Part shown: positions 1 through 64,000 of the stretch, piece by piece
Position numbering within the stretch: the first letter of the stretch is position 1
Layout of the letters: every line of letters starts with the position of its first letter
Assembly (NCBI GenBank): GCA_965205685.1
Contig: OZ242174.1
Coordinates: 285,231 to 349,230 of the forward strand
Origin: Gammaproteobacteria bacterium
GTDB lineage: Bacteria > Pseudomonadota > Gammaproteobacteria > UBA4575
Direction of reading: 5' to 3'
DNA length: 64,000 nucleotides
Notes under the pieces: model-generated
The model's database searches: none
Seen by the model: only the letters and a program-made list of their open reading frames with translations
What the model was told of the DNA's origin: nothing
Translations under genes and position numbers: made by a program

Positions 1-97
1 TTCTCGTTCCATCCTGCAGCGCCTGCTGGTTCGAAGTTTGAAGCCGACGCAACCCTTCAAGGAAGGGGATGATTTTCCTGCTTTCTCCGGCTATGGC

Positions 98-934
98 TTA
101 CTCGGCAACCTTCCTGCCACCGTATGCGCCAACCAGGCCTTCGGGATGATCGAACACGCCGCCCACTTCCTCATGGCCAGGGCCGAAAAAGGCCCCTGAC
201 AGGCGGTTGTCGTCGGCATGATAACGGCTGAACTCCCCGTCCGTCACGGACATGCCCTCAAAGACCATGTCGGTATATGCCTGCCCGGTTGCGGTATTGG
301 CCAGGCCCGTCAAGCGAACGTCCGCCAGCACCTCGTCGTCGATACGCACGGCTATGCTGGCATCACCGACCACCACGGATTCCAGGTCCTCAGCGATGTT
401 GTGGTCCCTGGCCGTCGCAAAGCCGGTCCAGGTGGCTTCGGTGACGGGATTGGTCATGGTCGCATTGCCGGCGATGGTGCCATACGTCTGGGTCACGCCT
501 TGGTCGGGGTCGATCTCGTGCTTGAAAAGCACGACCGTGGAGGCAAAGAAGCTGTACTCCATCCACCCTGCATAGCTGTGCAGGTCATTGAAAGGGCTGA
601 TGGTCTGCTCGATTCCCGTGTTGATTCCGTTAGTGTCTGCAAGGATCGTGATCTCTTCGGGCACCAGGCTGTACACCTTGTTTGCGCGGATGAACGCCGA
701 GTAGCCCACCGAGCAGTACAGGCCCTTGCATTCCACGGAAACCCGTTCCGGCTCGATTCGTCCTGGGACCCAATTGATCCGGTCCGTGGAAAGCAGGAGG
801 TTGGCGCTCCCGGCAATCCGCTCGTAGTCCTGGATCGCATGGTATTCCGGGGTGTCCGGTGGCTTGTGCCGGGGACTGCCGCCACAGCCTGCGATCAGCA
901 GGCCCAGTACAGCGATGGCCAGTGTAATTCTCAT
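98..934 (-). CDS. surface lipoprotein with TbpB-like C-terminal beta-barrel domain
   Basis: ORF 98..1096 was trimmed to the internal Met that gives the MRITLAIAVLGLLIAGCGG lipobox signal peptide. The C-terminus GAFFGPGHEEVGGVFDHPEGLVGAYGG resembles the transferrin-binding-protein-B-like (Slam-dependent) lipoprotein handle domain. Confidence 0.5.
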   Translation of the reverse strand: MRITLAIAVLGLLIAGCGGSPRHKPPDTPEYHAIQDYERIAGSANLLLSTDRINWVPGRIEPERVSVECKGLYCSVGYSAFIRANKVYSLVPEEITILADTNGINTGIEQTISPFNDLHSYAGWMEYSFFASTVVLFKHEIDPDQGVTQTYGTIAGNATMTNPVTEATWTGFATARDHNIAEDLESVVVGDASIAVRIDDEVLADVRLTGLANTATGQAYTDMVFEGMSVTDGEFSRYHADDNRLSGAFFGPGHEEVGGVFDHPEGLVGAYGGRKVAE

Positions 935-1234
935 TATGCCTGCTGCCTCTTCCTTGATTTCATCCATCTCATTTGAGGTGGAGAATGTATCGGATTCACA
1001 GTCAAAATGCACCTGTCTCAATTCATGCAGCGCGTCCCCCACATCCCCATCTGGAAAGAGCCTTGGGCAGTCATCCTTGTAAATTTGAAGTAACACTTCA
1101 ATTTTGCAAGGTTACAGGCGCTGTGCATGCATGGGCCCCACAGGGACTGCAATGCGATACCCCAGCTGGTTTCGCTGCCGCATGGACAGGGACTGGCTCC
1201 CCAGTCACGGGTTTGGAAGGGCTTTCGATGGGGG

Positions 1235-2509
1235 CTAGCAGCCCAGTCCCCGGGCCATCTGGTCGTAGCTGGTAAGCGGCACCGCGCACATGCGCGCCCA
1301 GTCTGCCTCACTGAGGTCCGGGCGCTTCAGGATCTCGAGCATCTCGTTGAACTGGGCCAGCGCCTTGCAGTCCACCGCCTCGGGAGCCGCGGCTGTGCTG
1401 TGCGACGGCCAGACGTGATCTTTGGCGTGCTGCCAGAAGGGGCTGTCAAACTTCGAGCCGCAGGAATAGTGCCAGCCGACGAACAGCCCGTAACAGAGCA
1501 TGTTGTTGACCAGAAACCGGTTGACCGCATCGGCATCGCCGTCGGCATATTCGCCCGGGCGATTGAGGCGCATGTGCAGGATCATGCCGATCTGGATCTG
1601 CGCGGAGACGATGGCGGTGGCCTCGAGCGGCTCCATGAAGGCCGCCGCATTGCCGATGCGCGCGATCGCGCCATCGTAGATCCTGCGATTCACGAAGTTG
1701 GGAAAAGGGATGACCGAGCGCGGCTCGAACTCGCCCACACCGTCACTCTCGAGGAAGGCATCGAAATCCGCCTGCACTTCGTCGAGCTCGCTGAGGTCGC
1801 GGTTGAAGATGTAGCCGTAGGAGGTGTGCACCGTGAGCGGGATCACGAAAATCCAGCCGTGCGGACGTGCCACGGCCCGGGTGTAGGTGTGTTGCAGCAC
1901 CGGACCGTCGCCCTTGGCATCGAAAAGTGTCGGGCAGCGGCGGATGCAGGCGGTGTTGGTCGGGATGAACGAGATGTTGATGTGGTGTTCGGGATTCAGT
2001 TCCCTAGGGAAGCCGCGGGCATCGAAGACCAGATCGTAACGCTCAGGCTCACGGCCCTCGAAGGTGACCTCGGCCCCGCCGTCTATGCGCGTGATGTCCA
2101 GGACCTTCGCATCGATGTGCTGCGCGCGTGTGCGCTCGTACAGGAGTTCGGCAAGATAATCGGCCGACAGGTGGTAGGCGTAGGCAACATCCTTCGGCGA
2201 GAAGAAATGCGTGAAGTCCTGGTCGCATCGGCCCCATCCCTCGAAGGCCACGCCGTACTTGCGCGTGCCCCGCAAGTGCTGCTGGACGTCGTCGTTCGGA
2301 AGGTCCGTGAGTTGCTGCAGGTGTTCGACCAACGCCGGCCAGCTGCCCTCGCCCACGCCGATCACCGGGATGCGCGAGTCATAGATGTGGTGCAGTTCAT
2401 AGTCGTCCCCTGGGTGCAGGCGGGTGATGCTTGCAGCCGCCAGAGAACCCGCAGTGCCTCGCCCGACCACCGCGACCTTGCGCAAGGATTGGCTACCTGG
2501 CTGGATCAT
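1235..2509 (-). CDS. flavin-dependent (tryptophan-type) halogenase
   Basis: N-terminal FAD fold VAVVGRGTAGSLAA. It has the GWIFVIPL motif, the analogue of the GWxWxIP motif of flavin-dependent halogenases. Length 424 aa. Confidence 0.7.
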   Translation of the reverse strand: MIQPGSQSLRKVAVVGRGTAGSLAAASITRLHPGDDYELHHIYDSRIPVIGVGEGSWPALVEHLQQLTDLPNDDVQQHLRGTRKYGVAFEGWGRCDQDFTHFFSPKDVAYAYHLSADYLAELLYERTRAQHIDAKVLDITRIDGGAEVTFEGREPERYDLVFDARGFPRELNPEHHINISFIPTNTACIRRCPTLFDAKGDGPVLQHTYTRAVARPHGWIFVIPLTVHTSYGYIFNRDLSELDEVQADFDAFLESDGVGEFEPRSVIPFPNFVNRRIYDGAIARIGNAAAFMEPLEATAIVSAQIQIGMILHMRLNRPGEYADGDADAVNRFLVNNMLCYGLFVGWHYSCGSKFDSPFWQHAKDHVWPSHSTAAAPEAVDCKALAQFNEMLEILKRPDLSEADWARMCAVPLTSYDQMARGLGC

Positions 2510-2615
2510 CCTTCATGACCTCCACTGAGGTTGAAGCAGTCGACATCGACAAGGGTTCGCATTCCTGACTGCCAAAAAAAGCAAGGGCCTCCGAAGAGAC
2601 CCTGCGCCCTGCAGT

Positions 2616-2813
2616 CTAAACTGCAAGGGGTGTTGCCAAAATACTAGCCATCCTCACACCCTGGATCAAGTTTTCCACCGTACCGATTTCTAGGACTTCC
2701 TCTTCTTTCCCATGCATCATCACGATCACTGTCAGCTCACGGTTTTGTACATGCAAGGGAAGCTGTGCAAATTCTGGTTGTATGGTGTCAAGTGCTGAAC
2801 GATACCAGTCCAT
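2616..2813 (-). CDS. small hypothetical ORF (65 aa) in a lower-GC spacer
   Basis: Only the ORF track and local drop in GC support this; no recognisable similarity. Confidence 0.15.
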   Translation of the reverse strand: MDWYRSALDTIQPEFAQLPLHVQNRELTVIVMMHGKEEEVLEIGTVENLIQGVRMASILATPLAV

Positions 2814-2828
2814 GTCTGCTTGGTGTGA

Positions 2829-4058
2829 TTAGAAGCTGAAGATGAGTTCCGCACCCGCGAAACTGTCGCGCCTGCCATCGTAGGTCAGGTCCTTGCGGTC
2901 TGAGCCCAAGTTGGCGAAGGTCTCAAGTCGCATCGACCAGCTGCCCGCGAGGCGGCGTTTGAATTCCAGGTTCAGGGTACGCGTGTTGTAGCGAAGATCG
3001 GCAAGCAGGCCAGCGATAAGCTCCGTGCCCTGCACGTCGTTGAAGGCGAGAAAGCCGGTGAGGTACATATCGTTTTGCCAGGCGCTGGTGGCCCGGCTGC
3101 CGCGTTCATCGTAGAGCCACTCGCCCAGCAGGGTCAGGTCGTACGGGGAATCAAAGAGCGCATAGAGCGTGCGCTCCACGCCAACGATGAAGGCACCGTA
3201 ATCTTCCCCCTCACCGAGCAGGTTTTGCGCGCCGTGCCGGCGGATGGCTTCCAGCTTGTACAGCACAGGCTCGGTGGTGAGCTGCGCTTCGAGCCCGAAC
3301 TGGCGGATCTGCTCGTAGAACGGCAGTAAGGGAGCACCCATGCCCGGTATGCTCCCGGCATCCGGATCCACCACGAACCGGGGTTCGCGGTTGGTGCCGG
3401 AAAACGCGCTCAGCGCGATGTCGAGCACGCCCACGGCGTGGCTGTAGCGAAACGCGACATCGACGTGGCGCTCCTCGGCGCCGCTCTCGTAGGCGGCATC
3501 GTCCTCGATCAGGCGGCCTGCACGCAGCCGCCCGGAACGCCCCGGAAAGGTCTGCCTGCGGTGGTAGGGCAGTACGAAGGTCTCGGCCAGGCCCCAGTCC
3601 CCGGAGACCGCCAGGTGAAGCATCGGCTGCCCCAGCTTGGGCCGGTCGCGCGGGTGCTCGACGAGGTCGATCTGGTTGACGATGTCGACCAGGTTGTGCA
3701 CCTCTGCCACGCCCCAGAAAACGCGGTCCACGCCCGCTCGCAGCTGCCAGGAATGCCCGCCCCACTCGCCGTACCTCAGCAGGTAGGCCTCGCGCACATC
3801 CGCGTGCGTGCGCCTGGAATCGGCGGTATCAAAGCGGTACAGCGGGGTGAAGGTGAAGCTGGTGGTGGGAGTGAGTTCACCGTGCAGCGTCGGCTCGAGC
3901 ACCCAGCCCACGGTGGACGAGCGCTGCCCCGCATGCGCGGGCGACTCCGGGTAGCCGCGGGTCTGCAGGCTGAGATCACCCGAGAGATCCAGCGCCCGAG
4001 CCTCGATGCCCGCACCGGCCAGGAACACGAGGGACGCTATGGCGCCAGAGAATCGCAT
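2829..4058 (-). CDS. outer-membrane beta-barrel protein (DUF1302-like partner of RND exporters)
   Basis: Signal peptide MRFSGAIASLVFLAGAGIEARA. The C-terminus ends with an aromatic residue (…ELIFSF), typical of OM barrels. The start overlaps the stop of the upstream LolA-like gene. Confidence 0.55.
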   Translation of the reverse strand: MRFSGAIASLVFLAGAGIEARALDLSGDLSLQTRGYPESPAHAGQRSSTVGWVLEPTLHGELTPTTSFTFTPLYRFDTADSRRTHADVREAYLLRYGEWGGHSWQLRAGVDRVFWGVAEVHNLVDIVNQIDLVEHPRDRPKLGQPMLHLAVSGDWGLAETFVLPYHRRQTFPGRSGRLRAGRLIEDDAAYESGAEERHVDVAFRYSHAVGVLDIALSAFSGTNREPRFVVDPDAGSIPGMGAPLLPFYEQIRQFGLEAQLTTEPVLYKLEAIRRHGAQNLLGEGEDYGAFIVGVERTLYALFDSPYDLTLLGEWLYDERGSRATSAWQNDMYLTGFLAFNDVQGTELIAGLLADLRYNTRTLNLEFKRRLAGSWSMRLETFANLGSDRKDLTYDGRRDSFAGAELIFSF

Positions 4059-4924
4059 CAGCGCACGCGTCGCAGTGCCAGTTTGTTGAATTCGCTGTCG
4101 TCGAGGTTGGTGCGAAACCTGAAGTCGGTCCAGTGCAGCACCGTGCTGGCCTTGGTCAGGTGGTTCACCATGGTCTGTTCCCCGGCCCGCCAGAACTGGT
4201 CCAGGTATTGCCGGTAGTTCGCAAACGTGAGTGTCTTCAGGTGCGAGTCCTTGCGGTCGTACAGTTCCATCTTCCAGACCCGAAGCTCACCGGTGTCCTG
4301 CCAGACGATCTTGCGGCTGTATCCGGAATTCTTGTCCAGCGGCACCTGCTCGGTCACCGTACAGCTGAGCACGCCACAGGACTCGTCGCGAAGGTACTTG
4401 TAGGTGTATTCCTCCACTTCCGGTGTGCTCATGTCCTCGTAGGAGAACTCGCTGCCCATGAAGGACCCGGAACGCTTCGAGGCGTTGATGCGCTTCACCC
4501 GCTTCAGGGCCGGCAGGTACAGCCACTGGTCGTCCTGGGTGTTGATGTGGGCATGGGTCAGCAAGGCGGTGCCCTGCACGTCGCGCGGCTGGTCGAACAC
4601 GAACAGGCTCTTGTCCCCGTCGCCTGCCACCTCCAGCACCTTGAAGCGCATCTGGCGGATGCTCTCGCGCCCGTACCGATCGCGCAGCACCATCGTCATG
4701 CCCGCAGTGAAATCCCCGAAGCCGTCGTTGCGGGCCTCGGCCTCCAGCGCGATCCTCAGCCCCTTCTCCTGCGCCGTCTCCGCCTGGACCGGTGCCTGCG
4801 CGAGGCCCAGGACCGCGAGGACCAGGGCCAGGGTCCCGAGCCATCCCTTGCGGGGGCGTAGGAAAGCCTTCGTCGGGTCTTTTGGACCCCATCGGTTTCG
4901 GGCGGTTTCGTGATCAGGAAACAT
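4058..4924 (-). CDS. LolA-like outer-membrane lipoprotein-sorting family protein
   Basis: The signal peptide WLGTLALVLAVLGLAQAPVQA is followed by motifs typical of the LolA-like family that accompanies COG1033 RND exporters. The start was chosen at an internal Met (ORF extends to 5038) and is uncertain. Confidence 0.55.
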   Translation of the reverse strand: MFPDHETARNRWGPKDPTKAFLRPRKGWLGTLALVLAVLGLAQAPVQAETAQEKGLRIALEAEARNDGFGDFTAGMTMVLRDRYGRESIRQMRFKVLEVAGDGDKSLFVFDQPRDVQGTALLTHAHINTQDDQWLYLPALKRVKRINASKRSGSFMGSEFSYEDMSTPEVEEYTYKYLRDESCGVLSCTVTEQVPLDKNSGYSRKIVWQDTGELRVWKMELYDRKDSHLKTLTFANYRQYLDQFWRAGEQTMVNHLTKASTVLHWTDFRFRTNLDDSEFNKLALRRVR

Positions 4925-5140
4925 CTGGACAGGCGTGTGATGGACGTGTGACATTGTACCTTGAGTGCCCGGAACAGGTGAAGTCACCGGCGTGCGAAGC
5001 CCCGGGCCGGGGCGGCACCATGGCGAGAATTTAGTCATTCCCGGTCGAGATTGCTTATAATCGCTAAAAGTTTCAACACCATCCTGAACGGGATGGCCCC
5101 GGGACTTTGCTTGGTCCAGGTGAGGAGGCTGCTCTAGGTC

Positions 5141-5692
5141 GTGTTCAACAATCCATTCGAGTCATTTCACAACATGGTCGCCGAGGCCAAGGAAGAACGT
5201 GAGCAGCTGGACCGGCTGCTGACCATTTCTACCCCCAATGAGCGTGCGCTGGTGGCTGCCATCGCCGGGGTGCTGGTGGTGCTTTTGGTCTGGCTGGTGT
5301 TTGGCAGCGTGGCCCGCAGCCTGACGTTCGACGGGGTCCTGGCCGGTCCCGGTGAGAGCACGCTGACAGGCGAGCACAACCTGCAGGCGATGGTGTGGAT
5401 CAAGCGTGATGCCGCGGCACAGATCGAGGCCGGTCAGCCTGCGAGGATCGAGTTCAGTGGAGCCGACGGGCACCTCCACACCCTGGCAGGGGAAGTGACA
5501 GGCATTTCCGCACTGCCCCTGACCGAGTTCCTGGCGATGTTCGAGGGCCGTGCACCGCTGTCGGTGCACCGCCTGCACATCCGACTCGATGAACGCCCCG
5601 AGGGCGCTGTGCCTGCACGCAAGGAATGTGAAGTCACCATCGAAGTGGGCAGACAGTCGCCGATCGCACGCCTTCGGATGAGGCCCTCCTGA
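5141..5692 (+). CDS. truncated HlyD-like membrane-fusion protein of an NHLP-type bacteriocin export system
   Basis: A single TM segment (LVAAIAGVLVVLLVWLVF) is followed by a beta-barrel/lipoyl-like segment. It is only 183 aa and lacks the alpha-helical hairpin. Its stop lies 1 nt before the C39 ABC exporter start. Confidence 0.5.
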   Translation: MFNNPFESFHNMVAEAKEEREQLDRLLTISTPNERALVAAIAGVLVVLLVWLVFGSVARSLTFDGVLAGPGESTLTGEHNLQAMVWIKRDAAAQIEAGQPARIEFSGADGHLHTLAGEVTGISALPLTEFLAMFEGRAPLSVHRLHIRLDERPEGAVPARKECEVTIEVGRQSPIARLRMRPS

Positions 5693-5693
5693 G

Positions 5694-7904
5694 ATGGCAC
5701 CGAGTGCCTCCAAGGGCACCGGGGATCAGGCCACCTCGGATTCCGTCAAGCACCGGATCGCCACACCCGTGATGCTGCAGATGCACGCCTCCGAATGCGG
5801 GGCGGCGAGCCTCGGCAGCGTACTGGGCTTTTTCGGGCGCTGGGTGCCGCTGACCGAGTTGCGCGAGAAGTGCGAGGTCAGCCGCGACGGCAGCAGCGCG
5901 GCGAGCCTGCTGCGGGCCTCCCGCCACTACGGGCTGGAATGCAGTGGCCTGAGCGTACGTTCCGAGTCGCTGAAAAAACTGGAGTTGCCGCTGATCCTGT
6001 TCTGGCAGTTCAGTCATTTCCTGGTCCTCGAAGGCTTCGACGAGCGGTACTTCTACCTCAACGACCCGTCCACCGGGCGGCGCAAGGTCAGCGCCGAGGA
6101 GTTCGAAAAGAGCTACAGCGGGATCGCCTTGCGCTTCAAGCGCGGCAAGGATTTCAAGGCCGGCGGCGAGGCTCCCGGCCTGTTCACACAACTTGGCACC
6201 CTGCTGGCCGGCTCCTGGACGGTGCTTGCCGGAGTGGCGGCCACCGCCCTCATGGTGACGTTGCTGGCCCTGGTCGTGCCCGCGGTGCTCAGCATCTTCG
6301 TTGACGACGTGCTGGAAAACCACGGCGCCTGGGGCGGGCTGGTGGGCGCGCTGCTGGGTGCCGGGGTGCTGGTCTACCTGCTTTCCCTGCTCAAGCACCG
6401 GTTTTTGAAGCGACTGGCGGTGCGGATTTCGGTGATTGGATACAACCGCAACCTGACGCGCCTGCTGCGCCTGCCAGTGGAATTTTTCGAGCACCGCCTG
6501 ACCGGTGACCTGACCGACCGGGTGTCCTCCATCGACCGCATCGCGAAAAATCTCACTGACCAGTTCCTGGTGCTGCTCGTCGACATGGTCATGAGCGCGG
6601 TGCTGCTGATCGTGATGCTGGTGTACGAACCCCTGCTGAGCCTGATCGTGGTGTTACTCGCCGTCCTTCACGGCATGGTCGTGCACTTTTTGAATTCGCT
6701 TCGCACGGTGCGCATCCAGTCGATGCGCCGCGAACAGGGATTGCTGATCGGCGTGGGCATGCAGATGCTGAGCCATGCGGACACCCTTCGCATGACCGGT
6801 GCGGACGACCGGTTCTTCTCGCGCTGGAGCGGCCAGCAGGCGCGCGAACTGGAGGCGCGCCAGCACTACTTTGAACTCAGCGCATTCAACACCGCGCTGC
6901 CGGGGCTGGTGGCCATTCTCCGGGCCGCCGTGATCCTCGGCATCGGCGGAAGCCTGGTGCTGGCCGGGGAAATGAGCCTGGGTGCCTTGGTCGGGTTCTA
7001 CATCCTGGCGGAGATGTTCCTGTCGCCCATCGGGCAGTTCCTGGAGTTCGCCGACAGGCGCCAGGCCCTGGAGACCGACCTGCAGCGACTCGAGGACATC
7101 TCGCGGGCCGCTGAAGATCCCGTGATCCGCCGCCGAAGCCCGGAATCGGAGTCCATCCCGACGTTCAACGGGCGCCTGCAGCTGACCGGGCAACTCGAAC
7201 TGCGCGACGTCACCTTCGGATTCAACAGGAGCCGCCCGCCCCTGCTCAAGGAGTTCAACCTGACGATCCAGTCCGGGCAGCGCGTTGCCGTGGTGGGCCC
7301 GAGCGGTTCCGGCAAGTCGACCCTGGCGCGCCTGGTGTCCGGGGTGTACCAGCCCTGGTCCGGCGAAATCCTGTTCGACGGGCACCTGCGCGATGAGATC
7401 CCGGAGGAAGTCCTGCGCCAGTCCATCTCCATGGTGGACCAGGAGGTCGTGCTGTTTTCCGCGTCGCTGCGCGACAATATCACCTTGTGGAATTCGGCCA
7501 TCCCGGATGAGGCCATCTTCGCCGCCACGCGCGATGCCTGGATCCACGACGAGATCCTGCTTCGCCCGCAAGGCTATGCGACCGAGGTCGAGGAAGGTGG
7601 GGTAAACTTCAGCGGCGGCCAGCGCCAGCGCCTGGAAATCGCCCGCGCGCTGGTCGGCAACCCGACCGTACTCATCCTGGACGAGGCCACCAGCGCGCTC
7701 GATGCGGCGACCGAGGAGCATGTCGATGATGCCTTGCGCCGTCGCGGCGTGACCTGCCTGATCGTGGCACACCGCCTGAGCACGGTGCGCGACTGCGACG
7801 AAATCATCGTGCTCGATCAGGGGACCGTGGTGCAGCGCGGCACGCACGATGACCTGATTGCAGATCGCGATGGCACCTATTACAAGCTGGTCAAGTCGGG
7901 ATAA
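5694..7904 (+). CDS. NHLP/bacteriocin-family ABC exporter with N-terminal C39 peptidase domain
   Basis: C39 active-site context QMHASECGAASLGSV. Six TM helices. Walker [10 protein letters not shown], signature FSGGQRQRLEIAR, Walker B LILDEATSALD. Confidence 0.9.
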   Translation: MAPSASKGTGDQATSDSVKHRIATPVMLQMHASECGAASLGSVLGFFGRWVPLTELREKCEVSRDGSSAASLLRASRHYGLECSGLSVRSESLKKLELPLILFWQFSHFLVLEGFDERYFYLNDPSTGRRKVSAEEFEKSYSGIALRFKRGKDFKAGGEAPGLFTQLGTLLAGSWTVLAGVAATALMVTLLALVVPAVLSIFVDDVLENHGAWGGLVGALLGAGVLVYLLSLLKHRFLKRLAVRISVIGYNRNLTRLLRLPVEFFEHRLTGDLTDRVSSIDRIAKNLTDQFLVLLVDMVMSAVLLIVMLVYEPLLSLIVVLLAVLHGMVVHFLNSLRTVRIQSMRREQGLLIGVGMQMLSHADTLRMTGADDRFFSRWSGQQARELEARQHYFELSAFNTALPGLVAILRAAVILGIGGSLVLAGEMSLGALVGFYILAEMFLSPIGQFLEFADRRQALETDLQRLEDISRAAEDPVIRRRSPESESIPTFNGRLQLTGQLELRDVTFGFNRSRPPLLKEFNLTIQSGQRVAVVGPSGSGKSTLARLVSGVYQPWSGEILFDGHLRDEIPEEVLRQSISMVDQEVVLFSASLRDNITLWNSAIPDEAIFAATRDAWIHDEILLRPQGYATEVEEGGVNFSGGQRQRLEIARALVGNPTVLILDEATSALDAATEEHVDDALRRRGVTCLIVAHRLSTVRDCDEIIVLDQGTVVQRGTHDDLIADRDGTYYKLVKSG

Positions 7905-10846
7905 TGCAGGACACCCAGCCCGCCTACTCCTCGATCGCCGAACTCGCGGCCCGCCTGGGGACTGACGTGCCCTGTGCCGGTAACCTGCCGGTGAAGCTCG
8001 ACGATGCGGACAGCATCTGGCTCATTGACCGGGGCACCGTCAACCTGTTTTTAGTCGAGCTCAAGGACGGTGTGGAGCAGTCGTCTCCACAGCATCTGCT
8101 GCGCCGCGAGGCGGGCTGGTTCCTGCCAGGGGTTCCTGCGCGCGAACCTGATGCGCAGGATGGAACCACGCTGAGCCTGGTAGCCAAGGGTCTGCCCTGC
8201 ACCTTGCTGAAACGCTTGCCGGTCTCCCTGCTGTCCAAGGTGCACCCGGGCGAGCTTGCCGAGCAGACCGATGCCTGGCTGAGCGAGATGACCGACACGC
8301 TGTCGCGCTTCGCCACGCCCGCACCGCGCCCGACGGCCCTGGCCGAGGCCGGTGCGATACAGGTCCCGGCGCATAGCACGCTGTCGGTGCAGCGCAAGGT
8401 GGTGTGGGCGTCCCCGCACCCGGGCAGTGCGCTGCTGTTCATGGACATCGTCGATCCGATGGAGTTGGCCGAGGCCAGCGGCGCAGGGGATGCGGTTCTG
8501 CCGCTGACCCGCACCAGCTGGCTGACCACGCTGGAGGAGACCACGCTGGAGTGCGTGAGCACGCAAACCCTGGCCGAGCAGGGCCGCCTGCAGGGCGCAC
8601 TGTCGTATTTTCATGAGGTCGCCTTCACCCTGGAGCGCCTGAACCGCCGCCTAGCCGTGGTCGACGATGTGAACCTCGAACGTGCCCGCACAACGAGCCG
8701 GCGCACGGCCGAGAAGGCGGCCCGCGCGCGCCTGTTCAACCTCTACGACCAGCCGGTGGGCCGCTATGCCGGCCTTGAGGACACCACCTTGGTCGATGCC
8801 CTGCAGGTCATTGGCCGCCACGAGGGTATCGATTTTAAGATTCCCGTACGTTCCGGGCCTTCGCAGGCTTCGCTCGGCTTGGTCGACGTGCTGGATGCCT
8901 CCGGAGTGCGCGCAAGGCGCGTGCGGCTCAAGGACGAGGACCGGTGGTGGCGCACCGACAGCCACGCGATGCTGGGATTTCGTGCCAAGGACGGCCAGCC
9001 CGTGGCCCTGCTGCCGGGTGTGTTCGGCGGCTACCGCGAAATCGACCCGGTCAGCAAGCGCACGGTTCGCGTCAGCCAGGAACGCGCAGATGCACTGCGT
9101 GAGGACGCGTGGATGTTCTACCGCCCCTTGCCTGCAGACGAGGTGAAACCGGCGGACCTGCTGGGCCTGGCTCTGCAGGGATCGGGACCGGACATTGCCC
9201 GGCTGGTGCTCGCAGGACTTCCCTACGGGCTGATCCAGTTGTTGCCGGCCATCGCGCTTGGCTTTGTCGCCCATGAAATCGCCGCAGGCGGCACTGCCGG
9301 TGCGATCTACGCCGTGGCCTGGGTGTTGGCCGGGTTCGGCCTTCTCGGGGCACTGCTGCACCTCGCGCAAAGTACGGCGATGATGCGTCTTGAGGGGCGC
9401 TCGGCCTCGCGCGCAGAAGCGGCCTTCTGGGACCGCCTCATGCGATTGCCGCCGGCCATCCTGCACCGCCATCCGTCAGGCGACCTGGCGATGTCGGGCA
9501 TGACCTTCCAGAACCTTCGAGACGGCCTGCAGGGAGTGGTCGCCGACAGCTTCCTGTCAGTCATCTTCCTGGCCCCGGTGTTTGCCGTCATCTTCTTCTA
9601 CGATGCCGCCCTCGGCAGTCTCGCCCTGGCCTTCAGCCTGGGGTCGCTGCTCATTACAGGGATGCTCGGTGTCCTGCAGATTGCCCCGTACGGGCGCATG
9701 ATTCGTGCGTCACGGCGTGTCGCCGGGCGCCTGTTCCAGATCGTTGGCGGCTTTGCCAAGCTGCGCGTGGAAAATGCCGAAGGCTCCGCGTTTGCCATGT
9801 GGGCCGAGGACTACCGCGAGCAAAAACGCGCGGAACTCGATTTGAGCGTGCTGGAGGGGCATTCGCGGGCGTTTTCCGCAGCATTGCCGTTTCTCGCGGG
9901 AGCCTTCTTGCTGCTGGCCGCAGTGACCGTCGGCGAGCGCATCATGCCGGTCGGTGATTTTCTGGTCGTCTACCTGGTCTTCATCGCCTTCCAGAGCGCG
10001 ATCGCACGCCTTGGCGAGTCTCTGGGGACCGTTGCGGCCCTGTTGCCGGCGTTCAAGCAGATGCGCCCGCTGCTGGCTGCAGATCCAGAAACCGAGACCG
10101 AAGGCGAGCCGGTGGAATACCTGGGCGGGGACCTCCTGTTCGACCGCATCTCGTTTCGCTACGACCCGGACGGCCCGCTGATTCTCGACGATGTCACGAT
10201 CCACGCACGCGCAGGCGAGTTCATCGCCATCGCCGGCGAGTCCGGCACCGGCAAGAGCACCCTGTTTCGCCTCGCACTCGGCATCGACCGGCCCACGGCG
10301 GGCGCGGTGTACTACGACGGGCGCGATGTGCGCCACCTGAACCTGCGCCAGCTGCGCCGCAAGGTTGGTGCGGTGCCGCAAGCCGTGGGACTTCACCCCC
10401 TGGATATCTGGGACAACCTGGTCAGCCATCATGACGGGATCACCACCGAAGAGGTCTGGGAGGCGGTGCGAACCGCCGAAGTCGAGAAAGAGATCAAGGC
10501 CATGCCCATGGGCATGATGACCATGGTCGGCGCTAGCGGCTCGGTGCTGTCTGGTGGCGAGAGCCAGCGCGTCACCATCGCCCGCTCGGTGATCGGCAAG
10601 CCGCGGATCATGTTGTTCGACGAGGCGACCAACTGGCTGGATAACGAAAACCAGGCCCGGGTCATGGACAACCTGACCGACCTGACCTCTACCCGGCTGG
10701 TCATCGCCCACCGCCTGTCCACGCTCGAGCAGGCGGATCGCATCTACGTGCTGTCCGGCGGCAAGGTGGTGCAGCACGGCAGCTTCGAGGAACTCATGGA
10801 AGAGGACGGGGTGTTCAAGGAACTGGTCAAAAGGCAGATCGCCTGA
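7904..10846 (+). CDS. second ABC exporter of the NHLP bacteriocin system (long N-terminal extension, permease and ATPase)
   Basis: A ~430-aa N-terminal domain precedes the TM domain. Walker A GESGTGKST, signature LSGGESQRVTIAR, Walker B MLFDEATNWLD. ATG overlaps the preceding stop (TAATG). Confidence 0.85.
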   Translation: MQDTQPAYSSIAELAARLGTDVPCAGNLPVKLDDADSIWLIDRGTVNLFLVELKDGVEQSSPQHLLRREAGWFLPGVPAREPDAQDGTTLSLVAKGLPCTLLKRLPVSLLSKVHPGELAEQTDAWLSEMTDTLSRFATPAPRPTALAEAGAIQVPAHSTLSVQRKVVWASPHPGSALLFMDIVDPMELAEASGAGDAVLPLTRTSWLTTLEETTLECVSTQTLAEQGRLQGALSYFHEVAFTLERLNRRLAVVDDVNLERARTTSRRTAEKAARARLFNLYDQPVGRYAGLEDTTLVDALQVIGRHEGIDFKIPVRSGPSQASLGLVDVLDASGVRARRVRLKDEDRWWRTDSHAMLGFRAKDGQPVALLPGVFGGYREIDPVSKRTVRVSQERADALREDAWMFYRPLPADEVKPADLLGLALQGSGPDIARLVLAGLPYGLIQLLPAIALGFVAHEIAAGGTAGAIYAVAWVLAGFGLLGALLHLAQSTAMMRLEGRSASRAEAAFWDRLMRLPPAILHRHPSGDLAMSGMTFQNLRDGLQGVVADSFLSVIFLAPVFAVIFFYDAALGSLALAFSLGSLLITGMLGVLQIAPYGRMIRASRRVAGRLFQIVGGFAKLRVENAEGSAFAMWAEDYREQKRAELDLSVLEGHSRAFSAALPFLAGAFLLLAAVTVGERIMPVGDFLVVYLVFIAFQSAIARLGESLGTVAALLPAFKQMRPLLAADPETETEGEPVEYLGGDLLFDRISFRYDPDGPLILDDVTIHARAGEFIAIAGESGTGKSTLFRLALGIDRPTAGAVYYDGRDVRHLNLRQLRRKVGAVPQAVGLHPLDIWDNLVSHHDGITTEEVWEAVRTAEVEKEIKAMPMGMMTMVGASGSVLSGGESQRVTIARSVIGKPRIMLFDEATNWLDNENQARVMDNLTDLTSTRLVIAHRLSTLEQADRIYVLSGGKVVQHGSFEELMEEDGVFKELVKRQIA

Positions 10847-10900
10847 TCCGAACCCGAACGGTCCACTTCGACTCCACAGCAGGCTTGTGAAAACACTCCC

Positions 10901-12196
10901 ATGAACCCTCCCATCGATGGTGCAGGCCAGCTCATTTTGCGTGCGGGCCGGGACGAAGGCTTTCGACAACGCCTCATCGATAATCCCAGGCAGGCCATCG
11001 AGGAGGCCCTCGGCGTGAAGATCTCCGCAGACCAGCAGGTGTTCGTGCACGAGTCGAATGAAACCGAAGCCCACCTTGTGCTGCCGCCGGTGAGCACGCG
11101 CACGCCAGCCGAACGCGAGGCCGCGAGAACCGGCGTGGCCTCCCTGGAGTTTCTTCGCAAGACGCTGCACGACCCGGCCCCGCCGATGCGCACTCCCGCA
11201 CCGGCCCGGGCAGTGGACCCCGGGGCGGGCGCCGAGGACCTGGCGTCGGCCGCGCGCAACAGTATCGGTCGTGGCCTCGAATTCCTGCAATCCAGCATCA
11301 CCGATGACGGTGCCTGGCACTGCATTCGCTTCAACATTGCCGATCCCGAGGTGCCCCGGCATTTCGAGCGGCCTGCATTCGTGACGGCATTTTGCGTACT
11401 GGCCCTGCAAGGCTGCGGAGATGTGCGCGCGAAGGCCCTGTACGAGACGAGCCGGGCGTACCTGATGGACACCATGGAATATCCCGGCATGTGGCGCTAC
11501 TACCGCCACCTGCCCCAGGATCTGGACAGCACGACCCTGTGCTCGCTGATCCTTGGTTCGCATCCGTGGATCGCGCTCGGGCGAAACGTGGCAAAGATCC
11601 TGTCGAACCGCGATGCACAGGGCCGTTTCCTGACTTGGGTGCTGGGCGAGGACGAGCCCGATGTCGTGTCAAAATTTCGCATCGAGGCCGACCCGGTGGT
11701 GAATGCGAACGTCATCGCCTACCTCGGCGATCACCCGCAGACCCGTCCCGCGCAGCGCTGGCTCGAAGAGCTGGTACGCGAGGACCGCGTACAGGGCACC
11801 TCGAAATGGTATCCCGATACGATAGCGATCTACTACGCCATCACGCGCACAATGGTGCGCGCTCGCCCCGCGCTCGAGTCGCTTCGCCCGATCCTGGCAG
11901 ACCGTATCCTCGGTCTTCGCGACCCCGAGGGCGGGTTTGGCAACCTACTGCAAAGCGCCCAGGCAGTCTCGGCGCTCGACAACGTGCAGTGCCTGGGCCG
12001 TATCGACATGAAAGTCGAGCTGGCCCGCCTGCTGGGTGCACAGCACGAGGACGGAAGCTGGCCGGAGCTGCTCGCTTTCGGCGACCAGACGCTCAAGTGG
12101 GGGGTGGTCGGTCAGTTCGGACACGCCTCGGAGCCCGTGACCACGGCCTTCTGCATCGAGGCGCTGGGACGCCTCGCACAAGCGCTGAGCAGCTGA
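10901..12196 (+). CDS. NHLP leader-peptide domain fused to a prenyltransferase/squalene-cyclase-repeat (alpha/alpha-toroid) domain
   Basis: Residues ~18-63 (GFRQRLIDNPRQAIEEALGVKISADQQVFVHESNETEAHLVLPP) are paralogous to the leader of the precursor at 13475..13726. After a Pro/Ala-rich linker there are QW-type repeats (RGLEFLQSSITDDGAWH, DAQGRF, DPEGGFGN, HEDGSWP). Confidence 0.7.
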   Translation: MNPPIDGAGQLILRAGRDEGFRQRLIDNPRQAIEEALGVKISADQQVFVHESNETEAHLVLPPVSTRTPAEREAARTGVASLEFLRKTLHDPAPPMRTPAPARAVDPGAGAEDLASAARNSIGRGLEFLQSSITDDGAWHCIRFNIADPEVPRHFERPAFVTAFCVLALQGCGDVRAKALYETSRAYLMDTMEYPGMWRYYRHLPQDLDSTTLCSLILGSHPWIALGRNVAKILSNRDAQGRFLTWVLGEDEPDVVSKFRIEADPVVNANVIAYLGDHPQTRPAQRWLEELVREDRVQGTSKWYPDTIAIYYAITRTMVRARPALESLRPILADRILGLRDPEGGFGNLLQSAQAVSALDNVQCLGRIDMKVELARLLGAQHEDGSWPELLAFGDQTLKWGVVGQFGHASEPVTTAFCIEALGRLAQALSS

Positions 12197-12207
12197 GGAA
12201 GTAAGGT

Positions 12208-13347
12208 ATGGCATCTGCCCCAGAGGACATCAGCATCGACGAGGCCATCCTGCTGACCCAGGAGCGCCTAGACGATGAAGGCGACAGCATGGCCGACTTG
12301 CTCGAGCACTTTCGCGAGCGAATCTCGCCGGTGCTGATCGGCGACTCCCAATGGACCCGAGTACTCGATTGCGTCGCCAAGCTTCCGATCACCATGGCGG
12401 CCCTTCCCTTCGGTTTCGAACTGCCCCTGCATGAGACAGCACCGCTGGCGGATTTTGGCGCCTCGCTGGCTGCCGGCACGCGATCGGCCGAACCATTCCT
12501 TGCCCGTGCGAAGGCGGACCCCGGCGATGCACTGGCGTGCGCGATCGCCCGCCTGTTCCGCCAGATGGAGGCCGAGCCCTCGCCGCTTCGCGAGGTGGTC
12601 GGGCGAAAGCTCATGCTCGAATATGACATCGGTTCGGCCGGGCCGGGCAAGCCGCCCTTCCCTGGCATGTTTTTGCGCCCCGGCGAGCGCCCGATACTCG
12701 GGGCCTGCGAGCAGCACGACGAGGTTGCCCTGGTGGCGGATGCGCTGGTGTCCTGTCTTGGCTGGTCGATGGATGAGGCCCATCGCGGGCACATTGAACG
12801 CAGCTACCGGATGCAGCCCGAGGATACGCGCATGGACTCGTTCGGTGTGTTTCCCTCACGCTCGCAAGCCATACGCCTGGCGGTCATGGGCTTTCGCTCG
12901 AGCGCACAGCTTGGCGAGTATCTTGAGAACACCGGCTGGCCCGGGGACATTGCAGCCGTCGATGCGGTGCTCAAGCGATTCGCTGAGCGCGCGGACATCG
13001 TTCGCACCGGCATCAATATCGACGTCCAGGAGCAGGGCCTGGGTCCGACGCTGGGCCTGACGCTGATCGTCAAGCAGCGCTATACGAAAGATTCCCGCTA
13101 CTGGCTCGATGGCCTGACCGACTGGGAGCCGTTCCTTGAGGCGCTGGGCCAGGAGGCGCTGGTGGACCGGGACAAGCTGGCCGAGCTGGCCACGTGGGTG
13201 AGCAAGCCGACGACGCTGTTTGCGAAGTCCGGGCGCTTTGTGCTGCTGCGTGGCATCCACCACATCAAGCTGGTGATCTCCGAGAATGAACTGCGAAAAG
13301 CCAAGGCCTACGTGTTCATGGTGCTGTCCGGTGCGGTCAGTTTCTGA
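12208..13347 (+). CDS. hypothetical protein, co-transcribed with the leader-toroid fusion
   Basis: Clean 379-aa ORF, 11 nt after the upstream stop. No recognisable family. Confidence 0.45.
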   Translation: MASAPEDISIDEAILLTQERLDDEGDSMADLLEHFRERISPVLIGDSQWTRVLDCVAKLPITMAALPFGFELPLHETAPLADFGASLAAGTRSAEPFLARAKADPGDALACAIARLFRQMEAEPSPLREVVGRKLMLEYDIGSAGPGKPPFPGMFLRPGERPILGACEQHDEVALVADALVSCLGWSMDEAHRGHIERSYRMQPEDTRMDSFGVFPSRSQAIRLAVMGFRSSAQLGEYLENTGWPGDIAAVDAVLKRFAERADIVRTGINIDVQEQGLGPTLGLTLIVKQRYTKDSRYWLDGLTDWEPFLEALGQEALVDRDKLAELATWVSKPTTLFAKSGRFVLLRGIHHIKLVISENELRKAKAYVFMVLSGAVSF

Positions 13348-13372
13348 ATTCGTCCCGGGTAAGCGGACGAAA

Positions 13373-13467
13373 CCCTCCGTCCCGGTGCGGGACGGAGGGT
13401 CAGTCTAGATAAAAGCAGATCGACGCAGGCGCGGATGGCCTGCGTCTGGACCGGCTAGTAGCCGGTC
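13373..13467. terminator. cluster of three stem-loops between convergent genes (bidirectional terminator region)
   Basis: CCCTCCGTCCC-ggtgc-GGGACGGAGGG, GACGCAGG-n9-CCTGCGTC and GACCGGCT-agt-AGCCGGTC. The last lies ~8 nt past the precursor stop. Confidence 0.45.
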
Positions 13468-13474
13468 ATCGGTG

Positions 13475-13726
13475 TTACCAGCAGCAGCAAAGCCCGGCGG
13501 AAATCGCTTCGAGCTGCTCTTCGCTGATGTTCGGGTCCGGTGGCAGGGCAAGATGCACCGTCTGCATGTCGCTCTCATGGACCACAACGTTCATCGACTC
13601 GGGCATGGTAATGCCCAACTCTGCGCTGATGGTAGATTTCGGGTCATCGAGAAGCTGTTGCCTGAATTCTGTGTCCAGGGCAGACTTCTCAACAATCTGC
13701 TTAAGCATGTCATCGCCGCTTCTCAT
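13475..13726 (-). CDS. NHLP-family RiPP precursor peptide, predicted core LCCCW
   Basis: Leader motif FRQQLLDDPKSTISAELGITMPESMNVVVHESDMQTVHLALPPDP. A double-glycine-type site QLEAISAG (L-7, I-4, AG-2/-1) is followed by the C-terminal LCCCW. AAGGAGG lies 6 nt before the ATG. Confidence 0.75.
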   Translation of the reverse strand: MRSGDDMLKQIVEKSALDTEFRQQLLDDPKSTISAELGITMPESMNVVVHESDMQTVHLALPPDPNISEEQLEAISAGLCCCW

Positions 13727-13891
13727 GGCAATCCTCCTTAGTAATACATCGAATACCGTGTTGTTGTTGGATTCATGCTAGCGCGTTCACCTGCACCACT
13801 CAAGATTTTTAAGTAGTTAGGGGCTTGATGGGTTTTTGCCCGATCACGGGAATCCGGTCAGGACAACGCAATCCGTTGCACGGCCGTGCGC

Positions 13892-14329
13892 CTACTTGAA
13901 CGTCTCGTCCCCCTCGAAGATGCCCTGCAGGCGGATCTTGCTCTTCTTGTTGGCCATTTCAGTGCGGATCCGCTGCTCCATGAACCATGCCGTTTTCTGG
14001 TTCAGGATCAGACTGCGGGCCAGCCGGTAGCTGGACAGGTTTTTCCCGGCATGGACGATCAGGCCGACCGCCAGAAACCATTTTTGCAGCGGGATGCGGG
14101 TCTTCTCGAACAGCGTGCCCGAAAGGACGTTGAAGCTGGACCTGCATCCATGGCAGTTCCAGCGCCCGACGCGACCCGAGTCTATCTTTCTGGCCACGCG
14201 GACACTTCCACAATGCGGGCAACGGGGCTGATCCCCCCAGCGGAGCCCTTCAAGGTGCCCAATGCAGGCCGCCTGGTCCGGGAAGCGGTGGAAGATCCGC
14301 AGGATGTCGATGGCTCGAGCTTTGGCCAT
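13892..14329 (-). mobile_element. IS1595-family transposase N-terminal fragment (remnant)
   Basis: Zinc-ribbon CPHCGS…CHGC and IS1595-type N-terminus. It is only 145 aa, the DDE domain is absent, and no inverted repeats were identified. Confidence 0.55.
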
Positions 14330-14439
14330 GGTAGCGAACAGTCTAGGTCAGCGAACCCTGAAAGTTAAGCCCCTGATGGCTTGGCCGCTGCAGTAAGGCG
14401 GTTCGGGTCTCCCGGCATTCGCCCCGACAAAAGGGCGGA

Positions 14440-16773
14440 TCAGGGTGAGGCCGCGGAGGACTTTCCGGGCATTCGGTCCACCAGCATCAACAGCGCCGGC
14501 AAGAGGGTCAGGTCGGCCACCAGCGCAAAGCCGATGATCAACGCGGTCAGCACGCCCACCTGCGCGGTGGGCACGAACGGCGAGAACACGAAGATCAGGA
14601 AGCCCGCGACCAGCACGAGCGTGGTGGTGAGCAGCGCGCGCCCAGCCGTATCGAAGGCATAATGAATGGCCTGCTCGGGCGCCTGGCCGTATTCGCGGCG
14701 CGCCCTCTGGTACTTGCTTAGAAAATGCACCGTGTCGTCGACGACGATGCCGACGGTCATGGCGACCACGACCGAGAGCGAAAGCCCCACCTGCCCGACC
14801 GTCAACCCCCAGACCCCGAAGCCCAGCGCCGCCGGCACCAGGTTGGGCACGATGCTGATCAGGCCCAGGCGAATCGACTGCAGGGCGATCAGCAGGATGG
14901 CGGAAATTGCCACCAGCACCAGCACGGTGCCAATCAGCATGGCGCGGATGTTGCGCTGTCCGATATAGGCGAACAGGGCCGCCGGCCCGGTGCTGTTGAT
15001 CTCGGTAATGTCCGATGCGTTCTCGGCCAGCCAGGCGTTGGCGTGCGAATTCAGCTCCAGCACCTCCCGCGAGGACAGCGTCTCGGCCGAGACCGAGACG
15101 CGCGTCGCCGACCTCGAGCGGTCGATCTGGTTGTTCATGTCCAGGCCCTGCGGCAGCGACAGCTCGTACAGCAGCAGGTACTGCGCCGCGAGCTCCTGGC
15201 TTTCCGGGAGCCGGTAGGCCGCGGGATCATCGCCATGCATGCTCATGTTGAGTTGCTGGAAGGTGTCTGTGATGACCGCGACGTGGCGCACCGGGGGCTG
15301 TTCACGGTACCACTCGGCAAACCGGGCGATCTCGGTCAGGAAATCCGGGTGGGTGGCCCCGCCTTCCTCGGGAGCGTGCAGCGAGTACTCCAGCAGGGTG
15401 TTGCCGCTCAGGTGCTCGTCCATGAAATCGGTGTCCTGGCGAAACTCCGTGCCCTCGTCGAAAAAGTGCACCAGCACGTCGCTGAGCTCGTTGCGGGGAA
15501 TGGCCGTGAGCATGACCGGAACGATCACCAGCCAGGTGACGAACAGCGCAGTCCTGTAGCGCAGCACGGTGTTGGCGAGGCGCTCGATGGTGACCGCACC
15601 CAGCTTTCGCTCTGGGCGCGCACGAAACGGCAACAGCGAGATCAGGGCCGGCAGGAAGGTCACCGAGAGCGTGAAGGAGGCGACGATGCCGATGGCGATG
15701 AAGTTGCCGAGATGACGGTAGGGCGGCACCTCGGAGAAATTCATGCTCAAAAACCCGAGCGCGGTGGTCAGGCTCGCCAGAAACACCGGGTGCAGGTTGT
15801 ATCTGAGCGACTCGACGATGGCCTCATTCTTGGAATCGCCCGCGCGAAGCCGCTGCTGCAGGGCCACCAGCAGGTGCACGCAGTTGGCCACGACGATCAT
15901 CAGCACGATGGTCGGAGCCGGCGAGATGGGCGGCGAGAACGGCAGGCCAAGCCACACGCCACCGCCAAGGGATACGAGGATGGAAAAGACGATCACCAGG
16001 CCGGTCGCGGCCACACCCGTCCAGCTGCGGACGAGCAGGCCGAGAATCACGGCCATGAGCACGAGGCTGGCCGGCAGGAAAATCTTCTGGCTGTCGACCG
16101 AGGCCTCGACAAAGGTCTGGCTGACCATGACCGTGCCGACGATGCGAAGGTCAATGCCCGGGAAGCGCTGCTCGCCCTCGCCAGCCACCTTGCGGGCGTA
16201 CCCGGTCACTTCTGCCACGGCCTCGAGCAGCCCCTCCTCCGGCGGCTCCAGGGTGACGTTGACGACACTGACATCGCCGCCGCGCCCGAGGATGCTGCCG
16301 GCGATCCTGGGGTCGGACAGCGCAATGGCCCGGATCTGCTTGCGAACCTCGGCATCGTCCAGTGTTTGCGGGTCGATGAGGTCGCGCACGTACAGGTCAT
16401 CGCCGTCGGCGGTGGTGTACTGGAAGTTGGCGAGCGAGTCCACGCGTCGCGAATAGGGCGTTCGCCAGGCGGCCTCGGTCAGCCAGACGGTGGCCGAAAG
16501 CGCGTTTTGCGAGGTGGCGTCACCGTCGTCGGGGACGATCAGGAACGCGAGGTTCTCGTTCTTGCCGTAGGTTTTCTCAAGCGCCTCCAGATCCAGCAGC
16601 TGCGGGTTGTCTCCATCGAAGAAGATGCGGTAGTTGGCGGAGAACTCAAATCGCGCGATGCCGCTTGCAGCGAGGGCCACCAGCACCAGCGAGGCGACAA
16701 TGATTGGCCAGCGCCAGGCGATCACCCACTCGCCAAAGCGCATCGCAAACGGTGGATGTCCGGGTGTATTCAC
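14440..16773 (-). CDS. RND-superfamily exporter (COG1033 / MMPL/HpnN-like)
   Basis: 777 aa with twelve predicted TM segments in two blocks separated by large periplasmic loops. The N-terminus MRFGEWVIAWRWPIIVASLVLVALAASG is typical of this family. Confidence 0.85.
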   Translation of the reverse strand: MNTPGHPPFAMRFGEWVIAWRWPIIVASLVLVALAASGIARFEFSANYRIFFDGDNPQLLDLEALEKTYGKNENLAFLIVPDDGDATSQNALSATVWLTEAAWRTPYSRRVDSLANFQYTTADGDDLYVRDLIDPQTLDDAEVRKQIRAIALSDPRIAGSILGRGGDVSVVNVTLEPPEEGLLEAVAEVTGYARKVAGEGEQRFPGIDLRIVGTVMVSQTFVEASVDSQKIFLPASLVLMAVILGLLVRSWTGVAATGLVIVFSILVSLGGGVWLGLPFSPPISPAPTIVLMIVVANCVHLLVALQQRLRAGDSKNEAIVESLRYNLHPVFLASLTTALGFLSMNFSEVPPYRHLGNFIAIGIVASFTLSVTFLPALISLLPFRARPERKLGAVTIERLANTVLRYRTALFVTWLVIVPVMLTAIPRNELSDVLVHFFDEGTEFRQDTDFMDEHLSGNTLLEYSLHAPEEGGATHPDFLTEIARFAEWYREQPPVRHVAVITDTFQQLNMSMHGDDPAAYRLPESQELAAQYLLLYELSLPQGLDMNNQIDRSRSATRVSVSAETLSSREVLELNSHANAWLAENASDITEINSTGPAALFAYIGQRNIRAMLIGTVLVLVAISAILLIALQSIRLGLISIVPNLVPAALGFGVWGLTVGQVGLSLSVVVAMTVGIVVDDTVHFLSKYQRARREYGQAPEQAIHYAFDTAGRALLTTTLVLVAGFLIFVFSPFVPTAQVGVLTALIIGFALVADLTLLPALLMLVDRMPGKSSAASP

Positions 16774-16784
16774 GCTGCGGTGCC

Positions 16785-19184
16785 TCAGGCGATGACCGCC
16801 ACGGGGTTGAGGTCAGCCTCGGCCAGCGGTGCCGTGCGCCTGCCCACCTGCACCGGCACCTCGTACAGGCGCCCCGGGGCAAAGCGCTCCCAGAAGTGGC
16901 GCATGCCCGGCACGATGACCCGTGCCACCGGCATGCCGATATCGGGCCGGGTCTGCTCGAGCACCAGCATCTCCAGGCCCTTGTCGGCCACCAGGGTACA
17001 GCAGCGCTCGACGTCCTCCTTGATGTCGGCAGTCTCGGGCAGCGGGTAGTCCGTCCGTCCCCGCGCGGGTACCCCGGGGTCCGGAGCCAGGTAGGGATGA
17101 TCCTCGAGCCTCGCGTTCTGCCACCAGGCGAGGCACATCGGGTCATCGACCCCGTATCCGGTGTGCCCGGCCTGCGGGCGCGGAACCCAGGTCAGGCACT
17201 GGTTCATCTCGCACACTGCCCGCAAGGCGGCGATGCGCGCATCGGTGTGTGCTCCGGCCCCGTACAGGATGTCTTCGGACTGCGCATCGGTCCTGCGCGA
17301 CAGGGCCACGAAGGCCGGGATGGGAAAATCGGCGCTGACGTCGAGCAGCCACATGTCGCGCTCGAGCGTTCGGTAGTAGTCCGGTGCACCGGCCAGGTAG
17401 TCGTCGTTGAAACTCTCAAGCTCGACGCGCGGACAGCGCAGGCGGTTGTACCACCAGATAGAGAAGGCATCGCGCTCCACCAGCTCGAGAAAGCCCTGCA
17501 GGATGGCCTCCTCCAGCGTGTTGCCGGCCGCGCACCCGTTCGAGTCCGCCCAAAGATCCCGCGGGCCGCGCTGCTCGGGGGTCATGCCGTAGAGTATCGA
17601 GGTCGGCAGGTAGCAGTGGCGCGCGCGGGTGAGCGAGTACACCGGCGACCAGTCGACCTCGGCTTCCACATTAAAGCGCGGGGGAATGATGTTGTAGGGG
17701 TGCGCGCGGGCATTAATATCATCGGCGTGCTCGAGCTGGTGGTCGCTGAACAGCTGCACCTCGTTCGGATGGATGGCCTGCCCGTCTTCGCCCTGGCCTT
17801 CGAACTCCGAATAGCGCTTGCGGGTGCGGATCTCATCGCCGTGGAAGGCGCCCGAATAGCGCTCGATGGCCTCGCAAAGCGCGCTCGCCTGCGACTGCTC
17901 GGGCGTGCTTCCCTTGCCCGCGCTCTTGCTTCGAAGGCTGCGCCGCAGCGAACTCAGGCTCTTGATGCGAAGCGCCAGGTTGGAGCCTGCCCAGTGCACG
18001 TGCAGCCAGGAGTCGCTGACCTCCGTGGTGCGTTCCAGCCAGCTGACCACGCCGCTGACCGGGCTGATCAGGTGGCGGTAGCGGGCCAGGGTCTGCTCCG
18101 GATGGACCGCGCGAAGCCCGCCGCTGTTTTGCACATCCTTCGGGCTGGGCTTGAGCTGCACTGCCCGTGGCGGGCGATCCGCCCGGTAGTGCGTTTCCTC
18201 GCCACACACGGGACACTGCGGGCGCCTGCACACGGGATGGCTCTGCGTTTTCAGAGGACCAAGTTCGAGCGTGATGGCATTCGAGTGGATCGGGGCACGC
18301 TCGGTGAAGACCAGCCACTTGGCGATCTCGGCCGCGATCAGTGCGTGCACGGCGCCCAGCAGCCCGGGCTCGGCGGCGAAGGCACGAAAAGCGCCTGCCT
18401 CGCCCTCGCGGTTGCGCACGAAGGTGTGGACCTCTTGGTGGTTTTGCAGGCGGTAGGCGAGACAGTTCCAGCACGGCCCGCCCGTGCCCGGTCGAAACAC
18501 CGGACCGATGAGCGGGCTGGTCCCCTTGGGACGGGCCAGCATCCAGGGGCGGCCCGAGGCCAGGTGCCCGCGGTTGAGGCCGGCGTGCTGCGCATCGAGA
18601 TAGTCCTCGCAGACCACCACGTCAAGTGCCTCACCCTGTGGGCTCACGGCCACCCCGAGCGACTCCAGCGCACCCGTGAGGGCACATTCCTCGTCCCCGG
18701 CCACGCTCACACCCGTGCTCTCCAGGCGCTCCTCGACGAACCGCGGGGAGGCCCCGAGCGAGGACCACCAGGCTGCGCGCTCGCGCGCCATGCGGTATTC
18801 ACCTGAAACGATGTAGCCTCGCGAGGTGAGGGATTTGAGCCAGGCGTTGGGGTCTTGGCCAACCCACTGTGCCCCCAGGGTAGCGGTGATCTCGTCGTGG
18901 CTGTTCGTGCCATCCAGCAGCGCCAGCAGCGGTCCGTAGAATGGACCGTGCAGCAGCGTGTTGAAGGATTCGGAGACGAGCAGCACGCGCTCCTCATCGA
19001 GGATCCGGTACTCGAGATGCGGGGCCAGCACGGGCATTTCGATAACGCCGGTATCGGCCGCACTCACCTTGTGCAACAGGCCTTGCGGGGCAGTCGCATT
19101 CGGCCCTGTGCCCGCCGCGTGCGGGCTGTGTGGTCCTGGCATACCCGAATCCGCAACCATGCTCCGTAGCATAAAGGGGATCAC
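16785..19184 (-). CDS. TOMM-type cyclodehydratase: E1-like (ThiF-like) docking domain fused to YcaO
   Basis: The N-terminal domain has a CxxC…CxxC zinc tetrad (CWNC…CPVC). The C-terminal YcaO region includes SGGLRAVHPEQTLARY and ALCEAIERYSG. This architecture co-occurs with NHLP/Nif11 precursors. Confidence 0.85.
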   Translation of the reverse strand: MIPFMLRSMVADSGMPGPHSPHAAGTGPNATAPQGLLHKVSAADTGVIEMPVLAPHLEYRILDEERVLLVSESFNTLLHGPFYGPLLALLDGTNSHDEITATLGAQWVGQDPNAWLKSLTSRGYIVSGEYRMARERAAWWSSLGASPRFVEERLESTGVSVAGDEECALTGALESLGVAVSPQGEALDVVVCEDYLDAQHAGLNRGHLASGRPWMLARPKGTSPLIGPVFRPGTGGPCWNCLAYRLQNHQEVHTFVRNREGEAGAFRAFAAEPGLLGAVHALIAAEIAKWLVFTERAPIHSNAITLELGPLKTQSHPVCRRPQCPVCGEETHYRADRPPRAVQLKPSPKDVQNSGGLRAVHPEQTLARYRHLISPVSGVVSWLERTTEVSDSWLHVHWAGSNLALRIKSLSSLRRSLRSKSAGKGSTPEQSQASALCEAIERYSGAFHGDEIRTRKRYSEFEGQGEDGQAIHPNEVQLFSDHQLEHADDINARAHPYNIIPPRFNVEAEVDWSPVYSLTRARHCYLPTSILYGMTPEQRGPRDLWADSNGCAAGNTLEEAILQGFLELVERDAFSIWWYNRLRCPRVELESFNDDYLAGAPDYYRTLERDMWLLDVSADFPIPAFVALSRRTDAQSEDILYGAGAHTDARIAALRAVCEMNQCLTWVPRPQAGHTGYGVDDPMCLAWWQNARLEDHPYLAPDPGVPARGRTDYPLPETADIKEDVERCCTLVADKGLEMLVLEQTRPDIGMPVARVIVPGMRHFWERFAPGRLYEVPVQVGRRTAPLAEADLNPVAVIA

Positions 19185-19294
19185 AGGCGCTGACCAGCGT
19201 GAAATGCGCCAGTCCGGCGCCTTGACATGCCAATCCCGATGCGGACAATGAATTTCAATGATGAATACATTCCAGCGCTTGGCTGGAGGTTGTT

Positions 19295-21763
19295 ATGGCG
19301 ATAGGTAATGTAGAGCCGGGTGGTGTGGGTGCCGGTGCCGGCCCTCGAGGCGGCATCATCGAGCCGACGATCTGGGCGGCCCTTCCGTATTTCATCTCGC
19401 TGATGGTCTTCCCCTTGATGCTGCTGGCCGCCACCTTCGGGGGCTGGTGGCTGCTTGGTCCGGCCTTCTATTTCATGCTGGCGGGCTGGTTCGACAAGCT
19501 GTTCGGCACGGAAACGCGCAACATGGACCCGGAGGCCACCCTGGAGAGCCAGCTGGTCCTGTACAAGCTGGCAATCTGGGCCTGGGCACTTCTGTGGCTG
19601 GTGACGTTCGTCTATGCGCTCTGGCAGATCCTGGTTGTGGGCCAGCTGGCGCTGTGGGAGAGCCTGCTGCTGGCCGTCCTGCTGGCCCTGGTGGGACAGG
19701 CGGTGTTCATCGCCGGACATGAGCTGATCCATCAACGTGCCCTGTGGGAGCGTCGCCTGGGCGAGCTTTTGCTGGCGTCCGTGTCGTACCCGATCTACGC
19801 CACCGAACACATCTACGTGCACCATGCCCTGGTGTGCACGCCGGCCGATCACGGCACGGCGATCAAGGGTCAGAGCTTCTGGCAGTACCTGCCGAAGGAT
19901 CTTGCCGCAAGCCTGCGCGAGTCCTGGCGTTTTGAGTGCAGCCGGCTGTCGAGGCGGCACCTGCCGGTGTGGCATTACAGCAACCCGTTCTGGCGCTATG
20001 GCCTGACGATGGCCGGATGGTATCTGCTGGTCTACTGGATGGGCGGGATCTGGGCGGTGCTGGTGTTTGCGCTGTTTTGCTCGGGCATCATCCTGTCCAT
20101 GAAAATCATCAACTACGTGCAGCACTACGGGTTGCAGCGCATCCGCTTGCCCAATGGCCGCTTCGAGCGTGTCGCGCCCCGCCATTCCTGGAGTGCGGCC
20201 AGCAAGTTCACCAACTGGATCTACTACAACATGCAGCGCCATGCCGACCATCACATCGAGGCCACCCGCTACTATCCGCTGCTGCAGCATCACGGCGAGG
20301 AGGAATCCCCGCAGCTGCCCAGGAACTATTCCGAGATGGCCGGGCTCGCCGTGGCCCCCAAACGCTGGTTCGAGGTCATGGATCCGATGGTGGACCGCTG
20401 GCGCGCGCGCTTCTATCCGCATATCAGTGACTGGAGCGCCTACGACAGTGCGGCCTTCGTAGCCCGCCCGGAATCGATCGAGCGCATCCAGGAAATCCTC
20501 GGAGCCTCGCCGCGCCTGACCGAGTGGATCAACGCCGCCCCGGAACTGCTGGACTGCCTCGAGGAGCGCGAGTTCACCGACCTGGACTTGCCCGACGGCT
20601 TCGGCCCGGACACGGGCTTTGAGACGATCGCGCGCAAGGGGCTTGCGCGGTTGTACTGGACGCATGAATTCGGCGTGGTAGAGATGACCGAGCAGCTGTC
20701 CGAGCTGCCGGCACAGGGCGAGCGCGAGAAAGTCGAGACCGTGCGCAACTGGCTCAACGACAAGGTCTTCCAGGTGAGCGTGCACGTGATGCGCGGCAAC
20801 CTCTCGCCGGTGGAGGCAGGACCCGTGTTCACGAACCTTGCACAGGCCTCGATCTCCGTGCTGCTGGCCGCCGTCGAGGACGAGTACCGCTCCACTTCGA
20901 GGCGTGCACGACGTTCCCGCGGCGCACTGGCCGCAGTCCTGCTCGGCGATGCGGCGAGCGGCGAAGCCGTTCCCGGTTGCGAACTCGAGGTTGCGTTCGT
21001 GTACCAGGGCACTCCGCCCGAGTACTACCGGGCCCTGGGGACACGCCTTTACAATGCACTGCGCGCGTTCTCCCATGAGAACCTGCTGTTCATCGAGGTC
21101 CCGCGCACCCGGGAAGCCCCGCGGGTACGCTCCCTGGAGGAATTTTCCGAGCACTACAGGACTGAGGGCACGGCCAGCGAGCTGCACGCGCTGATGCAGG
21201 CGCGTTGCGTGTTTGCACCGGTCGACTCCAGCCTGGACGTTCAGTTCGACAAGGTACGCTGCGAGGTGCTGACGCACGGGGCTGCTCGTCTTGAACTGCT
21301 GGACAAGCTCTCGGAGGCGTGTGGCGATGCCCCCCAGCCGGGGCTTGCCTCCATCGAGGACATGCACGGCGGCCAGGATGAACTCGAACGTGCGGCGCGC
21401 TGGGTGCAGTTGACCCATGCCGAGGATGCCCTGACCCTGCTGGTACCCGATACCGCCTCCGTGTTCGAAACGGCCGGCGGCTGCGGGCTGATGGATGAAC
21501 AAGCGGCCACGCGCCTGGCCGAGGCCACCCGCCTGTGGAGAAATATCCAAGGCGCCCTGCAGATGGTGGTGGGCTATCCCCTGGACGGGGAGGCGCTGGA
21601 CCCCAAGGTCAAGGCGGCCATTGCGCGTGCCTGCGCACAGGATGATTTTGATGAACTGGCCGAGCTCATTCGCGAGACCGCATCGCGCGCCGGCCTCGAT
21701 CTTGGTGCCCTGGAGGGTTTGCGGGAGAGTGATTCGGACCCCTTGCAGGATGCGCCCGGATAG
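19295..21763 (+). CDS. AlkB-like integral-membrane di-iron hydroxylase/desaturase fused to a GlnE/GlnD-like nucleotidyltransferase-type C-terminal domain
   Basis: His boxes HELIH, EHIYVHH, NYVQHYGL and RHADHH match the AlkB family. The C-terminal ~470 aa has a GlnE-like helical region and a degenerate NTase motif (GDAASGEAVPGCELEVAFVY). Confidence 0.65.
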   Translation: MAIGNVEPGGVGAGAGPRGGIIEPTIWAALPYFISLMVFPLMLLAATFGGWWLLGPAFYFMLAGWFDKLFGTETRNMDPEATLESQLVLYKLAIWAWALLWLVTFVYALWQILVVGQLALWESLLLAVLLALVGQAVFIAGHELIHQRALWERRLGELLLASVSYPIYATEHIYVHHALVCTPADHGTAIKGQSFWQYLPKDLAASLRESWRFECSRLSRRHLPVWHYSNPFWRYGLTMAGWYLLVYWMGGIWAVLVFALFCSGIILSMKIINYVQHYGLQRIRLPNGRFERVAPRHSWSAASKFTNWIYYNMQRHADHHIEATRYYPLLQHHGEEESPQLPRNYSEMAGLAVAPKRWFEVMDPMVDRWRARFYPHISDWSAYDSAAFVARPESIERIQEILGASPRLTEWINAAPELLDCLEEREFTDLDLPDGFGPDTGFETIARKGLARLYWTHEFGVVEMTEQLSELPAQGEREKVETVRNWLNDKVFQVSVHVMRGNLSPVEAGPVFTNLAQASISVLLAAVEDEYRSTSRRARRSRGALAAVLLGDAASGEAVPGCELEVAFVYQGTPPEYYRALGTRLYNALRAFSHENLLFIEVPRTREAPRVRSLEEFSEHYRTEGTASELHALMQARCVFAPVDSSLDVQFDKVRCEVLTHGAARLELLDKLSEACGDAPQPGLASIEDMHGGQDELERAARWVQLTHAEDALTLLVPDTASVFETAGGCGLMDEQAATRLAEATRLWRNIQGALQMVVGYPLDGEALDPKVKAAIARACAQDDFDELAELIRETASRAGLDLGALEGLRESDSDPLQDAPG

Positions 21764-21877
21764 CACGCCTCATACGAGTTGAATAGCAAGCGCGAGCGCG
21801 CCTGATTTACAATTCCCCTCCACGGTGACCGCAGCCTTGCGGGGGATTACCGAGAGAACCCCCGGACCGGAACCCGT

Positions 21878-24385
21878 TTGAGAACATACATGATGACGCA
21901 CCCTGTCTTTTGCCAGCCTCGCGTGCCGGGTTCATCCGGCGGTCTTGCGGGCAAGGGAACCCTGCGCCTGGCCGGTCTTGTGCTGGTCATGGCCCTCGGT
22001 GCCTGCGGGGGTGGCGGAGGAGGAGGCTCCAGTTCGGATACCCAGCCGCCTGCAACGCCCCCTCAGGGGGGCTCCGACCCGGTAGAAACCCCGGAGCAGC
22101 AAACCCCGGTCGAGATGGCCGCCCCGGCACCGACCCTGACACCACCATCGCTACCGTCATTACCCCCGGACCCCTCCACGCTGTGTATCCAGACGGTCAA
22201 CAAGGGCTGCCTTGGGCTTGCGGAATTCGACAATGAGGTGAGTGGCCGGATGACGGTCTACGAGAACCAGCGCAACTTCAACAACCAGTGGGGCCTGTCC
22301 AGCATCCGTGCGCAACGCGCCTATGCCCACATGGAGTTGCTCACCGGGCTTCCCATTGACCCGGGCGAGGGGGTGACGATCGGCTTCGTGGACTCCGGCA
22401 TCGATCTATCCCACCAGCTGTTTGCCGGTTCGACCATCAACGAGGTCTTCCTGGGCGGGGCCAGCAACGAAACCGGTACCCGGTTCTCCCATGGCACCGC
22501 GGTGGCCAGCGTGGCGGCGGCTCCGCGAATCGTCACGACCGTCAATGCCAGTCACGGTGTCGCCTGGGGTGCAAACATCGCCATGTTCGCCATTCCGACG
22601 GGCCGGGGCCCGGCGGGCTACAACCCGATTACACTGGCCGGCCTGCAGTCCCGCGACAGCTTCTGGACGACCGTCATCAACGGTGCCCTGAACTGGCGAA
22701 GCGGAACGAGGAGGGTGGATTTCCTGAATCTCAGCGTGGGTTCGGAGGGCATCATCAACAGTTACAGCGAGCGCGAGCTGCGCGCTAATTTCAGCAATGC
22801 CATCGCCGCGATGGCCCAGCGCGGCGCAAGCGAGAAGACCGTGCTGGTATGGGCAGCCGGCAACGGCCACGGGGATTCGTGTCAGGCTGGAGAAGACTAC
22901 TGCCGGAACCTGGCGATCAATGCGGCCTCGGTCGAGGTGCTGCCTGGCCTGATGGCCCGCATCCCGGAGCTTCGCGGACATACGGTCGCCGTGACGGCCA
23001 TCGGTGAGGACGGCCTGATTACCGATTTCTCCAACCGTTGCGGTATCGCCGCGAACTGGTGCCTGGCTGCCCCGGGCGAGGATGTCCTGGCGGCCTATTT
23101 CGGGCCGCACGAGGGCCAGGACGGATTCCGGGGCATCGCGACCGTCGATGGCACCTCGTTTGCCGCCCCCATGGTCTCCGGTGGGCTGGCGGTGATGAAG
23201 CAGTTGTTCAGAAACCAGCTCTCCAACACGGCCTTGCTGTCCAGGCTGCTCGACACTGCCAATGACCGCGGGATCTATGCCAACCGCTTGATATACGGTC
23301 ACGGCCTGATGGACCTCGGCGCTGCTACCTCGCCCGTCGGGCTGCTCGAGGTTCCCCGGCAAACTAGCATCGGCACTCCGGGCGTATTGCTGCAGACCAC
23401 GCAGCTGCAGACTGGACCGGCCTTCGGTGACGGCCTCGTGCAATCACTGCGCGGGCACGAGATGGCTGCCTTCGATGCCCTCGGTGCGCCCTTCTGGTTT
23501 GATCTCGGCAGTTTCGCTACATCAGCCTCTGAACCCTCGGTGAACGTGCAGCTGCGGGACTTCCTGTCCGCCGCCCCCGACAGCCGCACCCCGCTGGGCG
23601 AGGACTTCGATTTCAGCTACGTGCAGGAACTGGTCTCGCCCGGGCTTTCTGCCTCACGCTGGAGGCTTGGCTTGCTGGAGATGCCGGGGGTAGGCCAGGC
23701 CGGTCATTTCGCACGTGCCGAGCCGGCCGTGGCACTGAGCGTGTCGGACCCGTCCGGTTTCTCAGCGAGTGCGTTCACGAGCGAAGGCACGACGGATGAA
23801 GCTCCGGCCACCGGTGCGCTGGTGTCCTGGCAGGCTGCGGGCACTGTAGCCCTGCATGCCGGGTGGCTAGGTGAGTCTGATTCCCTGCTTGGTGCCCGTG
23901 CGGAAGGTGCATTTGGCGAGCTGGGCGCGGATGCCGTCTTTTTCGGGCTGTCGATAGATTCGGAGCTTGCCGGCTGGGCCCTTGGGGCGAGTGCCGAGAT
24001 CGGCCGGGTACGTCCCGCGTCCACGCGGGGCCTGATCACCGGGGTCTCCTCGCTTGCAACCAGCACGTTCGCGGTTCGCGCCACCCGGGAAGTCGGTGAG
24101 GCCGGCACGTTTCGCTTGTCGGTGTCACAGCCGCTTCGCATCGAGGGGGGCCACGCCTCCCTCAAAGTCCCCGTTGGGCGCACCCCTGCGGGCATCGTCC
24201 TGCAACGTTCCATGACTGCCCGCCTGGCGCCGAGCGGTCGCCAGGTGGATGTGGCCGCGCACTGGCGCCAGCCCCTGGTCCTGGGCGAATGGCGCCTTGG
24301 CGCGACCTGGTCGCATGAGCCCGAGCACCGTGAAGAAGCGGAAGCCGAATTCACCTTGCTGAGCGGCTGGCTGTACAGCTTCTGA
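21878..24385 (+). CDS. subtilisin-like (S8) serine protease lipoprotein with C-terminal autotransporter-like beta-barrel (NalP-like)
   Basis: Lipobox LGAC followed by a Gly/Ser linker. Catalytic triad contexts FVDSGID, HGTAVAS, GTSFAAPMVSG. The C-terminus ends …LSGWLYSF. Confidence 0.8.
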   Translation: MRTYMMTHPVFCQPRVPGSSGGLAGKGTLRLAGLVLVMALGACGGGGGGGSSSDTQPPATPPQGGSDPVETPEQQTPVEMAAPAPTLTPPSLPSLPPDPSTLCIQTVNKGCLGLAEFDNEVSGRMTVYENQRNFNNQWGLSSIRAQRAYAHMELLTGLPIDPGEGVTIGFVDSGIDLSHQLFAGSTINEVFLGGASNETGTRFSHGTAVASVAAAPRIVTTVNASHGVAWGANIAMFAIPTGRGPAGYNPITLAGLQSRDSFWTTVINGALNWRSGTRRVDFLNLSVGSEGIINSYSERELRANFSNAIAAMAQRGASEKTVLVWAAGNGHGDSCQAGEDYCRNLAINAASVEVLPGLMARIPELRGHTVAVTAIGEDGLITDFSNRCGIAANWCLAAPGEDVLAAYFGPHEGQDGFRGIATVDGTSFAAPMVSGGLAVMKQLFRNQLSNTALLSRLLDTANDRGIYANRLIYGHGLMDLGAATSPVGLLEVPRQTSIGTPGVLLQTTQLQTGPAFGDGLVQSLRGHEMAAFDALGAPFWFDLGSFATSASEPSVNVQLRDFLSAAPDSRTPLGEDFDFSYVQELVSPGLSASRWRLGLLEMPGVGQAGHFARAEPAVALSVSDPSGFSASAFTSEGTTDEAPATGALVSWQAAGTVALHAGWLGESDSLLGARAEGAFGELGADAVFFGLSIDSELAGWALGASAEIGRVRPASTRGLITGVSSLATSTFAVRATREVGEAGTFRLSVSQPLRIEGGHASLKVPVGRTPAGIVLQRSMTARLAPSGRQVDVAAHWRQPLVLGEWRLGATWSHEPEHREEAEAEFTLLSGWLYSF

Positions 24386-24657
24386 GCCCTCGTGCCGGAT
24401 TGCGGGCGTACCGGTTGACCGGAAGCCGCCTGCCGTACCCGGGCGGTCTGGTGATCTGGGGTAATCTGGTCTGGGGTTCGGACGGACGTCCGGATCAGGG
24501 ATGCAGGGGGTTCGGGTCTTGGCCGGACTGCGGCCCAATGTTCACGGCATCAAGTGCCGACCTTCGTTCACGTTTGATCCGGAGACGATGCGATGGGCAA
24601 TGCAGTGTATGGGATCTGCTCTGGCAGACCTGCCCGGCCCGCTTCACTCGGCGTCGA

Positions 24658-24945
24658 TCAGCTTCCGTCTTGCATCACTTGCGCCAGGGCATTCTCCGCG
24701 CTGTCGAACATTTCCTGCAGGATTGACTTGCGTTCCAGCTTGAGCGACTCGACCTGCGCCCACAGCGCCTCTTTGATCTTCGCGGTCGCCTGTTCACGTT
24801 GCTCGACCGAGAGGGTGCAGTCGTTCTTGAATTCGTGCTTTTCGATCACGAAGTCTGCAATCCCGAGGATATTGTCCGTGACAATACTGAAATCGACGGA
24901 ACTCTTGACGTTCTCCAGTATTTCCTGGTCATCATTTTCAGACAT
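24658..24945 (-). CDS. small hypothetical protein (95 aa), AT-richer
   Basis: Start MSENDDQEIL with an AAGGAG RBS 6-8 nt upstream. The region has lower GC than its surroundings. Confidence 0.4.
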   Translation of the reverse strand: MSENDDQEILENVKSSVDFSIVTDNILGIADFVIEKHEFKNDCTLSVEQREQATAKIKEALWAQVESLKLERKSILQEMFDSAENALAQVMQDGS

Positions 24946-25045
24946 GGGGTTCTCCTTAATAAGGAACAAGTATATACAAAGCACCCGGGCATGAGAAGAA
25001 ATACAAGACGTTATGGGCTAGGGTGGAGTGCCCCCTGCACAGGAT

Positions 25046-26176
25046 TCATGAAGTGCCGGGTTCGCGGCTGCTGGCCAGGACTTGGGGCGCCTCCACAGAT
25101 CCCAGTTCGATCATCTGCGAGAACATGTCGGTGATGGCCTGCTCGGTGGCACGGTATTGCATGCCCAGGGATTGCCTGGACTTGGAATTGTCGGCGCGCC
25201 AGGGATGTCTCATGTTCTTGCGAACAACCGGGCGGGTGAAGGCCTTGTCGGCCCGCGGCCCCACCAGCCAGAGGAGCCATTTCGGCAGCACCCGGTGGGG
25301 AAACGGCCGATGATCCTTGAACAGGGCATGCAACAGTGCGGACACGTCGATGAGGCGTTTCACATCGGAGAAGATGATGTGGCGCCCTTGCGCCCCGGGC
25401 AGGAAGCCTGCACGCAGGTGGGCTTCGGCCACGTCACGCACATCCACCATGCCGGTCTCGTAGGGGGGCACGCCCGCTTTCAGGGTGCCGTCTGCGAACT
25501 TCTTGATCAGTGAGAAGGAGTAGGCCTCGGGAATGTAGTCGGTGACACAGGGCCCGAGGACCAGCCCCGGGTTGACAGTCACCAGGCGCCAGCGATCCTG
25601 GGCTTCGGCAATTTCCCAGGCGATGCGTTCCGCCTGCGTCTTCGAGTAGGGATAGGGCTGGTGCTTGGGTGTGGATGTCGTGTTCCAGGCCTCCTCATTG
25701 AGGACCTTGCCCGGCAGCTTCGCGATATCCGCGTTGTCGCCGTAGGTTGCGACCACGGAACTGGTCAGCACCACCCGGCGCACGCTGCCCGTGACGTTGA
25801 CGCTGTCCAGCACGCTGCGGGTGCCGAGCACGGCGGGATCGATCAGCTCGCGCTGCGGGTCGCGAACGGCAAGCTCAAATGGTGAGGCGGTATGAAAGAC
25901 CACGCTGCAGCCCTTCATGGCCCGGGTGTAGCTGCCGCGTTCAAGCAGGTCGGCCTGGAAGAACTGGATGGAGCCCGGCAGTTCACGGCGCATGCGCACG
26001 ATGTGTGTCATCTGGTTGGCGATGCCCGGGTTGCGCACCGCCGCATGCACGCTGAAGCCCTCCTCCAGCAGCCGCCGGGTCAGCCAGCCCGCGACGTAGC
26101 CGGTGGCCCCGGTTACCAGTACCGGCGCCGAGGTATCGTACTCCAGAGCAAGCGGGGATTCCTGAGGCTTCTGCAT
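25046..26176 (-). CDS. NAD-dependent epimerase/dehydratase family (SDR) protein
   Basis: Rossmann motif VLVTGATGYVAGWLTRRLL. It resembles the 3-beta-HSD/dihydroflavonol-reductase-like subfamily. Confidence 0.8.
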   Translation of the reverse strand: MQKPQESPLALEYDTSAPVLVTGATGYVAGWLTRRLLEEGFSVHAAVRNPGIANQMTHIVRMRRELPGSIQFFQADLLERGSYTRAMKGCSVVFHTASPFELAVRDPQRELIDPAVLGTRSVLDSVNVTGSVRRVVLTSSVVATYGDNADIAKLPGKVLNEEAWNTTSTPKHQPYPYSKTQAERIAWEIAEAQDRWRLVTVNPGLVLGPCVTDYIPEAYSFSLIKKFADGTLKAGVPPYETGMVDVRDVAEAHLRAGFLPGAQGRHIIFSDVKRLIDVSALLHALFKDHRPFPHRVLPKWLLWLVGPRADKAFTRPVVRKNMRHPWRADNSKSRQSLGMQYRATEQAITDMFSQMIELGSVEAPQVLASSREPGTS

Positions 26177-26225
26177 TGAGGCAGAATAGGCCAGGACAGG
26201 CGCTTATGGAAGCCCTGGCGTGCCC

Positions 26226-29200
26226 TCAGAACTGCATTCTGGACCACAGTCCGATGCCGTAGCCCGAGGCATCCGCGGTGTCGCCGAGACGCCCGCCTTC
26301 GAGGCTCAGGTGCAGCGAGCGCGCAACCTCGAGACTGCCCCCCAGGCGGATGTCCAGGCCGCCTTCGTCGATCAGCGAGATGTCGGCAAACGGCACCCAG
26401 AGCCCTCGCCCGCCGAGTGCCGGCAGGCCGTATTCAAGCTTGGCATTCAAACTCCCGGTCATCTGCGGGCGTACGCCCTGCTCTCCGGTGCCGGCATCCC
26501 ATGCCCAGAGCCTGTCCAGGGAACTAGACGGCAGGCCCCAGCGCGGCGAGAGGCTGAATGCGAGGCCGTGGCGCCCGGGCGTGGGATCGACCCGGACCTC
26601 GCCCATGAGGCCCCACTCGTCGTAATCATCGTCGTGGTCGATCAGAACACGGGCCCTGCCTTCCATGGCGAGGCGCCGATTCGGATCGCTGTAGCGCACC
26701 CCGGTGCCGAGCTCGATGCCGGAGCCGGTGAGCGCGTCGCCGCGGTCATGGCGAAAGCCCACTTCAAGCGAAGGGATCAGCAGCCGGCCGTCGCTTTTCT
26801 CCAGCACGTGGCTGCCCTCCAGTGCCAGGCGCGCGCGCCTGAAGCCGGCATTCAGGGAAGCGATCTCCTCGCCGCCGCGGGCGCGGATCTTCGTGGCATT
26901 GCCCTCGCCCTTGAGGCGCAGGGTGGAGACCCCGGGGGCGTACAGGTCCTGCATCGAAACCAGCCGGGTGCTGAAGCCGAGCGTCGCGCTCATCATCTGG
27001 GTGTCACTGGAATCCCTCCAGTCCTCGGCATCGATGCGCACTTCGCCCTCGCCGTAGCCCACGGTGGACCAGATGTGCATGTGGTTGTCCGGCGAGGACC
27101 AGCTGAGGTACGGGTGCAGGCTGGTCAGCTCGGCATCGTAATCGCCTTGTACGGCATCCTCGCGGTCATCGAAATCAAAGTCGCCGTCCGAGCGCGACAG
27201 CGCAATGCCGGCCAGCAGGTTGGGCCGCAGCCACGCATCGAGCCCCATGTGGGCGTTGGTCAGGTCGCCGTCCCAGATCACCGGGCGGTCGCGCCCGCCG
27301 CCGATGTCACGGTAGTCGCCGCGCACCCACAGCGAGGCCGCCTCCCAGGGTCCGCTGTCGGCACCGAGCGGCAGCACGAAGGATTTTCCGTCCAGCAGGT
27401 ACTTGAGGTCCACGGACTCGCCGGGCTGCAAATGGGGAATGGAGATCAGGATTTCCTCGATCGAGGTCACATCCTCTTCTGCCTCGGGCTCCTGCGTCTT
27501 GCCCACGCCCCCGGGTGCGGCCATCTCCATGCGCCCGGAGATGGCAGACAGCGTGCTCGACATCATGGCCTGGGTGATGCGCGGCAGCAGCTCGTCATTG
27601 ACCCGCGTGCGCGATCCGGTCGGCTCATCGTCGTCACGCACAACCACGGCCGCGGCGCCCGGCTCGCCGATCGTGTAGGTGGTGGCAGCCCGCAGGCGTG
27701 CCGTGACCACACTGTCCGGCTCGTTGCGCCGGTCTGCGACCGTCGGCACCGACAGCAGGGCGAGCATCTTGCCGGCATCGAAGGATACGTGCGTGGGCGG
27801 GTGTCTCCGCAGCATCCTGCCGGACTCGCTCACCGCGACCTCGACCTTCAGGGCGGTCTCTCTTGGCCCGGTTCTTCGCAGCGTGAAGGCCACCTCCGTG
27901 CCCTCGATCACCGGAGAGGGCCCGGCCAGGATCACAACTTCGGGCAGTACCTTGGCCGGCACATCGGTGGGCGCCTCCCCAGGCCCGCCCTGCGGGTTGC
28001 GCGGATTGATCGTGTTGCCGTTGCTCGTGCCGTCATCATCGCGCACGTCGATCGTCGCGGCAGAAGGCGTACCCACGGTGTAGGCGCTGTCCAAGACCAC
28101 CGTCACCGTAATGCGGCTGTCGGGCTCGTCCACGTCGTCTGCCACGGTATCCAGGGTCAGCTGGATCTGGCTGTCACCGATGCCGAACGTTTCCGTGCTC
28201 GTGCCGTCCTGCGCGGTCATCTCTCCGGTCTCCTGCACGCTCACCATCACACCCAGGGCCGCCGTGGTGTCCCCGGTTCGCGAAAGGGTCAGGGTCGCGC
28301 TTTGGCCTTCTGTCAGGCTCGTTCGATCCGAACGGATGGTCACCACCGGGAGCCCCGGGGTCGTGTCGTCGTCCTCGACGATGACCGAGGCGGTGGAAGG
28401 CGATCCAATCGTGTAGGTTCTGGCACCCCCGGGCCGAATCGTCGCCGTGATCGAGCTGTTGTTTTCATCCACATCGTCGTCACTGATCGGCACCTCGAGC
28501 AGGGTCATGGCGTGATTGGCCGGGAAGGTCACGGTCGTTGGGGGTGTGTAGTTCGAATCCACCATGTCTCCGGACTCCTGCACCTGTACATTGATCACCA
28601 GCTCGCCGTCGATCAGCCCGACGCGCTTGAAGGTGAAGGTTGCGGGTCCGTTCGCCTCGCCGATCGGCGTGGGCCCGGCGACCACGCTCACGCTCGGCCA
28701 GTTGTTGTCCTCGACGGTGACCGAGGCCGAGCCCGGGCTGCCAATCGTGTAGGCGGAGTTCGCGACAAGGGTCGCGGTGACCAGGCTGTCAAGCTCATCG
28801 AGCTCGTCGTCGTCGGTTTGCAGGAAGAGCGGGGCGGTATCATTGCCGGAGGTAAAGGTTACGGTGTGTGACCTCTGCAAGGAGGTCGGGATCATGTCCT
28901 CGCTTTCGGTCACGTGCACGGTGACGGTCAGGCTGGTGGCCGTGTCGCCGGTTCGGGTCAGGGTGAAGTCGGCGGTCTCGCCCTCCTCCACGGTCGAGGC
29001 GTCCGCCGCGATCGTGACTGTCGGCAACTCCACGGTGTTTTCCACGTTTTCTTCCACGCCGTCTGTCTCCGTGCCCTTCGTGTCCGAGCCTTGCTCACTC
29101 ACCAGATTCAGTACCGGGGTGGTGATGACGTTCAGCCCGCGCGGAGTATCGCAGCCCTGCGAATAGTCGGCCACGCCGTCCGAGTCCCAGGAAAAAGTCA

Positions 29201-29684
29201 CTACATCGCCGGGTGCGATCGGCACCAGCATGTCGAATCCGAAGCTGGACGACACATATGCCGTTTCCGAATCGACGTCGGCGCGCGTGCCGTCGGCCTT
29301 GTAGCGGTCGTATCCGTAGCCGCCGCTGGGGCAGTAGGTGTTGCCATTGACGTGCACCTTGATGATGAAGCGGAATGGGGACCCGTGGTAGCCCAGCAGA
29401 TCACTGAACTCCGAATTGCGCAGGCAAGCATTGATCCGGGCCCGGGGGCTCCGCCCCTCCTGGAAGTTCGCGTTGTCGACCACCGCCCAGCTGTCCGTAT
29501 CGGAATTCGGCAACGCGTCCCATTCGGTATGCAGCCTGGTGTTCTTGCACAGGTCGCCGGCCTGGGCTTGCGGGCCCAGAAAGACCAGGACCGCCAGCAC
29601 GAACGCCAGGGACTGCAGGAATCGGGCGAGGGGGTAAGGGCAGGCGATCAAGTCGGCGCCTTGGTCCGGACCGTGCCGGTGCAT
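26226..29684 (-). CDS. autotransporter with Calx-beta repeat passenger
   Basis: At least five ~100-aa repeats fit the Calx-beta pattern (…EGETADFTLTRTGDT…LTVTVHV…). The C-terminal beta-barrel ends …GIGLWSRMQF. Confidence 0.65.
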   Translation of the reverse strand: MHRHGPDQGADLIACPYPLARFLQSLAFVLAVLVFLGPQAQAGDLCKNTRLHTEWDALPNSDTDSWAVVDNANFQEGRSPRARINACLRNSEFSDLLGYHGSPFRFIIKVHVNGNTYCPSGGYGYDRYKADGTRADVDSETAYVSSSFGFDMLVPIAPGDVVTFSWDSDGVADYSQGCDTPRGLNVITTPVLNLVSEQGSDTKGTETDGVEENVENTVELPTVTIAADASTVEEGETADFTLTRTGDTATSLTVTVHVTESEDMIPTSLQRSHTVTFTSGNDTAPLFLQTDDDELDELDSLVTATLVANSAYTIGSPGSASVTVEDNNWPSVSVVAGPTPIGEANGPATFTFKRVGLIDGELVINVQVQESGDMVDSNYTPPTTVTFPANHAMTLLEVPISDDDVDENNSSITATIRPGGARTYTIGSPSTASVIVEDDDTTPGLPVVTIRSDRTSLTEGQSATLTLSRTGDTTAALGVMVSVQETGEMTAQDGTSTETFGIGDSQIQLTLDTVADDVDEPDSRITVTVVLDSAYTVGTPSAATIDVRDDDGTSNGNTINPRNPQGGPGEAPTDVPAKVLPEVVILAGPSPVIEGTEVAFTLRRTGPRETALKVEVAVSESGRMLRRHPPTHVSFDAGKMLALLSVPTVADRRNEPDSVVTARLRAATTYTIGEPGAAAVVVRDDDEPTGSRTRVNDELLPRITQAMMSSTLSAISGRMEMAAPGGVGKTQEPEAEEDVTSIEEILISIPHLQPGESVDLKYLLDGKSFVLPLGADSGPWEAASLWVRGDYRDIGGGRDRPVIWDGDLTNAHMGLDAWLRPNLLAGIALSRSDGDFDFDDREDAVQGDYDAELTSLHPYLSWSSPDNHMHIWSTVGYGEGEVRIDAEDWRDSSDTQMMSATLGFSTRLVSMQDLYAPGVSTLRLKGEGNATKIRARGGEEIASLNAGFRRARLALEGSHVLEKSDGRLLIPSLEVGFRHDRGDALTGSGIELGTGVRYSDPNRRLAMEGRARVLIDHDDDYDEWGLMGEVRVDPTPGRHGLAFSLSPRWGLPSSSLDRLWAWDAGTGEQGVRPQMTGSLNAKLEYGLPALGGRGLWVPFADISLIDEGGLDIRLGGSLEVARSLHLSLEGGRLGDTADASGYGIGLWSRMQF

Positions 29685-30078
29685 GGTGGAACAGTCGCAA
29701 TGTCCTTGTGCAAGTGCCTGGGCCTCCGTGGCGCGGGTCCTGTGTTAGTGCGGCTACATGGTTTCATCATGTAACTGGATGATGAAATCATGAAAATCGC
29801 AGGAATTATATACAATTCCACTACATATAGTATATAGGTAGAAATAGAATAACAATATGTGCGTATCTTCGGTATTTACCTGATTCCGCATAGGAATCCT
29901 GGGGATGAATTCGACGAAACGGGAATGGTTTTGACTGCAGGAAATGCGAGTCGGCACGTGCGAATTTGACATGCACGGATGCGGGTTTCATAGTGCAAGA
30001 AACACTGCCCAGGCCCGGTGGTACGTGGGACACCGGCCATCGAGGCACGTGCGTGAGATCGAATTGCGAGGAGGAAGC

Positions 30079-32598
30079 ATGACGGCCGACAACCCCCCTG
30101 GAATTTCGCGGAGCCTCTGTCGAAATCGGTGCACCTGCAGTCCGGTTGCCACGCTGCTGGTCGCACTGGTGCTGGCTTGTGTGGCCTTGCCGGCCCACAG
30201 CCAGAGTCCGGTGCAGACGCTGAAACCTGTTGCGGTCATTGACCGCATGGCGATCGAGCTGTCGGGCATGACGACCCTGTCGCAGCTTCTTTCAAGCCGC
30301 TCGGCGTTCAACGTGTTCGGAATCAACGGCCTGGCTGCGGCGATCGGCGGCTCCTACTGGGTAGACGGGCGCCCGGTCACGGGACTCGACTTCGGGACCT
30401 TTCCGCTCTCGAGCGTGGAGCGCATCGAACTGATCGAGGAAGGTGCGACCCGTTTTCGCGGGCATATCGGCGATGGCACCATCAACATCGTGCGCCGTCG
30501 CGACTTCCAGGGCACCGAGGTTTCGGCCGGTCTCGGCCGCCCGGATCAGCCCGGCATTGACTCCAATGCCGGCAGCGCCCTGTGGGGTGGGCCCTTGGGC
30601 GGTGGCCATGTCCTGGCCGGAATCGACCATGTGTTCAGCGAGGAGGTGAAAGATTCCCAACGCAGCTACACCCGCACCCGGTTCACCGATTCCCTGGCCG
30701 GTGCCAGGAGTGTGTCGATTGCCGGCAACACGCTGCTTGTCGGCAATGACAGCTATGTCCTCGGCGCCTGCGATCCCCAGGTCTACACCGGCCCTCTCGA
30801 GGGCAGTTCCGGGGAGGTCTGCGGATACCCGTACGGCAATGTCGCGTGGTTCGCCGATTATCCCAGAAGCCAGCGAGAGAGCGTGTTTCTGCATGCCGAC
30901 CATCCCATTGGGGAGCGCGCGGAGGTCTATCTGGATGTGCTCGCTGCCCAGACGCGTACCCGCTACACATGGGCGCCGCCGCCTGGCACCTTTACCTTCG
31001 ATGTCTCACAGGCCAGTTCCGTCCGGGATGCGCTGGAGGCCGCAGTCCCGGGCCTTGTGATTCCTGCGGACGGCAGCGTGACGGTTGCCCACCGCTTCGT
31101 GGGCCACGGCACACGGAACTGGCGCTGGGACTGGGATGATCGCAATATCGTTGCCGGAATTCGCGGAGAGTTGGCCTCGGGCCTGGGCTATGACGCACAC
31201 ATCCGGCATTACCGCGAACGCGGCATCGAAGACGGCAAGACGTTCGTCAGCGAAGAACTGGTGACCGCCGAGATCCTGAGCGGGAACTACGACATCGTGA
31301 ATCCACTCTCGACGGAACCGGCACACCTGGCCGCCATCCACAGGACCTCACTGCACAGCCGTCAGAACCAGGACCAGGAGATCACGGTCGTGCACGTTGC
31401 ACTCGATGGATCCGCCCTGGCACTGCCCGGCGGCCCCATCCGCTGGACGACCGCATTCGAGTTCGAAGACTACTCGTTTCAGGATGTGGTCCATCACCGG
31501 GATTTCGAAAACCGGGAGTACGATGTCACGAAGATCCTCGGCAGCGGCGGCTCACTGGTTGATGCGGACCGTCACGTGATGTCGGCCGAGGCGGCGGCAA
31601 GCCTGCCCGTGCTCCCGGACTGGGAGCTGGTACTGACGGGGCAGCTTCGGGACTATGACGATGTCGGTGGGACACCGGCCTGGCGGGTGTCCAGTTATTA
31701 CCGGGTGAACGATGCATTCAGATTTCGCCTGCATTCCGATTACACGGAGTTCTCACCCGGCATCCGGGATCTGTACGAGTCCGACAGAAACGTTTTTCCG
31801 TACGTGCGCGACTGCAAGGCCTACCTTGACGCTCCGCAGGCATGTGTCGATCACGCGCCCGTGCTTCAGATCAAGACCGAGGATGTCGGGAACCCGAACC
31901 TCGTACCGGCCAAGGCCAAATCGGTCGGTATCGGTGCCACCTTGCGGTTCGCATCGATGTTTCTTACGGCTGATTGGTATCGACAAAAAGTCTGGAACCA
32001 GGCATCCCGACCGAGCCCCCAGCTTCTCGTGAACCTGGAAAACCGTGGCCAGGACTTGCCGGAGGGTGCGCAAGTCTTGCGTGTCGGGGGCAGCGAGACC
32101 GGAACGATCGAAAAGATCGTACGCCCGTTGATGAATGACAGGGACAATGACAGCCGCACGGAAGGCCTGGCCTTGCGCGCCGGTGCGGCCTGGGAGACCG
32201 CCTGGGCCTTGCTGGACCTGGATATCAACTACCTGCGTACCATCGACAGCCAGTCGCGGGTGCAAGGCGTGAAGCTGCCAGGCGATTATCCACGCCACCG
32301 CGCCCATGCCGTGCTGCGGGCCAGCCGGGGGGACCTGACGGCCAGCTGGAATGTGCATAGGATCTCCAGCTATTACAATCCCACAGGCACGGGCCGCTGG
32401 GACAGCTGGACGGGCCATGACCTGGCGCTGCAGTGGCAGGGCGCCTACGGTCTGCAAGGACTCAGGCTCAGTGCCGGGGCACTCAATGTCGACGATCGCA
32501 AGCCGGCCCTGAACCCGGCGAACCCGGACAACCCGGCGTTGAGCTACGATTCCGTCAGGGGCCGCACCTACTTTATCAATGCCAGCCTCGGCTGGTAA
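30079..32598 (+). CDS. TonB-dependent outer-membrane receptor
   Basis: Signal peptide LLVALVLACVALPAHSQ. Plug-domain motifs are present and the C-terminus …YFINASLGW is aromatic. GAGGAGGAAG lies upstream of the internal ATG chosen as start. Confidence 0.8.
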   Translation: MTADNPPGISRSLCRNRCTCSPVATLLVALVLACVALPAHSQSPVQTLKPVAVIDRMAIELSGMTTLSQLLSSRSAFNVFGINGLAAAIGGSYWVDGRPVTGLDFGTFPLSSVERIELIEEGATRFRGHIGDGTINIVRRRDFQGTEVSAGLGRPDQPGIDSNAGSALWGGPLGGGHVLAGIDHVFSEEVKDSQRSYTRTRFTDSLAGARSVSIAGNTLLVGNDSYVLGACDPQVYTGPLEGSSGEVCGYPYGNVAWFADYPRSQRESVFLHADHPIGERAEVYLDVLAAQTRTRYTWAPPPGTFTFDVSQASSVRDALEAAVPGLVIPADGSVTVAHRFVGHGTRNWRWDWDDRNIVAGIRGELASGLGYDAHIRHYRERGIEDGKTFVSEELVTAEILSGNYDIVNPLSTEPAHLAAIHRTSLHSRQNQDQEITVVHVALDGSALALPGGPIRWTTAFEFEDYSFQDVVHHRDFENREYDVTKILGSGGSLVDADRHVMSAEAAASLPVLPDWELVLTGQLRDYDDVGGTPAWRVSSYYRVNDAFRFRLHSDYTEFSPGIRDLYESDRNVFPYVRDCKAYLDAPQACVDHAPVLQIKTEDVGNPNLVPAKAKSVGIGATLRFASMFLTADWYRQKVWNQASRPSPQLLVNLENRGQDLPEGAQVLRVGGSETGTIEKIVRPLMNDRDNDSRTEGLALRAGAAWETAWALLDLDINYLRTIDSQSRVQGVKLPGDYPRHRAHAVLRASRGDLTASWNVHRISSYYNPTGTGRWDSWTGHDLALQWQGAYGLQGLRLSAGALNVDDRKPALNPANPDNPALSYDSVRGRTYFINASLGW

Positions 32599-32651
32599 GG
32601 CGCGCCAGGAATTCAGGCATGGGCCCCGCGCCTTGAGTCGGGAAGTTTGGG

Positions 32652-33431
32652 CTAGGTATGGTCGAGAATCTGGCTTAGAAACAGCTTGGTCCGGTCGTGC
32701 TGCGGGTTGTCGAAGAATTCCTGCGGGCTGTTCTGCTCGATGATCTCCCCGCCGTCCATGAAGATCACGCGGTCGGCCACGGTTTTCGCAAAGCCCATCT
32801 CGTGGGTCACGCACAGCATGGTGATGCCTTCGCCTGCGAGCTCGACCATGACGTCCAGCACCTCCTTGATCATCTCCGGGTCCAGTGCCGAGGTGGGCTC
32901 ATCGAACAGCATGATCCGCGGGCGCTTGCACAGGCTTCTCGCGATGGCCACGCGCTGCTGCTGACCGCCTGAGAGCTGCCCGGGGTACTTGTGCGCCTGC
33001 TCCGGAATCTTGACCCGCTCCAGGTACTTCATGGCGATTTCCTCGGCCTCGGCCTTGGGCATCTTCTTGACCCAGATCGGGGCCAGCGTGCAGTTCTCGA
33101 GCACGGTCAGGTGCGGGAACAGGTTGAAGTGCTGGAACACCATGCCGACTTCGCTCCTGACCTTGTCGATGTGCTTGAGGTCGTTGGTCAGTTCCGTGCC
33201 GTCGACGATGATGTCGCCCTCCTGGTGTTCCTCGAGGCGGTTGATGCAGCGGATCAGCGTCGACTTGCCGGAGCCGGACGGCCCGCAGATGACGATCTTC
33301 TCGCCGCGGGTCACGTTCAGGTTCAGGTTCTTGAGCACATGGAACGGGCCGAACCACTTGTGCACGTTGCGCATGACCACGGCGTACTCGCTGTCTTCGC
33401 GCGGGTGGGAATCGTTCGGGTTTTCGCTCAT
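32652..33431 (-). CDS. aapP: polar amino-acid ABC transporter ATP-binding protein
   Basis: Walker [10 protein letters not shown], signature [13 protein letters not shown], Walker [12 protein letters not shown]. Operon context with two permeases and a substrate-binding protein. Confidence 0.9.
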
Positions 33432-33452
33432 GCGGGTTCCTTGGTGTCCGGA

Positions 33453-34562
33453 TCAGTGATCATGCTCGGTCTGGAGCTTTTTTTCCAGATACAGCGAGTA
33501 GCGCGACATGGAAAAGCAGGAAATGAAGAAGAAGATGGCGACGAACAGGTAGACCTCGTTGTGGAGTCCGGTCCACTTGGTGTCGGCGAGCGAGGAGCGC
33601 CCGATGCCGAGCGGGTCCAGCAGGCCGATGATGATCACCAGGGTGGTGTCCTTGTACAGGCCGATGAAGGTGTTGACGATGCCCGGGATGGAGATCTTCA
33701 GGGCCTGGGGCAGCACCACCAGGCGCATCGACTGCCAGTATTTCATGCCGATCGCCTCGGCCGCCTCGACCTGGCCCTTGGGGATGGCCTGCAGGCCGCC
33801 GCGGATGACCTCGGCCATGTAGGCCGAGGCGAACAGCGTGACCATGATCAGCACGCGCAGCAGCAGGTCGAACACCGTGCCCTTGGGCAGGAAGTAGTTG
33901 AGCATGGTCGAGGCCACGAACAGCAGCGTGATCAGCGGCACACCGCGGATGAACTCGATGAAGCCCACGCATACCAGGCGAATGACGGGCAGCGAGGACT
34001 GGCGACCCATCGCCAGCAGGATGCCGATCGGCAAAGAGAACGCGATGCCGGTCACGCCGATCACCAAGGTCAGCATGAAGCCGCCGAACTGGTCGGTGTC
34101 GACCGGCGCGAGCCCCCAGCCGCCGAGCAGCAGCCAGCCCGCAATCAGCGGGAAGACCATGGAATAGTAGAGTCCGTACTTTCGAAGGGGCAGGCGGTCA
34201 TAGAGCACCGGCACCAGCGCCAGCAACAGCAAAACGAAAGCGAGGTTCACGCGCCAGCGCTCCTCGGCCGGGTAAAAGCCGTAGGTGAACAGGCGAAAGC
34301 GCTCGGCGATGAATGCCCAGCAGGCGCCGCCGGCCTGGGCCCGGCAGGCATCTCTGTTCTCGCCGCTGAAGGCCGCATCGAAGAGCATCCAGTTCAGCAT
34401 GGGCGGTACCAGCTCGAAGAGCAGCCAGACCGAGACCAGGGTCATGACGACGTTGGTGGGCGAGGAGAACAGGTTGTTGCGCACCCAGGCAAGTGGCCCT
34501 GTGACGCTTGCAGGCGGTGGCAGGTCAGGGTGTTCGCCGATCTTGTAGGAGAGGGGTTTCAT
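33453..34562 (-). CDS. aapM: general L-amino-acid ABC transporter permease
   Basis: Polytopic membrane protein with a HisM/GlnP-like EAA loop region (…AEVIRGGLQAIPKGQVEAAEAIG…). Confidence 0.8.
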   Translation of the reverse strand: MKPLSYKIGEHPDLPPPASVTGPLAWVRNNLFSSPTNVVMTLVSVWLLFELVPPMLNWMLFDAAFSGENRDACRAQAGGACWAFIAERFRLFTYGFYPAEERWRVNLAFVLLLLALVPVLYDRLPLRKYGLYYSMVFPLIAGWLLLGGWGLAPVDTDQFGGFMLTLVIGVTGIAFSLPIGILLAMGRQSSLPVIRLVCVGFIEFIRGVPLITLLFVASTMLNYFLPKGTVFDLLLRVLIMVTLFASAYMAEVIRGGLQAIPKGQVEAAEAIGMKYWQSMRLVVLPQALKISIPGIVNTFIGLYKDTTLVIIIGLLDPLGIGRSSLADTKWTGLHNEVYLFVAIFFFISCFSMSRYSLYLEKKLQTEHDH

Positions 34563-34566
34563 TGCG

Positions 34567-35754
34567 TCAGCGCTCCACCAGCTTGATGCGCTTGTTGTAC
34601 CAGTTCATGACCGCCGAGATAGCCAGCGAAAGCAGCAGGTACAGCAGCAGCACGATGAGCATGCATTCCATCTCCCGCCCGGTCTGGTTGAGCGAGATGC
34701 CGCCGATGGTCGCGACGATGTCCATGTAGCCGATGGCGATCGCCAGCGAGGAGTTCTTGGCCAGGTTCAGGTACTGGCTGGTGAGCGGCGGGATGATGGC
34801 CCGCAGCGCCTGCGGGATCACCACCAGGGTGAGGGTTCGCCCTCGTGAGATGCTGAGCGCGTAGGCCGCCTCGGTCTGGCCCCGGTTGACCGCCTGGATG
34901 CCGGCGCGCACGATCTCGCCGATGAAGGCTGCCGTGTACAGGGACAGCGCCAGCCACAGGGCGATGAACTCGGGACGCACCACCATGCCGCCTTCGAAAT
35001 TGAAGCGCTGCAGGCTTGGAACATCCCAGGCGATCGGGGCCCCGAGTGCGAGAAAGGCCAGCACCGGCGCACCCACGACCGCACCGAGCCCGACCCAGAA
35101 CACCGGGTATTGCGCCCCGGTGCGGTCCTGCTCGCGCTTGGCAAACCCCCTGAACCAGGCGAAGAAGGCGATGCCCGCGACAAACACTGCGATCACGCCC
35201 CAGAAGGCGGGCTCGTAGACGGGTTTCGGGACGAAGAAGCCGCGGTTGGTAAGAAAGGCGCCGTCGCCGACACTGATGGCCTGCTTGGGCACCGGCAGCG
35301 TGTTCACGATGATGCCGTGTACCAGCAGGATATGCAGCAGTACCGGCACGTTGCGCACGAACTCGATGTACATGTAGGCGAGCCGGTTGGTGATCCAGTT
35401 CTTCGACAGGCGCAGCACGCCGAGGATGAAGCCCACCACGGTCGACAGCGCGATGCCGCACACGGCCACCAGCAGGGTGTTGAGGATGCCGACCCACATG
35501 GCGGTGAAATGTGTCGACTTGCTGGAGTACTCGATCAGGTGCTGGTTGATGTCGTAGGCGGAGGTCTGGAACAGAAAATCGTAGCTGAAGCCCTTGCCGA
35601 GGGCCTCCAGGTTCACGTAAGCGTTGCGGATGATGTAGGCGAAGAAGGCGAAGAAGGCCAGCGTGGCGATGACCTGGACGACCAGCGAGCGCGTGTCCTT
35701 GTCGTTCCAGAGCCGGCTCAGGAAGTTGCCTTCAAAAGTGCTCAGTGCAGGCAT
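34567..35754 (-). CDS. aapQ: general L-amino-acid ABC transporter permease
   Basis: Polytopic membrane protein. EAA-like region GEIVRAGIQAVNRGQTEAAYALSISRGRT. Confidence 0.8.
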   Translation of the reverse strand: MPALSTFEGNFLSRLWNDKDTRSLVVQVIATLAFFAFFAYIIRNAYVNLEALGKGFSYDFLFQTSAYDINQHLIEYSSKSTHFTAMWVGILNTLLVAVCGIALSTVVGFILGVLRLSKNWITNRLAYMYIEFVRNVPVLLHILLVHGIIVNTLPVPKQAISVGDGAFLTNRGFFVPKPVYEPAFWGVIAVFVAGIAFFAWFRGFAKREQDRTGAQYPVFWVGLGAVVGAPVLAFLALGAPIAWDVPSLQRFNFEGGMVVRPEFIALWLALSLYTAAFIGEIVRAGIQAVNRGQTEAAYALSISRGRTLTLVVIPQALRAIIPPLTSQYLNLAKNSSLAIAIGYMDIVATIGGISLNQTGREMECMLIVLLLYLLLSLAISAVMNWYNKRIKLVER

Positions 35755-35917
35755 CGGGATGACGGGCGGATAGCATCGGTTGGGTCGTTTTGCATGAGCA
35801 TGGACCGCGCCTGCGGGCCTGTCAATAGGCCGCAGTCCTCAACCGTGTCCCGAATTGCGCGGGACGGGACGGGGCCCCGCCTCGCGGGACCCCGTCGGGT
35901 TCATCGTGCCGGTCCAG

Positions 35918-36937
35918 CTAGCGGATCGGCGCTGCGTACAGGATGCCGCCGCTCTTCCAGGACGCGTTCAGGCCACGCTCAAGCGCGAGCGGGGTGTCCG
36001 GACCGATGGTGGCATTGAAGATTTCCGCGTAGTTGCCGGCATTGTCGATTGCACGCACGGCCCACTGCGCATCCAGCCCGATGAAGGCGCCCATGTTGCC
36101 CTCGGTCCCGCACAGGCGGTTGATGCTCGGGTTGTCGCCGGCGGCTGCACAATGATCATGCAGGTTGGCCTTGGTGACACCAAGTTCCTCGGCGATGATC
36201 AGCGCGTTGACCACCCACTTGGCAATGTCCGTCCAGTTGTCATCGCCGTGGCGAACGGCTCCTGCGAGCGGTTCCTTGGAGATGATTTCCGGCAGGATGA
36301 TGTGTGCGGACGGATCCTTCAGGGCCGCACGGGTCGAGGCCAGCGCGGAGGCGTCCGTGGTGTAGGTATCACAGCGGTTCGACGTGTAGTTGGCGATACT
36401 TTCCTCGTTGGTCTCGGAGTTCACCGGCTCGTAGTCCATCTTGTTGGAACTGAAGAAGTCCGCCAGGTTCAGCTCGGTGGTGGTGCCGGTCTGGATACAC
36501 ACGGAAGCCCCGCTCAGGTCCATCGCCGAGGTGATGCCGGAGTCCTTGCGGATCAAAAAGCCCTGTCCGTCGTAGTAGTTGACGGGCAAGAACGTCAGTT
36601 TCAGGTCGGTGTCGCGGCTCATGGTCTCGGTGGTGTTGCGAAACAGGATGTCGCCCTCACCGGAGTTCAGCAGGGTGAAGCGTGTCTTGCCGGTGGATGG
36701 CACGAAGCGGACCTTCTCGCCATCGCCCAGCACCGCGGCAGCCACGGCCCGGCAGAACTCGACATCAAATCCTTCCCAGCGGCCGTTCTCATCCGGGGCC
36801 GCAAAACCGGCCAGCCCGGTGGTCACCACGCAGTTCAGCACGCCGCGGGCCTTGACCTCTTCCAGCGTGCTCGCCTGGGCAACCGCGGAGGCCAGCGCCA
36901 GGACCGCGCCGAGGATCATAAATCTAGTAATTTTCAT
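35918..36937 (-). CDS. aapJ: amino-acid ABC transporter periplasmic substrate-binding protein
   Basis: Start at internal Met MKITRFMILGAVLALASAVAQA (signal peptide) with an AGGAGA RBS. SBP family 3 features are present. Confidence 0.8.
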   Translation of the reverse strand: MKITRFMILGAVLALASAVAQASTLEEVKARGVLNCVVTTGLAGFAAPDENGRWEGFDVEFCRAVAAAVLGDGEKVRFVPSTGKTRFTLLNSGEGDILFRNTTETMSRDTDLKLTFLPVNYYDGQGFLIRKDSGITSAMDLSGASVCIQTGTTTELNLADFFSSNKMDYEPVNSETNEESIANYTSNRCDTYTTDASALASTRAALKDPSAHIILPEIISKEPLAGAVRHGDDNWTDIAKWVVNALIIAEELGVTKANLHDHCAAAGDNPSINRLCGTEGNMGAFIGLDAQWAVRAIDNAGNYAEIFNATIGPDTPLALERGLNASWKSGGILYAAPIR

Positions 36938-37247
36938 TCGGGAATCTCCTTGGGGTGTTCTCGTTCTTGTTAGCTGACGGGAATTATAACCCGGATTCGT
37001 GCCGATCATTAACCGCAAATGGGAGATTATGTGGCTTTCGGCCTGCATAAAGCCCGTGAATGTTTGCCACACAGCGCACACATTGACCCTGCCACAGGTA
37101 CAGGTATAATCCTGCCCGGACTGGGCCGACATTCCGGTGCCAGGTCCGTGGGTGAAGGCGGTCCACTGTCTTCAGTACGCGGTCCGGTCACGGAATACAA
37201 AATATGCTTGTCCACTCCGCGGCATTGGAGGCCGTATTCGCGGACAC

Positions 37248-38663
37248 ATGGAGCATTGTGAAATCATACCCGGAGAGCAGGATGCCTGGGTGCCCGCAGC
37301 ACGTGTGCAGGCCCCGCACCCGCCTTCTGATCCCAGCTCATCATTCATCCGCCGCTCATGGCGCGTTGCAGCTTTTGCATGTGTCGCCGGGCTGGTGCTC
37401 GCACCTGCCTCGGCCCGGTCCGATTCGATCGGGTCACATCTTGAAGGATTCTCGTCACAGGTGGGCGCATGCGAGACCGCGTTCGGCGAGGCACTGTCTG
37501 ACGGGGCTGACTGTCTCATCGGTCAGGGCCTGAATTATCTGCTGAATGAAGGCGCCAGTCAGGTGCGCGAGTACGGCGTGCAGGCTTTTGGCCCCCACTT
37601 CCAGGTGGTCGCGAACCCGGCCGCTTCCATGCTCGGTGATGGCGTGCGCATCGGCGGAGAGCTGGACGTCGTCATCCCGTTCGCCGGCGACACGTCCCTG
37701 GCACTGTCCGAGCCGTCGACCTCCGCACTGTTTGTGCAGCAGGGCATCACCCGCTGGTGGGACGGCGAAGGGCGGTTACACAACGATCTTCGGTTCGGGC
37801 TCGTCTACCGCTTTCGCATGGGCGGACAGGCGGATGCGGATATCCTCGGCGTCTCCCTGTTGCAACAGCATAATGTCGAGTCGCAGCACGAGGTGCTGGT
37901 CTCCGGGATCGACTACCAGGGCCGTCTTGGGAACGGCTCGTTTCGCTATTACAGCCCGACCACGGGCTGGCGCACCAACCGCCTGGCGCAAAAAGAGCGC
38001 GCCCTCGAGGGCGCGGAGTTTGGGACCCGTCTTGACCTGACCACCACCTTGCGCATGCAGGCCACCGGTTATCGCTGGCAGGCCGGGGACGGTTCCGGGC
38101 GCTGGACAGATGGCATGCGCCTCGGCTTCGGACTGCGACCGCATCCGTGGCTGAACCTGACCGGCGAGTACGACCATGCGAGTACGCGAGAAGGCGGGCT
38201 GTCCCTGCATGCCGGGCTGCGGATTCCGTTCGGCCAGCTGCCAAAGCCGCCACGCTGGCAAGGGCTGGGGGTGGCCGAGGACACGTCCACCTCGGACGAA
38301 TCCCAGCTGTGGCGACCGGTCGAGGACACAGGACGCATCCGGGTAGCGACGCTGAGCGAGGTCGCCGGGATCAGCGGCGAAGTGGAGATCTATTTCCTGC
38401 AGGATGAAGCGTCCAGTGGAAGCACGGTGGAACTGGAAGTCGTGCTGGCGTCTGAAGCCCAGGCGGACACCACGCTCGAGGTCCGCCTGGTGCCGGGAAG
38501 CGGTGACAACCCTGCCGTACCCGGCGTGGACTTTGTCGACCAGCCGGTGCAGATGGTGATTTCGCAGGGTGCGACCAGCGGCAGGGTTTCGATCCAGCTG
38601 TTGCAAAACGAAGACCAGCAGGAAAACCGCAGCTTGAGTGCGACAGTATCGGTGCTCACGTGA
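37248..38663 (+). CDS. intimin/invasin-like (inverse-autotransporter-type) outer-membrane beta-barrel protein with C-terminal Calx-beta domain
   Basis: Signal peptide RRSWRVAAFACVAGLVLAPASA. The central beta-rich region contains HNDLRFGLVYRF and GIDYQGRLGNGSFRYYSPTTGWR. The C-terminus has a Calx-beta-like segment. The start is uncertain. Confidence 0.5.
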   Translation: MEHCEIIPGEQDAWVPAARVQAPHPPSDPSSSFIRRSWRVAAFACVAGLVLAPASARSDSIGSHLEGFSSQVGACETAFGEALSDGADCLIGQGLNYLLNEGASQVREYGVQAFGPHFQVVANPAASMLGDGVRIGGELDVVIPFAGDTSLALSEPSTSALFVQQGITRWWDGEGRLHNDLRFGLVYRFRMGGQADADILGVSLLQQHNVESQHEVLVSGIDYQGRLGNGSFRYYSPTTGWRTNRLAQKERALEGAEFGTRLDLTTTLRMQATGYRWQAGDGSGRWTDGMRLGFGLRPHPWLNLTGEYDHASTREGGLSLHAGLRIPFGQLPKPPRWQGLGVAEDTSTSDESQLWRPVEDTGRIRVATLSEVAGISGEVEIYFLQDEASSGSTVELEVVLASEAQADTTLEVRLVPGSGDNPAVPGVDFVDQPVQMVISQGATSGRVSIQLLQNEDQQENRSLSATVSVLT

Positions 38664-39355
38664 GCCCTGCGCTGCAGTCGGAAATTGGCAGAAGGATTCG
38701 GGGAATCGGATGCAAGGACCGCACTGACATCACCGGATATACGCCATCGCGAACGAGCACCCTGACTCTCGCATTTGCCATCCTTGTCCTGTCGGCCTGC
38801 AGCGGCGGCGGTGGTGGCTCATCCGCACCGGATATGGAAAGCAGTGGCCCGCCCGCGCCGAATTCGGGAAATACCGTTGTCTCCACTACCGAGATGACAA
38901 TCACACCGCCCCAGATGCCCGGCCAGAGCCAAAGCCAGACCCCTACACCGCCCCAGACATCCAGTCAGAGCCAGACCTCCACACCGCCCCAGACTCCCGT
39001 CCCGAGTAACAGCAATAGCAACACACCAGGGAACACGCCACCTACTTGCACGGTCGGCCTTACGTTGGATTCCAGCAGGACCAGGTGTTACGGCGAACAA
39101 TTCTCGGAGAGCAGCCAGCCAACGTACACCATTGGTTTGAGCTACTACGAGGGTTCGATGGTGTGGCTCATGAGATATAGCGGAACGAGATCAGTCGGAT
39201 ATTCTTCTGGAGAAGCCTGTCTTTCAATAGCCGGGTTTGTCGCTACAAGAGCAGCGGACGGCGAGACATGGACGATCCAGCAGACTCACTATCCCGATAT
39301 TGATAACAACGTCTTTGGACTCGATTGTGATGGCCACCAGTTAGTATCAAGATAA
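38660..39355 (+). CDS. lipoprotein with S/T/P/Q-rich low-complexity linker
   Basis: Lipobox LVLSAC followed by GGGGGSS and Pro/Gln/Thr-rich repeats. Overlaps the upstream gene by 4 nt. Confidence 0.4.
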   Translation: MSPALQSEIGRRIRGIGCKDRTDITGYTPSRTSTLTLAFAILVLSACSGGGGGSSAPDMESSGPPAPNSGNTVVSTTEMTITPPQMPGQSQSQTPTPPQTSSQSQTSTPPQTPVPSNSNSNTPGNTPPTCTVGLTLDSSRTRCYGEQFSESSQPTYTIGLSYYEGSMVWLMRYSGTRSVGYSSGEACLSIAGFVATRAADGETWTIQQTHYPDIDNNVFGLDCDGHQLVSR

Positions 39356-39814
39356 CCGGAACGCTGCGAACGGGCACCCTGATTCTTGCTTTTGCCATGC
39401 ACATGACTGTCTGCATGTCGCGGCAGCCGTGGCTCATCCGCATCCGAAGTTGCATCCTGCGTGTCCACAAGCACCGTGCCGGCAGACCACGCCTTAGAAC
39501 ACCTGATCACACCGCTTGTAGACCCGGCGCCCCAAAGCGGCGTGTCGACCCCGGCCCAAGACGTGGTGCACCCCCCCGACGCCCCACAAACGACTGCGCG
39601 CAGGGCTGCAACGGCGACGTGGCCTTTACGACCATCGTTTCGCAGAGTAAGAGCCCGGATGCCGAGGAATCCGTTTCGTTCACCTGCCAGTAAACCCCGC
39701 TGCATCCTGCTGTCCGGCTCTTACCCGCTGGCCACACACAAACGGCCCTTGTCCCAGGCTGGCGGAACTGCACGGCAGCTCCGGCAGGTCACGGTGGCTG
39801 TGTATCTCAGGGGG

Positions 39815-40615
39815 ATGATTCTGTCCATGTTGAATTTGGGGTATACATCTTTCATGTTCAGGTTCGTGCTCACGGGTTGGCTGGTATGGGTGATGCCCGC
39901 CCTGGCCTTGGCGGGCATGCAGGCGGATCGCGCTCCGGTTGAACTGGACGGGGTGCTTGCACCTCTCGGTTCAGGGGTGGAGTCCGGCCTGGATGAGGCG
40001 CCCAGTGATACCGATCGATACACTGTAGACCGATACCGTAATGCAGCGGAAGCCGGGCATGCCTGGGCCCAGTTCAGACTGGGTCTCATGTATGCCGAAG
40101 GCGGTGCAGTGGCCCCGGATGCCCGTGTGGCGGTGTTCTGGTTTCGCAAGGCTGCGGCGCAGGAACATGCCGCAGCCCAGTACGCGCTGGGCGTGGTGCA
40201 TGCGTTCGGGCATGGCGTGGCCCGGGATGAGGTGCTGGCCGTGCACTGGTTTCGGGTTGCGGCCGAGCAGGGATACCCCTTGGCCCAGCACGACCTCGGT
40301 CTCATGTACTACAAGGGGATGGGGGTGGAAAAGGACGATGCCGAGGCGGTGCGCTGGTGGATGAAAGCGGCCGAGCAGGGCAATGCCCCGGCCCAGTCCA
40401 AGCTCGGCGCCATGTACATCCGTGGCACCGGAGTGCCGCGCGATCACGTGCAGGCCTACGCCTGGATCAGCATCGCGGCCGCTCGCGGGGATGTCGCGGC
40501 CACGAAGGCCATGGCCATGATCGACGAAATCCTCACGCCAAGTGAGCGCGAGCGCGCCAGGCAATTGTCCGGCGAATACCGCCGCACCTACGGCCCGTTA
40601 CCCCCGCCCCGCTGA
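39815..40615 (+). CDS. Sel1-repeat (TPR-like) exported protein
   Basis: At least five Sel1 repeats (AWAQFRLGLMYAEG, AQYALGVVHAFGHGV, AQHDLGLMYYKGMGV, AQSKLGAMYIRGTGV). Hydrophobic N-terminus. Alternative start at 39854. Confidence 0.7.
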   Translation: MILSMLNLGYTSFMFRFVLTGWLVWVMPALALAGMQADRAPVELDGVLAPLGSGVESGLDEAPSDTDRYTVDRYRNAAEAGHAWAQFRLGLMYAEGGAVAPDARVAVFWFRKAAAQEHAAAQYALGVVHAFGHGVARDEVLAVHWFRVAAEQGYPLAQHDLGLMYYKGMGVEKDDAEAVRWWMKAAEQGNAPAQSKLGAMYIRGTGVPRDHVQAYAWISIAAARGDVAATKAMAMIDEILTPSERERARQLSGEYRRTYGPLPPPR

Positions 40616-40670
40616 GGGCATGGGAGGATCGGGCGCGCACGGGCCGGCACGGATACGTGGATGGGCCTAG

Positions 40671-40952
40671 CTATTCCGCCGCGAGGGCATCGAAGGTGTC
40701 GATATCCAGTGCGGGAGCAGTCTGGAACCTTGCGCCCGTGAGGCGGCTCAGGCCCAGGGAAATCTTCGCCGCCGCTTCGATATCCGGCAGCTCGACAATC
40801 AGTACCAGGTCGGTGGACCCGAGCAGCGTGTAGATCCCGACGGTCTCCCCGCCGGCATCCTGAATCAGTTTTTTTGCCTTCTCGGTGCGTAATGCATCGA
40901 TCCCTTCCAGGGATTCCTTTGAATAGCTTCCAAACATGAAGAACGTGGTCAT
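40671..40952 (-). CDS. GYD-domain protein
   Basis: The start MTTFFMFGSYSKESLEGI is typical of the GYD family. Length 93 aa. Confidence 0.65.
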   Translation of the reverse strand: MTTFFMFGSYSKESLEGIDALRTEKAKKLIQDAGGETVGIYTLLGSTDLVLIVELPDIEAAAKISLGLSRLTGARFQTAPALDIDTFDALAAE

Positions 40953-41022
40953 GGTGTCCTCCTGTGATCGGAATTCATGGAGAGCCCCATGGTACCACGG
41001 CGGCACCAAGCAAGGGCGTGGG

Positions 41023-42315
41023 TTAGCCCGGATCCTGCGCGAAGTACTCCTCGGTGCCCTGTTCGCGAATGGCCCCGACGATGCGCTTGACCCCGTGCAG
41101 GTAGGCTGCAGTTCGAAGGCTCACGTCCTCGTCCCCGGCGGCCTCGAAAATATGGTCGGCTTCACGCTCCATGGTCTTTTTCAGGCGCCGCGTCACCTCG
41201 GCTTCCTCCCAGTACAGCCCGGACCGGTTTTGCAGCCATTCGAAGTAGCTGACCGTCACCCCGCCCGAGTTCACCAGTACGTCGGGCAGCACGGTGATTC
41301 CACGCTGGCCCAGCACTGCATCGCTGCGCGAGTCCACCGGGCCGTTGGCGATCTCCAGCAGGCAGGAAGCCCGGATGCGCCCGACGTTGTCTTCGGTGAC
41401 CTGGTTTTCCAGGGCCGCGAGCGCCAGCACGTCGACGTCGAGCTCCAGCAACTCCTGGTTGGTGATGACCTTGTAGACGTTCGACTCGCACAACGAGGAG
41501 TCGCAGTACAGCATCTGGCTGATCTCGCGGTGCGTGCGTTTCTGGGCCATCAGCAGCTCCGGATCCAGGCCGGCATCGGAATACACCGCACCCCTGGAAT
41601 CGGAGATCGCGACGATGCGGTACCCCGCTTGGTGGGCGAGACAGGCGAAATGCGCCCCGGCATTGCCGAAACCCTGCACGGCGATACGCATTTTACTGGG
41701 ATCCAGCCCGGCGCGCTCGACCCAGCGCTCCAGCACGAACAGGGCGCCCTGGCCGGTGGCAGCCTCGCGCCCCAGCGAGCCGCCCAGGTGCACGGGCTTG
41801 CCGGTGATGACCCCGGGCACGTTCTTGCGTACGATGGTGTAGTACTCGTCCGCCATCCAGCCCATGATGGTGGCATTGGTGTACATGTCCGGGGCCGGGA
41901 TGTCGCGTGTCGGCCCGATGATGTCGGCAATGGCGCGGATGTAGCCTCGCGAGAGACGCTCGAGTTCCAGGCGCGAGAGCGATTTCGCGTCCACGGCAAT
42001 GCCGCCCTTGGCCCCGCCGTAGGGCAGGCCGGCGACCGCGCACTTGATGGTCATCCAGAAGGCCAGCGAGGTGACCTCGTCGGCACTCACCTGCGGATGA
42101 AACCGCACGCCGCCCTTGGTCGGCCCGCGAATGTCGTTGTACTGCACCCGGTAGCCCTGCAGCACGCGAAGGCGCCCGTCATCCATGCGCAACGGAATGT
42201 TGACCTCCAGCATGATCTTGGGGTGCGCGAGGCGCTCATCGACATCATCGGAGGCCTCGATGCGGCTGAACACATCGGCCAAGCGGGCCTTGGCATCCTG
42301 GAAGGTGTTATTCAT
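41023..42315 (-). CDS. gdhA: Glu/Leu/Phe/Val-family glutamate dehydrogenase
   Basis: Catalytic lysine context LPYGGAKGGIAVD. NAD(P) fold GFGNAGAH. Length 430 aa. Confidence 0.85.
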   Translation of the reverse strand: MNNTFQDAKARLADVFSRIEASDDVDERLAHPKIMLEVNIPLRMDDGRLRVLQGYRVQYNDIRGPTKGGVRFHPQVSADEVTSLAFWMTIKCAVAGLPYGGAKGGIAVDAKSLSRLELERLSRGYIRAIADIIGPTRDIPAPDMYTNATIMGWMADEYYTIVRKNVPGVITGKPVHLGGSLGREAATGQGALFVLERWVERAGLDPSKMRIAVQGFGNAGAHFACLAHQAGYRIVAISDSRGAVYSDAGLDPELLMAQKRTHREISQMLYCDSSLCESNVYKVITNQELLELDVDVLALAALENQVTEDNVGRIRASCLLEIANGPVDSRSDAVLGQRGITVLPDVLVNSGGVTVSYFEWLQNRSGLYWEEAEVTRRLKKTMEREADHIFEAAGDEDVSLRTAAYLHGVKRIVGAIREQGTEEYFAQDPG

Positions 42316-42583
42316 CGGGTATTCCTTGGACTATCTCGACGTCCTGCTCATCAGACCGGTAAAAGCATGCAGGGGTTCACAGGAATGTCGTGTATATAAA
42401 AGGCTTTCAGAGCCCCTTGTCGCCGGGTGCCGGGTGCCTTAGTATACCCACAAGGGATTGCTTCATTTCAATGAAACCGGAGTAAGAACAAAAACATACA
42501 ATATCTAGACTGACTGGATTTTACGGCCCCTATATATGGGGTATAATCGTGGAATTCGGAGCGAACCCAAAAGGATCCTACCT

Positions 42584-43777
42584 ATGAAATATCTCAATTT
42601 GATTACATTGCGCAAGGCCATGAAGCCCCTACAGGTCTTCGTGGTTGCGATGGCTATGTTCATGGCGGGCTCTGTACAGGCGGGCGGGAGTGCAGACATG
42701 CACACCCTGGAATCGCTGGTAGAGACCATCAAGGAACAGCAACGCCAGTTGGAGGCACTGCAAAAGCAGGTGGAACATCTCAAGGAGGTGGCCACCGCAG
42801 CAGACAGCCATGCCAAGCATGCGGTAGCGGAGGCACAGAAGAAGCAGGGCGTGGTCCTCTATGGCAGCCTTCGTCCCTCGTTGACCTATAGTGACTTTGG
42901 CGATGACACCAACTATGACGTGACGGACTTTCTCTCCCGTGTGGGCGTAAAGGGCCATGTGGATATCAGCGAGGGCCTGACCGCCTTTTATCGGGGTGAG
43001 TGGGATGTCGACATCGAAAACAACGGTGACTTCGGTGATGCACGCCTGGCCTATGTCGGAGTCACGACCGGGCTTGGCCAGATCGCCATTGGCAAGCAGT
43101 GGGACCCGCATTTCAACATCGTGGCGGAGGTGACTGACATCTTCAACCACCGCGCGAGCCCGTTCGGTTACGATGATGTCGGCCCGTTCCGCACCAACCA
43201 ACTGGTGACCTATAAGGCCCAGATGGGCGGCCTCAACATCCAGGCCGGTGCACGCTTTGACGGCACATCGGACAACAGTGCGGGAGGCGACAACAGCGGT
43301 GCCTCAGAGCCTGACGATGCGGATGCCGGCTCGCTTGGCATCGGTTACCGCATGGGACCCCTGTATGCCGGGGTGTCCTACCTTGAGGTGCACCATGCCG
43401 AAGACCGCGAGCAGACCTTCATGGGGTTTGGCGCCAGCATGGACGTGTCGGAGAACCTGTATCTCGCCGTTACCTACCAGGACATCGATGACGACGACCG
43501 GCTGGTGGACAATGCTGCCATGGATCTGGACCAGTCTACGCTGGACATCGCCGCAGCCATGGGGCTCGGTGGGGGCTACAAGCTCAAGGCCGCCTACTTT
43601 GACTGGGACGGTGATGATGTAGATCGCAGCTTCGACGGTTACAACCTGACGCTGGAGAATCAGATCAACAAAAACTTGCGCGTCTACGCGGAATGGCTGC
43701 AGCGTGACATCGACGACGTCGACGAGCACGATCACATCAGCGTCGGCTTTCGCTACGACTTCGAAGCGGAACTGTAG
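42584..43777 (+). CDS. Gram-negative porin
   Basis: Signal peptide, beta-rich sequence and C-terminus …ISVGFRYDFEAEL. Start at internal Met MKYLNL. Confidence 0.65.
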   Translation: MKYLNLITLRKAMKPLQVFVVAMAMFMAGSVQAGGSADMHTLESLVETIKEQQRQLEALQKQVEHLKEVATAADSHAKHAVAEAQKKQGVVLYGSLRPSLTYSDFGDDTNYDVTDFLSRVGVKGHVDISEGLTAFYRGEWDVDIENNGDFGDARLAYVGVTTGLGQIAIGKQWDPHFNIVAEVTDIFNHRASPFGYDDVGPFRTNQLVTYKAQMGGLNIQAGARFDGTSDNSAGGDNSGASEPDDADAGSLGIGYRMGPLYAGVSYLEVHHAEDREQTFMGFGASMDVSENLYLAVTYQDIDDDDRLVDNAAMDLDQSTLDIAAAMGLGGGYKLKAAYFDWDGDDVDRSFDGYNLTLENQINKNLRVYAEWLQRDIDDVDEHDHISVGFRYDFEAEL

Positions 43778-43889
43778 GAAACGCTTCTATCTACAGCTCT
43801 TCCCGGGTGGCGCACTCGCCACCCGGGGCAGGGCTTCAATTTTGTTCTTGTCTTTGACCTGATTGGCCCCGGCGAAAAGTGCCGGCGGT

Positions 43890-44672
43890 TCAGTCAAACG
43901 GATTCCACCAACGCTTTTTCTTGTCCTTGCGAGCCGGTTCCGGCCGGTCGCTTCGAGGGTCTGCTCCAGCCACACGCGAAAGGGTCTTCAGGGCTGCGGC
44001 GATCTGGCTTGCGGTGTGCCCGCCGCGGATCGCGATGCGGGTTGAATTGCTGCGCTTCTGCCAGTTGAAATGCGGCTTGAGCTTCTGCTGGTATTTTCTC
44101 GGATACTCGGTGAAGTCCTGCTGCGGGAAGCGCTGGATCCTGCCCTCGATGGTGACCGTGGCCTTGCCGAACAGCCCGAATTCGCGGCCGTACTTGCCGA
44201 CTCCCAGGCCTGCACGCATGATGCGAAAATCGACCTCGGGGCATAGCTTGAGATGCTGGGGGAAATCCGGATCCTCTCGCACCTCCAGGCAGGCCTGCTT
44301 GGTGTACTGGAGCGAGTCCTCGTCCACCATCAGCCCGATCACGTCCGCACCGGACACCAGCGTCTCGATCGCGGCGCGCTCTCGCTCCGTGAAGCCGCTG
44401 AGGTCCATGTCGGTCTCCTGCGCACGGGCATCCTGGCCGCGCCCGCTCCGGATCTCGCGCCGGGGTGCGCGCTCGATGACGACCGCCGGCGGCTCGTACG
44501 GGGTGTATTCGGGGATATCGGAGGTGTCAACCGAGCAGATCTTGGTGATCTGTTCCTGGGTGAAGCCCCGGTCGAGGTAGAACTGCACGTCTTCCGGATC
44601 GCAGGCGGCAAAGCCATCGGCTGCCAGCGCAAGCCACAGGCCAACGGGCCATAAGATTCGTCGCATCCGCAT
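43890..44672 (-). CDS. hypothetical exported protein
   Basis: Signal peptide MRMRRILWPVGLWLALAADGFAA. No family recognised. Confidence 0.45.
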   Translation of the reverse strand: MRMRRILWPVGLWLALAADGFAACDPEDVQFYLDRGFTQEQITKICSVDTSDIPEYTPYEPPAVVIERAPRREIRSGRGQDARAQETDMDLSGFTERERAAIETLVSGADVIGLMVDEDSLQYTKQACLEVREDPDFPQHLKLCPEVDFRIMRAGLGVGKYGREFGLFGKATVTIEGRIQRFPQQDFTEYPRKYQQKLKPHFNWQKRSNSTRIAIRGGHTASQIAAALKTLSRVAGADPRSDRPEPARKDKKKRWWNPFD

Positions 44673-44768
44673 CAGTGAGTCGTGGTAAAGGGGAGCCTGT
44701 ATGATTGCTGCGCCATGGTAATCAATGCGCACAGAACAAGCAAATTAGAGACGTGCGAGCCAATGGAT

Positions 44769-44802
44769 GGGAAAAAAACAGGTGCCCGAAGCCGGGCACC
44801 TG
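44769..44802 (-). terminator. Rho-independent terminator (minus strand)
   Basis: Perfect 10-bp stem CAGGTGCCCG-aagc-CGGGCACCTG followed on the minus strand by T7-8. It lies ~380 nt downstream of the SOUL gene stop. Coordinates are approximate to within 2 nt. Confidence 0.5.
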
Positions 44803-45179
44803 TCGTGTGCTTCCCCGCTACGTCCCTGGCTGAAAAGCACCAAAACTGCAGTGGACTTAGGTGTCCAGACCACTGCATAGAAACTCCTCAAATGGATACC
44901 TGCTGGCGGACTCTCCTCTTGATCCGGCAGGCTGAGCTTCCCTCCCCCCTGGCAATTTCAGGCCTGTTCGTGGATGCAAAGTCGGCGTTCCTTGCCGACT
45001 CTACATCACCAGTCGATGCAACGGAGGTCGCATCGGGAATACACACTGCCTTGTATTTCAAGCAAAGTCAAGCACTATATGTAGTATTTTAATGCAAATT
45101 CCTAGTTTGGTGTCCTAACCTCCCTTTTCGACCATCTCCGAAGCCCCCGGTAGCCTGCCTGTACGGGGTTACACGCACG

Positions 45180-45848
45180 TTATGGCAGGCTCACCAGTAC
45201 CTCGTTTCTGCGAAGCGCAGGCAGCGTCCAGGGCGGGTTGTACCCTGCGATCTGCCAGTCGCCCGCATGTTCGAGACCGCGGGCTTCAAGCCATTCTGCC
45301 AGCTCCTTTCGGGCGGTCTCCGCCGAGCTGTCGTTGAGGCGTCCACGAAACACGATGCAGGCGATGCGGTGTGCACCGATGTCGGTGACGGTGATTCGTT
45401 CATCCTGCGGCTGCGGTGCACTGGCCTTGGCATAACCCTGCGGCAGCACGAAGGCAATGCTCCAGGTGTCGATGCCATCACCCACCAGGGTACCCGTTTC
45501 TCCGGATCCGGCTTGCGGTTCGATGAGTACCGGTGCGGCCATCTCGATGACTTCTGGTTGGGGTGTGATCAGCACCGGGGCTGTCATGTCGATGTCGGTC
45601 GTGGTTTGATTGTCCCCTGTGATGTACCCGAACAGTCGGCGAAAGCCGGTGCGGGTGGCTTCCCGGTAGGTAGCGGTGACAGTGGTGCGGGCAATGGCAT
45701 AACCTTCGTATTCGCGCACTTCAATGAGCCCGTCTTTGAGGGTGGCGCGATAGGCGGGTTCTTCCGCTGCCTTGCCTCCCAGCAAGGTGCAGGCGGACAG
45801 GATGAACGGCAGCATGACGGCTAAAAGGATGGGGTACCGGCGCTTCAT
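45180..45848 (-). CDS. SOUL heme-binding-family lipoprotein
   Basis: Start MKRRYPILLAVMLPFILSAC (lipobox). The rest matches SOUL/HBP-family features. Confidence 0.65.
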   Translation of the reverse strand: MKRRYPILLAVMLPFILSACTLLGGKAAEEPAYRATLKDGLIEVREYEGYAIARTTVTATYREATRTGFRRLFGYITGDNQTTTDIDMTAPVLITPQPEVIEMAAPVLIEPQAGSGETGTLVGDGIDTWSIAFVLPQGYAKASAPQPQDERITVTDIGAHRIACIVFRGRLNDSSAETARKELAEWLEARGLEHAGDWQIAGYNPPWTLPALRRNEVLVSLP

Positions 45849-46087
45849 ATATGCCTCCTCAAATAGGATGCTCCAGTTCCTGGTCAGGAAGTCCATGTCT
45901 GGCCCAGGGGTTGTCTGAATTGAAACACCTGCGGACCCTCCGGTTTGAATTATTTTAGGATGATCTATAATAATATATTTATCTATAATTATGATGAGTG
46001 TATATGTATTGTATACAGATCAAGAATTCTGATTTAATCTGTATTAATATATATAATTAATCTTATGATTTATAATAACCTATCGAT

Positions 46088-46684
46088 ATGACCTACACCA
46101 CTGAACATATTACCCAGACACTCAAGCGCGCCCGAGAGGCTCAAGCGCTCAGCCAGCGCACACTCGGCACCCAAGCCGGTGTGCCCCAGGGACATATCTC
46201 GAAAATCGAAAACGGGGCCGTGGACCTGCGTATATCGAGTCTGGTCGAGCTTGCACGCGTGCTGGGTTTGGAGGTCATGCTCGTGCCCCGCAAAAGCGTT
46301 TCAGCCGTGCAGGCCTTGGTGCGAAACACAGGGGGACTTGGCGAGGGACCTGCGCCCAAGGCACCTAGGGAATTAGGTCGATTGCAAGGCAGGATCGCCA
46401 ACCTTGTGCAAAAGCACCCCACTGTGCATGAGGTGGCGCAGCTGCACCGCCAGGCAAACGAATTGGCACATGTTCGTATCCCGCAGGACCACCTTGCAGT
46501 GATCAGGGCGGTGGAGGATCTGGTAGAGGAGTATTCCAGTGACAGCATGCGCACGGTTTCCCTGGTTGAGGCGTTTGAACGGATTCGCCGCCTGCGCAAT
46601 AAACTGGCCCATGGAGTTGAAGCTCAGCAGGATGATCCGCAAGTGCGCCCGGCCTATCGTTTGGACGAGGATGAGGATGGCTGA
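46088..46684 (+). CDS. hipB: HipB-like XRE-family HTH antitoxin with long C-terminal extension
   Basis: HTH LSQRTLGTQAGVPQGHISKIENG. Its stop overlaps the hipA start by 8 nt. Confidence 0.7.
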   Translation: MTYTTEHITQTLKRAREAQALSQRTLGTQAGVPQGHISKIENGAVDLRISSLVELARVLGLEVMLVPRKSVSAVQALVRNTGGLGEGPAPKAPRELGRLQGRIANLVQKHPTVHEVAQLHRQANELAHVRIPQDHLAVIRAVEDLVEEYSSDSMRTVSLVEAFERIRRLRNKLAHGVEAQQDDPQVRPAYRLDEDEDG

Positions 46685-55676: not shown

Positions 55677-56185
55677 TCATCAAATGACAAACAACCCAGC
55701 AACGCTTCCAGTTCCAGAACATTGTGCCTGCGAATCTCCAGAACATCCTTAGGAAAATTTGTCTTGTAGTTGTCTTGAGTCGTCAGTGTGGTTGGAAGCA
55801 AATTGTTCACCCGTGACTTGCACTCTGCACATGTGCTTGGCACCGGCTCATCGAGAATTTTTAGCAACAGTCCTTCGATGCAGGGTGTCGAGCCTATGAT
55901 CCGAATCTTTTTTGATTGGGCACGCTTCTGTATCGCTGCCGATATTTCCAGGTCGGTATCCAGCAAAGCTATAACCCGGTTGTATGCCGCATTCCTGCAT
56001 TGTTTGATGGCGTAGTCCACTACATGAGCCGGCCCTTTACCGTGCGCATTGCGAATCTTGGCACTCACTCCGCACCCGCGACCGACATAGAGAGATTTGA
56101 CGTGACAGAGAAATGCGCACTCGGTTTTACCCTCCCCTACCAGCAGGACGGTATGACGGGCAGCGCGCCATTCGCGTGAAGGCAT
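55673..56185 (-). CDS. RloB-like protein (partner of abortive-infection AAA ATPases)
   Basis: 170 aa with a VLLVGEGKTE start typical of the RloB/DUF4276-like TOPRIM-type family. 11 nt after the ATPase stop. Confidence 0.6.
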   Translation of the reverse strand: MPSREWRAARHTVLLVGEGKTECAFLCHVKSLYVGRGCGVSAKIRNAHGKGPAHVVDYAIKQCRNAAYNRVIALLDTDLEISAAIQKRAQSKKIRIIGSTPCIEGLLLKILDEPVPSTCAECKSRVNNLLPTTLTTQDNYKTNFPKDVLEIRRHNVLELEALLGCLSFDD

Positions 56186-56196
56186 CCGTGATCCCT

Positions 56197-57393
56197 TTAA
56201 AAATCAGGAACAGCGCCGTATGCACCGGCACGGTACTTGGCATACAGATTGTCATCCCGGCGAATACCCTTCATGTCACCGAGTCGCCAGGCCTCACTGT
56301 TGCCGTCTGGATCTTTTTCAATGAGCAGGACTTGGTCCTTTTGCAATTCATTGAGAATCTCGTGTGCATGGCATGTAAATATGATTTGAGCATTCTGCGG
56401 GTTGTGATCGCGATCGATGAAGAGATCAAGCAGCGCAATGATCATGTCTGGGTGCAGGTCCGCCTCAATCTCGTCGATGATGACGATGCCACCATGCTCT
56501 AGGGCTGGCAGGATCCTCTCCAGCAGAACAAATGCCGCCTGCGTGCCACTGGATTCATATTCGAGTGGTAGCTTATGCTCCTGTCCAGCCTTGCGGTGAA
56601 CACCAAAGGGAACATTGACCTCCTCACTCTTGCCGGACTGCCTTTCCACATACTTACGCGATTCAATGATGACTTCGGCAATACCCAAATCCAGACGGCT
56701 CAGGATAGCGGACATTTGCGCACGTAACGCCGGGCGGTCATGGAAGAAATCGGCTACATCGAACACGTCCCGCACATCAAAATGATCTCGACCGCTGTCG
56801 TACACGTTGGAGTAGAATTGCGAAAAATAATTGACCAGTCCCTGTGCGCACGGCACGTTGTATTGCGCCGAAGTCGAGATTAATGATGCGTTCGGGCGGA
56901 CTTTTTCGGCCTCACTGGCCGCAAAACCAAATTTCTGCTGGCGGATGTTGTAGGAAGAATCCGACTCGGACCAGTCCCGACGAAAAATAAAGCTGAAGAA
57001 CTTGCTGGTCTTGAGATACAAGGATTCATGCAGGACCCGCTTCGGGGTGACGGTCAGGTAATAGCGGTAAAACTGTCCCTGGTCCTCGAATTCAATCTCG
57101 AACTCGCTATGGGCCGAGTCGGAGAAAAAATGAGGATGTACCGGGATATCCTCCTCCGGTTTTATGGAAGTGAACGAATCTGCGATGAACCAACTCAGGA
57201 AAGACAGCGGCTTCAGCACGTTGGTCTTGCCGGAAGCATTGGGACCGATGACTGCAAGGACTTTCGACAGACGTGCACCTCCCGGACTCAGGAACACCAG
57301 GTCCGAGTTCGGCACCTGGCGATTGAGTACGAAAGAGACCTCCGTTTTCTCGGCAAACGAGAAAAAGTTCTTGAATCGGTATTTATGCAGCAT
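56197..57393 (-). CDS. AAA-family ATPase (AbiL/RloA-like, AAA_15/21)
   Basis: Walker A GPNASGKTN. Walker B/D-loop IVIIDEIEADLHP. Typical split ABC-type ATPase of two-gene defence modules. Confidence 0.75.
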   Translation of the reverse strand: MLHKYRFKNFFSFAEKTEVSFVLNRQVPNSDLVFLSPGGARLSKVLAVIGPNASGKTNVLKPLSFLSWFIADSFTSIKPEEDIPVHPHFFSDSAHSEFEIEFEDQGQFYRYYLTVTPKRVLHESLYLKTSKFFSFIFRRDWSESDSSYNIRQQKFGFAASEAEKVRPNASLISTSAQYNVPCAQGLVNYFSQFYSNVYDSGRDHFDVRDVFDVADFFHDRPALRAQMSAILSRLDLGIAEVIIESRKYVERQSGKSEEVNVPFGVHRKAGQEHKLPLEYESSGTQAAFVLLERILPALEHGGIVIIDEIEADLHPDMIIALLDLFIDRDHNPQNAQIIFTCHAHEILNELQKDQVLLIEKDPDGNSEAWRLGDMKGIRRDDNLYAKYRAGAYGAVPDF

Positions 57394-57423
57394 GAGCCCA
57401 CCTGGACAGTATAATAAAAGCAA

Positions 57424-57447
57424 TAATTAACATAATTATGTTAATTA
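57424..57447. promoter_or_regulatory. 24-bp perfect palindrome upstream of the ATPase operon
   Basis: TAATTAACAT-aatt-ATGTTAATTA, ~30 nt upstream of the ATPase start codon. Confidence 0.4.
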
Positions 57448-57571
57448 TGGACTTATACAGGATTAAATCAAGGCTTGCTTGCGATTTCGATTGGAATTAA
57501 ATGCCTTGACTGGACACTGCAGATGCCGGAGACCCTCAGCGCCACCTTCATAGGTCAGGTGATTCTGAGAT

Positions 57572-58252
57572 TCAGACCACCATGCCCTTGAACACCACGA
57601 CCCCGCAGATGGTAGCATCCGAATTGATCTCGATGATGCGCTCCGGCCAGGCCGGGTTCAGCGCTCTCAGGTACTGGCGCTCGCCTTCAACGACCAGTTG
57701 CTTGAAGGTTGTCTCGTTGGTGGAGTTGAGCATCACGACTACGTACTTGCCGTGGCTTGCCACCACCTCGGGGTCGACAAAGACGAGGTCCCCCTCGTGG
57801 AAGTCGGGTTCCATGCTGACGCCGCTGACCCGCAGCACGAAGGTGCGGCTTGAACAGCGTACCGGGCAAGGCAGTAGCTCGGTGTCGTAGTCCGGCACGA
57901 ACTCCTGGCACGTCTCGCGCCAGGCACCCGCCTGCACCCAAGAGATCAGCGGGCACAGGGTGTGGGTGCCGCCCTCGCCGTGAAAGCGTACACCGCTGCC
58001 GAATTCGCGGTTCACCGGCTCATGGTGCTCGTCCATCCAGCCCTCGGGCTTGCCCATGCCGGCCTCCAGCATGCCGGCCACCTCATCGCCAAGCCGTCGC
58101 GGCGTGCCGCTGGGGGTGCGGGTCTGGTGGCGTACCTGGCTGAGGTAGGACTTGTTGGTGCCGGCCGCCTTGGCCAGCTCGGCGACCGAGCCCGCCTCGC
58201 GGATCAGGCGCTCGAGATTTTGCAGGCGGATCTGGTCCTGTTTTCGCGTCAT
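57572..58252 (-). CDS. cI/LexA-like repressor (HTH plus S24 peptidase domain)
   Basis: N-terminal HTH, a C-terminal GVSMEP serine and a KQL lysine of the S24 autoproteolytic fold. Confidence 0.75.
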   Translation of the reverse strand: MTRKQDQIRLQNLERLIREAGSVAELAKAAGTNKSYLSQVRHQTRTPSGTPRRLGDEVAGMLEAGMGKPEGWMDEHHEPVNREFGSGVRFHGEGGTHTLCPLISWVQAGAWRETCQEFVPDYDTELLPCPVRCSSRTFVLRVSGVSMEPDFHEGDLVFVDPEVVASHGKYVVVMLNSTNETTFKQLVVEGERQYLRALNPAWPERIIEINSDATICGVVVFKGMVV

Positions 58253-58268
58253 GCCGGGTACTATAGCA

Positions 58269-58322
58269 TATAATTATCTATATGATAATTAATACTTGCC
58301 CATCAGTTATCACTTTGATAAC
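58269..58322. promoter_or_regulatory. divergent promoter region with two TTATC/GATAA-type inverted repeats (candidate operators)
   Basis: ATAATTATC-tatat-GATAATTAa and AGTTATCA-ctt-TGATAACT, between the repressor gene and the ParB-like gene. Coordinates are approximate to within 1-2 nt. Confidence 0.45.
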
Positions 58323-58330
58323 TTAAATGG

Positions 58331-59746
58331 ATGAGCCGTTCCCCGCAAACTGCCCTGCCGGTCGCCCCCGGCGATCCATGGATCCCGGCCGAGGGTCCGC
58401 AGCCGATGCAGGTGGAGGTTGCCCGCATCAGGTGTTACGAGCGCAATCCCCGGCGCCTGGAGAATCCGCAATACGACCGTATCAAGGCCTCGATCCGCAC
58501 TCGCGGCATGGACCAGCCGCTGTACATCACCTGCCGCCCCGGCGAGTCGGACTACATCGTGCAGGCCGGCGGCAACACCCGGCTTCGCATCCTCAAGGAA
58601 CTGCATGCGCACACGGGTGAATCCCGCTATGCGCACGTGCATTGCCTGCTCAGGCCCTGGACCTGCGAGTCCGACGTGCTGCTCGCGCATCTTCGCGAGA
58701 ACGAGCTGCGCGGCAACCTTCCCTTCATCGACAAGGCGCAGGCCGTGCTTGAGACCCGCTCACTGCTCGAGGAGGAGCAGGGAAGTCCTCTTACCCAGCG
58801 CGCGCTCGAGGCGCGGCTTCGCGAGCGCGGCTACAGCATCACCCACGGGCGGATTTCGCTGATGGAGTACGCGGTCACCACGCTGGTGCCCTGGATTCCG
58901 CAGGCGCTGGAAGCCGGTCTCGGCAAGTTGCAGGTGGCGCGCCTTCGGGCTCTTCACCGGGCCGGCGCACGGCTGTGGGAGCGTTATTGCCCGGACTGCG
59001 AGACGGCCTTCGATGCGCTGTTCGCGGTCCTGTGCCGGCGCTACGACGGCCCGGACTGGGACGGGGCCGCCCTGCAGGGAGCCGTGGAGGTTGAAATCGC
59101 CTTGGAGGCCGAACTCGGCCTGCACACCGTTCGAACCGCCCTGGATGCTGAACTGCAGGGCCGCATCGTGACCTTCCCGCCCCCCGAGCCCGAACCGCAG
59201 GATCCGCCCCCCGCTCCCGCACGCGCGCAGGCTGCAAAGACAGAACCCGGCCTCGGGTCCACGGACCTGGTCGACCCCGAGGCCCGCGATCTCCCGTATG
59301 TCTTGGCCGAGCAGGCCCTGGCCGAAGGCCCGGACCTCAACCAGCTGCGTGATCGCATCCGGCAACTGGCCGAGCGCTTGGCCGAACGGGCAGGCTTCGC
59401 TGGGCAGGTTCGCCCGCTGGCGGAACTGGGGTGTGGCTTCGTGCTCGACGGGAATCCGCCCGAGCTGGCCGGGGACTGCAAGGAAGAGGAATTTTGTGCC
59501 CGCATGCTGTGGTGGCAGTTGGCGGCCTGTGCGGAGATGACGCAGGTTCCGGACGATGTACTGGCTAGCGGGCGTTTTGAAGATGCGGCCTTTGGCACGG
59601 CCATCGAGGTTCAGGACCTTGCCCGGCTTTGGCGCAGCCTGCACGAGCAGGACTGGAACGACCTGGTGCGCCTGATGGATGCCTACCGGCGCCTGCATCT
59701 TGGTGCCGAGGCACGTGGGCAGGCGCTGTGGACGGGTATCCCATGA
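58331..59746 (+). CDS. ParB-like nuclease domain protein (ICE/prophage-associated)
   Basis: ParB/Srx motif region with RCYERNPRRL and a long C-terminal extension. 471 aa. Confidence 0.65.
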   Translation: MSRSPQTALPVAPGDPWIPAEGPQPMQVEVARIRCYERNPRRLENPQYDRIKASIRTRGMDQPLYITCRPGESDYIVQAGGNTRLRILKELHAHTGESRYAHVHCLLRPWTCESDVLLAHLRENELRGNLPFIDKAQAVLETRSLLEEEQGSPLTQRALEARLRERGYSITHGRISLMEYAVTTLVPWIPQALEAGLGKLQVARLRALHRAGARLWERYCPDCETAFDALFAVLCRRYDGPDWDGAALQGAVEVEIALEAELGLHTVRTALDAELQGRIVTFPPPEPEPQDPPPAPARAQAAKTEPGLGSTDLVDPEARDLPYVLAEQALAEGPDLNQLRDRIRQLAERLAERAGFAGQVRPLAELGCGFVLDGNPPELAGDCKEEEFCARMLWWQLAACAEMTQVPDDVLASGRFEDAAFGTAIEVQDLARLWRSLHEQDWNDLVRLMDAYRRLHLGAEARGQALWTGIP

Positions 59747-60342
59747 AAGGGACCAAGGAAGCCGAGCTGGTCACCGCGGTGCTCATGTATGCCGTGCGCT
59801 GCCTGGCCGAGGGCGACCTGGCCGCGCTTCGCCTCATGAAATTCGGGGCGCGCGAGATCGAGGCGCTTCGCGAGATGAGCCTGCCGGACTTCTACCGGGT
59901 CGAGGCCTTGCGTGCGCATTGCCTGGAGATCCGCCTGAACCGGCAGGTGTACTGGCCCATGATCGAATACCTGCGTGAGCAGCGCAAATCCGAGGACGTC
60001 ATGCAGGCGCTGGTGGCCGCCGATGCCCCGCGCGAGATGCTGCAGGTGCTGTTTGGCCTGAACTCGAGGGAATACGGGCGGCTTCGTCGCAGCCTGTCGG
60101 TGGACCCTTCGAGCGGGCGCCCGCCGGCCCCGGACGAGGACAGCTCGCACGAGCTGTGGAAAATCTGGTCGGCACGCACCGACCGTGACGCCTCGGGACT
60201 GCTGGCACCCAAGGCCTATCTGGAACTGCAACAGGAAACCGGCTTGTCCATGCGCGCCATCTGGTACCTGACGCGGCGCTGGGTGCAGTACGGAAACCTG
60301 GCCGAGACCTTCGATGAGGCCGTGAGCCGTACCAATCGCTGA
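59743..60342 (+). CDS. ICE-associated conserved hypothetical protein
   Basis: 4-nt overlap with the ParB-like gene. It resembles conserved hypotheticals that follow parB-like genes in pKLC102/PFGI-1-type ICEs. Confidence 0.4.
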   Translation: MKGTKEAELVTAVLMYAVRCLAEGDLAALRLMKFGAREIEALREMSLPDFYRVEALRAHCLEIRLNRQVYWPMIEYLREQRKSEDVMQALVAADAPREMLQVLFGLNSREYGRLRRSLSVDPSSGRPPAPDEDSSHELWKIWSARTDRDASGLLAPKAYLELQQETGLSMRAIWYLTRRWVQYGNLAETFDEAVSRTNR

Positions 60343-60598
60343 ATCGCCCGTACCAGCAAACAGGCACTTACGTCTCGCACCTCATGTCAAGGGTATGGTC
60401 CCCTGGGGACCAAGGCGGGGCATGCCTTGGGCCTTGGCCAATGAGGCAGACCTGATGGAGGGCAAGGTTTGTCCATGTGGCAGTCGGCAATGATTGGTAT
60501 ACGACTGCTCGACTTGCGCTGTCTTTCAACACACTGCTTACCTGGGGGATCGCAGTGCCGCCGGCGTAGCGATCCCATTGACCAGTGAATGTATTCGC

Positions 60599-60631
60599 AT
60601 GCATAATGATTGCATTGCAATCATTATGCAT
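60599..60631. promoter_or_regulatory. 33-bp perfect palindrome upstream of vapB (candidate autoregulatory operator)
   Basis: ATGCATAATGATTGCA-t-TGCAATCATTATGCAT, ~35 nt upstream of the vapB start. Confidence 0.5.
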
Positions 60632-60664
60632 TGGGTTCTCGAACGATCTGGAGGGTGTGCGACC

Positions 60665-60910
60665 ATGGCAAGTATCACGATCCGAAACCTCGACGGTGAT
60701 GTGAAAACGCGCCTGCGTGTACGTGCCGCTGAACACAGCCGTTCGATGGAGGAGGAGGTCCGCATCATCCTACGGGATGCCGTCAGCGACAAGAAGTCTG
60801 AGCTGCGGAATCTAGCAGAATTCACGCGCGAGTGTTTTGGGCCACTTGGTGGCGTGGAATTGGAGCTTCCGCCTCGCAGTCCGATGCGCGAACCTCCGGA
60901 CTTCTCCTGA
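60665..60910 (+). CDS. vapB: VapB/FitA-type ribbon-helix-helix antitoxin
   Basis: The N-terminus MASITIRNLDGDVKTRLRVRAAEHSRSMEEEVRIIL is typical of the RHH family. Confidence 0.75.
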   Translation: MASITIRNLDGDVKTRLRVRAAEHSRSMEEEVRIILRDAVSDKKSELRNLAEFTRECFGPLGGVELELPPRSPMREPPDFS

Positions 60911-60922
60911 AGCTGGTCCCAC

Positions 60923-61345
60923 ATGTACATCATCGACACGAATGTGGCCTCCGAACTGATGCGGCCAGAGCCGGCACCTGCGGTTATGGCATGGATTGCG
61001 AAGCGGGATGTCGGAGATCTTTGCCTGACGGCAATCAGCGAAGCCGAGTTGCGCTACGGAGTCGCAATCGTCCCGGCTGGCAAGCGAAAGAATGATTTGG
61101 AAGCTGCCATGATCCGTTGGCTTGACACGGGCTTTGGTGAGCGGATTCTGCCGTTTGACAGCGCCGCTGCAGTGCATTATGCAGAGGTCGGCTCACGTCG
61201 GCGCCACGTGGGTCGACCTATCGAAGAGGCCGACTGCCAGATTGCCGCCATTTGCCGCTCACGCGGGGCTGTTCTGGTGACCCGCAATGTCCGGGACTTC
61301 ATCGACACCGACATTGAAGTCGTCGACCCCTGGGCGGCAGAATAA
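60923..61345 (+). CDS. vapC: PIN-domain VapC/FitB-type toxin
   Basis: MYIIDTNVASE (Asp of PIN), E…D…TRNVRDF acidic residues. 140 aa. Confidence 0.8.
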   Translation: MYIIDTNVASELMRPEPAPAVMAWIAKRDVGDLCLTAISEAELRYGVAIVPAGKRKNDLEAAMIRWLDTGFGERILPFDSAAAVHYAEVGSRRRHVGRPIEEADCQIAAICRSRGAVLVTRNVRDFIDTDIEVVDPWAAE

Positions 61346-61536
61346 CCCAACAGTTTCACAACACCGGCGGTTCGCGCATCAAGTCGAGTTCTGCGCCGAC
61401 GTGCAGGTTGACTCATTCATCGACGCCCGATACGATCGAAAGGCCCTGCCCAAAACCATGGCCCGTCGACGCCTGGCGAGGCGGTCAGGCAGACAGCAGG
61501 ACTGCACTCCGATTTCTTGAGGATGGAGTTTGATCA

Positions 61537-62073
61537 ATGACGACCCCTGTCACCATGCTTAGGTGGTTTGGCTGGATCAGCGTGTTCGCCATCGCTTCGG
61601 CTTCAGCACTGGCACAGCACCCTCACGCGGCATCGCCGCATGCGCATGCCCAGAGCAGCGAAGTTCCAGGCCTCTCACCCGATGAAGTGCGCGCGCTGCA
61701 AAACGGCGAAGGCATGGGCCTTGCGCTTGCAGCCGAGCTGAACCACCACCCAGGGCCGAAACACGTTCTCGATCTGCGCTCGGAGCTCAAGCTCGACGAC
61801 ACACAGATCGAGCAGATCGAGGCGGTTTACCGGAAGATGAAAACCCATGCCATCACCAAAGGCGAAGACATCCTCCAGGCAGAGACTCGCCTTGCGAACC
61901 TGTTCAGCTCGGGATCGCCGGCAACTGCACAAGTGAATCATGCCACCGAACACCTCGGCGTGTTGCGAGGCCAGCTCCAGGCGATTCACCTGCTCGCGCA
62001 TATGGAGACTGTCTGCATACTGACGCCTGAACAGGTTGACGCGTACGACCTGCACAGGGGCCACCGGCACTGA
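61537..62073 (+). CDS. periplasmic CpxP/Spy-family (LTXXQ) protein
   Basis: Signal peptide, His-rich segment and LTPEQ motif. 178 aa. Confidence 0.6.
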   Translation: MTTPVTMLRWFGWISVFAIASASALAQHPHAASPHAHAQSSEVPGLSPDEVRALQNGEGMGLALAAELNHHPGPKHVLDLRSELKLDDTQIEQIEAVYRKMKTHAITKGEDILQAETRLANLFSSGSPATAQVNHATEHLGVLRGQLQAIHLLAHMETVCILTPEQVDAYDLHRGHRH

Positions 62074-62245
62074 CCGCAGCGGCTCACCGACCCCGGTCAC
62101 AAACCGCCTGACGCACCCGGAAGGCGCACCCGCGGTGCGCAGGGTGTGAACGGCAACACCCGGGGGATCGTTTTCGACTTGCCGCACCCCGTCTCCGCAT
62201 GGGTTCATAGGCGCTCGCACCCAATCCCGGGAGGAGCCCCGTTAC

Positions 62246-62977
62246 ATGGACACCGAAGATTCCGAATCCCTGCAAGATGCCACGCCCAAGTCCGGCCCGG
62301 TCCCGGGCCGTCCCGGGGTGTTGCGCCCCGAGGTCTGGCTGGTCCTGCACACCCGCCAGGCGCAGTTGCTGATCCAGGGGCGACCGGCAGCACACAACAA
62401 GCCGACCATCATAGGGTTGCTCACCTTTGCCGATCGCCTGCGCCTGATCTGGGACGGCTCGCGCGCCGATGATCCCTGGGCCGACTGGTGGCTGGTCAAG
62501 GTCTGCGATGCCCTCGAGGCCACGCGCCAGCTGATCGGCAAGTGGCGGCGCGACATGGACAACCTGTTGGCCCTGCAGGCCCCTGGCATGCAGGTCTCGC
62601 TGGCTCAGTCCAAGCGACCGCACCGCACCCGCCTCGCGTTCGCCAACCCCTACGCCTACCAGGGTGCCGAGCTGCTCTGCGAGTACGATGCGCTGGTCTG
62701 CCGGGCGCTGACCGCAAGCCACATCGGCCGCCTCGACAACGCCACCCGCCATGAACTGCTGGTCGGCTGTTCGCGCAAGCTTCGCGCGGCCTTCATGATC
62801 CCGCAAGGCTACCGCTACACCGGCGTGGACCGCCAGGCCCTGCAGGAGAAAGACGGCAGGATTCGTACCGCCTGCTGGACCATGGGCGAGGTGCCCGAGG
62901 CGATCCTGTCCGGTGAGCTCCAGGCCCCGCAGGTGCCGCGAAAGTCCCAGGCTCCGAAACGCATGGCATTGAATTGA
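62246..62977 (+). CDS. ICE-associated conserved hypothetical protein
   Basis: No enzymatic motif. Position and size are compatible with conserved ICE core proteins of the PFGI-1/pKLC102 family. Confidence 0.35.
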   Translation: MDTEDSESLQDATPKSGPVPGRPGVLRPEVWLVLHTRQAQLLIQGRPAAHNKPTIIGLLTFADRLRLIWDGSRADDPWADWWLVKVCDALEATRQLIGKWRRDMDNLLALQAPGMQVSLAQSKRPHRTRLAFANPYAYQGAELLCEYDALVCRALTASHIGRLDNATRHELLVGCSRKLRAAFMIPQGYRYTGVDRQALQEKDGRIRTACWTMGEVPEAILSGELQAPQVPRKSQAPKRMALN

Positions 62978-63160
62978 TCCGTGGCCACTGCGGTATATCA
63001 GTGGCAAAGAGGCACCGCCCGGACCGTGCAACCGGTGCACCAGCGAACGCTGCGGTCCATTTTCGAGCAGGCAAGCCCGTCTTGCCTGCACCACCCCTGT
63101 CGGGTTGCGACCCGCAGGGGCCGCTTGCCCGGCAGTCTTACCAACTGAAGGAGTAAGCAA

Positions 63161-63559
63161 ATGTCAAAAGACGAAAAGTATTTCGATCTTCAAACCACCG
63201 GCGTCGGCTATCTGAGTCGCGTCCGGGAGGTGACTCCCGAGCAGGGTTCGCCCTTTCTCGCGGTCACCATTGGCGCCCTTCGCGGGCGCACAGGCCAGGT
63301 CCAGTACACTCATTTCGAGTGTTCCGTGGTCGGCAGCAAGGCACAGGCGACTGTGCGCGAGCTGCAATCGGCCGTGGAGGGCCAGTTGAAGGTGCTCATC
63401 GGATTCACGCTCAGCAACCTGAGCGCGGAATCCTTCACCTTCCAAAGCGGCGAGCAGGCCGGCCAGCCCGGCGTGCGCCTGAAGGCGCGACTGCTGCGCA
63501 TCTCGTATGCCAAGGTGGACGGCCAGCCGTTCATCACGGACGCGAAGGCCGCCGCGTAA
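63161..63559 (+). CDS. ICE-associated small conserved protein
   Basis: 132 aa with an AAGGAG RBS upstream. Similar small proteins precede radC-like genes in ICEs. Confidence 0.4.
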   Translation: MSKDEKYFDLQTTGVGYLSRVREVTPEQGSPFLAVTIGALRGRTGQVQYTHFECSVVGSKAQATVRELQSAVEGQLKVLIGFTLSNLSAESFTFQSGEQAGQPGVRLKARLLRISYAKVDGQPFITDAKAAA

Positions 63560-63657
63560 TTCGAGTACGGCCGCCCAGGTTTCCTGGGTGGCCACCTTTC
63601 ACCCACAGGGGAGATCTTCCCTGCGGGACGGGTCTCCCTGTACCTACAAGGAGATCC

Positions 63658-63999
63658 ATGATGAACAACGAGCATGACCGGTTTTCCGGTCTGAAACTGT
63701 CGGAGCTGAATGTCGCAGAGCGGCATTCGGTGGTGAAACTTGCGATCCGTTCGCTGGCGATGAAGCATCGCGCAGGCCAGACCCTGGGCAGCCCGGACGA
63801 GACACGAAACTACTTGTGTCTGCGTCTGGCCGAGTACCGCAACGAGGTGTTCGGTGCCCTGTTCCTGGACAACCTGTGTCGCATCCTCGCCGTGCGCGAG
63901 CTGTTCCAGGGCACGGTCAACAGTGCCTCGGTGCACCCGCGCGTGGTCGTGCAGCAGGCGATGGACGCGAACGCCGCGGCCATCGTCTTTTTTCACAAC
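63658..63999 (+). CDS. RadC-like JAB-domain protein (partial, continues beyond window)
   Basis: MMNNEHDRF…DETRNYLCLRLAEYRNEVFGALFLDNLCRILAVRELFQGTVNSASVHPRVVVQQA matches RadC/UPF0758. No stop before the window end. GGAGA lies upstream of the ATG. Confidence 0.6.
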   Translation, partial: MMNNEHDRFSGLKLSELNVAERHSVVKLAIRSLAMKHRAGQTLGSPDETRNYLCLRLAEYRNEVFGALFLDNLCRILAVRELFQGTVNSASVHPRVVVQQAMDANAAAIVFFHN

Positions 64000-64000
64000 C

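What the first reader, a model, noticed from the sequence alone, without database searches (positions are those of the whole stretch)
10901..12196. A paralogous NHLP leader fused in-frame to a 370-aa prenyltransferase/squalene-cyclase-repeat toroid domain
Residues 18-63 of this protein align closely with the leader of the precursor (FRQRLIDNPRQAIEEALGVKISADQQVFVHESNETEAHLVLPP versus FRQQLLDDPKSTISAELGITMPESMNVVVHESDMQTVHLALPP). Instead of a short core, it continues through a Pro/Ala linker into an alpha/alpha-toroid domain with QW-type repeats. This fold is found in protein prenyltransferase beta subunits, terpene cyclases and, more distantly, LanC. A leader fused to an enzyme-sized domain is not a standard RiPP component. 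It could be (a) a leader-guided exported protein, (b) a modifying enzyme that uses a leader-like domain to dock onto the same recognition element as the precursor (E1-like domain or C39), or (c) a leader-mimic regulator. Together with the CCCW C-terminus, Cys-prenylation by a PFTase/RabGGTase-beta-like domain is an attractive hypothesis.
Basis: partly seen in the sequence, partly recalled or inferred. Interest (0 to 1): 0.9.

Follow-up and report, generated by a model that had tools for sequence, protein, structure and literature searches.

The report
Leader-like domain fused to terpene cyclase
This gene fuses a copy of a peptide "leader" fold to a terpene-cyclase-type enzyme inside a known sponge-symbiont peptide gene cluster, and with a hidden prenyltransferase next door it predicts that the cluster's still unknown product carries a cyclised isoprenoid on its final tryptophan.

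Summary
ORF 10901-12196 (431 aa) has an N-terminal NHLP-leader-like domain, collinear with the neighbouring precursor (BLASTP E 1e-15). A conserved linker joins it in frame to an alpha/alpha toroid with QW motifs.

The locus is the published "srp" proteusin cluster of sponge symbionts. Its core is LCCCW, its YcaO makes thiazolines from the Cys residues, and its halogenase brominates the C-terminal Trp.

The most likely function is cyclisation of a prenyl group installed on the C-terminal Trp. The leader-like domain lacks the alpha-1 face, the LxxxxL motif and the cleavage motif, so it probably acts as a docking module. Its partner is unknown. This is a new variant of a known kind.

The parts
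10901..12196 (+). Whole ORF (431 aa): NHLP-like domain, conserved linker and class II terpene-cyclase-like toroid. By gene order it is probably 'srpA'; that lettering is from memory and was not verified.
10901..11089 (+). Residues 1-63: NHLP-like structured nucleus (helices 7-17, 19-27, 29-37; strands 48-53, 56-60). Mean pairwise identity in the family is 61.5%.
11090..11200 (+). Residues 64-100: linker. It is strongly conserved (E71 R72 A75 G78 S81 F84 L85 T88 D91-P94 R97 are invariant) but has low pLDDT. It replaces the precursor's LxxxxL/AG region and is a probable partner-binding segment.
11249..12193 (+). Residues 117-431: alpha/alpha6 toroid, monodomain class II terpene-cyclase-like.
11519..11533 (+). 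D207-L-D209-S210-T211. This is a variant of the class II catalytic DxDD(T) motif, comparable to DLDTT of drimenol synthase. D209 is invariant in the wider family.
12041..12061 (+). QW-type motif Q381-H-E-D-G385-S-W387. Q and G are invariant and W nearly invariant in the wider family.
12208..13347 (+). 379-aa protein with no Pfam or NCBIfam hit. It is predicted to be an ABBA (PT-barrel) aromatic prenyltransferase and is the probable partner of the cyclase.
13475..13726 (-). SrpE precursor: NHLP leader, ...ISEEQLEAISAG | LCCCW core.
   Evidence: PMC10858898
16785..19184 (-). YcaO cyclodehydratase with an N-terminal winged-helix (RRE-like) domain; SrpC type.
19295..21763 (+). Fusion of an FA_desaturase-like membrane di-iron domain and a GlnE-like nucleotidyltransferase. 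It is a conserved srp gene of unknown role.
1235..2509 (-). Flavin-dependent Trp halogenase (SrpI type).
5141..10846 (+). Export genes: short HlyD-like protein (5141-5692), C39-peptidase ABC transporter TIGR03796 (5694-7904) and second ABC transporter TIGR03797 (7904-10846).
14440..16773 (-). MMPL/RND-type transporter. Together with the LolA-like (4058-5038, -) and DUF1302-like (2829-4058, -) genes it forms a lipid-type export set that accompanies many srp loci.

Best explanation
The ORF encodes the terpene-cyclase half of a split prenyltransferase/cyclase maturase pair in the srp proteusin pathway.

Proposed pathway:
1. The adjacent 379-aa ABBA-fold protein transfers a prenyl chain of C10 or longer (probably C15 or C20) from a primary-metabolism prenyl diphosphate onto the SrpE core. 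[quoted passage not shown] That Trp is also brominated by the halogenase, and the three Cys residues are cyclodehydrated by the YcaO.
2. The toroid (residues 117-431) protonates the terminal double bond of that chain with Asp209 of its D-L-D-S-T motif. It then folds the chain into a mono- or polycyclic isoprenoid, as the MstE-like C domain of NctPC does.

The N-terminal NHLP-like domain and its conserved linker are not a cleavable export leader. They most likely act as a docking or assembly module. This module would tether the cyclase to the leader-handling machinery or to the prenyltransferase, replacing the covalent P-C fusion seen in relatives.

Shown here: the fold assignments, motif conservation, gene linkage and the fused relatives.
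Inferred: the substrate, the acceptor residue, the prenyl chain length, the order of steps and the role of the leader-like domain.
For: Toroid is a class II terpene cyclase:
- The family profile hits the class II domain of drimenol synthase at E 3.5e-27 over 280 positions, and also hits SHC and AstC.
- D207/D209 are invariant in 55 fusion homologues, and D209 is one of only four invariant residues in the wider family. The wider-family consensus is PPDLDDTA.
- The PDB variant 9m7d differs from 9mhs by Asp to Asn at exactly this position.

Neighbour is a prenyltransferase:
- The 379-aa neighbour gives an AF2 model with pLDDT 81 and five alpha-alpha-beta-beta repeats.

The two proteins are linked:
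- Across 83 loci the fusion co-occurs with the 379-aa gene (74), YcaO (74) and FAdes/GlnE (65). A true SrpE precursor (>60% identity) was recovered in 64 loci.
- In L085 a stand-alone cyclase (42% identity) sits beside a homologue of the 379-aa protein (hhalign 99.7%, E 1.6e-26). The same locus has an NHLP precursor with core ECYGYWEGYDPP and the same ABC pair.
- P0252 and P0209 carry a domain like the 379-aa protein fused to the cyclase (hhalign 87% and 80%, E 4e-6 and 1.4e-5). They sit next to peptides ending ...HSGW, or with cores ISW.., ADW..GW and IDW...

Precedent:
- NctPC is an ABBA prenyltransferase fused to an MstE-like cyclase. It geranylgeranylates a RiPP Trp and then cyclises the chain (review PMC13290415, citing Hubrich et al., Chem 2024).
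- PalQ prenylates the C-terminal Trp of an NHLP precursor (PMC10853753).

Leader-like domain:
- The fold core is shared with SrpE, but the alpha-1 face and LxxxxL are not.
- The linker is more conserved (74%) than the nucleus (61.5%).
Against: - There is no biochemical evidence, and no prenyl-diphosphate synthase gene lies in the cluster.
- The third Asp of DxDD is Ser. This is tolerated as Thr in drimenol synthases, but it has not been tested here.
- The held papers on srp (PMC10858898, PMC10286304) mention only azoline formation and bromination. Neither step needed these genes.
- The function of the leader-like domain is not established. It lacks the surfaces shown to bind the YcaO RRE, the halogenase and C39 domains. 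A mirror-tree test found no co-evolving partner.
- I could not inspect how the domains pack in the model.
Confidence: 0.62

Rival explanations
1. Leader-guided secretion. The NHLP-like N-terminus is a genuine export leader. The C39 ABC transporter would cleave the protein near T77-G78 and export the cyclase. The cyclase needs no cofactor, so it could act outside the cytoplasm.
For: The gene lies directly after the two NHLP-type ABC transporter genes in most loci. G78 aligns with the precursor's cleavage-site Gly and is invariant. Class II cyclases need no cofactor (established knowledge).
Against: The residues that C39 domains read are lost. The precursor has I67 (-12), L72 (-7), I75 (-4) and A77 (-2). 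The fusion has a variable residue at -12, an invariant Arg at -7, Ala at -4 and Thr at -2 (motif role from PMC10858898). A 350-residue folded toroid is an unusual cargo for a peptidase-containing ABC exporter. The prenyl donor and the other maturases are cytoplasmic.
Confidence: 0.08
2. One reading: the toroid is a PFTase/RabGGTase-beta-like or LanC-like enzyme that S-prenylates or alkylates the Cys residues of LCCCW.
For: The fold superfamily is shared. One homologue carries a precomputed PF00432 hit. The C-terminal CCCW loosely recalls CaaX/CC motifs.
Confidence: 0.04
3. The toroid is a cyclase or binding protein for a non-peptide isoprenoid lipid (for example a hopanoid-like or meroterpenoid lipid exported by the MMPL/LolA-like/DUF1302 set). 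Alternatively it is a non-catalytic binding or immunity protein for the lipophilic product. In either case the NHLP-like domain would only co-localise or regulate it with the RiPP machinery.
For: MMPL, LolA-like and DUF1302 genes accompany 18-29 of the 83 loci. A membrane FA_desaturase-like gene is in the cluster. Most stand-alone relatives are uncharacterised.
Against: The toroid is strictly linked to the precursor, the YcaO and the ABBA prenyltransferase rather than to the lipid-export genes. Relatives are fused to the prenyltransferase and sit beside Trp-containing NHLP peptides. The catalytic Asp is invariant, which argues against a purely binding role.
Confidence: 0.12
4. Leader in cis. 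The fused NHLP-like domain occupies the cyclase's own leader-binding site. This would switch the enzyme on so that it can process a prenylated core whose leader has already been removed. It would be a natural counterpart of engineered leader-enzyme fusions.
For: The fusion is conserved in every srp cluster, whereas cyclases in other NHLP clusters lack it. The core is only five residues long. Engineered leader-LctM and leader-LynD fusions show that the principle works (my own knowledge; not checked in the library).
Against: The linker has low pLDDT and there is no confident sign that the N-domain docks on the toroid. The nucleus is the least conserved part of the protein. There is no evidence that MstE-type cyclases have a leader-binding site.
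Confidence: 0.14

Closest known systems
srp (sponge-derived RiPP proteusin) biosynthetic gene clusters: SrpE, SrpC, SrpI (Nguyen et al., JACS 2021; PMC10858898, PMC10286304)
   Same: The window has the same precursor (NHLP leader, LCCCW core), a YcaO with an RRE-like domain, a Trp halogenase and the NHLP-type ABC pair. Gene content is the same as in 80 MAG loci from sponge symbionts of many phyla.
   Different: The held papers assign no function to this gene or to the 379-aa neighbour and do not mention the fusion. The window's gene order is rearranged, with the YcaO and FAdes/GlnE moved beyond an MMPL gene. That order is shared by L004, L005, L014 and L029.
NctPC / ChrPC prenyltransferase-cyclase RiPP maturases (Hubrich et al., Chem 2024, as summarised in PMC13290415)
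   Same: Both pair an MstE-like monodomain class II cyclase with an ABBA-fold prenyltransferase that has little similarity to cyanobactin enzymes. Both act on proteusin/NHLP-type precursors containing Trp. Relatives P0252 and P0209 have the fused P-C architecture.
   Different: Here P and C are separate genes, and the cyclase carries an N-terminal NHLP-like domain instead of the prenyltransferase. The acid motif is DLDST. Neither the product nor the activity has been shown.
MstE and bacterial drimenol / drimenyl-diphosphate synthases (class II terpene cyclase domains; PDB 6sbb, 9mhs, 8zg0)
   Different: Identity is 17-23%. Those enzymes act on free prenylated aromatics or on FPP, not on peptides, and none has a leader-like domain.
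NHLP leader peptides (TIGR03793; MprE7 NMR structure 8TB1)
   Same: The three-helix and hairpin nucleus is the same, as are the conserved FRxxLLxxPKxxIxxExG, VHE and LPP segments.
   Different: The score is below the family cutoff (44.6 against 50.9 bits). The alpha-1 face differs. The LxxxxL motif, the Gly-Gly/Ala-Gly site and the core are all absent, and 350 residues of enzyme follow.

Membership tests
NHLP leader peptide RiPP precursor (TIGR03793) | Profile score at or above the curated cutoff | tested here: not met
   44.6 bits against a cutoff of 50.9 (E 9.6e-12). The true precursor scores 68.1.
NHLP leader peptide RiPP precursor (TIGR03793) | Structured nucleus: three helices and a beta-hairpin | tested here: met
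   The AF2 model has H7-17, H19-27, H29-37, E48-53 and E56-60. The alignment to SrpE is collinear.
NHLP leader peptide RiPP precursor (TIGR03793) | LxxxxL recognition motif, Gly-Gly/Ala-Gly cleavage site and a short C-terminal core | tested here: not met
   I67/L72 of SrpE correspond to a variable residue and an invariant Arg72. -AG becomes -TG. A 350-aa enzyme replaces the core.
Class II terpene cyclase (SHC/OSC/MstE/drimenyl-PP synthase type) | alpha/alpha6 barrel fold closest to known members | tested here: met
Class II terpene cyclase (SHC/OSC/MstE/drimenyl-PP synthase type) | Catalytic acid motif DxDD or an accepted variant (DxDTT, xxDC) | tested here: met
   D207-L-D209-S-T is invariant in 55 homologues. 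D209 is invariant in the wider family, whose consensus is DLDDTA. It aligns to DLDTT of drimenol synthase. The third Asp is Ser.
Class II terpene cyclase (SHC/OSC/MstE/drimenyl-PP synthase type) | QW motifs | tested here: met
   Q381xxxG385xW387 is conserved family-wide, and further degenerate copies are present.
Class II terpene cyclase (SHC/OSC/MstE/drimenyl-PP synthase type) | Protonation-initiated cyclisation of an isoprenoid chain | not testable with these tools
   This needs an enzyme assay.
Protein prenyltransferase beta subunit (PF00432; FTase/GGTase/RabGGTase) | Closest fold match and Pfam membership | tested here: not met
Protein prenyltransferase beta subunit (PF00432; FTase/GGTase/RabGGTase) | Zn site (Asp/Cys/His) and an alpha-subunit partner | tested here: not met
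   No Cys or His is conserved across the wider family. No TPR-like alpha-subunit gene is found among the cluster genes. No structural superposition was done.
LanC-like cyclase | LanC fold with a Cys-Cys-His zinc site | tested here: not met
RiPP prenyltransferase-cyclase (PC) maturase system (NctPC type) | MstE-like cyclase domain together with a prenyltransferase domain | tested here: met
   The cyclase is shown. The prenyltransferase is encoded by the adjacent gene rather than fused. It is fused in relatives P0252 and P0209.
RiPP prenyltransferase-cyclase (PC) maturase system (NctPC type) | Trp-containing ribosomal precursor in the cluster | tested here: met
   The SrpE core is LCCCW. Related clusters have Trp cores.
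RiPP prenyltransferase-cyclase (PC) maturase system (NctPC type) | Product carrying a cyclised prenyl group | not testable with these tools
   This needs heterologous expression with MS and NMR.
srp biosynthetic gene cluster | SrpE (LCCCW), YcaO SrpC and Trp halogenase SrpI together | tested here: met
   definitions from PMC10858898 and 10.1101/2023.06.09.544420

The most novel reading that the evidence does not exclude
Nature has built a leader-enzyme fusion. The NHLP-like domain and its conserved linker would act as an in-cis leader or assembly tag. It would either switch the cyclase on for a leaderless, membrane-partitioned prenyl-pentapeptide, or plug the cyclase into the leader-binding site of a partner maturase. 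If so, structured RiPP leaders would be reusable protein-protein docking modules. The ubiquitous sponge srp product would then be a brominated, thiazoline-containing peptide bearing a polycyclic isoprenoid.
Probability: 0.2. Interest if true: 0.8.

Novelty: new variant of a known kind. Interest (0 to 1): 0.6.

Why it matters
The srp cluster is reported as one of the most widespread biosynthetic clusters in sponge microbiomes. It is highly transcribed, and the held literature describes no final product for it.

Recognising a cryptic ABBA prenyltransferase and a class II terpene cyclase among its unassigned core genes gives a concrete, testable prediction for that product. The product would be a terpenoid-peptide hybrid. 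That would also make sense of the membrane desaturase-like gene and the lipid-type exporters in the cluster.

The fusion itself is a natural case of a RiPP leader fold being recruited as a domain of a maturase. That bears on how large structured leaders organise multi-enzyme pathways, and it could be exploited for leader-free or scaffolded peptide engineering.

Tried and rejected
- Cys prenylation or a LanC-type reading of the toroid. Rejected on fold ranking, the absence of conserved Cys/His, and the literature on thiazoline formation.
- IS1595-mediated disruption of the cluster. Rejected, because the same rearranged gene order occurs in L004, L005, L014 and L029.
- The 861-aa minus-strand ORF 19181-21766 as the FAdes/GlnE gene. 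Rejected: there is no similarity. The real gene is 19295-21763(+).
- Mirror-tree test for a co-evolving partner of the N-domain or linker, against SrpE, the 379-aa protein, YcaO regions, C39, FAdes/GlnE and the halogenase, controlling for the toroid. Partial r ranged from -0.25 to +0.27, which is uninformative.
- The search for related loci with the divergent family alignment A2. This failed because no conserved stretch was available.
- Literature. The held papers never mention SrpA, SrpB or SrpD. The original srp paper (PMC8780398), the mpr paper (PMC9746716) and Hubrich et al. 2024 (PMC11484575) are not held. I therefore could not check whether these assignments have already been proposed.
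- Haft 2010 describes no NHLP-enzyme fusion.
- The source databases give no names for the fused or stand-alone relatives.
- There are no tRNA genes and no Rfam matches in the window.

Full report
**1. The observation**

ORF 10901-12196(+) encodes a continuous 431-aa protein.
- Residues 9-63 match the NHLP-leader model TIGR03793 at E 9.6e-12. The score of 44.6 bits is below the 50.9-bit cutoff. The same residues match nitrile hydratase alpha.
- BLASTP of residues 1-100 against the neighbouring 83-aa precursor (13475-13726, minus strand) gives E 1e-15, 32% identity over 77 residues with no gap.
- An HMM of 58 precursors recovers 78 fusion N-termini at E 1e-15 to 5e-8, in register.
- The AF2 model (55-sequence alignment, pLDDT 79, pTM 0.77) shows three helices and a hairpin at residues 7-60. 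A low-confidence segment follows to about residue 100. A confident alpha/alpha toroid covers residues 111-430.
- QW-type motifs are present, for example Q381xxxG385xW387.

The description is therefore correct, apart from the toroid length of about 315 residues rather than 370. The fusion is not an artefact. More than 1000 database clusters hold full-length homologues at 64-95% identity, and 298 species-representative genomes encode one.

**2. The surroundings**

The locus is a member of the published "srp" family of proteusin clusters from sponge symbionts.
- The precursor ends ...EAISAG|LCCCW.
- A YcaO with an N-terminal winged-helix domain lies at 16785-19184(-).
- A Trp halogenase lies at 1235-2509(-).
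- The NHLP-type export genes TIGR03796 and TIGR03797 directly precede the ORF.

The held papers state that SrpC converts the three Cys of LCCCW to thiazolines and that SrpI brominates the C-terminal Trp in a leader-dependent way. They also report that the cluster is spread across phyla in sponge microbiomes and is highly transcribed (PMC10858898, PMC10286304, 10.1101/2023.06.09.544420, PMC9426513). None of them mentions this gene or its 379-aa neighbour. The founding paper is not held.

In 83 loci the fusion gene travels with:
- the 379-aa gene in 74 loci;
- the YcaO in 74;
- a FA_desaturase/GlnE fusion gene in 65;
- the ABC pair in 57-62;
- the halogenase in 53.

A true SrpE precursor (>60% identity) was recovered in 64 of these loci. 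In the other loci the only precursor-type match was the fusion gene's own leader-like region or none was found in the sequence fetched. The core is LCCCW in 62 of the 64 precursors recovered.

The hosts are MAGs of Gamma- and Alphaproteobacteria, Nitrospirota, Acidobacteriota, Gemmatimonadota, Binatia, Nitrospinota and others. Many come from named sponge studies. The window's gene order is a lineage variant shared with L004 (95% identity), L005, L014 and L029.

**3. What the toroid is**

A search of 1.8 billion cluster representatives with residues 102-431 finds 822 relatives. Most are stand-alone proteins of 300-340 aa without a leader. Some are fused to P450, sulfotransferase or other domains.

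In an alignment of 46 such proteins only four residues are invariant. One is D209. The family consensus around it is PPDLDDTA, the classical class II DxDDTA acid motif. In the srp subfamily the motif is D207-L-D209-S-T, invariant in all 55 sequences.

The family profile matches the class II domain of bacterial drimenol synthase at E 3.5e-27 over 280 positions. There the motif reads DLDTT. A deposited variant differs by Asp to Asn at exactly the residue aligned to D209. I take that to be a catalytic-acid mutant.

No Cys or His is conserved family-wide, so a zinc-thiolate prenyltransferase or LanC chemistry has no support.

**4. The neighbour**

The 379-aa protein (12208-13347) has no Pfam or NCBIfam match and only "hypothetical" homologues.
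- Its AF2 model (pLDDT 81, pTM 0.82) is five alpha-alpha-beta-beta repeats.

**5. Comparative linkage**

- In L085 a stand-alone cyclase (42% identical to the toroid) lies beside a homologue of the 379-aa protein (hhalign 99.7%, E 1.6e-26). The locus also has an NHLP precursor with core ECYGYWEGYDPP, the same ABC pair and a methyltransferase.
- P0252 and P0209 are single proteins with an N-terminal domain like the 379-aa protein (hhalign 87% and 80%, about 300-315 aligned columns) and a C-terminal toroid.
- P0252 follows a 120-aa ORF ending ...SKESHSGW.
- P0209 follows three NHLP precursors with cores ISW..., ADW...GW and IDW....

This matches the published class of prenyltransferase-cyclase RiPP maturases. 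NctPC is an ABBA-fold prenyltransferase with low similarity to cyanobactin enzymes, fused to an MstE-like cyclase. It geranylgeranylates a Trp and then cyclises the chain (review PMC13290415, citing Hubrich et al. 2024, which is not held). PalQ shows that the C-terminal Trp of an NHLP precursor can be prenylated (PMC10853753).

**6. Mechanism proposed**

1. The 379-aa ABBA enzyme prenylates the SrpE core, most likely on the C-terminal Trp indole.
2. The toroid protonates the distal double bond through D209 and cyclises the chain.

A lipidated product would also explain two other features of the cluster. One is the membrane FA_desaturase-like gene. The other is the MMPL/LolA-like/DUF1302 export set seen in many loci. 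The chain length, the order of steps relative to thiazoline formation and bromination, and the acceptor atom are all inferred.

**7. The leader-like domain**

It shares the fold-core residues of SrpE: FRxxLLxxPKxxIxxExG, VHE and T.H..LPP. It does not share the alpha-1 face. The published work shows that this face is needed for YcaO-RRE binding in a related system (PMC12455567). It also lacks the LxxxxL motif needed by SrpI, RRE domains and C39 domains (PMC10858898), and the Ala-Gly site.

It is about as similar to the NHLP precursor of L085 as to SrpE. It is therefore an old NHLP paralogue, not a recent copy of srpE.

Within the family, mean pairwise identity differs by region:
- nucleus, 61.5%;
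- following linker (residues 64-100; EREAARTGAASLEFLRKTxxDPAPPxR), 74%;
- toroid, 78%.

The linker has low pLDDT, as expected for a segment that folds on a partner.

Among 150 family representatives only the srp subfamily carries this domain. I favour a docking or assembly role that substitutes for the covalent P-C fusion. A mirror-tree test did not identify the partner, and I had no structure-prediction jobs left for complexes. Export with cleavage, in-cis activation and a lipid-pathway role remain as rivals.

**8. Novelty and verdict**

- The cluster type is already known (2021).
- Prenyltransferase-cyclase maturation of RiPPs is already known (2024).
- What appears new is threefold. The cyclase and a cryptic ABBA prenyltransferase are assigned to the srp cluster. 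The architecture is split. An NHLP-like domain is fused to the cyclase.

This is a new variant of a known kind. The evidence supports isoprenoid chemistry. It does not support the proposed enzyme class or Cys as the target residue.

Noticed in passing
window 12208-13347 (+): The 379-aa ORF has no Pfam or NCBIfam hit, yet it models as an ABBA (PT-barrel) aromatic prenyltransferase. It seems to represent an unannotated prenyltransferase family found in NHLP RiPP clusters, sometimes fused to the cyclase.
   Followed up: yes
window 46000-58000: A low-GC stretch (0.46-0.56, against about 0.63 elsewhere) holds a toxin-antitoxin/defence island: HipA (46539-47915), a HipA_2 kinase, the AbiEii/AbiEi pair (50345-51945), Fic (52069-53562), HEPN/RES (54447-55676) and an AAA_21 ATPase (56197-57423).
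   Followed up: partly
window 13892-14329 (-): An IS1595-family transposase fragment (zinc ribbon plus the start of the catalytic domain, 145 aa) lies directly after the precursor gene. This is the point where the srp gene order departs from the common arrangement. The rearranged order is nevertheless shared by four other MAG loci.
   Followed up: partly
window 19295-21763 (+); the long antisense ORF 19181-21766 (-) is spurious: This conserved srp gene fuses a membrane FA_desaturase-like di-iron domain to a GlnE-like nucleotidyltransferase. Its role is unknown. It may act on a lipidated intermediate or oxidise azolines.
   Followed up: no
window 5141-5692 (+): The HlyD-like protein of the cluster is only 172-184 aa in all loci. 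It matches just the N-terminal 50 residues of the 421-position TIGR03794 model, so the membrane-fusion component is conserved in a truncated form.
   Followed up: no
window 39461-40615 (+) and 26226-29684 (-): A Sel1-repeat protein (a eukaryote-like repeat family, common in sponge symbionts as far as I know; not checked here) and a Calx-beta autotransporter are present.
   Followed up: no
L087 1656-2780 (-) and 2798-4801 (+): Three tandem NHLP precursors, each with Trp at core position 3, sit next to a prenyltransferase-cyclase fusion (P0209), a PqqD-like protein and a sulfotransferase. This is a different, uncharacterised cluster of the same maturase class.
   Followed up: partly
83 srp loci: Pairwise distances of the precursor, the 379-aa protein and the halogenase track those of the toroid only weakly (r 0.28-0.46). 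The ABC transporter tracks it at r 0.79. This hints at recombination or gene shuffling within srp clusters.
   Followed up: no

What the first reader, a model, noticed from the sequence alone, without database searches (positions are those of the whole stretch)
13475..13726. Precursor with a five-residue predicted core, LCCCW
The leader ends in QLEAISAG, a good double-glycine-type site for the adjacent C39 exporter (Leu at -7, Ile at -4, Ala-Gly at -2/-1). Only LCCCW lies beyond it. Three contiguous cysteines next to a YcaO cyclodehydratase predict a tris-azoline/azole pentapeptide ending in Trp, an extremely small RiPP core. CCCW also resembles Rab-type C-terminal prenylation motifs (CC, CCX, CCXX), which is notable given the prenyltransferase-repeat protein two genes away. 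A flavin-dependent halogenase (1235-2509) could act on the Trp.
Basis: partly seen in the sequence, partly recalled or inferred. Interest (0 to 1): 0.9.

Follow-up and report, generated by a model that had tools for sequence, protein, structure and literature searches.

The report
Known sponge-symbiont srp RiPP precursor
This small gene encodes the already published SrpE precursor of the "srp" peptide pathway of marine-sponge bacteria (three cysteines become thiazoline rings and the final tryptophan is brominated), so the finding is real but not new; two unannotated neighbouring genes suggest that the still-unknown final product also carries a terpene-type lipid.

Summary
Window 13475-13726 (-) encodes an 83-aa NHLP-type precursor ending ...QLEAISAG-LCCCW*. 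It has a strong ribosome-binding site and a terminator-like hairpin.

It is not novel. It is 81% identical to the published SrpE of the sponge-derived "srp" proteusin clusters (Nguyen/Agarwal, 2021-2025). In that system the YcaO SrpC converts the three Cys to thiazolines. The flavin halogenase SrpI brominates indole C6 of the C-terminal Trp, and this depends on the leader. A LahT-type C39 protease releases the pentapeptide core.

All 175 distinct 83-aa homologues I collected keep S-A-G-L-C-C-C-W unchanged. They come from more than eight phyla. The window holds the expected partners: a YcaO fusion, a halogenase with Lys84, and the C39-ABC/ABC2 exporter pair.

The Rab-like cysteine prenylation idea is not supported.

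The parts
13475..13726 (-). srpE-type NHLP (proteusin) precursor, 83 aa: 78-aa leader ending ...NISEEQLEAISAG, then core LCCCW
   Evidence: Translation. TIGR03793, 68 bits against a cutoff of 50.9. 81% identical to the published SrpE. SAGLCCCW is invariant in 175 distinct homologues.
13732..13739 (-). Shine-Dalgarno AAGGAGGA, 5 nt upstream of the ATG
   Evidence: Read directly from the sequence.
13422..13446 (-). Terminator-like hairpin (9 bp, 7 GC pairs) with a T-rich tail, 29 nt after the stop codon
12208..13347 (+). 379-aa unannotated protein with an ABBA (PT-barrel) aromatic prenyltransferase fold; candidate leader-dependent Trp prenyltransferase
10901..12196 (+). [quoted passage not shown]
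   Evidence: Present in 49 of 56 srp loci. A homologue in L097 lacks the NHLP-like domain and has DVDDT at the motif position.
7904..10846 (+). NHLP bacteriocin export ABC transporter, permease/ATPase subunit (ABC2)
   Evidence: TIGR03797, E 4e-197. Present in 48 of 56 loci.
5694..7904 (+). NHLP-family export ABC transporter with an N-terminal C39 peptidase (ABC1); cleaves after Ala-Gly and exports the core
   Evidence: TIGR03796, 857.7 bits against a cutoff of 853.3. The C39 domain matches LahT150 (6MPZ) at E 3e-40, with the ECGAASL and SHFLVL motifs.
5141..5692 (+). 183-aa protein with no family hit; resembles the N-terminal part of the HlyD-like adaptors found upstream of ABC1 in other NHLP clusters
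   Evidence: Present in 27 of 56 loci.
16785..19184 (-). SrpC-type fused wHTH/E1-like/YcaO cyclodehydratase (799 aa from a GTG start; the start codon is uncertain)
   Evidence: TIGR03604, 252 bits (cutoff 219). TIGR03882, 141.7 bits (cutoff 36.9). PF02624, E 8e-94. Present in 44 of 56 loci.
1235..2509 (-). SrpI-type flavin-dependent Trp halogenase (424 aa): GxGxxG at residues 16-21, Lys84, WIFVIP at 219
   Evidence: PF04820, E 3e-43. Best solved relative is MibH (5UAO), with the Lys aligned. Motifs. 64-77% identical to the halogenases found in 29 of 56 srp loci.
19295..21763 (+). AlkB-type membrane di-iron hydroxylase fused to a GlnE-like nucleotidyltransferase domain (822 aa); role unknown, candidate oxidation of a lipid or isoprenoid tail
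   Evidence: PDB 8F6T, E 1e-54. Pfam hits. His boxes at 142, 172, 273 and 316. Present in 35 of 56 loci.
14440..16773 (-). MMPL/HAE3-type RND transporter (HpnN-like)
   Evidence: Present in 17 of 56 loci within +-10 kb.
4058..5038 (-). LolA-like/DUF1329-type periplasmic carrier
   Evidence: PF17131, E 2e-58. Present in 26 of 56 loci.
2829..4058 (-). 409-aa probable outer-membrane beta-barrel protein (signal peptide, C-terminal ...IFSF); forms a conserved block with the LolA-like gene and the halogenase
   Evidence: Sequence. No family hit. Present in 17 of 56 loci, always in the order halogenase, 409-aa protein, LolA-like.

Best explanation
The ORF is a genuine orthologue of SrpE. SrpE is the precursor peptide of the published 'srp' (sponge-derived RiPP proteusin) gene clusters carried by many bacterial phyla in marine-sponge microbiomes.

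Steps shown experimentally for the orthologous system:
1. The 78-aa nitrile-hydratase-like leader presents the five-residue core LCCCW to the fused E1-like/YcaO enzyme (SrpC type). That enzyme cyclodehydrates Cys80-82 to three contiguous thiazolines (-54 Da).
2. The flavin-dependent halogenase (SrpI type, catalytic Lys84) binds the I/L(X)4L motif at positions -12/-7 of the leader. It brominates indole C6 of the C-terminal Trp while the leader is still attached.

Step inferred from family membership, and from the published LahT150 cleavage of a chimeric MprEX leader-LCCCW substrate (not of the native SrpE Ala-Gly site):
3. The C39 domain of the NHLP-type ABC exporter cuts after Ala77-Gly78. The ABC1/ABC2 pair exports the core.

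Steps inferred here from predicted folds, synteny and a published precedent:
4. Before cleavage, the 379-aa PT-barrel protein prenylates the peptide, most probably on the C-terminal Trp.
5. The MstE-like class II cyclase domain of the 431-aa protein cyclises the isoprenoid.
6. The AlkB-like hydroxylase may oxidise the isoprenoid.
7. The MMPL, LolA-like and outer-membrane proteins move the hydrophobic product across the envelope.

No azoline dehydrogenase is present, so thiazolines rather than thiazoles are expected.
For: Identity of the precursor:
- NHLP model passed.
- 81% identity to the published SrpE leader, with the identical ...EEQLEAISAG-LCCCW end.
- The 120 best database hits and all 80 genome loci end in LCCCW. 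S76-W83 is invariant in 175 distinct sequences.

Published biochemistry:
- SrpC makes three thiazolines. SrpI is a leader-dependent C6 brominase with Lys84. Its binding site is the L(X)4L motif. LahT150 releases the core from a chimeric MprEX-LCCCW substrate (PMC10858898 and PMC10286304; PMC12615548).
- The 252-bp precursor gene is the most transcribed gene of these clusters in sponges (bioRxiv 10.1101/2023.06.09.544420).

Partners in the window:
- YcaO models passed.
- The halogenase has Lys84 and is closest to MibH.
- ABC1 passes the TIGR03796 equivalog cutoff, and its C39 domain matches LahT150 at E 3e-40.
- Conserved synteny in 56 loci from many phyla.

Inferred prenylation and cyclisation:
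- Class II cyclase fold, with D-L-D-S-T at the general-acid position. A homologue has DVDDT there.
- The two genes occur together in 44 of 56 srp loci. They also occur as an overlapping pair beside other NHLP precursors that end in Trp (L097).
- All 6 informative distant PT-like genes lie beside NHLP precursors, and 6 of 11 of those cores end in Trp.
- Precedents: NctPC, an alpha-beta-beta-alpha prenyltransferase fused to an MstE-like cyclase, geranylgeranylates and then cyclises on a RiPP Trp (review PMC13290415). MppC is a leader-dependent Trp prenyltransferase in a cluster with an SrpI-like halogenase. PalQ prenylates the C-terminal Trp of an NHLP precursor.
Against: - The halogenase lies 11 kb from the precursor in this window. 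Only 29 of 56 loci have one within 10 kb, so bromination may not be universal.
- No enzyme of this particular window has been assayed.
- For steps 4-7 there is no chemical evidence. The held srp papers describe only cyclodehydration and bromination, and they mention no prenylated product.
- The PT-like family has no sequence-level link to known prenyltransferases.
- The cyclase motif is DLDS, not the canonical DxDD.
- No polyprenyl diphosphate synthase gene is in the cluster.
- I could not read the founding paper (JACS 2021) or Hubrich et al. 2024. I therefore cannot exclude that these genes were already assigned, or tested with negative results.
Confidence: 0.9

Rival explanations
1. The mature product is only the published brominated tris-thiazoline pentapeptide. 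The PT-barrel and cyclase-like proteins would then be non-catalytic (scaffold, chaperone or immunity proteins), or they would act on another substrate.
For: The held srp literature reports only cyclodehydration and bromination. The PT-like family matches no prenyltransferase sequence model. The cyclase motif is the non-canonical DLDS. No prenyl-diphosphate synthase gene is in the cluster. PatF, a cyanobactin PT-barrel protein among the structural hits, is known to be inactive; that last point is my own recollection and is not checked here.
Against: Both genes are among the most tightly linked to the precursor (48 and 49 of 56 loci), more so than the halogenase (29 of 56). Acidic and basic residues are conserved across members that are only 22-54% identical. 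The PT/cyclase pair recurs in another cluster whose NHLP precursors end in Trp, with a canonical DVDDT motif there. NctPC shows that this exact pairing is catalytic on RiPP Trp residues.
Confidence: 0.35
2. One reading: CCCW is a Rab-like motif, and the 'prenyltransferase-repeat' protein S-prenylates its cysteines.
For: A weak Foldseek resemblance of the 431-aa protein to RabGGTase and GGTase-3 beta-subunits (E 4e-4 to 1e-3).
Against: All three Cys are converted to thiazolines in the orthologous system, which leaves no free thiol. The 431-aa protein matches class II cyclases seven or more orders of magnitude better, and the TM-score to the beta-subunits is only about 0.3. No alpha-subunit gene is present. 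The DxD(S/D)T acid motif is a cyclase feature.
Confidence: 0.03
3. The peptide is not processed. It would work as a small nitrile-hydratase-related protein that uses the Cys cluster to bind a metal.
For: Homology of the leader to the nitrile hydratase alpha subunit. A Cys-rich C-terminus.
Against: Heterologous modification by SrpC and SrpI is published. A dedicated C39 exporter is present, and the Ala-Gly site is invariant. NHLP leaders lack the nitrile hydratase active-site region.
Confidence: 0.02

Closest known systems
SrpE / srp biosynthetic gene cluster (Nguyen et al., JACS 2021; Biochemistry 2023, PMC10286304; Nat Commun 2024, PMC10858898)
   Same: An 83-aa NHLP precursor, 81% identical, with the same ...EEQLEAISAG-LCCCW C-terminus. 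A fused YcaO, a flavin halogenase with Lys84 and a C39/ABC exporter. Found in uncultured bacteria of many phyla.
   Different: The leader motif here is N-I-S-EEQL, against N-L-T-EEQL in the studied SrpE. The I(X)4L variant was also noted in the bioRxiv survey. The gene order is rearranged: YcaO and MMPL lie upstream on the precursor's strand, and the halogenase block is 11 kb away.
MprE/MprC/MprD proteusin azole system of a methanotroph (structure 8TB1)
   Same: NHLP leader (E 1e-9 to 8TB1). A YcaO with an RRE/E1-like domain. An L(X)4L motif. A GG-type cleavage site aligned with the AG site here.
   Different: Mpr has ten diverse, longer cores and an FMN-dependent azoline oxidase (MprD). Here there is a single invariant 5-residue core and no dehydrogenase.
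[quoted passage not shown]
   Same: [quoted passage not shown] The window has one protein of each fold next to a precursor that ends in Trp.
   Different: Here the two domains are separate genes, and the cyclase carries an NHLP-like domain. Sequence relatedness to NctPC could not be tested, and activity is untested.
MppC / MppI (mpp cluster of Moorena producens; PMC11791876, PMC12715784)
   Same: An SrpI-like brominase and a leader-dependent Trp prenyltransferase in one RiPP cluster, with a long structured leader carrying L(X)4L. The authors note 9 MppC-like genes that sit beside NHLP genes.
   Different: Mpp has a Nif11 leader and a lanthipeptide core. The terpene synthase there is annotated separately. 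It is not known whether the 379-aa family is the MppC family.
PalX / PalQ (PMC10853753)
   Same: An NHLP precursor with a conserved C-terminal Trp that is prenylated.
   Different: PalQ has an isoprenyl-synthase (ComQ-like) fold, not a PT-barrel. That system has no YcaO and no halogenase.
LahT / ProcA double-glycine PCAT processing (6MPZ)
   Same: The C39 domain is closest to LahT150. Hydrophobic residues sit at -4, -7 and -12, and small residues at -2/-1.
   Different: Ala-Gly here instead of Gly-Gly. The transporter is the two-subunit NHLM ABC1/ABC2 type.

Membership tests
srp cluster / SrpE proteusin precursor | NHLP (nitrile-hydratase-like) leader | tested here: met
   TIGR03793, 68.1 bits against a cutoff of 50.9. 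8TB1, E 1e-9.
srp cluster / SrpE proteusin precursor | Core LCCCW at the extreme C-terminus, after ...EEQLEA(I/V)SAG | tested here: met
   Identical to the published construct sequence.
srp cluster / SrpE proteusin precursor | High identity to the published SrpE | tested here: met
   81% identity over the full length.
srp cluster / SrpE proteusin precursor | L(X)4L motif (SrpE Leu67 and Leu72) used by SrpI and by C39 | tested here: met
   Present as the conservative variant I67(X)4L72. Ile is the commonest residue in the family (172 of 175), as also noted. Binding was not tested.
srp cluster / SrpE proteusin precursor | Co-located azoline-forming YcaO (SrpC) | tested here: met
   TIGR03604 and TIGR03882 both above cutoff. 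53-90% identical to the YcaOs of 44 of 56 srp loci. Activity is not testable here.
srp cluster / SrpE proteusin precursor | Co-located SrpI-type flavin-dependent brominase with catalytic Lys84 | tested here: met
   Lys84, GxGxxG and WIFVIP. Closest solved relative is MibH. It lies 11 kb from the precursor, but inside the conserved halogenase / 409-aa protein / LolA-like block. Halide specificity is not testable here.
srp cluster / SrpE proteusin precursor | Origin in a marine-sponge microbiome | tested here: inconclusive
   The closest loci are uncultured MAG and metagenome contigs (L002 96.7%, L012 94.3% DNA identity). The record titles do not name the habitat. Their sponge origin is my recollection of the bin names.
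Double-glycine (PCAT/C39) processed peptide | Small residues at -2/-1, hydrophobic residues at -4/-7/-12, and a cognate ABC transporter whose C39 domain has the catalytic Cys and His | tested here: met
   AG at -2/-1; I, L and I at -4, -7 and -12. C39 domain against 6MPZ at E 3e-40, with the ECGAASL and SHFLVL motifs aligned. TIGR03796 above its cutoff.
Linear azol(in)e peptide (TOMM) with azoles | FMN-dependent azoline dehydrogenase (SagB/McbC type) | tested here: not met
   No nitroreductase-type gene among the cluster genes scanned, nor in the Pfam listings of 13 related loci. This predicts azolines, as published for SrpC.
ABBA / PT-barrel aromatic prenyltransferase (379-aa protein) | Ten-stranded antiparallel beta-barrel built from alpha-beta-beta-alpha repeats | tested here: met
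ABBA / PT-barrel aromatic prenyltransferase (379-aa protein) | Membership of a known prenyltransferase sequence family (DMATS, Orf2/NphB or cyanobactin F) | tested here: not met
   No Pfam or NCBIfam hit, even at E <= 10, for 41 close and 10 distant members. No PDB sequence hit.
ABBA / PT-barrel aromatic prenyltransferase (379-aa protein) | Prenyl-diphosphate-dependent alkylation activity | not testable with these tools
   The only support is the set of conserved candidate residues: E71, D82, E138, D140, R218, R223, K323, H352, K354 and Y368.
Class II terpene cyclase, monodomain MstE type (431-aa protein, residues about 110-431) | alpha/alpha toroid fold | tested here: met
   Foldseek E 1.6e-11 to 3e-8 to drimenol synthase, 8PAK/8PAJ, 6IJ1 and MstE. 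The profile hits 9MHS (E 7e-5) and 8PAJ (E 4e-4).
Class II terpene cyclase, monodomain MstE type (431-aa protein, residues about 110-431) | DxDD general-acid motif with a conserved middle Asp | tested here: inconclusive
   D207-L-D209-S-T is invariant. It aligns with DADST in 8PAJ and with DVDDT in the L097 homologue. DXDT is an accepted variant in drimenol synthase. Structural superposition on the catalytic Asp was not possible.
Protein prenyltransferase (Rab GGTase / FTase) acting on C-terminal Cys motifs | alpha/beta heterodimer, beta-subunit toroid, and a free Cys thiol as acceptor | tested here: not met
   Beta-subunits match only at E 4e-4 or weaker, with TM about 0.3. No alpha-subunit gene is present. 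The Cys residues are cyclodehydrated in the orthologous system.

The most novel reading that the evidence does not exclude
The long-cryptic end product of the ubiquitous sponge-microbiome srp clusters is not a bare brominated tris-thiazoline pentapeptide. It is a peptide-terpenoid hybrid.

In this reading, an unannotated, NHLP-associated family of PT-barrel enzymes (728 representative clusters) prenylates the C-terminal (bromo)tryptophan. A class II cyclase that carries its own leader-like NHLP domain then cyclises the isoprenoid, as a split version of NctPC. An AlkB-type hydroxylase and an MMPL/LolA-like/outer-membrane route then tailor and export the lipidated molecule.

Because the core is identical across more than eight phyla, the molecule could be a shared signal or a common good of the sponge holobiont.
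Probability: 0.4. Interest if true: 0.65.

Novelty: already known. Interest (0 to 1): 0.3.

Why it matters
The finding as given re-discovers a published system, so it adds another genomic instance and no new biology.

What still matters is that the srp clusters are among the most widespread and most highly transcribed biosynthetic loci in sponge microbiomes. As I recall the founding paper, which is not among the held papers, the natural product itself remains undetected. None of the papers I could read reports it.

Two of the genes most tightly linked to the precursor have prenyltransferase and class II terpene-cyclase folds. That gives a concrete, testable prediction for the missing structure, with specific masses. 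It would also explain why searches for the simple pentapeptide may have failed.

Finally, it points to a large unannotated enzyme family associated with NHLP precursors. That family could be useful for leader-guided peptide lipidation.

Tried and rejected
Papers I could not read:
- The founding paper (PMC8780398).
- The Mpr paper (PMC9746716).
- Hubrich et al. 2024 (PMC11484575 and its DOI).
- The MstE paper (PMC7613056).

As a result I could not see the published srpA-I gene map, or learn whether the 379-aa and 431-aa genes were already annotated.

Sequences I could not obtain:
- No SrpI sequence is in the held supplements.
- No MppC sequence is in the held supplements.
- No NctPC sequence was available.

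Direct comparison with those three proteins was therefore impossible.

Searches that gave nothing:
- Pfam and NCBIfam scans of the PT-like family.
- A literature search for PDB entry 8PAJ.
- A sigma-70 promoter scan around the gene (0 hits).
- A tRNA scan of the window.

A correction to my own working: I first took the window to be OZ244850.1, because the precursor is 100% identical. DNA comparison shows only 84.8% identity over the cluster. The closest fetched locus is L002, at 96.7%.

Ideas rejected:
- A spurious ORF, or one of the antisense ORFs at 13472-13741 and 13527-13781. Only the minus-strand frame matches the NHLP leader model and has the 694 database homologues; the two plus-strand ORFs were not themselves searched.
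- A second precursor copy.
- Rab-type S-prenylation.
- That the 461-aa neighbour in L096 is a cyclase homologue.

Limit on one association: the link between the PT-like family and a C-terminal Trp is only partial. Six of 11 cores end in Trp, from 6 loci, and some of those cores are paralogues.
Full report
**1. Observation**

Window 13475-13726 (minus strand) is a 252-nt ORF. It encodes MRSGDDMLKQIVEKSALDTEFRQQLLDDPKSTISAELGITMPESMNVVVHESDMQTVHLALPPDPNISEEQLEAISAGLCCCW.

- An AAGGAGGA Shine-Dalgarno sequence sits 5 nt upstream of the ATG (read).
- A GC-rich hairpin with a T-rich tail follows the stop codon.
- The peptide passes the curated NHLP-leader model TIGR03793 (68.1 bits, cutoff 50.9, E 4e-19).
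- It is related to the MprE7 NHLP structure 8TB1. In that alignment the GG cleavage site of MprE7 lies over the AG site here.
- Only one such gene is in the window.

**2. Conservation**

A search of 5.8 billion proteins found 694 homologues. The best 120 all end in LCCCW, and 118 of them are exactly 83 aa long.

In species-representative genomes, 273 encode a relative. The best 80 all end in ...SAGLCCCW*. They come from uncultured Gamma- and Alphaproteobacteria, Chloroflexota, Acidobacteriota, Gemmatimonadota, Nitrospinota, Binatia, Rhodothermales and others.

Across 175 distinct 83-aa sequences, S76-A-G-L-C-C-C-W83 is invariant. Codon differences from the window are mostly synonymous (2206 against 877), and the median nucleotide identity is 82%. 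This indicates long-standing purifying selection rather than recent copying.

**3. It is already known**

A literature search for LCCCW led straight to the "srp" (sponge-derived RiPP proteusin) clusters of the Agarwal laboratory.

The core of the precursor SrpE is defined there as LCCCW. The published findings are:
- The YcaO SrpC converts the three contiguous Cys to thiazolines.
- The flavin-dependent halogenase SrpI (catalytic Lys84) is an obligate brominase of indole C6 of the C-terminal Trp.
- SrpI needs the leader in cis, and it recognises the L(X)4L motif (Leu67 and Leu72).
- LahT150, a C39 double-glycine protease, excises the modified LCCCW core from a chimeric MprEX leader-LCCCW substrate; cleavage at the native SrpE Ala-Gly site was not shown in the papers I could read.

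(PMC10858898; PMC10286304; PMC12615548.)

A metatranscriptome study reports that the 252-bp precursor gene is by far the most transcribed gene of these clusters across phyla in sponges. It also notes the ITEEQL variant of the motif (bioRxiv 10.1101/2023.06.09.544420).

The published SrpE construct sequence is 81% identical to the window peptide, and its ...EEQLEAISAG boundary is identical. The founding JACS 2021 paper is not among the held papers. My recollection of its abstract is that the final product is called cryptic.

**4. The partners in this window**

*YcaO (16785-19184, -).* It is a fused winged-helix/E1-like/YcaO protein that passes both TOMM models.

*Halogenase (1235-2509, -).* It belongs to the Trp-halogenase family. 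Its closest solved relative is MibH. It has GxGxxG, Lys84 exactly as in SrpI, and WIFVIP.

*Exporter (5694-7904 and 7904-10846, +).* These are the NHLM ABC1 and ABC2 subunits. ABC1 scores above its equivalog cutoff. Its C39 domain is closest to LahT150 (E 3e-40), and the catalytic Cys and His motifs are aligned.

*No azoline dehydrogenase.* None is present here or in 13 annotated relatives, which fits thiazolines rather than thiazoles.

*Synteny across 56 full 20-kb loci.* These counts are lower bounds, because the flanks are limited to +-10 kb:

| Gene | Loci of 56 |
|---|---|
| 431-aa protein | 49 |
| 379-aa protein | 48 |
| ABC2 | 48 |
| ABC1 | 47 |
| YcaO | 44 |
| AlkB/GlnE fusion | 35 |
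| Halogenase | 29 |
| 183-aa protein | 27 |
| LolA-like | 26 |
| MMPL | 17 |
| 409-aa outer-membrane protein | 17 |

The commonest order is: halogenase, (409-aa protein, LolA-like), precursor; then, convergent with the precursor, the 379-aa gene, YcaO, AlkB/GlnE, the 431-aa gene, ABC2 and ABC1.

The window is a rearranged version of this. An IS1595-type zinc-ribbon gene lies next to the precursor.

The window is not identical to any fetched locus. The closest are L002 at 96.7% and L012 at 94.3% DNA identity.

**5. The prenylation idea**

That protein has two parts:
- Residues about 6-81 form an NHLP-like domain. It is 33% identical, without gaps, to the precursor's own leader. It lacks the hydrophobic -7/-12 motif.
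- The rest is an alpha/alpha toroid.

In an AlphaFold2 model (pLDDT 79.5) the toroid matches monodomain class II terpene cyclases: the cyclase domain of drimenol synthase, 8PAK/8PAJ, 6IJ1 and MstE, at E 1.6e-11 to 3e-8. Protein prenyltransferase beta-subunits appear only at E 4e-4 or weaker, with TM about 0.3.

The family has an invariant D207-L-D209-S-T motif. It aligns with DADST of 8PAJ. Drimenol synthase uses a DXDT variant of the class II general-acid motif (PMC12232559).

The Cys thiols are consumed by cyclodehydration. The Rab-like S-prenylation reading is therefore rejected.

**6. What the tools added**

The 379-aa gene at 12208-13347 (+) lies convergent to the precursor and within 600 nt of it in 42 of 48 loci. 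It has no Pfam, NCBIfam or PDB sequence match, and public records call it hypothetical.

Its AlphaFold2 model is confident (pLDDT 86.5, pTM 0.86) and shows five beta-beta-alpha-alpha units.

- Foldseek: the top 50 hits are all ABBA aromatic prenyltransferases.

A profile search of 1.84 billion representative proteins finds 728 clusters. Distant members also lack any annotation.

All six distant members with usable genomic context lie beside NHLP precursor genes, usually with the same C39-ABC/ABC2 pair or a YcaO. Six of the 11 distinct cores end in Trp: FTSVGGPIW, FTTGNNPLW, YSFNEPW, LPDMSW, FYYDW and SNDQWTDYSNW. Every core contains Trp or Tyr.

In L097 the gene that overlaps the start of the PT-like gene is a 334-aa homologue of the cyclase-like domain (38% identity, hhalign E 2e-50). 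It has no NHLP-like part, and its motif is the canonical DVDDT.

Residues conserved across 101 members that are only 22-54% identical include E71, D82, E138, D140, R218, R223, K323, H352, K354 and Y368. This set is compatible with a prenyl-diphosphate and indole site.

**7. Precedent**

This chemistry is not unprecedented.

- A 2026 review describes NctPC (Hubrich et al., Chem 2024; paper not held). [quoted passage not shown] It geranylgeranylates a RiPP tryptophan and then cyclises the chain (PMC13290415).
- MppC is a leader-dependent Trp-C5 geranyltransferase in a cluster that also has an SrpI-like brominase. The authors note nine MppC-like genes next to NHLP genes (PMC11791876 and PMC12715784).
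- PalQ prenylates the conserved C-terminal Trp of an NHLP precursor, using a different fold (PMC10853753).

None of the srp papers I could read mentions prenylation of the srp product.

**8. Most likely mechanism**

Shown for the orthologous system:
- Leader-guided formation of three thiazolines by the YcaO.
- Leader-dependent C6 bromination of Trp83.

Inferred from family membership, and from the LahT150 experiments on a chimeric MprEX leader-LCCCW substrate:
- Cleavage after Ala77-Gly78 and export by ABC1/ABC2.

Inferred here from folds, tight linkage and the NctPC precedent:
- Prenylation by the PT-barrel protein, probably on the C-terminal Trp.
- Cyclisation of the isoprenoid by the class II cyclase-like protein.
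- Possible oxidation by the AlkB-type di-iron hydroxylase fused to a GlnE-like domain. All four His boxes are present, and PDB 8F6T matches at E 1e-54.
- Passage through the envelope by the HpnN-like MMPL transporter, the LolA-like carrier and the 409-aa outer-membrane protein.

The main rival is that the product stops at the brominated tris-thiazoline pentapeptide, and that the two fold-assigned proteins are non-catalytic.

**9. Verdict**

It is a member of a system published in 2021, so its novelty is "already known" and its interest is low to moderate.

The open question is the structure and role of the natural srp product. The PT-barrel/cyclase pair gives a specific, testable prediction. 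I put about 0.4 probability on it, and it would be of clear interest to sponge-symbiosis and RiPP researchers.

Noticed in passing
window 44000-58000: A low-GC stretch (0.46-0.58, against 0.60-0.68 elsewhere). It is an island of toxin-antitoxin and abortive-infection genes: HipA (46539-47915), HipA_2 (48106-48918), AbiEii/AbiEi (50345-51945), Fic (52069-53562), HEPN/RES (54447-55676) and an AAA_21 ATPase (56197-57423). There is no tRNA gene in the window.
   Followed up: partly
window 10901-11150 (N-terminal domain of the 431-aa protein): An enzyme-like protein carries its own NHLP leader-like domain. It is 33% identical, without gaps, to the precursor's leader, and it has an invariant Gly at the position of the cleavage-site Gly. 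It lacks the L(X)4L motif. The L097 homologue lacks this domain altogether. What the domain binds is unknown.
   Followed up: partly
window 19295-21763 (+): An AlkB-type alkane hydroxylase domain (all four His boxes; PDB 8F6T at E 1e-54) fused to a GlnE-like nucleotidyltransferase domain. It is conserved in 35 of 56 srp loci. No rubredoxin partner was seen, and the function in the pathway is unknown.
   Followed up: partly
window 13892-14329 (-): A 145-aa protein with an IS1595 transposase zinc-ribbon domain, lying between the MMPL gene and the precursor. It is found only in the closest relatives (2 of 56 loci). It may be a relic of the rearrangement that separates this cluster's layout from the common one.
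   Followed up: no
loci L096, L100, L101, L103, L105: Other NHLP clusters that carry a PT-like gene combine it with different tailoring genes: a WelO5-like Fe/2OG halogenase and a deaminase (L096), FAD_binding_4 oxidases (L100, L101), a JmjC/cupin protein and a second PT-like copy (L103), and a 2OG-Fe(II) oxygenase plus a YcaO (L105). These look like a set of uncharacterised pathways related to srp.
   Followed up: partly
window 98-1096 (-), 21878-24385 (+), 26226-29684 (-), 29944-32598 (+): Genes flanking the cluster that are not conserved with srp loci: a lipoprotein with a weak TbpB-like C-terminal barrel, an S8 subtilase of 835 aa, a 1152-aa Calx-beta/autotransporter protein, and a TonB-dependent receptor. 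Any link to uptake of the peptide (for example as a metallophore) is pure speculation.
   Followed up: no
window 5141-5692 (+): A 183-aa protein with no family hit, directly upstream of ABC1. It resembles the N-terminal part of the HlyD-like adaptors at the same position in other NHLP clusters, so it may be a truncated adaptor.
   Followed up: no

What the first reader, a model, noticed from the sequence alone, without database searches (positions are those of the whole stretch)
14440..19184. YcaO cyclodehydratase is translationally adjacent (11 nt) to a COG1033 RND exporter and no SagB-type dehydrogenase is present
The E1-like/YcaO gene stops 11 nt before the RND exporter start on the same strand, suggesting co-transcription of a RiPP enzyme with an RND transporter usually associated with lipids or hopanoids. 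No FMN-dependent SagB-like dehydrogenase is evident anywhere in the window, so the product may retain azolines (metal-chelating) or the YcaO may do other chemistry (thioamide/amidine). A TonB-dependent receptor and a Cys-rich core hint at a metallophore-like role.
Basis: inference. Interest (0 to 1): 0.7.

Follow-up and report, generated by a model that had tools for sequence, protein, structure and literature searches.

The report
Sponge-symbiont srp peptide cluster with lipid-type exporter
The YcaO enzyme and the RND exporter belong to an already described gene cluster of sponge-symbiont bacteria (the 'srp' cluster) that makes a tiny brominated, thiazoline-containing peptide; the exporter is a conserved but unstudied part of it, and neighbouring genes hint that the peptide also receives a lipid-like terpene group.

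Summary
A fused E1-like/YcaO gene (16785-19184, minus strand) ends 11 nt before a 12-helix RND gene (14440-16773). No nitroreductase/SagB-type gene was found among the window ORFs scanned.

The locus is not new. It is an 'srp' (sponge-derived RiPP proteusin) cluster:
- The precursor (13475-13726) carries an NHLP leader and the published core LCCCW.
- The YcaO is a full-length LynD/TruD homologue (SrpC).
- A SrpI-like tryptophan halogenase with Lys84 lies at 1235-2509.
- Published work shows SrpC makes three thiazolines and SrpI brominates the C-terminal Trp.

In 82 related loci from many phyla, mostly sponge symbionts:
- The RND gene recurs in 50, usually just downstream of the precursor gene.
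- The tight YcaO-RND junction occurs only in the window's own clade.
- A TonB receptor recurs in none.
- No SagB-like gene was seen.

The RND gene pairs with a LolA-like protein and a DUF1302 outer-membrane protein, like the AmeABCD monoterpene efflux system.

New here: three conserved 'hypothetical' genes are an ABBA prenyltransferase-fold protein, an NHLP-leader-fused class II terpene cyclase, and an AlkB-like di-iron enzyme. This suggests a lipidated product, which would explain a lipid-type exporter. That step is inference only.

The parts
16785..19184 (-). srpC-like fused E1-like (leader-binding) / YcaO cyclodehydratase; true start between 19184 and 19142
   Evidence: TIGR03882 and TIGR03604 score above their cutoffs, and Pfam YcaO gives 8e-94. 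LynD 4v1t matches at E 5.6e-163 over residues 53-795. At least 423 genomic relatives share about 59-90% identity.
16774..16784 (-). 11-nt spacer between the YcaO stop (TGA) and the RND start (GTG); GAGG overlaps the stop
   Evidence: Read directly. The same spacing, with ATG as start, is seen in L001, L003 and L022.
14440..16773 (-). RND transporter of HAE3/MMPL type, 777 aa, 12 predicted TM helices with two large periplasmic loops
   Evidence: Pfam MMPL 3.6e-34 and sterol-sensing domain 7e-11. HAE3 TIGR00921 gives 2.5e-43 but scores below its cutoff. Hydropathy supports the topology. A homologue occurs in 50 of 82 related loci, median 67% identity.
13892..14329 (-). IS1595-family transposase remnant (zinc ribbon plus the first 70 residues of the DDE domain) between the RND and precursor genes
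   Evidence: NF033547 5e-14 and PF12760 4.7e-11. Found at the same place in L001/L004, L003 and L022 only.
13475..13726 (-). srpE precursor, 83 aa: NHLP leader, LXXXXL motif (ISEEQL), AG cleavage site, core LCCCW
   Evidence: Translation. TIGR03793 scores 68.1 bits against a cutoff of 50.9. An identical peptide occurs in L001. The published SrpE core is LCCCW.
13422..13446 (-). terminator-like hairpin (9-bp stem, 7 GC pairs, T-rich tail) just after srpE; likely end of the srpC-RND-srpE transcript
12208..13347 (+). conserved 'hypothetical' protein (379 aa) with an ABBA aromatic-prenyltransferase fold
10901..12196 (+). 431-aa protein: NHLP leader-like domain (about aa 5-66) fused to a single-domain class II terpene cyclase (about aa 110-431) with an invariant D207-L-D209-S-T motif
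7904..10846 (+). NHLP-system ABC exporter subunit 2 (permease/ATPase)
   Evidence: TIGR03797 gives 4.4e-197; its 656.7 bits fall below the 709.4 cutoff.
5694..7904 (+). NHLP-system ABC exporter subunit 1 with a C39 peptidase domain (leader cleavage at the AG site and export)
   Evidence: TIGR03796 scores 857.7 bits against a cutoff of 853.3. Pfam Peptidase_C39 gives 3e-32.
5141..5692 (+). short HlyD-like membrane protein of the NHLP export system
   Evidence: Weak TIGR03794 hit, 3.4e-5. A homologue occurs in 38 of 82 loci, upstream of the ABC genes.
4058..5038 (-). LolA-like periplasmic carrier (PF17131; weak DUF1329 hit)
   Evidence: Pfam LolA_like 2.2e-58. It follows the RND gene directly in L025, L028 and L038.
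2829..4058 (-). DUF1302-like putative outer-membrane protein (signal peptide; C-terminal ...IFSF)
   Evidence: Translation. All 12 family members hit DUF1302, best E 9e-9; the window copy alone gives 0.013.
1235..2509 (-). srpI-like flavin-dependent tryptophan halogenase (Lys84 and Tyr110 present)
   Evidence: Pfam Trp_halogenase 2.7e-43. Sequence read directly. PDB Trp halogenases match at about 1e-27. Every halogenase-bearing locus that has a detected precursor encodes an LCCCW core.
19295..21763 (+). 822-aa fusion of a membrane di-iron AlkB/fatty-acid-desaturase-like domain and a GlnE-like nucleotidyltransferase-fold domain whose catalytic region is poorly conserved
   Evidence: Pfam FA_desaturase 1.2e-24 and GlnE 2.1e-9. 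The motifs HELIH, EHIYVHH, NYVQHYG and QRHADHH have all their histidines (and most other positions) conserved in at least 95% of 61 sequences, whereas the 540-600 region is variable. Present in 72-74 of 82 loci, just upstream of the YcaO on the same strand in 48, with a 4-nt overlap in L002.

Best explanation
The locus is one copy of the srp (sponge-derived RiPP proteusin) gene cluster.

Proposed pathway:
1. SrpE is made with an NHLP leader and the five-residue core LCCCW.
2. The fused E1-like/YcaO enzyme (SrpC) binds the leader and uses ATP to cyclodehydrate the three Cys to thiazolines.
3. The SrpI-like halogenase brominates the C-terminal Trp.
4. The C39-peptidase ABC transporter cuts after the Ala-Gly site and moves the core across the inner membrane.
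5. The RND protein is the cluster's own hydrophobe exporter. With the LolA-like periplasmic carrier and the DUF1302-like outer-membrane protein, it takes the very hydrophobic product from the inner membrane or periplasm out of the cell. AmeABCD is thought to do the same for monoterpenes.

The 11-nt YcaO-RND junction means that in this lineage srpC, the RND gene and srpE are read as one transcript. That gene order is a lineage-specific rearrangement of a conserved gene set.

The cluster has no SagB-type oxidase, so the heterocycles probably stay as thiazolines unless a non-canonical oxidase acts.

Shown: gene identities, gene order, conservation, and (from the literature) the thiazoline and bromination steps.
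Inferred: co-transcription, the two-step export route, and the substrate of the RND pump.
For: Identity as srp:
- Precursor with an NHLP leader and core LCCCW, identical to the published SrpE core.
- YcaO homologous over its full length to LynD/TruD.
- Halogenase with Lys84.
- At least 423 relatives at about 59-90% identity. The 80 retrieved span Proteobacteria, Nitrospirales, Binatia, Acidobacteriota, Gemmatimonadota, Opitutales and Acidimicrobiia, and several records are named as sponge symbionts.

RND as a cluster member:
- Present within 10 kb in 50 of 82 loci, at 42-99% identity (median 67%), across phyla.
- Directly downstream of srpE, with a 75-255 nt gap, in 22 loci.
- First gene of an RND-HlyD-ABC-...-YcaO string in L034, L039, L063 and L073.
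- Followed directly by the LolA-like and DUF1302-like genes in L025, L028 and L038.

Analogue: AmeABCD combines an HAE3 RND, a DUF1302 outer-membrane protein and a DUF1329/LolA-like protein, and its deletion lowers monoterpene tolerance (PMC6394551).

Junction: conserved. The only terminator-like site lies after srpE.

No SagB.
Against: - No transcript data were examined, so co-transcription is inferred from spacing only.
- An IS1595 remnant lies between the RND gene and srpE and could carry its own signals.
- The RND gene is absent within 10 kb in 32 of 82 loci. These include all Acidobacteriota, Gemmatimonadota, Acidimicrobiia and Opitutales loci, so it is not indispensable to the pathway.
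- Its HAE3 score is below the curated cutoff (148 vs 352 bits).
- No AmeC-like fourth component was found.
- No experiment links any HAE3 pump to a peptide.
- The founding srp paper (JACS 2021) was not available to me, so I cannot say what it states about these genes.
Confidence: 0.7

Rival explanations
1. The thiazolines are oxidised after all, by a non-canonical enzyme. The candidate is the AlkB/desaturase-like di-iron domain of the 822-aa fusion protein, or the FAD_binding_4 oxidase present in some relatives. Either would replace SagB and desaturate thiazoline to thiazole, so the product would be a tris-thiazole.
For: - The di-iron gene is the most constant companion of the YcaO. It occurs in 72-74 of 82 loci and lies immediately upstream on the same strand in 48, with a 4-nt overlap in L002.
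- Its His-box motifs are near-invariant, with every histidine conserved in at least 95% of 61 sequences.
- Thiazoline to thiazole is formally a desaturation.
- An FAD_binding_4 oxidase recurs in 15 loci.
- The literature writes 'azole' for the final product.
Against: - As far as I know, no di-iron desaturase has been shown to oxidise azolines.
- The AlkB-type motifs fit hydroxylation of a methyl group at least as well.
- In E. coli, SrpC alone gave thiazolines, and the authors had to borrow MprD from another cluster to obtain thiazoles.
- The window has no FAD_binding_4 gene.
Confidence: 0.2
2. The RND pump does not carry the peptide. It is a self-protection or general hydrophobe/lipid transporter, for example for membrane remodelling or for a lipid co-substrate, that travels with the island.
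For: - HAE3/MMPL relatives move hopanoids, mycolates, siderophores and terpenes rather than ribosomal peptides.
- The cluster already has a dedicated peptidase-ABC exporter.
- The RND gene is missing near many srp loci.
Against: - It lies next to the precursor gene in 22 loci and stays linked across phyla at 67% median identity.
- In several loci it sits in the same gene string as the HlyD/ABC export genes.
- Self-protection by efflux of the same compound would in practice be the same activity as export.
Confidence: 0.15
3. The product is a metallophore. The tris-thiazoline peptide binds a metal and is taken up again through the TonB-dependent receptor at 29944-32598.
For: - Consecutive thiazolines can chelate metals (general chemistry).
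- A TonB receptor is present in the window.
- MmpL4/5 relatives export siderophores.
Against: - The receptor recurs in 0 of 82 related loci, as do almost all genes beyond 21.8 kb.
- No uptake ABC system, reductase or metal regulator is conserved with the cluster.
- Some core variants have only two Cys (LSCC).
Confidence: 0.05
4. The YcaO performs thioamidation or amidine formation rather than azoline formation.
For: No dehydrogenase partner is present. A secondary NCBIfam hit is to the McrA-glycine thioamidation YcaO, at 138 bits against a cutoff of 365.
Against: - It has the full-length LynD/TruD/MusD architecture, including the fused leader-binding domain.
- No TfuA partner was detected.
- Published SrpC activity is thiazoline formation on this same core.
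Confidence: 0.03

Closest known systems
srp (sponge-derived RiPP proteusin) gene clusters: SrpE / SrpC / SrpI (Nguyen et al., J Am Chem Soc 2021; PMC10286304; PMC10858898)
   Same: - NHLP-leader precursor with core LCCCW.
- Fused YcaO cyclodehydratase.
- Flavin-dependent Trp halogenase with Lys84.
- Peptidase-ABC export genes.
- No azoline oxidase.
- Spread across many bacterial phyla in sponges.
   Different: - The leader motif is NISEEQL, against the published NLTEEQL.
- The gene order in this lineage is YcaO-RND-(IS remnant)-precursor.
- The papers I could read call the accessory genes 'unknown function'. Here they get fold-level assignments.
Cyanobactin-type heterocyclases LynD / TruD / PatD
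   Same: Same fused domain layout (winged helix, E1-like leader-binding domain, YcaO). E 1e-158 to 1e-163 over the full length. Recognition of an LXXXXL leader motif.
   Different: The substrate carries a long, folded NHLP leader instead of a short cyanobactin leader. There are no PatA/PatG proteases or macrocyclase, and the core is only five residues.
AmeABCD of Castellaniella defragrans (HAE3 RND monoterpene efflux; PMC6394551)
   Same: An HAE3-type RND of about 780 aa, encoded with a DUF1302 outer-membrane protein and a LolA-like (DUF1329-type) periplasmic protein. Hydrophobic cargo.
   Different: - No AmeC-like component was seen.
- In the window the three genes are split: the RND gene next to the YcaO, the other two 9 kb away.
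- The cargo here would be a modified peptide.
- Sequence relatedness to AmeD itself was not measured.
HpnN hopanoid transporter
   Same: Same RND branch (HAE3), with sterol-sensing-type helices. It is the second-best NCBIfam hit.
   Different: The score is far below the family cutoffs (125.6 vs 751.85 bits; 34.6 vs 1100). There are no hopanoid synthesis genes in the conserved set. HpnN works without outer-membrane partners.
MstE (monodomain class II terpene cyclase of merosterolic acid) and ABBA indole prenyltransferases (MpnD, CymD, IptA)
   Different: Sequence identity is only 9-24%. The cyclase is fused to an NHLP leader-like domain, which I have not seen described. No activity is known.

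Membership tests
srp proteusin gene cluster | Precursor with a nitrile-hydratase-like leader and an LCCCW core after a Gly-type cleavage site | tested here: met
   Window 13475-13726 ends ...EAISAG/LCCCW. TIGR03793 scores 68.1 bits against a 50.9 cutoff. The core is as published.
srp proteusin gene cluster | YcaO cyclodehydratase (SrpC) encoded with the precursor | tested here: met
   The two genes lie 3 kb apart on the same strand.
srp proteusin gene cluster | Flavin-dependent peptidyl Trp brominase (SrpI) with catalytic Lys84 | tested here: met
   Window 1235-2509 hits Trp_halogenase at 2.7e-43. Lys84 and Tyr110 are present, while position 102 is Phe rather than Tyr. Bromide specificity cannot be tested here.
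srp proteusin gene cluster | Occurrence in sponge microbiomes across unrelated bacterial phyla | tested here: met
   Relatives carry record titles such as Poriferihabitaceae, Porisulfidus, Spongia_Bin9 and lac_sponge, and come from at least 8 phyla or classes. The window's own source is not known to me.
Azoline-forming fused E1-like/YcaO heterocyclase (LynD/PatD type) | N-terminal leader-binding (RRE/E1-like) domain fused to a YcaO domain | tested here: met
   TIGR03882 covers residues 212-380 and TIGR03604 covers 423-795, both above cutoff. LynD aligns to residues 53-795.
Azoline-forming fused E1-like/YcaO heterocyclase (LynD/PatD type) | ATP-dependent cyclodehydration of Cys/Ser/Thr | not testable with these tools
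   Taken from published SrpC co-expression data.
Thiazole/oxazole (TOMM/LAP) system with SagB-type dehydrogenase | FMN-dependent nitroreductase-fold azoline dehydrogenase in the cluster | tested here: not met
   No nitroreductase hit in any window ORF scanned. None among the recurrent gene families of 82 loci. The candidate unknown gene is a prenyltransferase fold. The rest of the genome could not be searched.
HAE3 family of RND transporters (COG1033) | 12 TM helices with two large periplasmic loops, and family-level sequence match | tested here: inconclusive
   The topology fits. HAE3 TIGR00921 is the best NCBIfam hit at 2.5e-43, but 148 bits is below the 351.9 cutoff. Pfam MMPL scores above its cutoff.
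Ame-type HAE3 export system | RND encoded with a DUF1302 outer-membrane protein and a DUF1329/LolA-like periplasmic protein | tested here: met
   LolA_like 2.2e-58, with a weak DUF1329 hit. DUF1302 hits in 12 of 12 family members. The three genes are contiguous in L025 and L028. An AmeC-like partner was not found.
HpnN hopanoid transporter | Score above the HpnN model cutoffs, and hopanoid genes nearby | tested here: not met
   TIGR03480 scores 125.6 against 751.85, and NF052374 scores 34.6 against 1100. The HpnA-like epimerase at 25046-26176 is weak and recurs in 1 of 82 loci.
Metallophore (siderophore-like) system | Cognate TonB-dependent receptor or uptake genes conserved with the biosynthetic genes | tested here: not met
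   A homologue of the TonB receptor occurs in 0 of 82 loci.
ABBA aromatic prenyltransferases | Alpha-beta-beta-alpha barrel fold | tested here: met
Class II terpene cyclases | Alpha/alpha-barrel fold with the DxDD-type acid motif | tested here: met

The most novel reading that the evidence does not exclude
In the LCCCW-type srp clusters, including this one, the final product would not be just a brominated tris-thiazoline pentapeptide. It would be a peptide-terpenoid hybrid:
- The ABBA prenyltransferase-fold protein attaches a polyprenyl chain.
- The NHLP-leader-fused MstE-like class II cyclase cyclises that chain. Its leader-like domain would serve to dock on the same machinery or to be secreted by the same ABC exporter.
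- The AlkB-like di-iron enzyme oxidises it.
- The resulting lipid-like molecule is the reason the cluster keeps an HAE3 RND / LolA-like / DUF1302 export route.
Probability: 0.35. Interest if true: 0.8.

Novelty: new member of a known kind. Interest (0 to 1): 0.4.

Why it matters
The srp clusters are among the most widespread and most highly transcribed biosynthetic genes in sponge microbiomes. Even so, their mature product and its role are unknown.

As stated, the finding rediscovers that cluster, so it adds little by itself.

The follow-up gives concrete, testable functions to genes that the literature I could read still calls 'unknown': a prenyltransferase fold, a leader-fused terpene cyclase, an AlkB-like oxygenase, and a three-part hydrophobe exporter. 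If correct, this would change what chemists should look for in sponge extracts. The target would be a lipidated, possibly cyclised-terpene peptide rather than a bare pentapeptide. It would also be the first link between an HAE3-type RND pump and a ribosomal peptide.

Tried and rejected
1. Hidden dehydrogenase. I tested whether the unannotated 379-aa gene that normally follows the YcaO is a divergent SagB. A profile search against PDB sequences found nothing. The predicted structure is an ABBA prenyltransferase barrel, so this was rejected.

2. The 861-aa minus-strand ORF 19181-21766, which overlaps the YcaO start by 4 nt, looked like an upstream operon partner. It has no domain hits and the wrong codon-position GC. 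The plus-strand ORF 19295-21763 is the real gene.

3. The TonB receptor, S8 protease (21878-24385), HpnA-like epimerase and autotransporter were considered as cluster members. They recur in 0, 2, 1 and 1 of 82 loci, so they were rejected.

4. A profile search of the 409-aa protein against PDB sequences gave nothing useful. Pfam scans of 12 family members did identify DUF1302.

5. I tried three times to read the founding srp paper and the methanotroph follow-up (PMC8780398, PubMed id 34213321, PMC9746716). They are not held. A 2025 sponge peptide review and a 2026 preprint did not discuss srp genes.

6. The GlnE-like domain was considered as an active adenylyltransferase. The region where the nucleotidyltransferase catalytic motif should lie is poorly conserved among 61 homologues. 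I therefore treat it as probably non-catalytic, without proof.
Full report
**1. Checking the observation**

The two minus-strand ORFs named in the finding exist. Both show the codon-position GC pattern of real genes in this 64% GC sequence.

The upstream ORF (16785-19184) is a fused leader-binding/YcaO protein:
- TIGR03882 scores 141.7 bits against a cutoff of 36.9.
- TIGR03604 scores 252 bits against a cutoff of 219.
- Pfam YcaO gives E 8e-94.
- It aligns over its whole length with the cyanobactin heterocyclases LynD (E 5.6e-163), TruD and MusD.

The downstream ORF (14440-16773) is an RND transporter:
- Pfam MMPL gives 3.6e-34.
- The best NCBIfam hit is the HAE3 family at 2.5e-43, though below that model's cutoff.
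- Its hydropathy profile fits 12 helices and two large loops.

The junction reads TGA, then 11 nt, then GTG, with GAGG overlapping the stop codon. The three closest relatives have the same stop, 11-nt spacer and start position, with ATG as start. No terminator-like hairpin lies between the genes. A strong one follows the precursor gene at 13446-13422.

I scanned the ORFs I judged plausibly coding with Pfam and/or NCBIfam and found no nitroreductase/SagB family. Some short leftover ORFs were not scanned.

Two corrections are needed. The exact YcaO start is uncertain. The long minus-strand ORF that abuts it (19181-21766) is a shadow of a plus-strand gene.

**2. What the locus is**

An 83-residue ORF lies on the same strand as the YcaO and RND genes (13475-13726). 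It has an NHLP leader (TIGR03793, 68 bits) and ends ...NISEEQLEAISAG-LCCCW.

Searching with the YcaO returned thousands of proteins. The 120 best-scoring hits listed were 63-95% identical, and all but one covered the full query length. At least 423 genomic loci were found. The 80 retrieved come from Gamma- and Alphaproteobacteria, Nitrospirales, Binatia, Thermodesulfobacteriota, Acidobacteriota, Gemmatimonadota, Opitutales and Acidimicrobiia. Many record titles name sponge symbionts, such as Poriferihabitaceae, Porisulfidus, Spongia_Bin9 and lac_sponge.

This matches the published 'srp' (sponge-derived RiPP proteusin) clusters:
- The SrpE core is LCCCW.
- The YcaO SrpC converts the three Cys to thiazolines.
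- The flavin enzyme SrpI (catalytic Lys84) brominates the C-terminal Trp in a leader-dependent way (PMC10858898 and PMC10286304; preprint 10.1101/2023.06.09.544420).

The window also encodes a Trp-halogenase homologue with Lys84 and Tyr110 at 1235-2509. It encodes the two NHLP-type ABC export proteins as well, one with a C39 peptidase domain.

The founding paper (J Am Chem Soc 2021, 143:10221) is not in the library. I therefore cannot say how it annotated the remaining genes.

**3. Is the RND gene part of the cluster?**

I compared 18 window proteins with 82 related loci, each with up to 10 kb on either side.

| Gene | Loci with a homologue (of 82) |
|---|---|
| Di-iron/GlnE-like fusion | 72-74 |
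| 379-aa unknown | 71 |
| Precursor | 68 |
| ABC genes | 55-60 |
| RND | 49-50 |
| HlyD-like | 38 |
| 431-aa NHLP fusion | 28 |
| Halogenase | 17 |
| LolA-like | 16 |
| 409-aa protein | 13 |
| S8 protease | 2 |
| Epimerase | 1 |
| Autotransporter | 1 |
| TonB receptor | 0 |

The RND proteins are 42-99% identical to the window's (median 67%), about the same as the YcaO proteins. So the pump has travelled with the cluster across phyla.

Its position varies:
- It is directly downstream of the precursor gene (gap 75-255 nt) in 22 loci.
- It is the first gene of an RND-HlyD-ABC-...-YcaO string in four loci.
- It is directly downstream of the YcaO with the tight spacer only in L001/L004 (one genome), L003 and L022, the window's nearest relatives.
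- It follows the YcaO with looser spacing in L005, L006, L014 and L064.

The 50 of 82 figure is a lower bound, because several loci end just where the gene would be expected. However, the gene is absent near all Acidobacteriota, Gemmatimonadota, Acidimicrobiia and Opitutales copies.

**4. The pump's partners**

In L025 and L028 the RND gene is followed directly by homologues of two window genes, 4058-5038 and 2829-4058. In L038 it is followed by the first of these.
- The first is a LolA-like protein (PF17131, 2.2e-58, with a weak DUF1329 hit).
- The second has a signal peptide and an aromatic C-terminus. All 12 family members tested hit DUF1302, best E 9e-9.

This trio matches AmeABCD of Castellaniella defragrans. 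There an HAE3 RND (AmeD), a DUF1302 outer-membrane protein (AmeA) and a DUF1329/LolA-like protein (AmeB) are co-expressed, and their deletion lowers tolerance to monoterpenes (PMC6394551).

The most economical reading is a two-step export:
1. The peptidase-ABC system cleaves after Ala-Gly and moves the core across the inner membrane.
2. The RND/LolA-like/DUF1302 set carries the hydrophobic product outward.

This route is inferred, not shown.

**5. The missing dehydrogenase**

In most relatives the gene right after the YcaO is the 379-aa 'hypothetical' protein (48 of 71 loci). That made it the obvious place for a cryptic SagB. It has no Pfam, NCBIfam or PDB-sequence match.

Its predicted structure (pLDDT 74, pTM 0.77) is an ABBA aromatic-prenyltransferase barrel:
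- All 50 top Foldseek hits are prenyltransferases.

Clustering all other ORFs of the 82 loci gave three recurrent families: SAM methyltransferases (34 loci), an FAD_binding_4 oxidase (15) and an MpaB/Lcp-like oxygenase (6). None was nitroreductase-like. The absence of a SagB-type enzyme is therefore a family trait. It agrees with the published thiazoline (not thiazole) outcome for SrpC.

A non-canonical oxidase cannot be excluded. The 822-aa plus-strand gene next to the YcaO (19295-21763) has four AlkB-type di-iron motifs: HELIH, EHIYVHH, NYVQHYG and QRHADHH. Comparing them with the AlkB signature rests on my own knowledge of that family. Every histidine in these motifs, and most other positions, is conserved in at least 95% of 61 sequences. 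In most relatives this gene lies immediately upstream of the YcaO, with a 4-nt overlap in L002. Its GlnE-like C-terminal domain is poorly conserved where the catalytic motif should be.

**6. An unexpected neighbour**

The 431-aa gene at 10901-12196 starts with an NHLP leader-like domain. Its family profile matches nitrile hydratase alpha at 2.5e-9 and the solved NHLP leader 8tb1 at 1.7e-6.

It continues as a single-domain class II terpene cyclase:
- Model pLDDT 78, pTM 0.82.
- The invariant D207-L-D209-S-T aligns with the DDLDTT acid motif of drimenol synthase.

More than 1000 homologues exist. All but one of the names shown by sources call them 'hypothetical' (one is labelled nitrile hydratase subunit alpha).

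Taken together, the prenyltransferase-fold protein, the AlkB-like enzyme and the terpene-type exporter suggest that the LCCCW product is prenylated and that the prenyl chain is cyclised. Such a product would be lipid-like, which would make a lipid-type RND pump sensible.

Against this:
- No isoprenoid-supply gene is conserved in the cluster.
- The prenyltransferase-like gene also occurs with cores that lack Trp (LCCCGI, RCCC, LSCCL), so the acceptor atom is unknown.
- No activity data exist.

**7. Verdict**

Co-transcription is plausible, the pump is of the lipid type, there is no SagB, and the azolines are probably retained. It is partly wrong on two points: the metallophore/TonB link is not supported, and alternative YcaO chemistry is unlikely.

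The locus is another member of a described cluster family, so the finding itself is of modest interest. The most novel reading still open is a peptide-terpenoid hybrid product exported by an Ame-like HAE3 system. I give it about one chance in three.

Noticed in passing
window 10901-12196 (+): A 431-aa protein in which an NHLP leader-like domain is fused to a complete MstE-like class II terpene cyclase with an intact DxD[ST]T motif. More than 1000 homologues exist, nearly all labelled 'hypothetical'. A conserved Thr-Gly sits where the precursor has its Ala-Gly cleavage site, so the enzyme might dock on, or be secreted by, the same peptidase-ABC exporter.
   Followed up: partly
window 12208-13347 (+): A 379-aa protein with no family annotation folds as an ABBA aromatic (indole-type) prenyltransferase. 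It is one of the most conserved members of the cluster (71 of 82 loci).
   Followed up: partly
window 19295-21763 (+): An 822-aa fusion of an AlkB-like membrane di-iron domain, with four near-invariant His motifs, to a GlnE-like domain whose catalytic region is not conserved. It is the most constant neighbour of the YcaO. The overlapping 861-aa minus-strand ORF (19181-21766) is a shadow ORF.
   Followed up: partly
window 13892-14329 (-): A truncated IS1595-family transposase (zinc ribbon plus the start of the DDE domain) sits between the RND and precursor genes. It is retained at about 88% identity in the closest relatives (L001, L003, L022). It may mark the rearrangement that brought the RND gene next to the YcaO.
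   Followed up: partly
loci L001-L082 (precursor genes): The core peptides are only 3-6 residues long and fall into a few types: LCCCW (26), LCCCG[IFVL] (13), LSCC[LGVM] (9), RCCC (5), MCCCGI (4) and RCCCC[AF] (4). Some loci carry two precursor types. Every halogenase-bearing locus with a detected precursor has an LCCCW core.
   Followed up: partly
window 48000-57500: A low-GC stretch (46-54% against about 64%) is packed with toxin-antitoxin and defence-type genes: HipA-like kinases, AbiEii/AbiEi, Fic, HEPN/RES, and an AAA_21 ATPase with RloB. It is probably a mobile island.
   Followed up: no
window 57572-64000: Genes typical of integrative conjugative elements or plasmids: an S24 LexA-like repressor, DUF2857, AcaB, DUF3577, and a FitA-like antitoxin with a PIN-domain toxin.
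   Followed up: no
window 21878-24385 (+) and 26226-29684 (-): An 835-aa S8 subtilase and a 1152-aa autotransporter with a Calx-beta domain flank the cluster. They recur only in the nearest relatives (2 and 1 of 82 loci), so they are probably not part of the pathway.
   Followed up: partly
loci L002, L008 and others (between the 379-aa gene and the RND gene): Many relatives, but not the window, carry one or two SAM methyltransferases (34 loci) and an FAD_binding_4 oxidase (15 loci) inside the cluster. This points to further tailoring variants.
   Followed up: partly

What the first reader, a model, noticed from the sequence alone, without database searches (positions are those of the whole stretch)
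19295..21763. AlkB-like di-iron membrane hydroxylase fused to a GlnE-like nucleotidyltransferase-type domain, divergent from the cyclodehydratase
All four AlkB-family His boxes are present (HELIH, EHIYVHH, NYVQHYGL, RHADHH) in a 6-TM N-terminus. The C-terminal 470 aa resembles the helical/NTase region of GlnE/GlnD with a weakened G-x9-ExE motif. This fusion is unusual. Its position sharing a promoter region with the YcaO gene suggests a tailoring role (hydroxylation/desaturation, possibly AMP-dependent activation).
Basis: partly seen in the sequence, partly recalled or inferred. Interest (0 to 1): 0.7.

Follow-up and report, generated by a model that had tools for sequence, protein, structure and literature searches.

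The report
AlkB oxygenase fused to dead GlnE
This gene encodes a membrane iron oxygenase of the alkane-hydroxylase (AlkB) type fused to a catalytically decayed copy of the GlnE adenylyltransferase module. It is a conserved, apparently unstudied member of the 'srp' thiazoline-peptide gene clusters found across sponge-symbiont bacteria, where it most likely oxidises the greasy peptide product.

Summary
ORF 19295-21763 (+) encodes 822 aa: an AlkB-type di-iron membrane oxygenase (aa ~21-370) fused to one GlnE-like nucleotidyltransferase module (aa ~380-812).

- **AlkB half:** all nine AlkB histidines are conserved in 81/81 relatives.
- **GlnE half:** the two catalytic acids are acidic in only 49/81 and 65/81. 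The module is probably a pseudo-enzyme, so the proposed AMP-dependent activation is not supported.
- **Distribution:** relatives occur in at least 445 GTDB species. The best 80 are MAGs from six bacterial lineages, many with sponge or sponge-symbiont names.
- **Cluster identity:** the window's precursor ends in LCCCW and the neighbouring YcaO corresponds to SrpC, so this is the published 'srp' proteusin cluster.
- **Linkage:** a YcaO orthologue lies within 10 kb in 55/80 loci, usually just downstream on the same strand.
- **New context:** the conserved 379-aa 'hypothetical' neighbour has an ABBA prenyltransferase fold, and its subtype tracks the core's C-terminal residue.

Best reading: a dedicated oxidative tailoring enzyme acting on a feature common to all cores, either a prenyl/aliphatic group or the thiazolines. 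The exact chemistry is unproven. No held paper mentions this gene, and the founding srp paper could not be read.

The parts
19295..21763 (+). AlkB-GlnE fusion gene, 822 aa (the finding)
   Evidence: ORF and translation. Pfam PF00487 plus PF03710. PDB sequence hits. AF2 model and Foldseek. More than 120 full-length homologues.
19355..20404 (+). AlkB-type di-iron membrane oxygenase domain (aa ~21-370), with His boxes at aa 142-146, 171-177, 273-280 and 314-320
   Evidence: E 1.7e-69 to FtAlkB 8F6T over aa 53-369. TM 0.71-0.79. Nine His conserved 81/81. Hydrophobic hairpins.
20432..21730 (+). GlnE AT-half-like module (aa ~380-812): helical lead-in, NTase fold and C-terminal helical domain; probably non-catalytic
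   Evidence: 3K7D E 6e-19. NCBIfam GlnE positions 634-972/986 at 72 bits against a cutoff of 724. Foldseek 1V4A, 3K7D and DrrA. Module-only search.
20939..21001 (+). Degenerate NTase motif LLGDAASGEAVPGCELEVAFV (GlnE equivalent: GKLGGxELxxxSDLDLIFL)
   Evidence: Alignment to 3K7D. Column counts: position 563 acidic in 49/81, position 565 acidic in 65/81.
19222..19249 (+). Sigma70-like promoter in the 110-bp divergent intergenic region; GGAGG RBS at 19284-19288
   Evidence: a consensus match only.
16785..19184 (-). Fused leader-binding/YcaO cyclodehydratase (SrpC-like)
   Evidence: PF02624 E 8e-94; TIGR03604 and TIGR03882. Orthologue next to the fusion in 55/80 loci.
13475..13726 (-). NHLP/proteusin precursor (SrpE-like), 83 aa, ...NISEEQLEAISAG|LCCCW
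   Evidence: Translation. Matches the published srp description: 252-bp gene, LCCCW core (PMC10286304).
12208..13347 (+). 379-aa 'hypothetical' protein with ABBA aromatic-prenyltransferase fold
10901..12196 (+). NHLP-leader-like N-terminus fused to an alpha/alpha-toroid (terpene-cyclase-like) domain, 431 aa
   Evidence: TIGR03793 leader E 1e-11; SQHop_cyclase_C weak. PDB 8PAJ cyclase E 2.7e-6.
14440..16773 (-). MMPL/HAE3-type RND transporter (HpnN-like)
   Evidence: Conserved in 36-40 of the related loci.
5694..10846 (+). C39-peptidase ABC exporter (PCAT, 5694-7904) and a second ABC transporter (7904-10846)
   Evidence: ABC/PCAT cluster present in 40 loci.
21878..24385 (+). S8 subtilase; adjacent only in the window's own clade
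   Evidence: tblastn hits in only 6 loci plus L091.

Best explanation
The gene encodes a dedicated oxidative tailoring enzyme of the srp (sponge-derived RiPP proteusin) pathway.

**What is shown**
- The N-terminal half is a catalytically competent AlkB-type, O2-dependent di-iron oxygenase.
- The gene is inherited together with the YcaO cyclodehydratase, the precursor, an ABBA prenyltransferase-like protein and lipid-type exporters.
- The C-terminal GlnE-derived module has lost strict conservation of its catalytic acids.

**What is inferred: topology**
By homology with AlkB, the oxygenase is embedded in the cytoplasmic membrane with its active site at the inner face.

**What is inferred: substrate**
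The substrate is the very hydrophobic modified C-terminal core ([L/R]-x-C-C..., e.g. LCCCW). YcaO has already converted its cysteines to thiazolines, and the ABBA enzyme has probably prenylated it. The fusion occurs with every core type and with both prenyltransferase subtypes. It must therefore act on a feature they share.

**Favoured chemistry**
AlkB-like hydroxylation of an aliphatic or allylic C-H on the lipid-like part of the molecule (prenyl methyl, or an aliphatic side chain). Electrons would come from a housekeeping donor encoded elsewhere.

**Role of the GlnE-like module**
It acts as a non-catalytic cytoplasmic docking or ligand-sensing module. It may still bind a nucleotide. It sits at the C-terminus of AlkB, where natural AlkB-rubredoxin fusions carry their rubredoxin.

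**Confidence**
The stated confidence (0.5) is for the general claim: an active oxygenase serving the srp pathway, with a non-catalytic GlnE module. The specific C-H hydroxylation chemistry alone I put at about 0.3.
For: **AlkB identity and integrity**
- Sequence, fold and motifs all match AlkB.
- Nine His are conserved in 81/81 relatives.

**Linkage to the pathway**
- YcaO lies within 10 kb in 55/80 species-level loci across Gamma- and Alphaproteobacteria, Nitrospirales, Acidobacteriota, Gemmatimonadota and Binatia.
- It is on the same strand in 50/55, with a median gap of 169 bp.
- 64/80 loci carry at least one other srp gene.
- Pairwise identities of fusion and YcaO correlate at r = 0.78, Mantel p = 0.001.
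- Starting instead from YcaO, 4 of 5 metagenome loci with enough flank carry the fusion.

**Cluster identity**
- The LCCCW precursor matches srp as described.

**Lipophilic or prenylated product**
- The conserved neighbour has an ABBA prenyltransferase fold, and its subtype tracks the core.
- The cluster also holds a terpene-cyclase-like toroid, an MMPL/HpnN-like pump and a LolA-like protein.

**Shared target**
- The fusion accompanies LCCCW, LCCC, LCCCG[LIV], LSCC[LV] and RCCC cores alike.

**Decayed NTase**
- The catalytic acids are not conserved.
- The same decay is seen in the RND-pump fusions (GDPVELMF).
Against: - No biochemical data exist, and the substrate is inferred from context only.
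- About 16/80 loci show no srp gene within 10 kb. Six of those are truncated contigs. One srp-type locus (L085) lacks the fusion within 7 kb. The enzyme is therefore not strictly obligatory or strictly linked.
- No rubredoxin or other redox partner is encoded in the window or in any of 96 loci.
- All characterised AlkB enzymes act on hydrocarbons, not peptides (established knowledge).
- The ABBA protein's prenyl-transfer activity is itself only a fold-based inference.
- The GlnE-like module keeps several GlnE hallmarks: G551 in 79/81, R637 in 80/81, G692 in 80/81 and G693 in 81/81, E698 in 74/81. About half the sequences keep both acids, so residual NTase activity in some members cannot be excluded.
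Confidence: 0.5

Rival explanations
1. The AlkB domain works as a desaturase on the peptide. It oxidises the YcaO-made thiazolines to thiazoles, replacing the FMN-dependent azoline dehydrogenase (McbC/SagB/MprD type) that these clusters lack.
For: - The only residues invariant across all cores next to the fusion are the Cys-Cys pair.
- No dehydrogenase-like gene is among the conserved neighbours: YcaO, ABBA-like protein, precursor, ABC/PCAT, MMPL, methyltransferase, HlyD, toroid.
- In published work SrpC alone gives thiazolines, whereas the related mpr cluster has a separate oxidase, MprD.
- PF00487 also covers true desaturases.
Against: - The domain belongs to the AlkB hydroxylase clade, not a desaturase clade.
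- No AlkB or fatty-acid desaturase enzyme is known to dehydrogenate a heterocycle (established knowledge).
- Absence of a dehydrogenase was judged from conserved-neighbour clustering only, not from an exhaustive scan of every ORF.
Confidence: 0.2
2. The enzyme acts on a membrane lipid or hydrocarbon rather than on the peptide. Examples are remodelling the producer's own membrane for self-protection or export, or ordinary alkane oxidation. It would be only co-regulated or co-transferred with the srp genes.
For: - There is strong AlkB similarity.
- The residue equivalent to the chain-length-limiting W55 of P. putida AlkB is F/Y in 80/81. The reference sequence and the role of W55 are from memory.
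- About 20% of loci have the gene away from any srp gene.
- The same GlnE-like module is attached to RND pumps that are unrelated to RiPPs.
Against: - No rubredoxin was found in any locus, and no alcohol/aldehyde dehydrogenase or other alkane-pathway gene appears among the conserved neighbour clusters.
- The tight same-strand arrangement with YcaO is kept across six bacterial lineages.
- The family's best-matching genomes are largely sponge-symbiont MAGs, like the srp cluster itself.
Confidence: 0.2
3. One reading: the GlnE-like domain is an active nucleotidyltransferase that AMPylates or adenylates the peptide (or a partner enzyme) as part of tailoring.
For: - The fold and several GlnE motifs are retained.
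- E563-L-E565 in the window could in principle bind metal.
- GlnE and DrrA AMPylate proteins, and DrrA is a structural hit.
Against: - The first acid is non-acidic in 32/81 relatives and the second in 16/81, with replacements such as A, G, R, P, K and H.
- The G-G/S turn is A-S.
- The score is 72 bits against a cutoff of 724 for GlnE.
- The same decay occurs in the RND fusions.
Confidence: 0.08
4. The GlnE-derived module is a sensor that gates membrane proteins (the oxygenase here, RND pumps elsewhere). It would respond to a cytoplasmic signal such as a nucleotide, glutamine or a PII-type protein, echoing regulation of the GlnE AT half. This is a rival only for the role of the C-terminal half and is compatible with the best explanation for the AlkB half.
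For: - The module is closest to the AT half of genuine GlnE, including the conserved lead-in 'REFTDLxLPD...ARRGL'.
- It is fused to two unrelated classes of membrane protein.
- Ligand-site-like residues are kept while the catalytic acids drift.
Against: - No direct evidence exists, and no PII gene is conserved nearby.
- Regulation of GlnE by glutamine and PII is recalled from the literature and was not tested here.
Confidence: 0.25

Closest known systems
AlkB integral-membrane alkane 1-monooxygenase (Fontimonas thermophila AlkB, PDB 8F6T/8SBB; Pseudomonas putida GPo1 AlkB)
   Same: Six-TM-type hydrophobic layout. All nine His of the four His boxes are present. 29-32% identity. Profile E 1.7e-69. 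Fold TM 0.71-0.79.
   Different: - Glu of the NYxEHYG box is Gln in 81/81 family members, and HELGHK reads HELIHQ/R.
- No rubredoxin is encoded nearby.
- It sits in a RiPP cluster, not an alk operon.
- It carries a 430-aa GlnE-like C-terminal module.
Natural AlkB-rubredoxin fusions (e.g. the FtAlkB-AlkG protein of 8F6T)
   Same: A cytoplasmic domain is appended to the C-terminus of AlkB right after the '...WF..MDPLV' helix.
   Different: The appended domain is an NTase-fold GlnE module with no Cys4 metal site, so it cannot be the electron donor.
GlnE, glutamine synthetase adenylyltransferase: AT (C-terminal) half, PDB 3K7D
   Same: Helical lead-in, NTase fold and helical GlnD_UR_UTase-like tail. 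The GGxxD[VI]E and RARxV motifs are kept. E 6e-19.
   Different: - It has one module, not two.
- The catalytic SDLDL is replaced by x[E/x]L[D/E/x].
- It scores far below the GlnE family cutoff (72 against 724 bits).
- It is fused to membrane proteins.
srp (sponge-derived RiPP proteusin) biosynthetic gene clusters (Nguyen et al. 2021 JACS 143:10221, as summarised in PMC10286304, PMC10858898 and bioRxiv 10.1101/2023.06.09.544420)
   Same: A 252-bp NHLP precursor with an LCCCW core, a YcaO cyclodehydratase, and spread across many phyla of sponge symbionts.
   Different: - The published work covers SrpE, SrpC and the brominase SrpI.
- No held paper mentions an AlkB/desaturase or GlnE-like gene, or a prenyltransferase.
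- No halogenase WxWxIP motif was found in this window or in the related loci.
FMN-dependent azoline dehydrogenases of TOMM/LAP pathways (McbC/SagB type; MprD)
   Same: A possible functional analogue if the AlkB domain oxidises thiazolines. Such a dehydrogenase is missing from the conserved neighbours.
   Different: The fold, cofactor and cellular location are unrelated. The analogy is a hypothesis only.

Membership tests
AlkB-type membrane alkane monooxygenase (AlkB clade of PF00487) | Four His boxes providing nine His ligands for the di-iron site | tested here: met
   H142, H146, H172, H176, H177, H277, H316, H319 and H320 are present and conserved in 81/81 relatives.
AlkB-type membrane alkane monooxygenase (AlkB clade of PF00487) | Sequence and fold similarity to solved AlkB across the whole catalytic domain | tested here: met
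   8F6T E 1.7e-69 over aa 53-369. Foldseek TM 0.71-0.79, 29-32% identity.
AlkB-type membrane alkane monooxygenase (AlkB clade of PF00487) | Dedicated rubredoxin (AlkG) or rubredoxin-reductase partner, fused or encoded alongside | tested here: not met
   tblastn with a rubredoxin found nothing significant in the 64-kb window or in 96 related loci. A partner elsewhere in the genome cannot be excluded.
AlkB-type membrane alkane monooxygenase (AlkB clade of PF00487) | Terminal hydroxylation of n-alkanes as the physiological reaction | not testable with these tools
GlnE (glutamine synthetase adenylyltransferase / adenylyl-removing enzyme) | Two tandem NTase modules (AR plus AT) in one protein of about 950 aa that reaches the family score | tested here: not met
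   There is a single module. NCBIfam NF010706 scores 72 bits against a cutoff of 724.
GlnE (glutamine synthetase adenylyltransferase / adenylyl-removing enzyme) | Polymerase-beta-type catalytic motif G-x11-D-x-D | tested here: not met
   The window has G551-x11-E-L-E. Across the family the first acid is acidic in 49/81 and the second in 65/81.
GlnE (glutamine synthetase adenylyltransferase / adenylyl-removing enzyme) | GlnE NTase plus helical-domain fold | tested here: met
   Foldseek 1V4A TM 0.70, 3K7D and DrrA. Profile E 6e-19 to 3K7D.
srp proteusin biosynthetic gene cluster | NHLP-type precursor with a C-terminal LCCCW core | tested here: met
   13475..13726 (-) encodes an 83-aa peptide ending AISAGLCCCW. 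This matches the descriptions.
srp proteusin biosynthetic gene cluster | YcaO cyclodehydratase (SrpC) adjacent to the precursor | tested here: met
   16785..19184 (-): PF02624 E 8e-94, TIGR03604, TIGR03882.
srp proteusin biosynthetic gene cluster | Flavin-dependent tryptophan brominase (SrpI) | tested here: inconclusive
   No WxWxIP halogenase motif in a credible ORF in the window or the loci. This was a motif scan only. Published data say only about a third of such clusters have a co-located halogenase.
srp proteusin biosynthetic gene cluster | The AlkB-GlnE gene being a recognised srp gene in the literature | not testable with these tools
   The founding paper (PMC8780398 / 10.1021/jacs.1c03474) is not held. 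No held paper mentions the gene.

The most novel reading that the evidence does not exclude
An AlkB-family di-iron membrane oxygenase has been recruited as a RiPP-tailoring enzyme, which would be the first of its kind. It would work with a previously unrecognised ABBA prenyltransferase, so that the cryptic srp product is a prenylated, oxidised thiazoline lipopeptide made at the membrane and exported by lipid-type pumps. Its fused GlnE-derived pseudo-nucleotidyltransferase would be a new kind of cytoplasmic control or docking module that also plugs into RND efflux pumps.
Probability: 0.35. Interest if true: 0.8.

Novelty: new variant of a known kind. Interest (0 to 1): 0.6.

Why it matters
The srp clusters are reported in the literature as ubiquitous in sponge species and spread across many symbiont phyla, and their precursor genes are among the most highly transcribed RiPP genes in sponge microbiomes. 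Their final product and function are still cryptic.

If the AlkB-GlnE protein and the ABBA prenyltransferase-like neighbour are core pathway enzymes, two things follow:
- The real product is more elaborate and more lipid-like than the brominated tris-thiazoline peptide studied so far.
- Heterologous reconstitutions that omit these genes cannot give the natural compound.

It would also extend AlkB chemistry beyond hydrocarbons. It would add a membrane di-iron oxygenase to the RiPP enzyme repertoire. It would define a GlnE-derived pseudo-enzyme module that attaches to membrane proteins.

Tried and rejected
**Literature**
- Searches for AlkB/GlnE fusions, desaturases in YcaO/NHLP or proteusin clusters, SrpE/SrpC plus desaturase, and proteusin plus prenyltransferase found nothing specific.
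- The founding srp paper and the mpr paper are not held.
- PDB code 8PAJ appears in no held paper.

**Unavailable or thin searches**
- The afdb50 fold library was unavailable.
- The metagenome scan from the YcaO side returned only 12 loci, 5 of them informative. The reverse association is therefore thinly sampled.

**Hypotheses tested**
- A rubredoxin partner was sought and not found.
- A halogenase motif was sought and not found.
- I considered that the GlnE-like module is a leader-peptide recognition domain. This is weakened by finding the same module on AcrB-type RND pumps beside an MFP gene and the dcw cluster, with no RiPP genes.
- I considered a target at the C-terminal Trp or the N-terminal Leu of the core. 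This was rejected as the common target because cores next to the fusion include LCCC, RCCC, LSCC[LV] and LCCCG[LIV].

**Technical**
- A first attempt to map P. putida W55 with mafft --keeplength mis-numbered the reference and was redone.
- Rfam and tRNA scans of the window found nothing.
Full report
**1. The observation**

ORF 19295..21763 (+) is real and reads exactly as described. It has a GGAGG ribosome-binding site 6 nt before the ATG. A sigma70-like TTGACA-16-GACAAT lies at 19222-19249, inside the 110-bp gap that separates it from the divergent YcaO gene.

Pfam finds FA_desaturase (aa 120-348, E 1.2e-24) and GlnE (aa 464-652, E 2.1e-9). NCBIfam aligns aa ~470-797 to the C-terminal (adenylylation) half of GlnE, at 72 bits against a cutoff of 724.

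A profile of 32 family members hits the solved AlkB structures 8F6T (E 1.7e-69, aa 53-369) and 8SBB (1.9e-54). It also hits the GlnE structures 3K7D (6e-19, aa 463-749) and 1V4A.

An AlphaFold2 model built on that alignment is confident (pLDDT 82.4, pTM 0.74). It superposes on AlkB (TM 0.71-0.79) and on GlnE 1V4A (TM 0.70), and also matches 3K7D and the GlnE-like AMPylase DrrA. Hydropathy shows three hydrophobic hairpins, consistent with six TM helices.

**2. Which half is under selection**

I aligned 81 sequences: the window plus 80 species-representative loci.
- All nine AlkB histidines are invariant. So is a family-specific Gln in the NYxQHYG box, where classical AlkB has Glu.
- In the GlnE-like half, the position matching the first catalytic Asp of GlnE's SDLDL is acidic in only 49/81. 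The second is acidic in 65/81. Replacements include A, G, R, P, K and H.
- Structural or ligand-site hallmarks stay conserved: G551 79/81, R637 80/81, G692 80/81, G693 81/81, E698 74/81.

The oxygenase is therefore almost certainly active. The NTase is most likely a pseudo-enzyme that keeps its fold and perhaps ligand binding.

**3. The fusion is a family, not a one-off**

A protein search gave more than 120 full-length (~800 aa) homologues at 53-91% identity with the same two domains. Where they carry a source name it is 'fatty acid desaturase' or 'hypothetical protein'.

A scan of one genome per GTDB species found 445 loci encoding a relative (one genome per species was scanned). The best 80 are MAGs of Gammaproteobacteria (including Ca. 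Porisulfidus), Alphaproteobacteria, Nitrospirales, Acidobacteriota, Gemmatimonadota (Ca. Palauibacter) and Binatia. Many carry names that mark them as sponge-derived. They share 49-57% identity across phyla.

**4. What the locus is**

The small ORF 13475..13726 (-) encodes an 83-aa NHLP-type peptide ending ...NISEEQLEAISAG|LCCCW. This is the signature of the published srp (sponge-derived RiPP proteusin) clusters:
- a 252-bp precursor gene with an LCCCW core;
- three Cys turned into thiazolines by the YcaO SrpC;
- the C-terminal Trp brominated by SrpI;
- a cluster spread across many symbiont phyla and very highly transcribed.

The window's cluster also holds a PCAT exporter and a second ABC transporter, an MMPL/HpnN-like RND pump and a LolA-like protein. 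It further holds an NHLP-leader-like domain fused to a terpene-cyclase-like toroid and a 379-aa protein with no family match. I found no halogenase motif in the window or the related loci.

**5. Is the fusion part of that pathway?**

Among the 80 species-level loci:
- a full-length YcaO orthologue lies within 10 kb in 55;
- it is on the same strand in 50 of these, with a median gap of 169 bp;
- it is the immediate downstream neighbour in 34;
- the order fusion-YcaO-379-aa protein recurs in 18.

The window's clade has the rarer divergent arrangement. Sixty-four of 80 loci carry at least one other srp gene. Of the 16 that do not, six are truncated contigs.

Pairwise identities of the fusion and of YcaO are correlated (r = 0.78, Mantel p = 0.001). 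Going the other way, four of five informative metagenome loci found with YcaO carry the fusion. One (L085) does not.

This is strong evidence for pathway membership, though not for an obligatory role.

**6. New context that bears on the mechanism**

The 379-aa 'hypothetical' neighbour (12208..13347) folds confidently (pLDDT 84, pTM 0.85) into an ABBA aromatic-prenyltransferase barrel.
- Foldseek returns 79 hits with E <= 1e-3, and the 50 listed are all ABBA prenyltransferases.

Its two subtypes track the core perfectly. The window's subtype (64-97% identity) occurs only with LCCCW (12/12 loci). The other subtype (32-50%) occurs only with non-Trp cores.

This suggests the peptide is prenylated. 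Together with the toroid protein, the MMPL pump and the LolA-like protein, it suggests the product is lipid-like.

The AlkB-GlnE fusion accompanies both subtypes and all cores: LCCCW, LCCC, LCCCG[LIV], LSCC[LV], RCCC. Its target should therefore be something they share. That means the thiazolines or the added lipid group, not Trp or Leu.

**7. Mechanism**

*Shown:* an intact AlkB catalytic core, a decayed NTase, and co-inheritance with srp genes.

*Inferred from AlkB homology:* the active site sits at the cytoplasmic face of the membrane and the C-terminal module is cytoplasmic.

*Inferred from context:* the substrate is the hydrophobic modified core.

I favour AlkB-like hydroxylation of an aliphatic or allylic C-H (prenyl methyl or similar). 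That is what the AlkB clade does, and the cluster is rich in isoprenoid- and lipid-handling proteins. The residue equivalent to the chain-length-limiting W55 of P. putida AlkB is F/Y in 80/81, a weak hint of a short pocket (the reference sequence and the role of W55 are from memory).

The main chemical rival is thiazoline-to-thiazole desaturation, which would stand in for the missing FMN dehydrogenase. No redox partner is encoded nearby, so electrons must come from elsewhere.

**8. The GlnE-like module**

Searched alone, the module finds 626 representatives. These are the AlkB fusions, then proteins in which the same module follows an AcrB-type RND pump (P0163, 1521 aa; P0161, P0165, P0180), and then the AT half of genuine GlnE.

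The RND fusion sits beside an MFP gene and the dcw cluster, not in a RiPP locus. It shows the same decayed motif.

This argues for a general docking or sensing role on membrane proteins rather than leader-peptide recognition. The module is appended to AlkB's C-terminus, where natural AlkB-rubredoxin fusions carry their rubredoxin. It has no metal-binding cysteines.

**9. Novelty and limits**

The cluster type is known. The AlkB and GlnE families are known. What appears new:
- the recognition that this fusion is a conserved srp-cluster gene;
- the finding that its NTase half is decayed;
- the finding that the same module decorates RND pumps;
- the finding that the neighbouring 'hypothetical' protein is an ABBA prenyltransferase-like enzyme.

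None of the held papers mentions any of these. I could not read the founding srp paper, which may annotate the gene.

All functional statements beyond domain identity and synteny are inference.

Noticed in passing
[not shown]
   Followed up: partly
window 10901-12196 (+): A 431-aa protein whose N-terminus looks like an NHLP leader (TIGR03793, E 1e-11). The rest resembles a class II terpene cyclase or alpha/alpha toroid (PDB 8PAJ, E 2.7e-6). A leader-like domain fused to an enzyme is conserved in a subset of loci, always beside the Trp-type ABBA protein.
   Followed up: partly
proteins P0163, P0161, P0165, P0180; locus L097 2380-6945: The same GlnE-derived module, with the same decayed catalytic motif, is fused to the C-terminus of AcrB-type RND efflux pumps (1521 aa). 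These sit next to an MFP gene and the dcw cell-division cluster, outside any RiPP locus.
   Followed up: partly
window ~46500-57500: A low-GC island (0.46-0.55 against 0.62-0.66 elsewhere) packed with toxin-antitoxin and defence genes: HipA, HipA_2, AbiEii/AbiEi, Fic, HEPN/RES and an AAA_21 ATPase.
   Followed up: no
window 19295-21763, aa 276: The Glu of the classical AlkB box NYxEHYG is Gln in all 81 family members. This is a family-specific change next to a metal-binding His, of unknown consequence.
   Followed up: no
window 21878-24385 (+) and 26226-29684 (-): An S8 subtilase with a long C-terminal extension lies directly downstream of the fusion. It is conserved only in the window's own clade (6 loci plus L091). 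Nearby is a 1152-aa Calx-beta/autotransporter protein. A role in leader removal or secretion was not examined.
   Followed up: no
window 1-64000 and loci L005-L096: No flavin-dependent halogenase signature (WxWxIP in an open frame) was found in the window, or within 10 kb of the fusion (or, for L085-L096, of the YcaO match) in the related loci. Yet the srp clusters were originally discovered through their brominase.
   Followed up: partly
loci L005-L084 (e.g. L046 12500-13390): A 296-aa SAM-dependent methyltransferase is a frequent neighbour (31 loci), sometimes inserted between the fusion and YcaO. The window's cluster lacks it.
   Followed up: no
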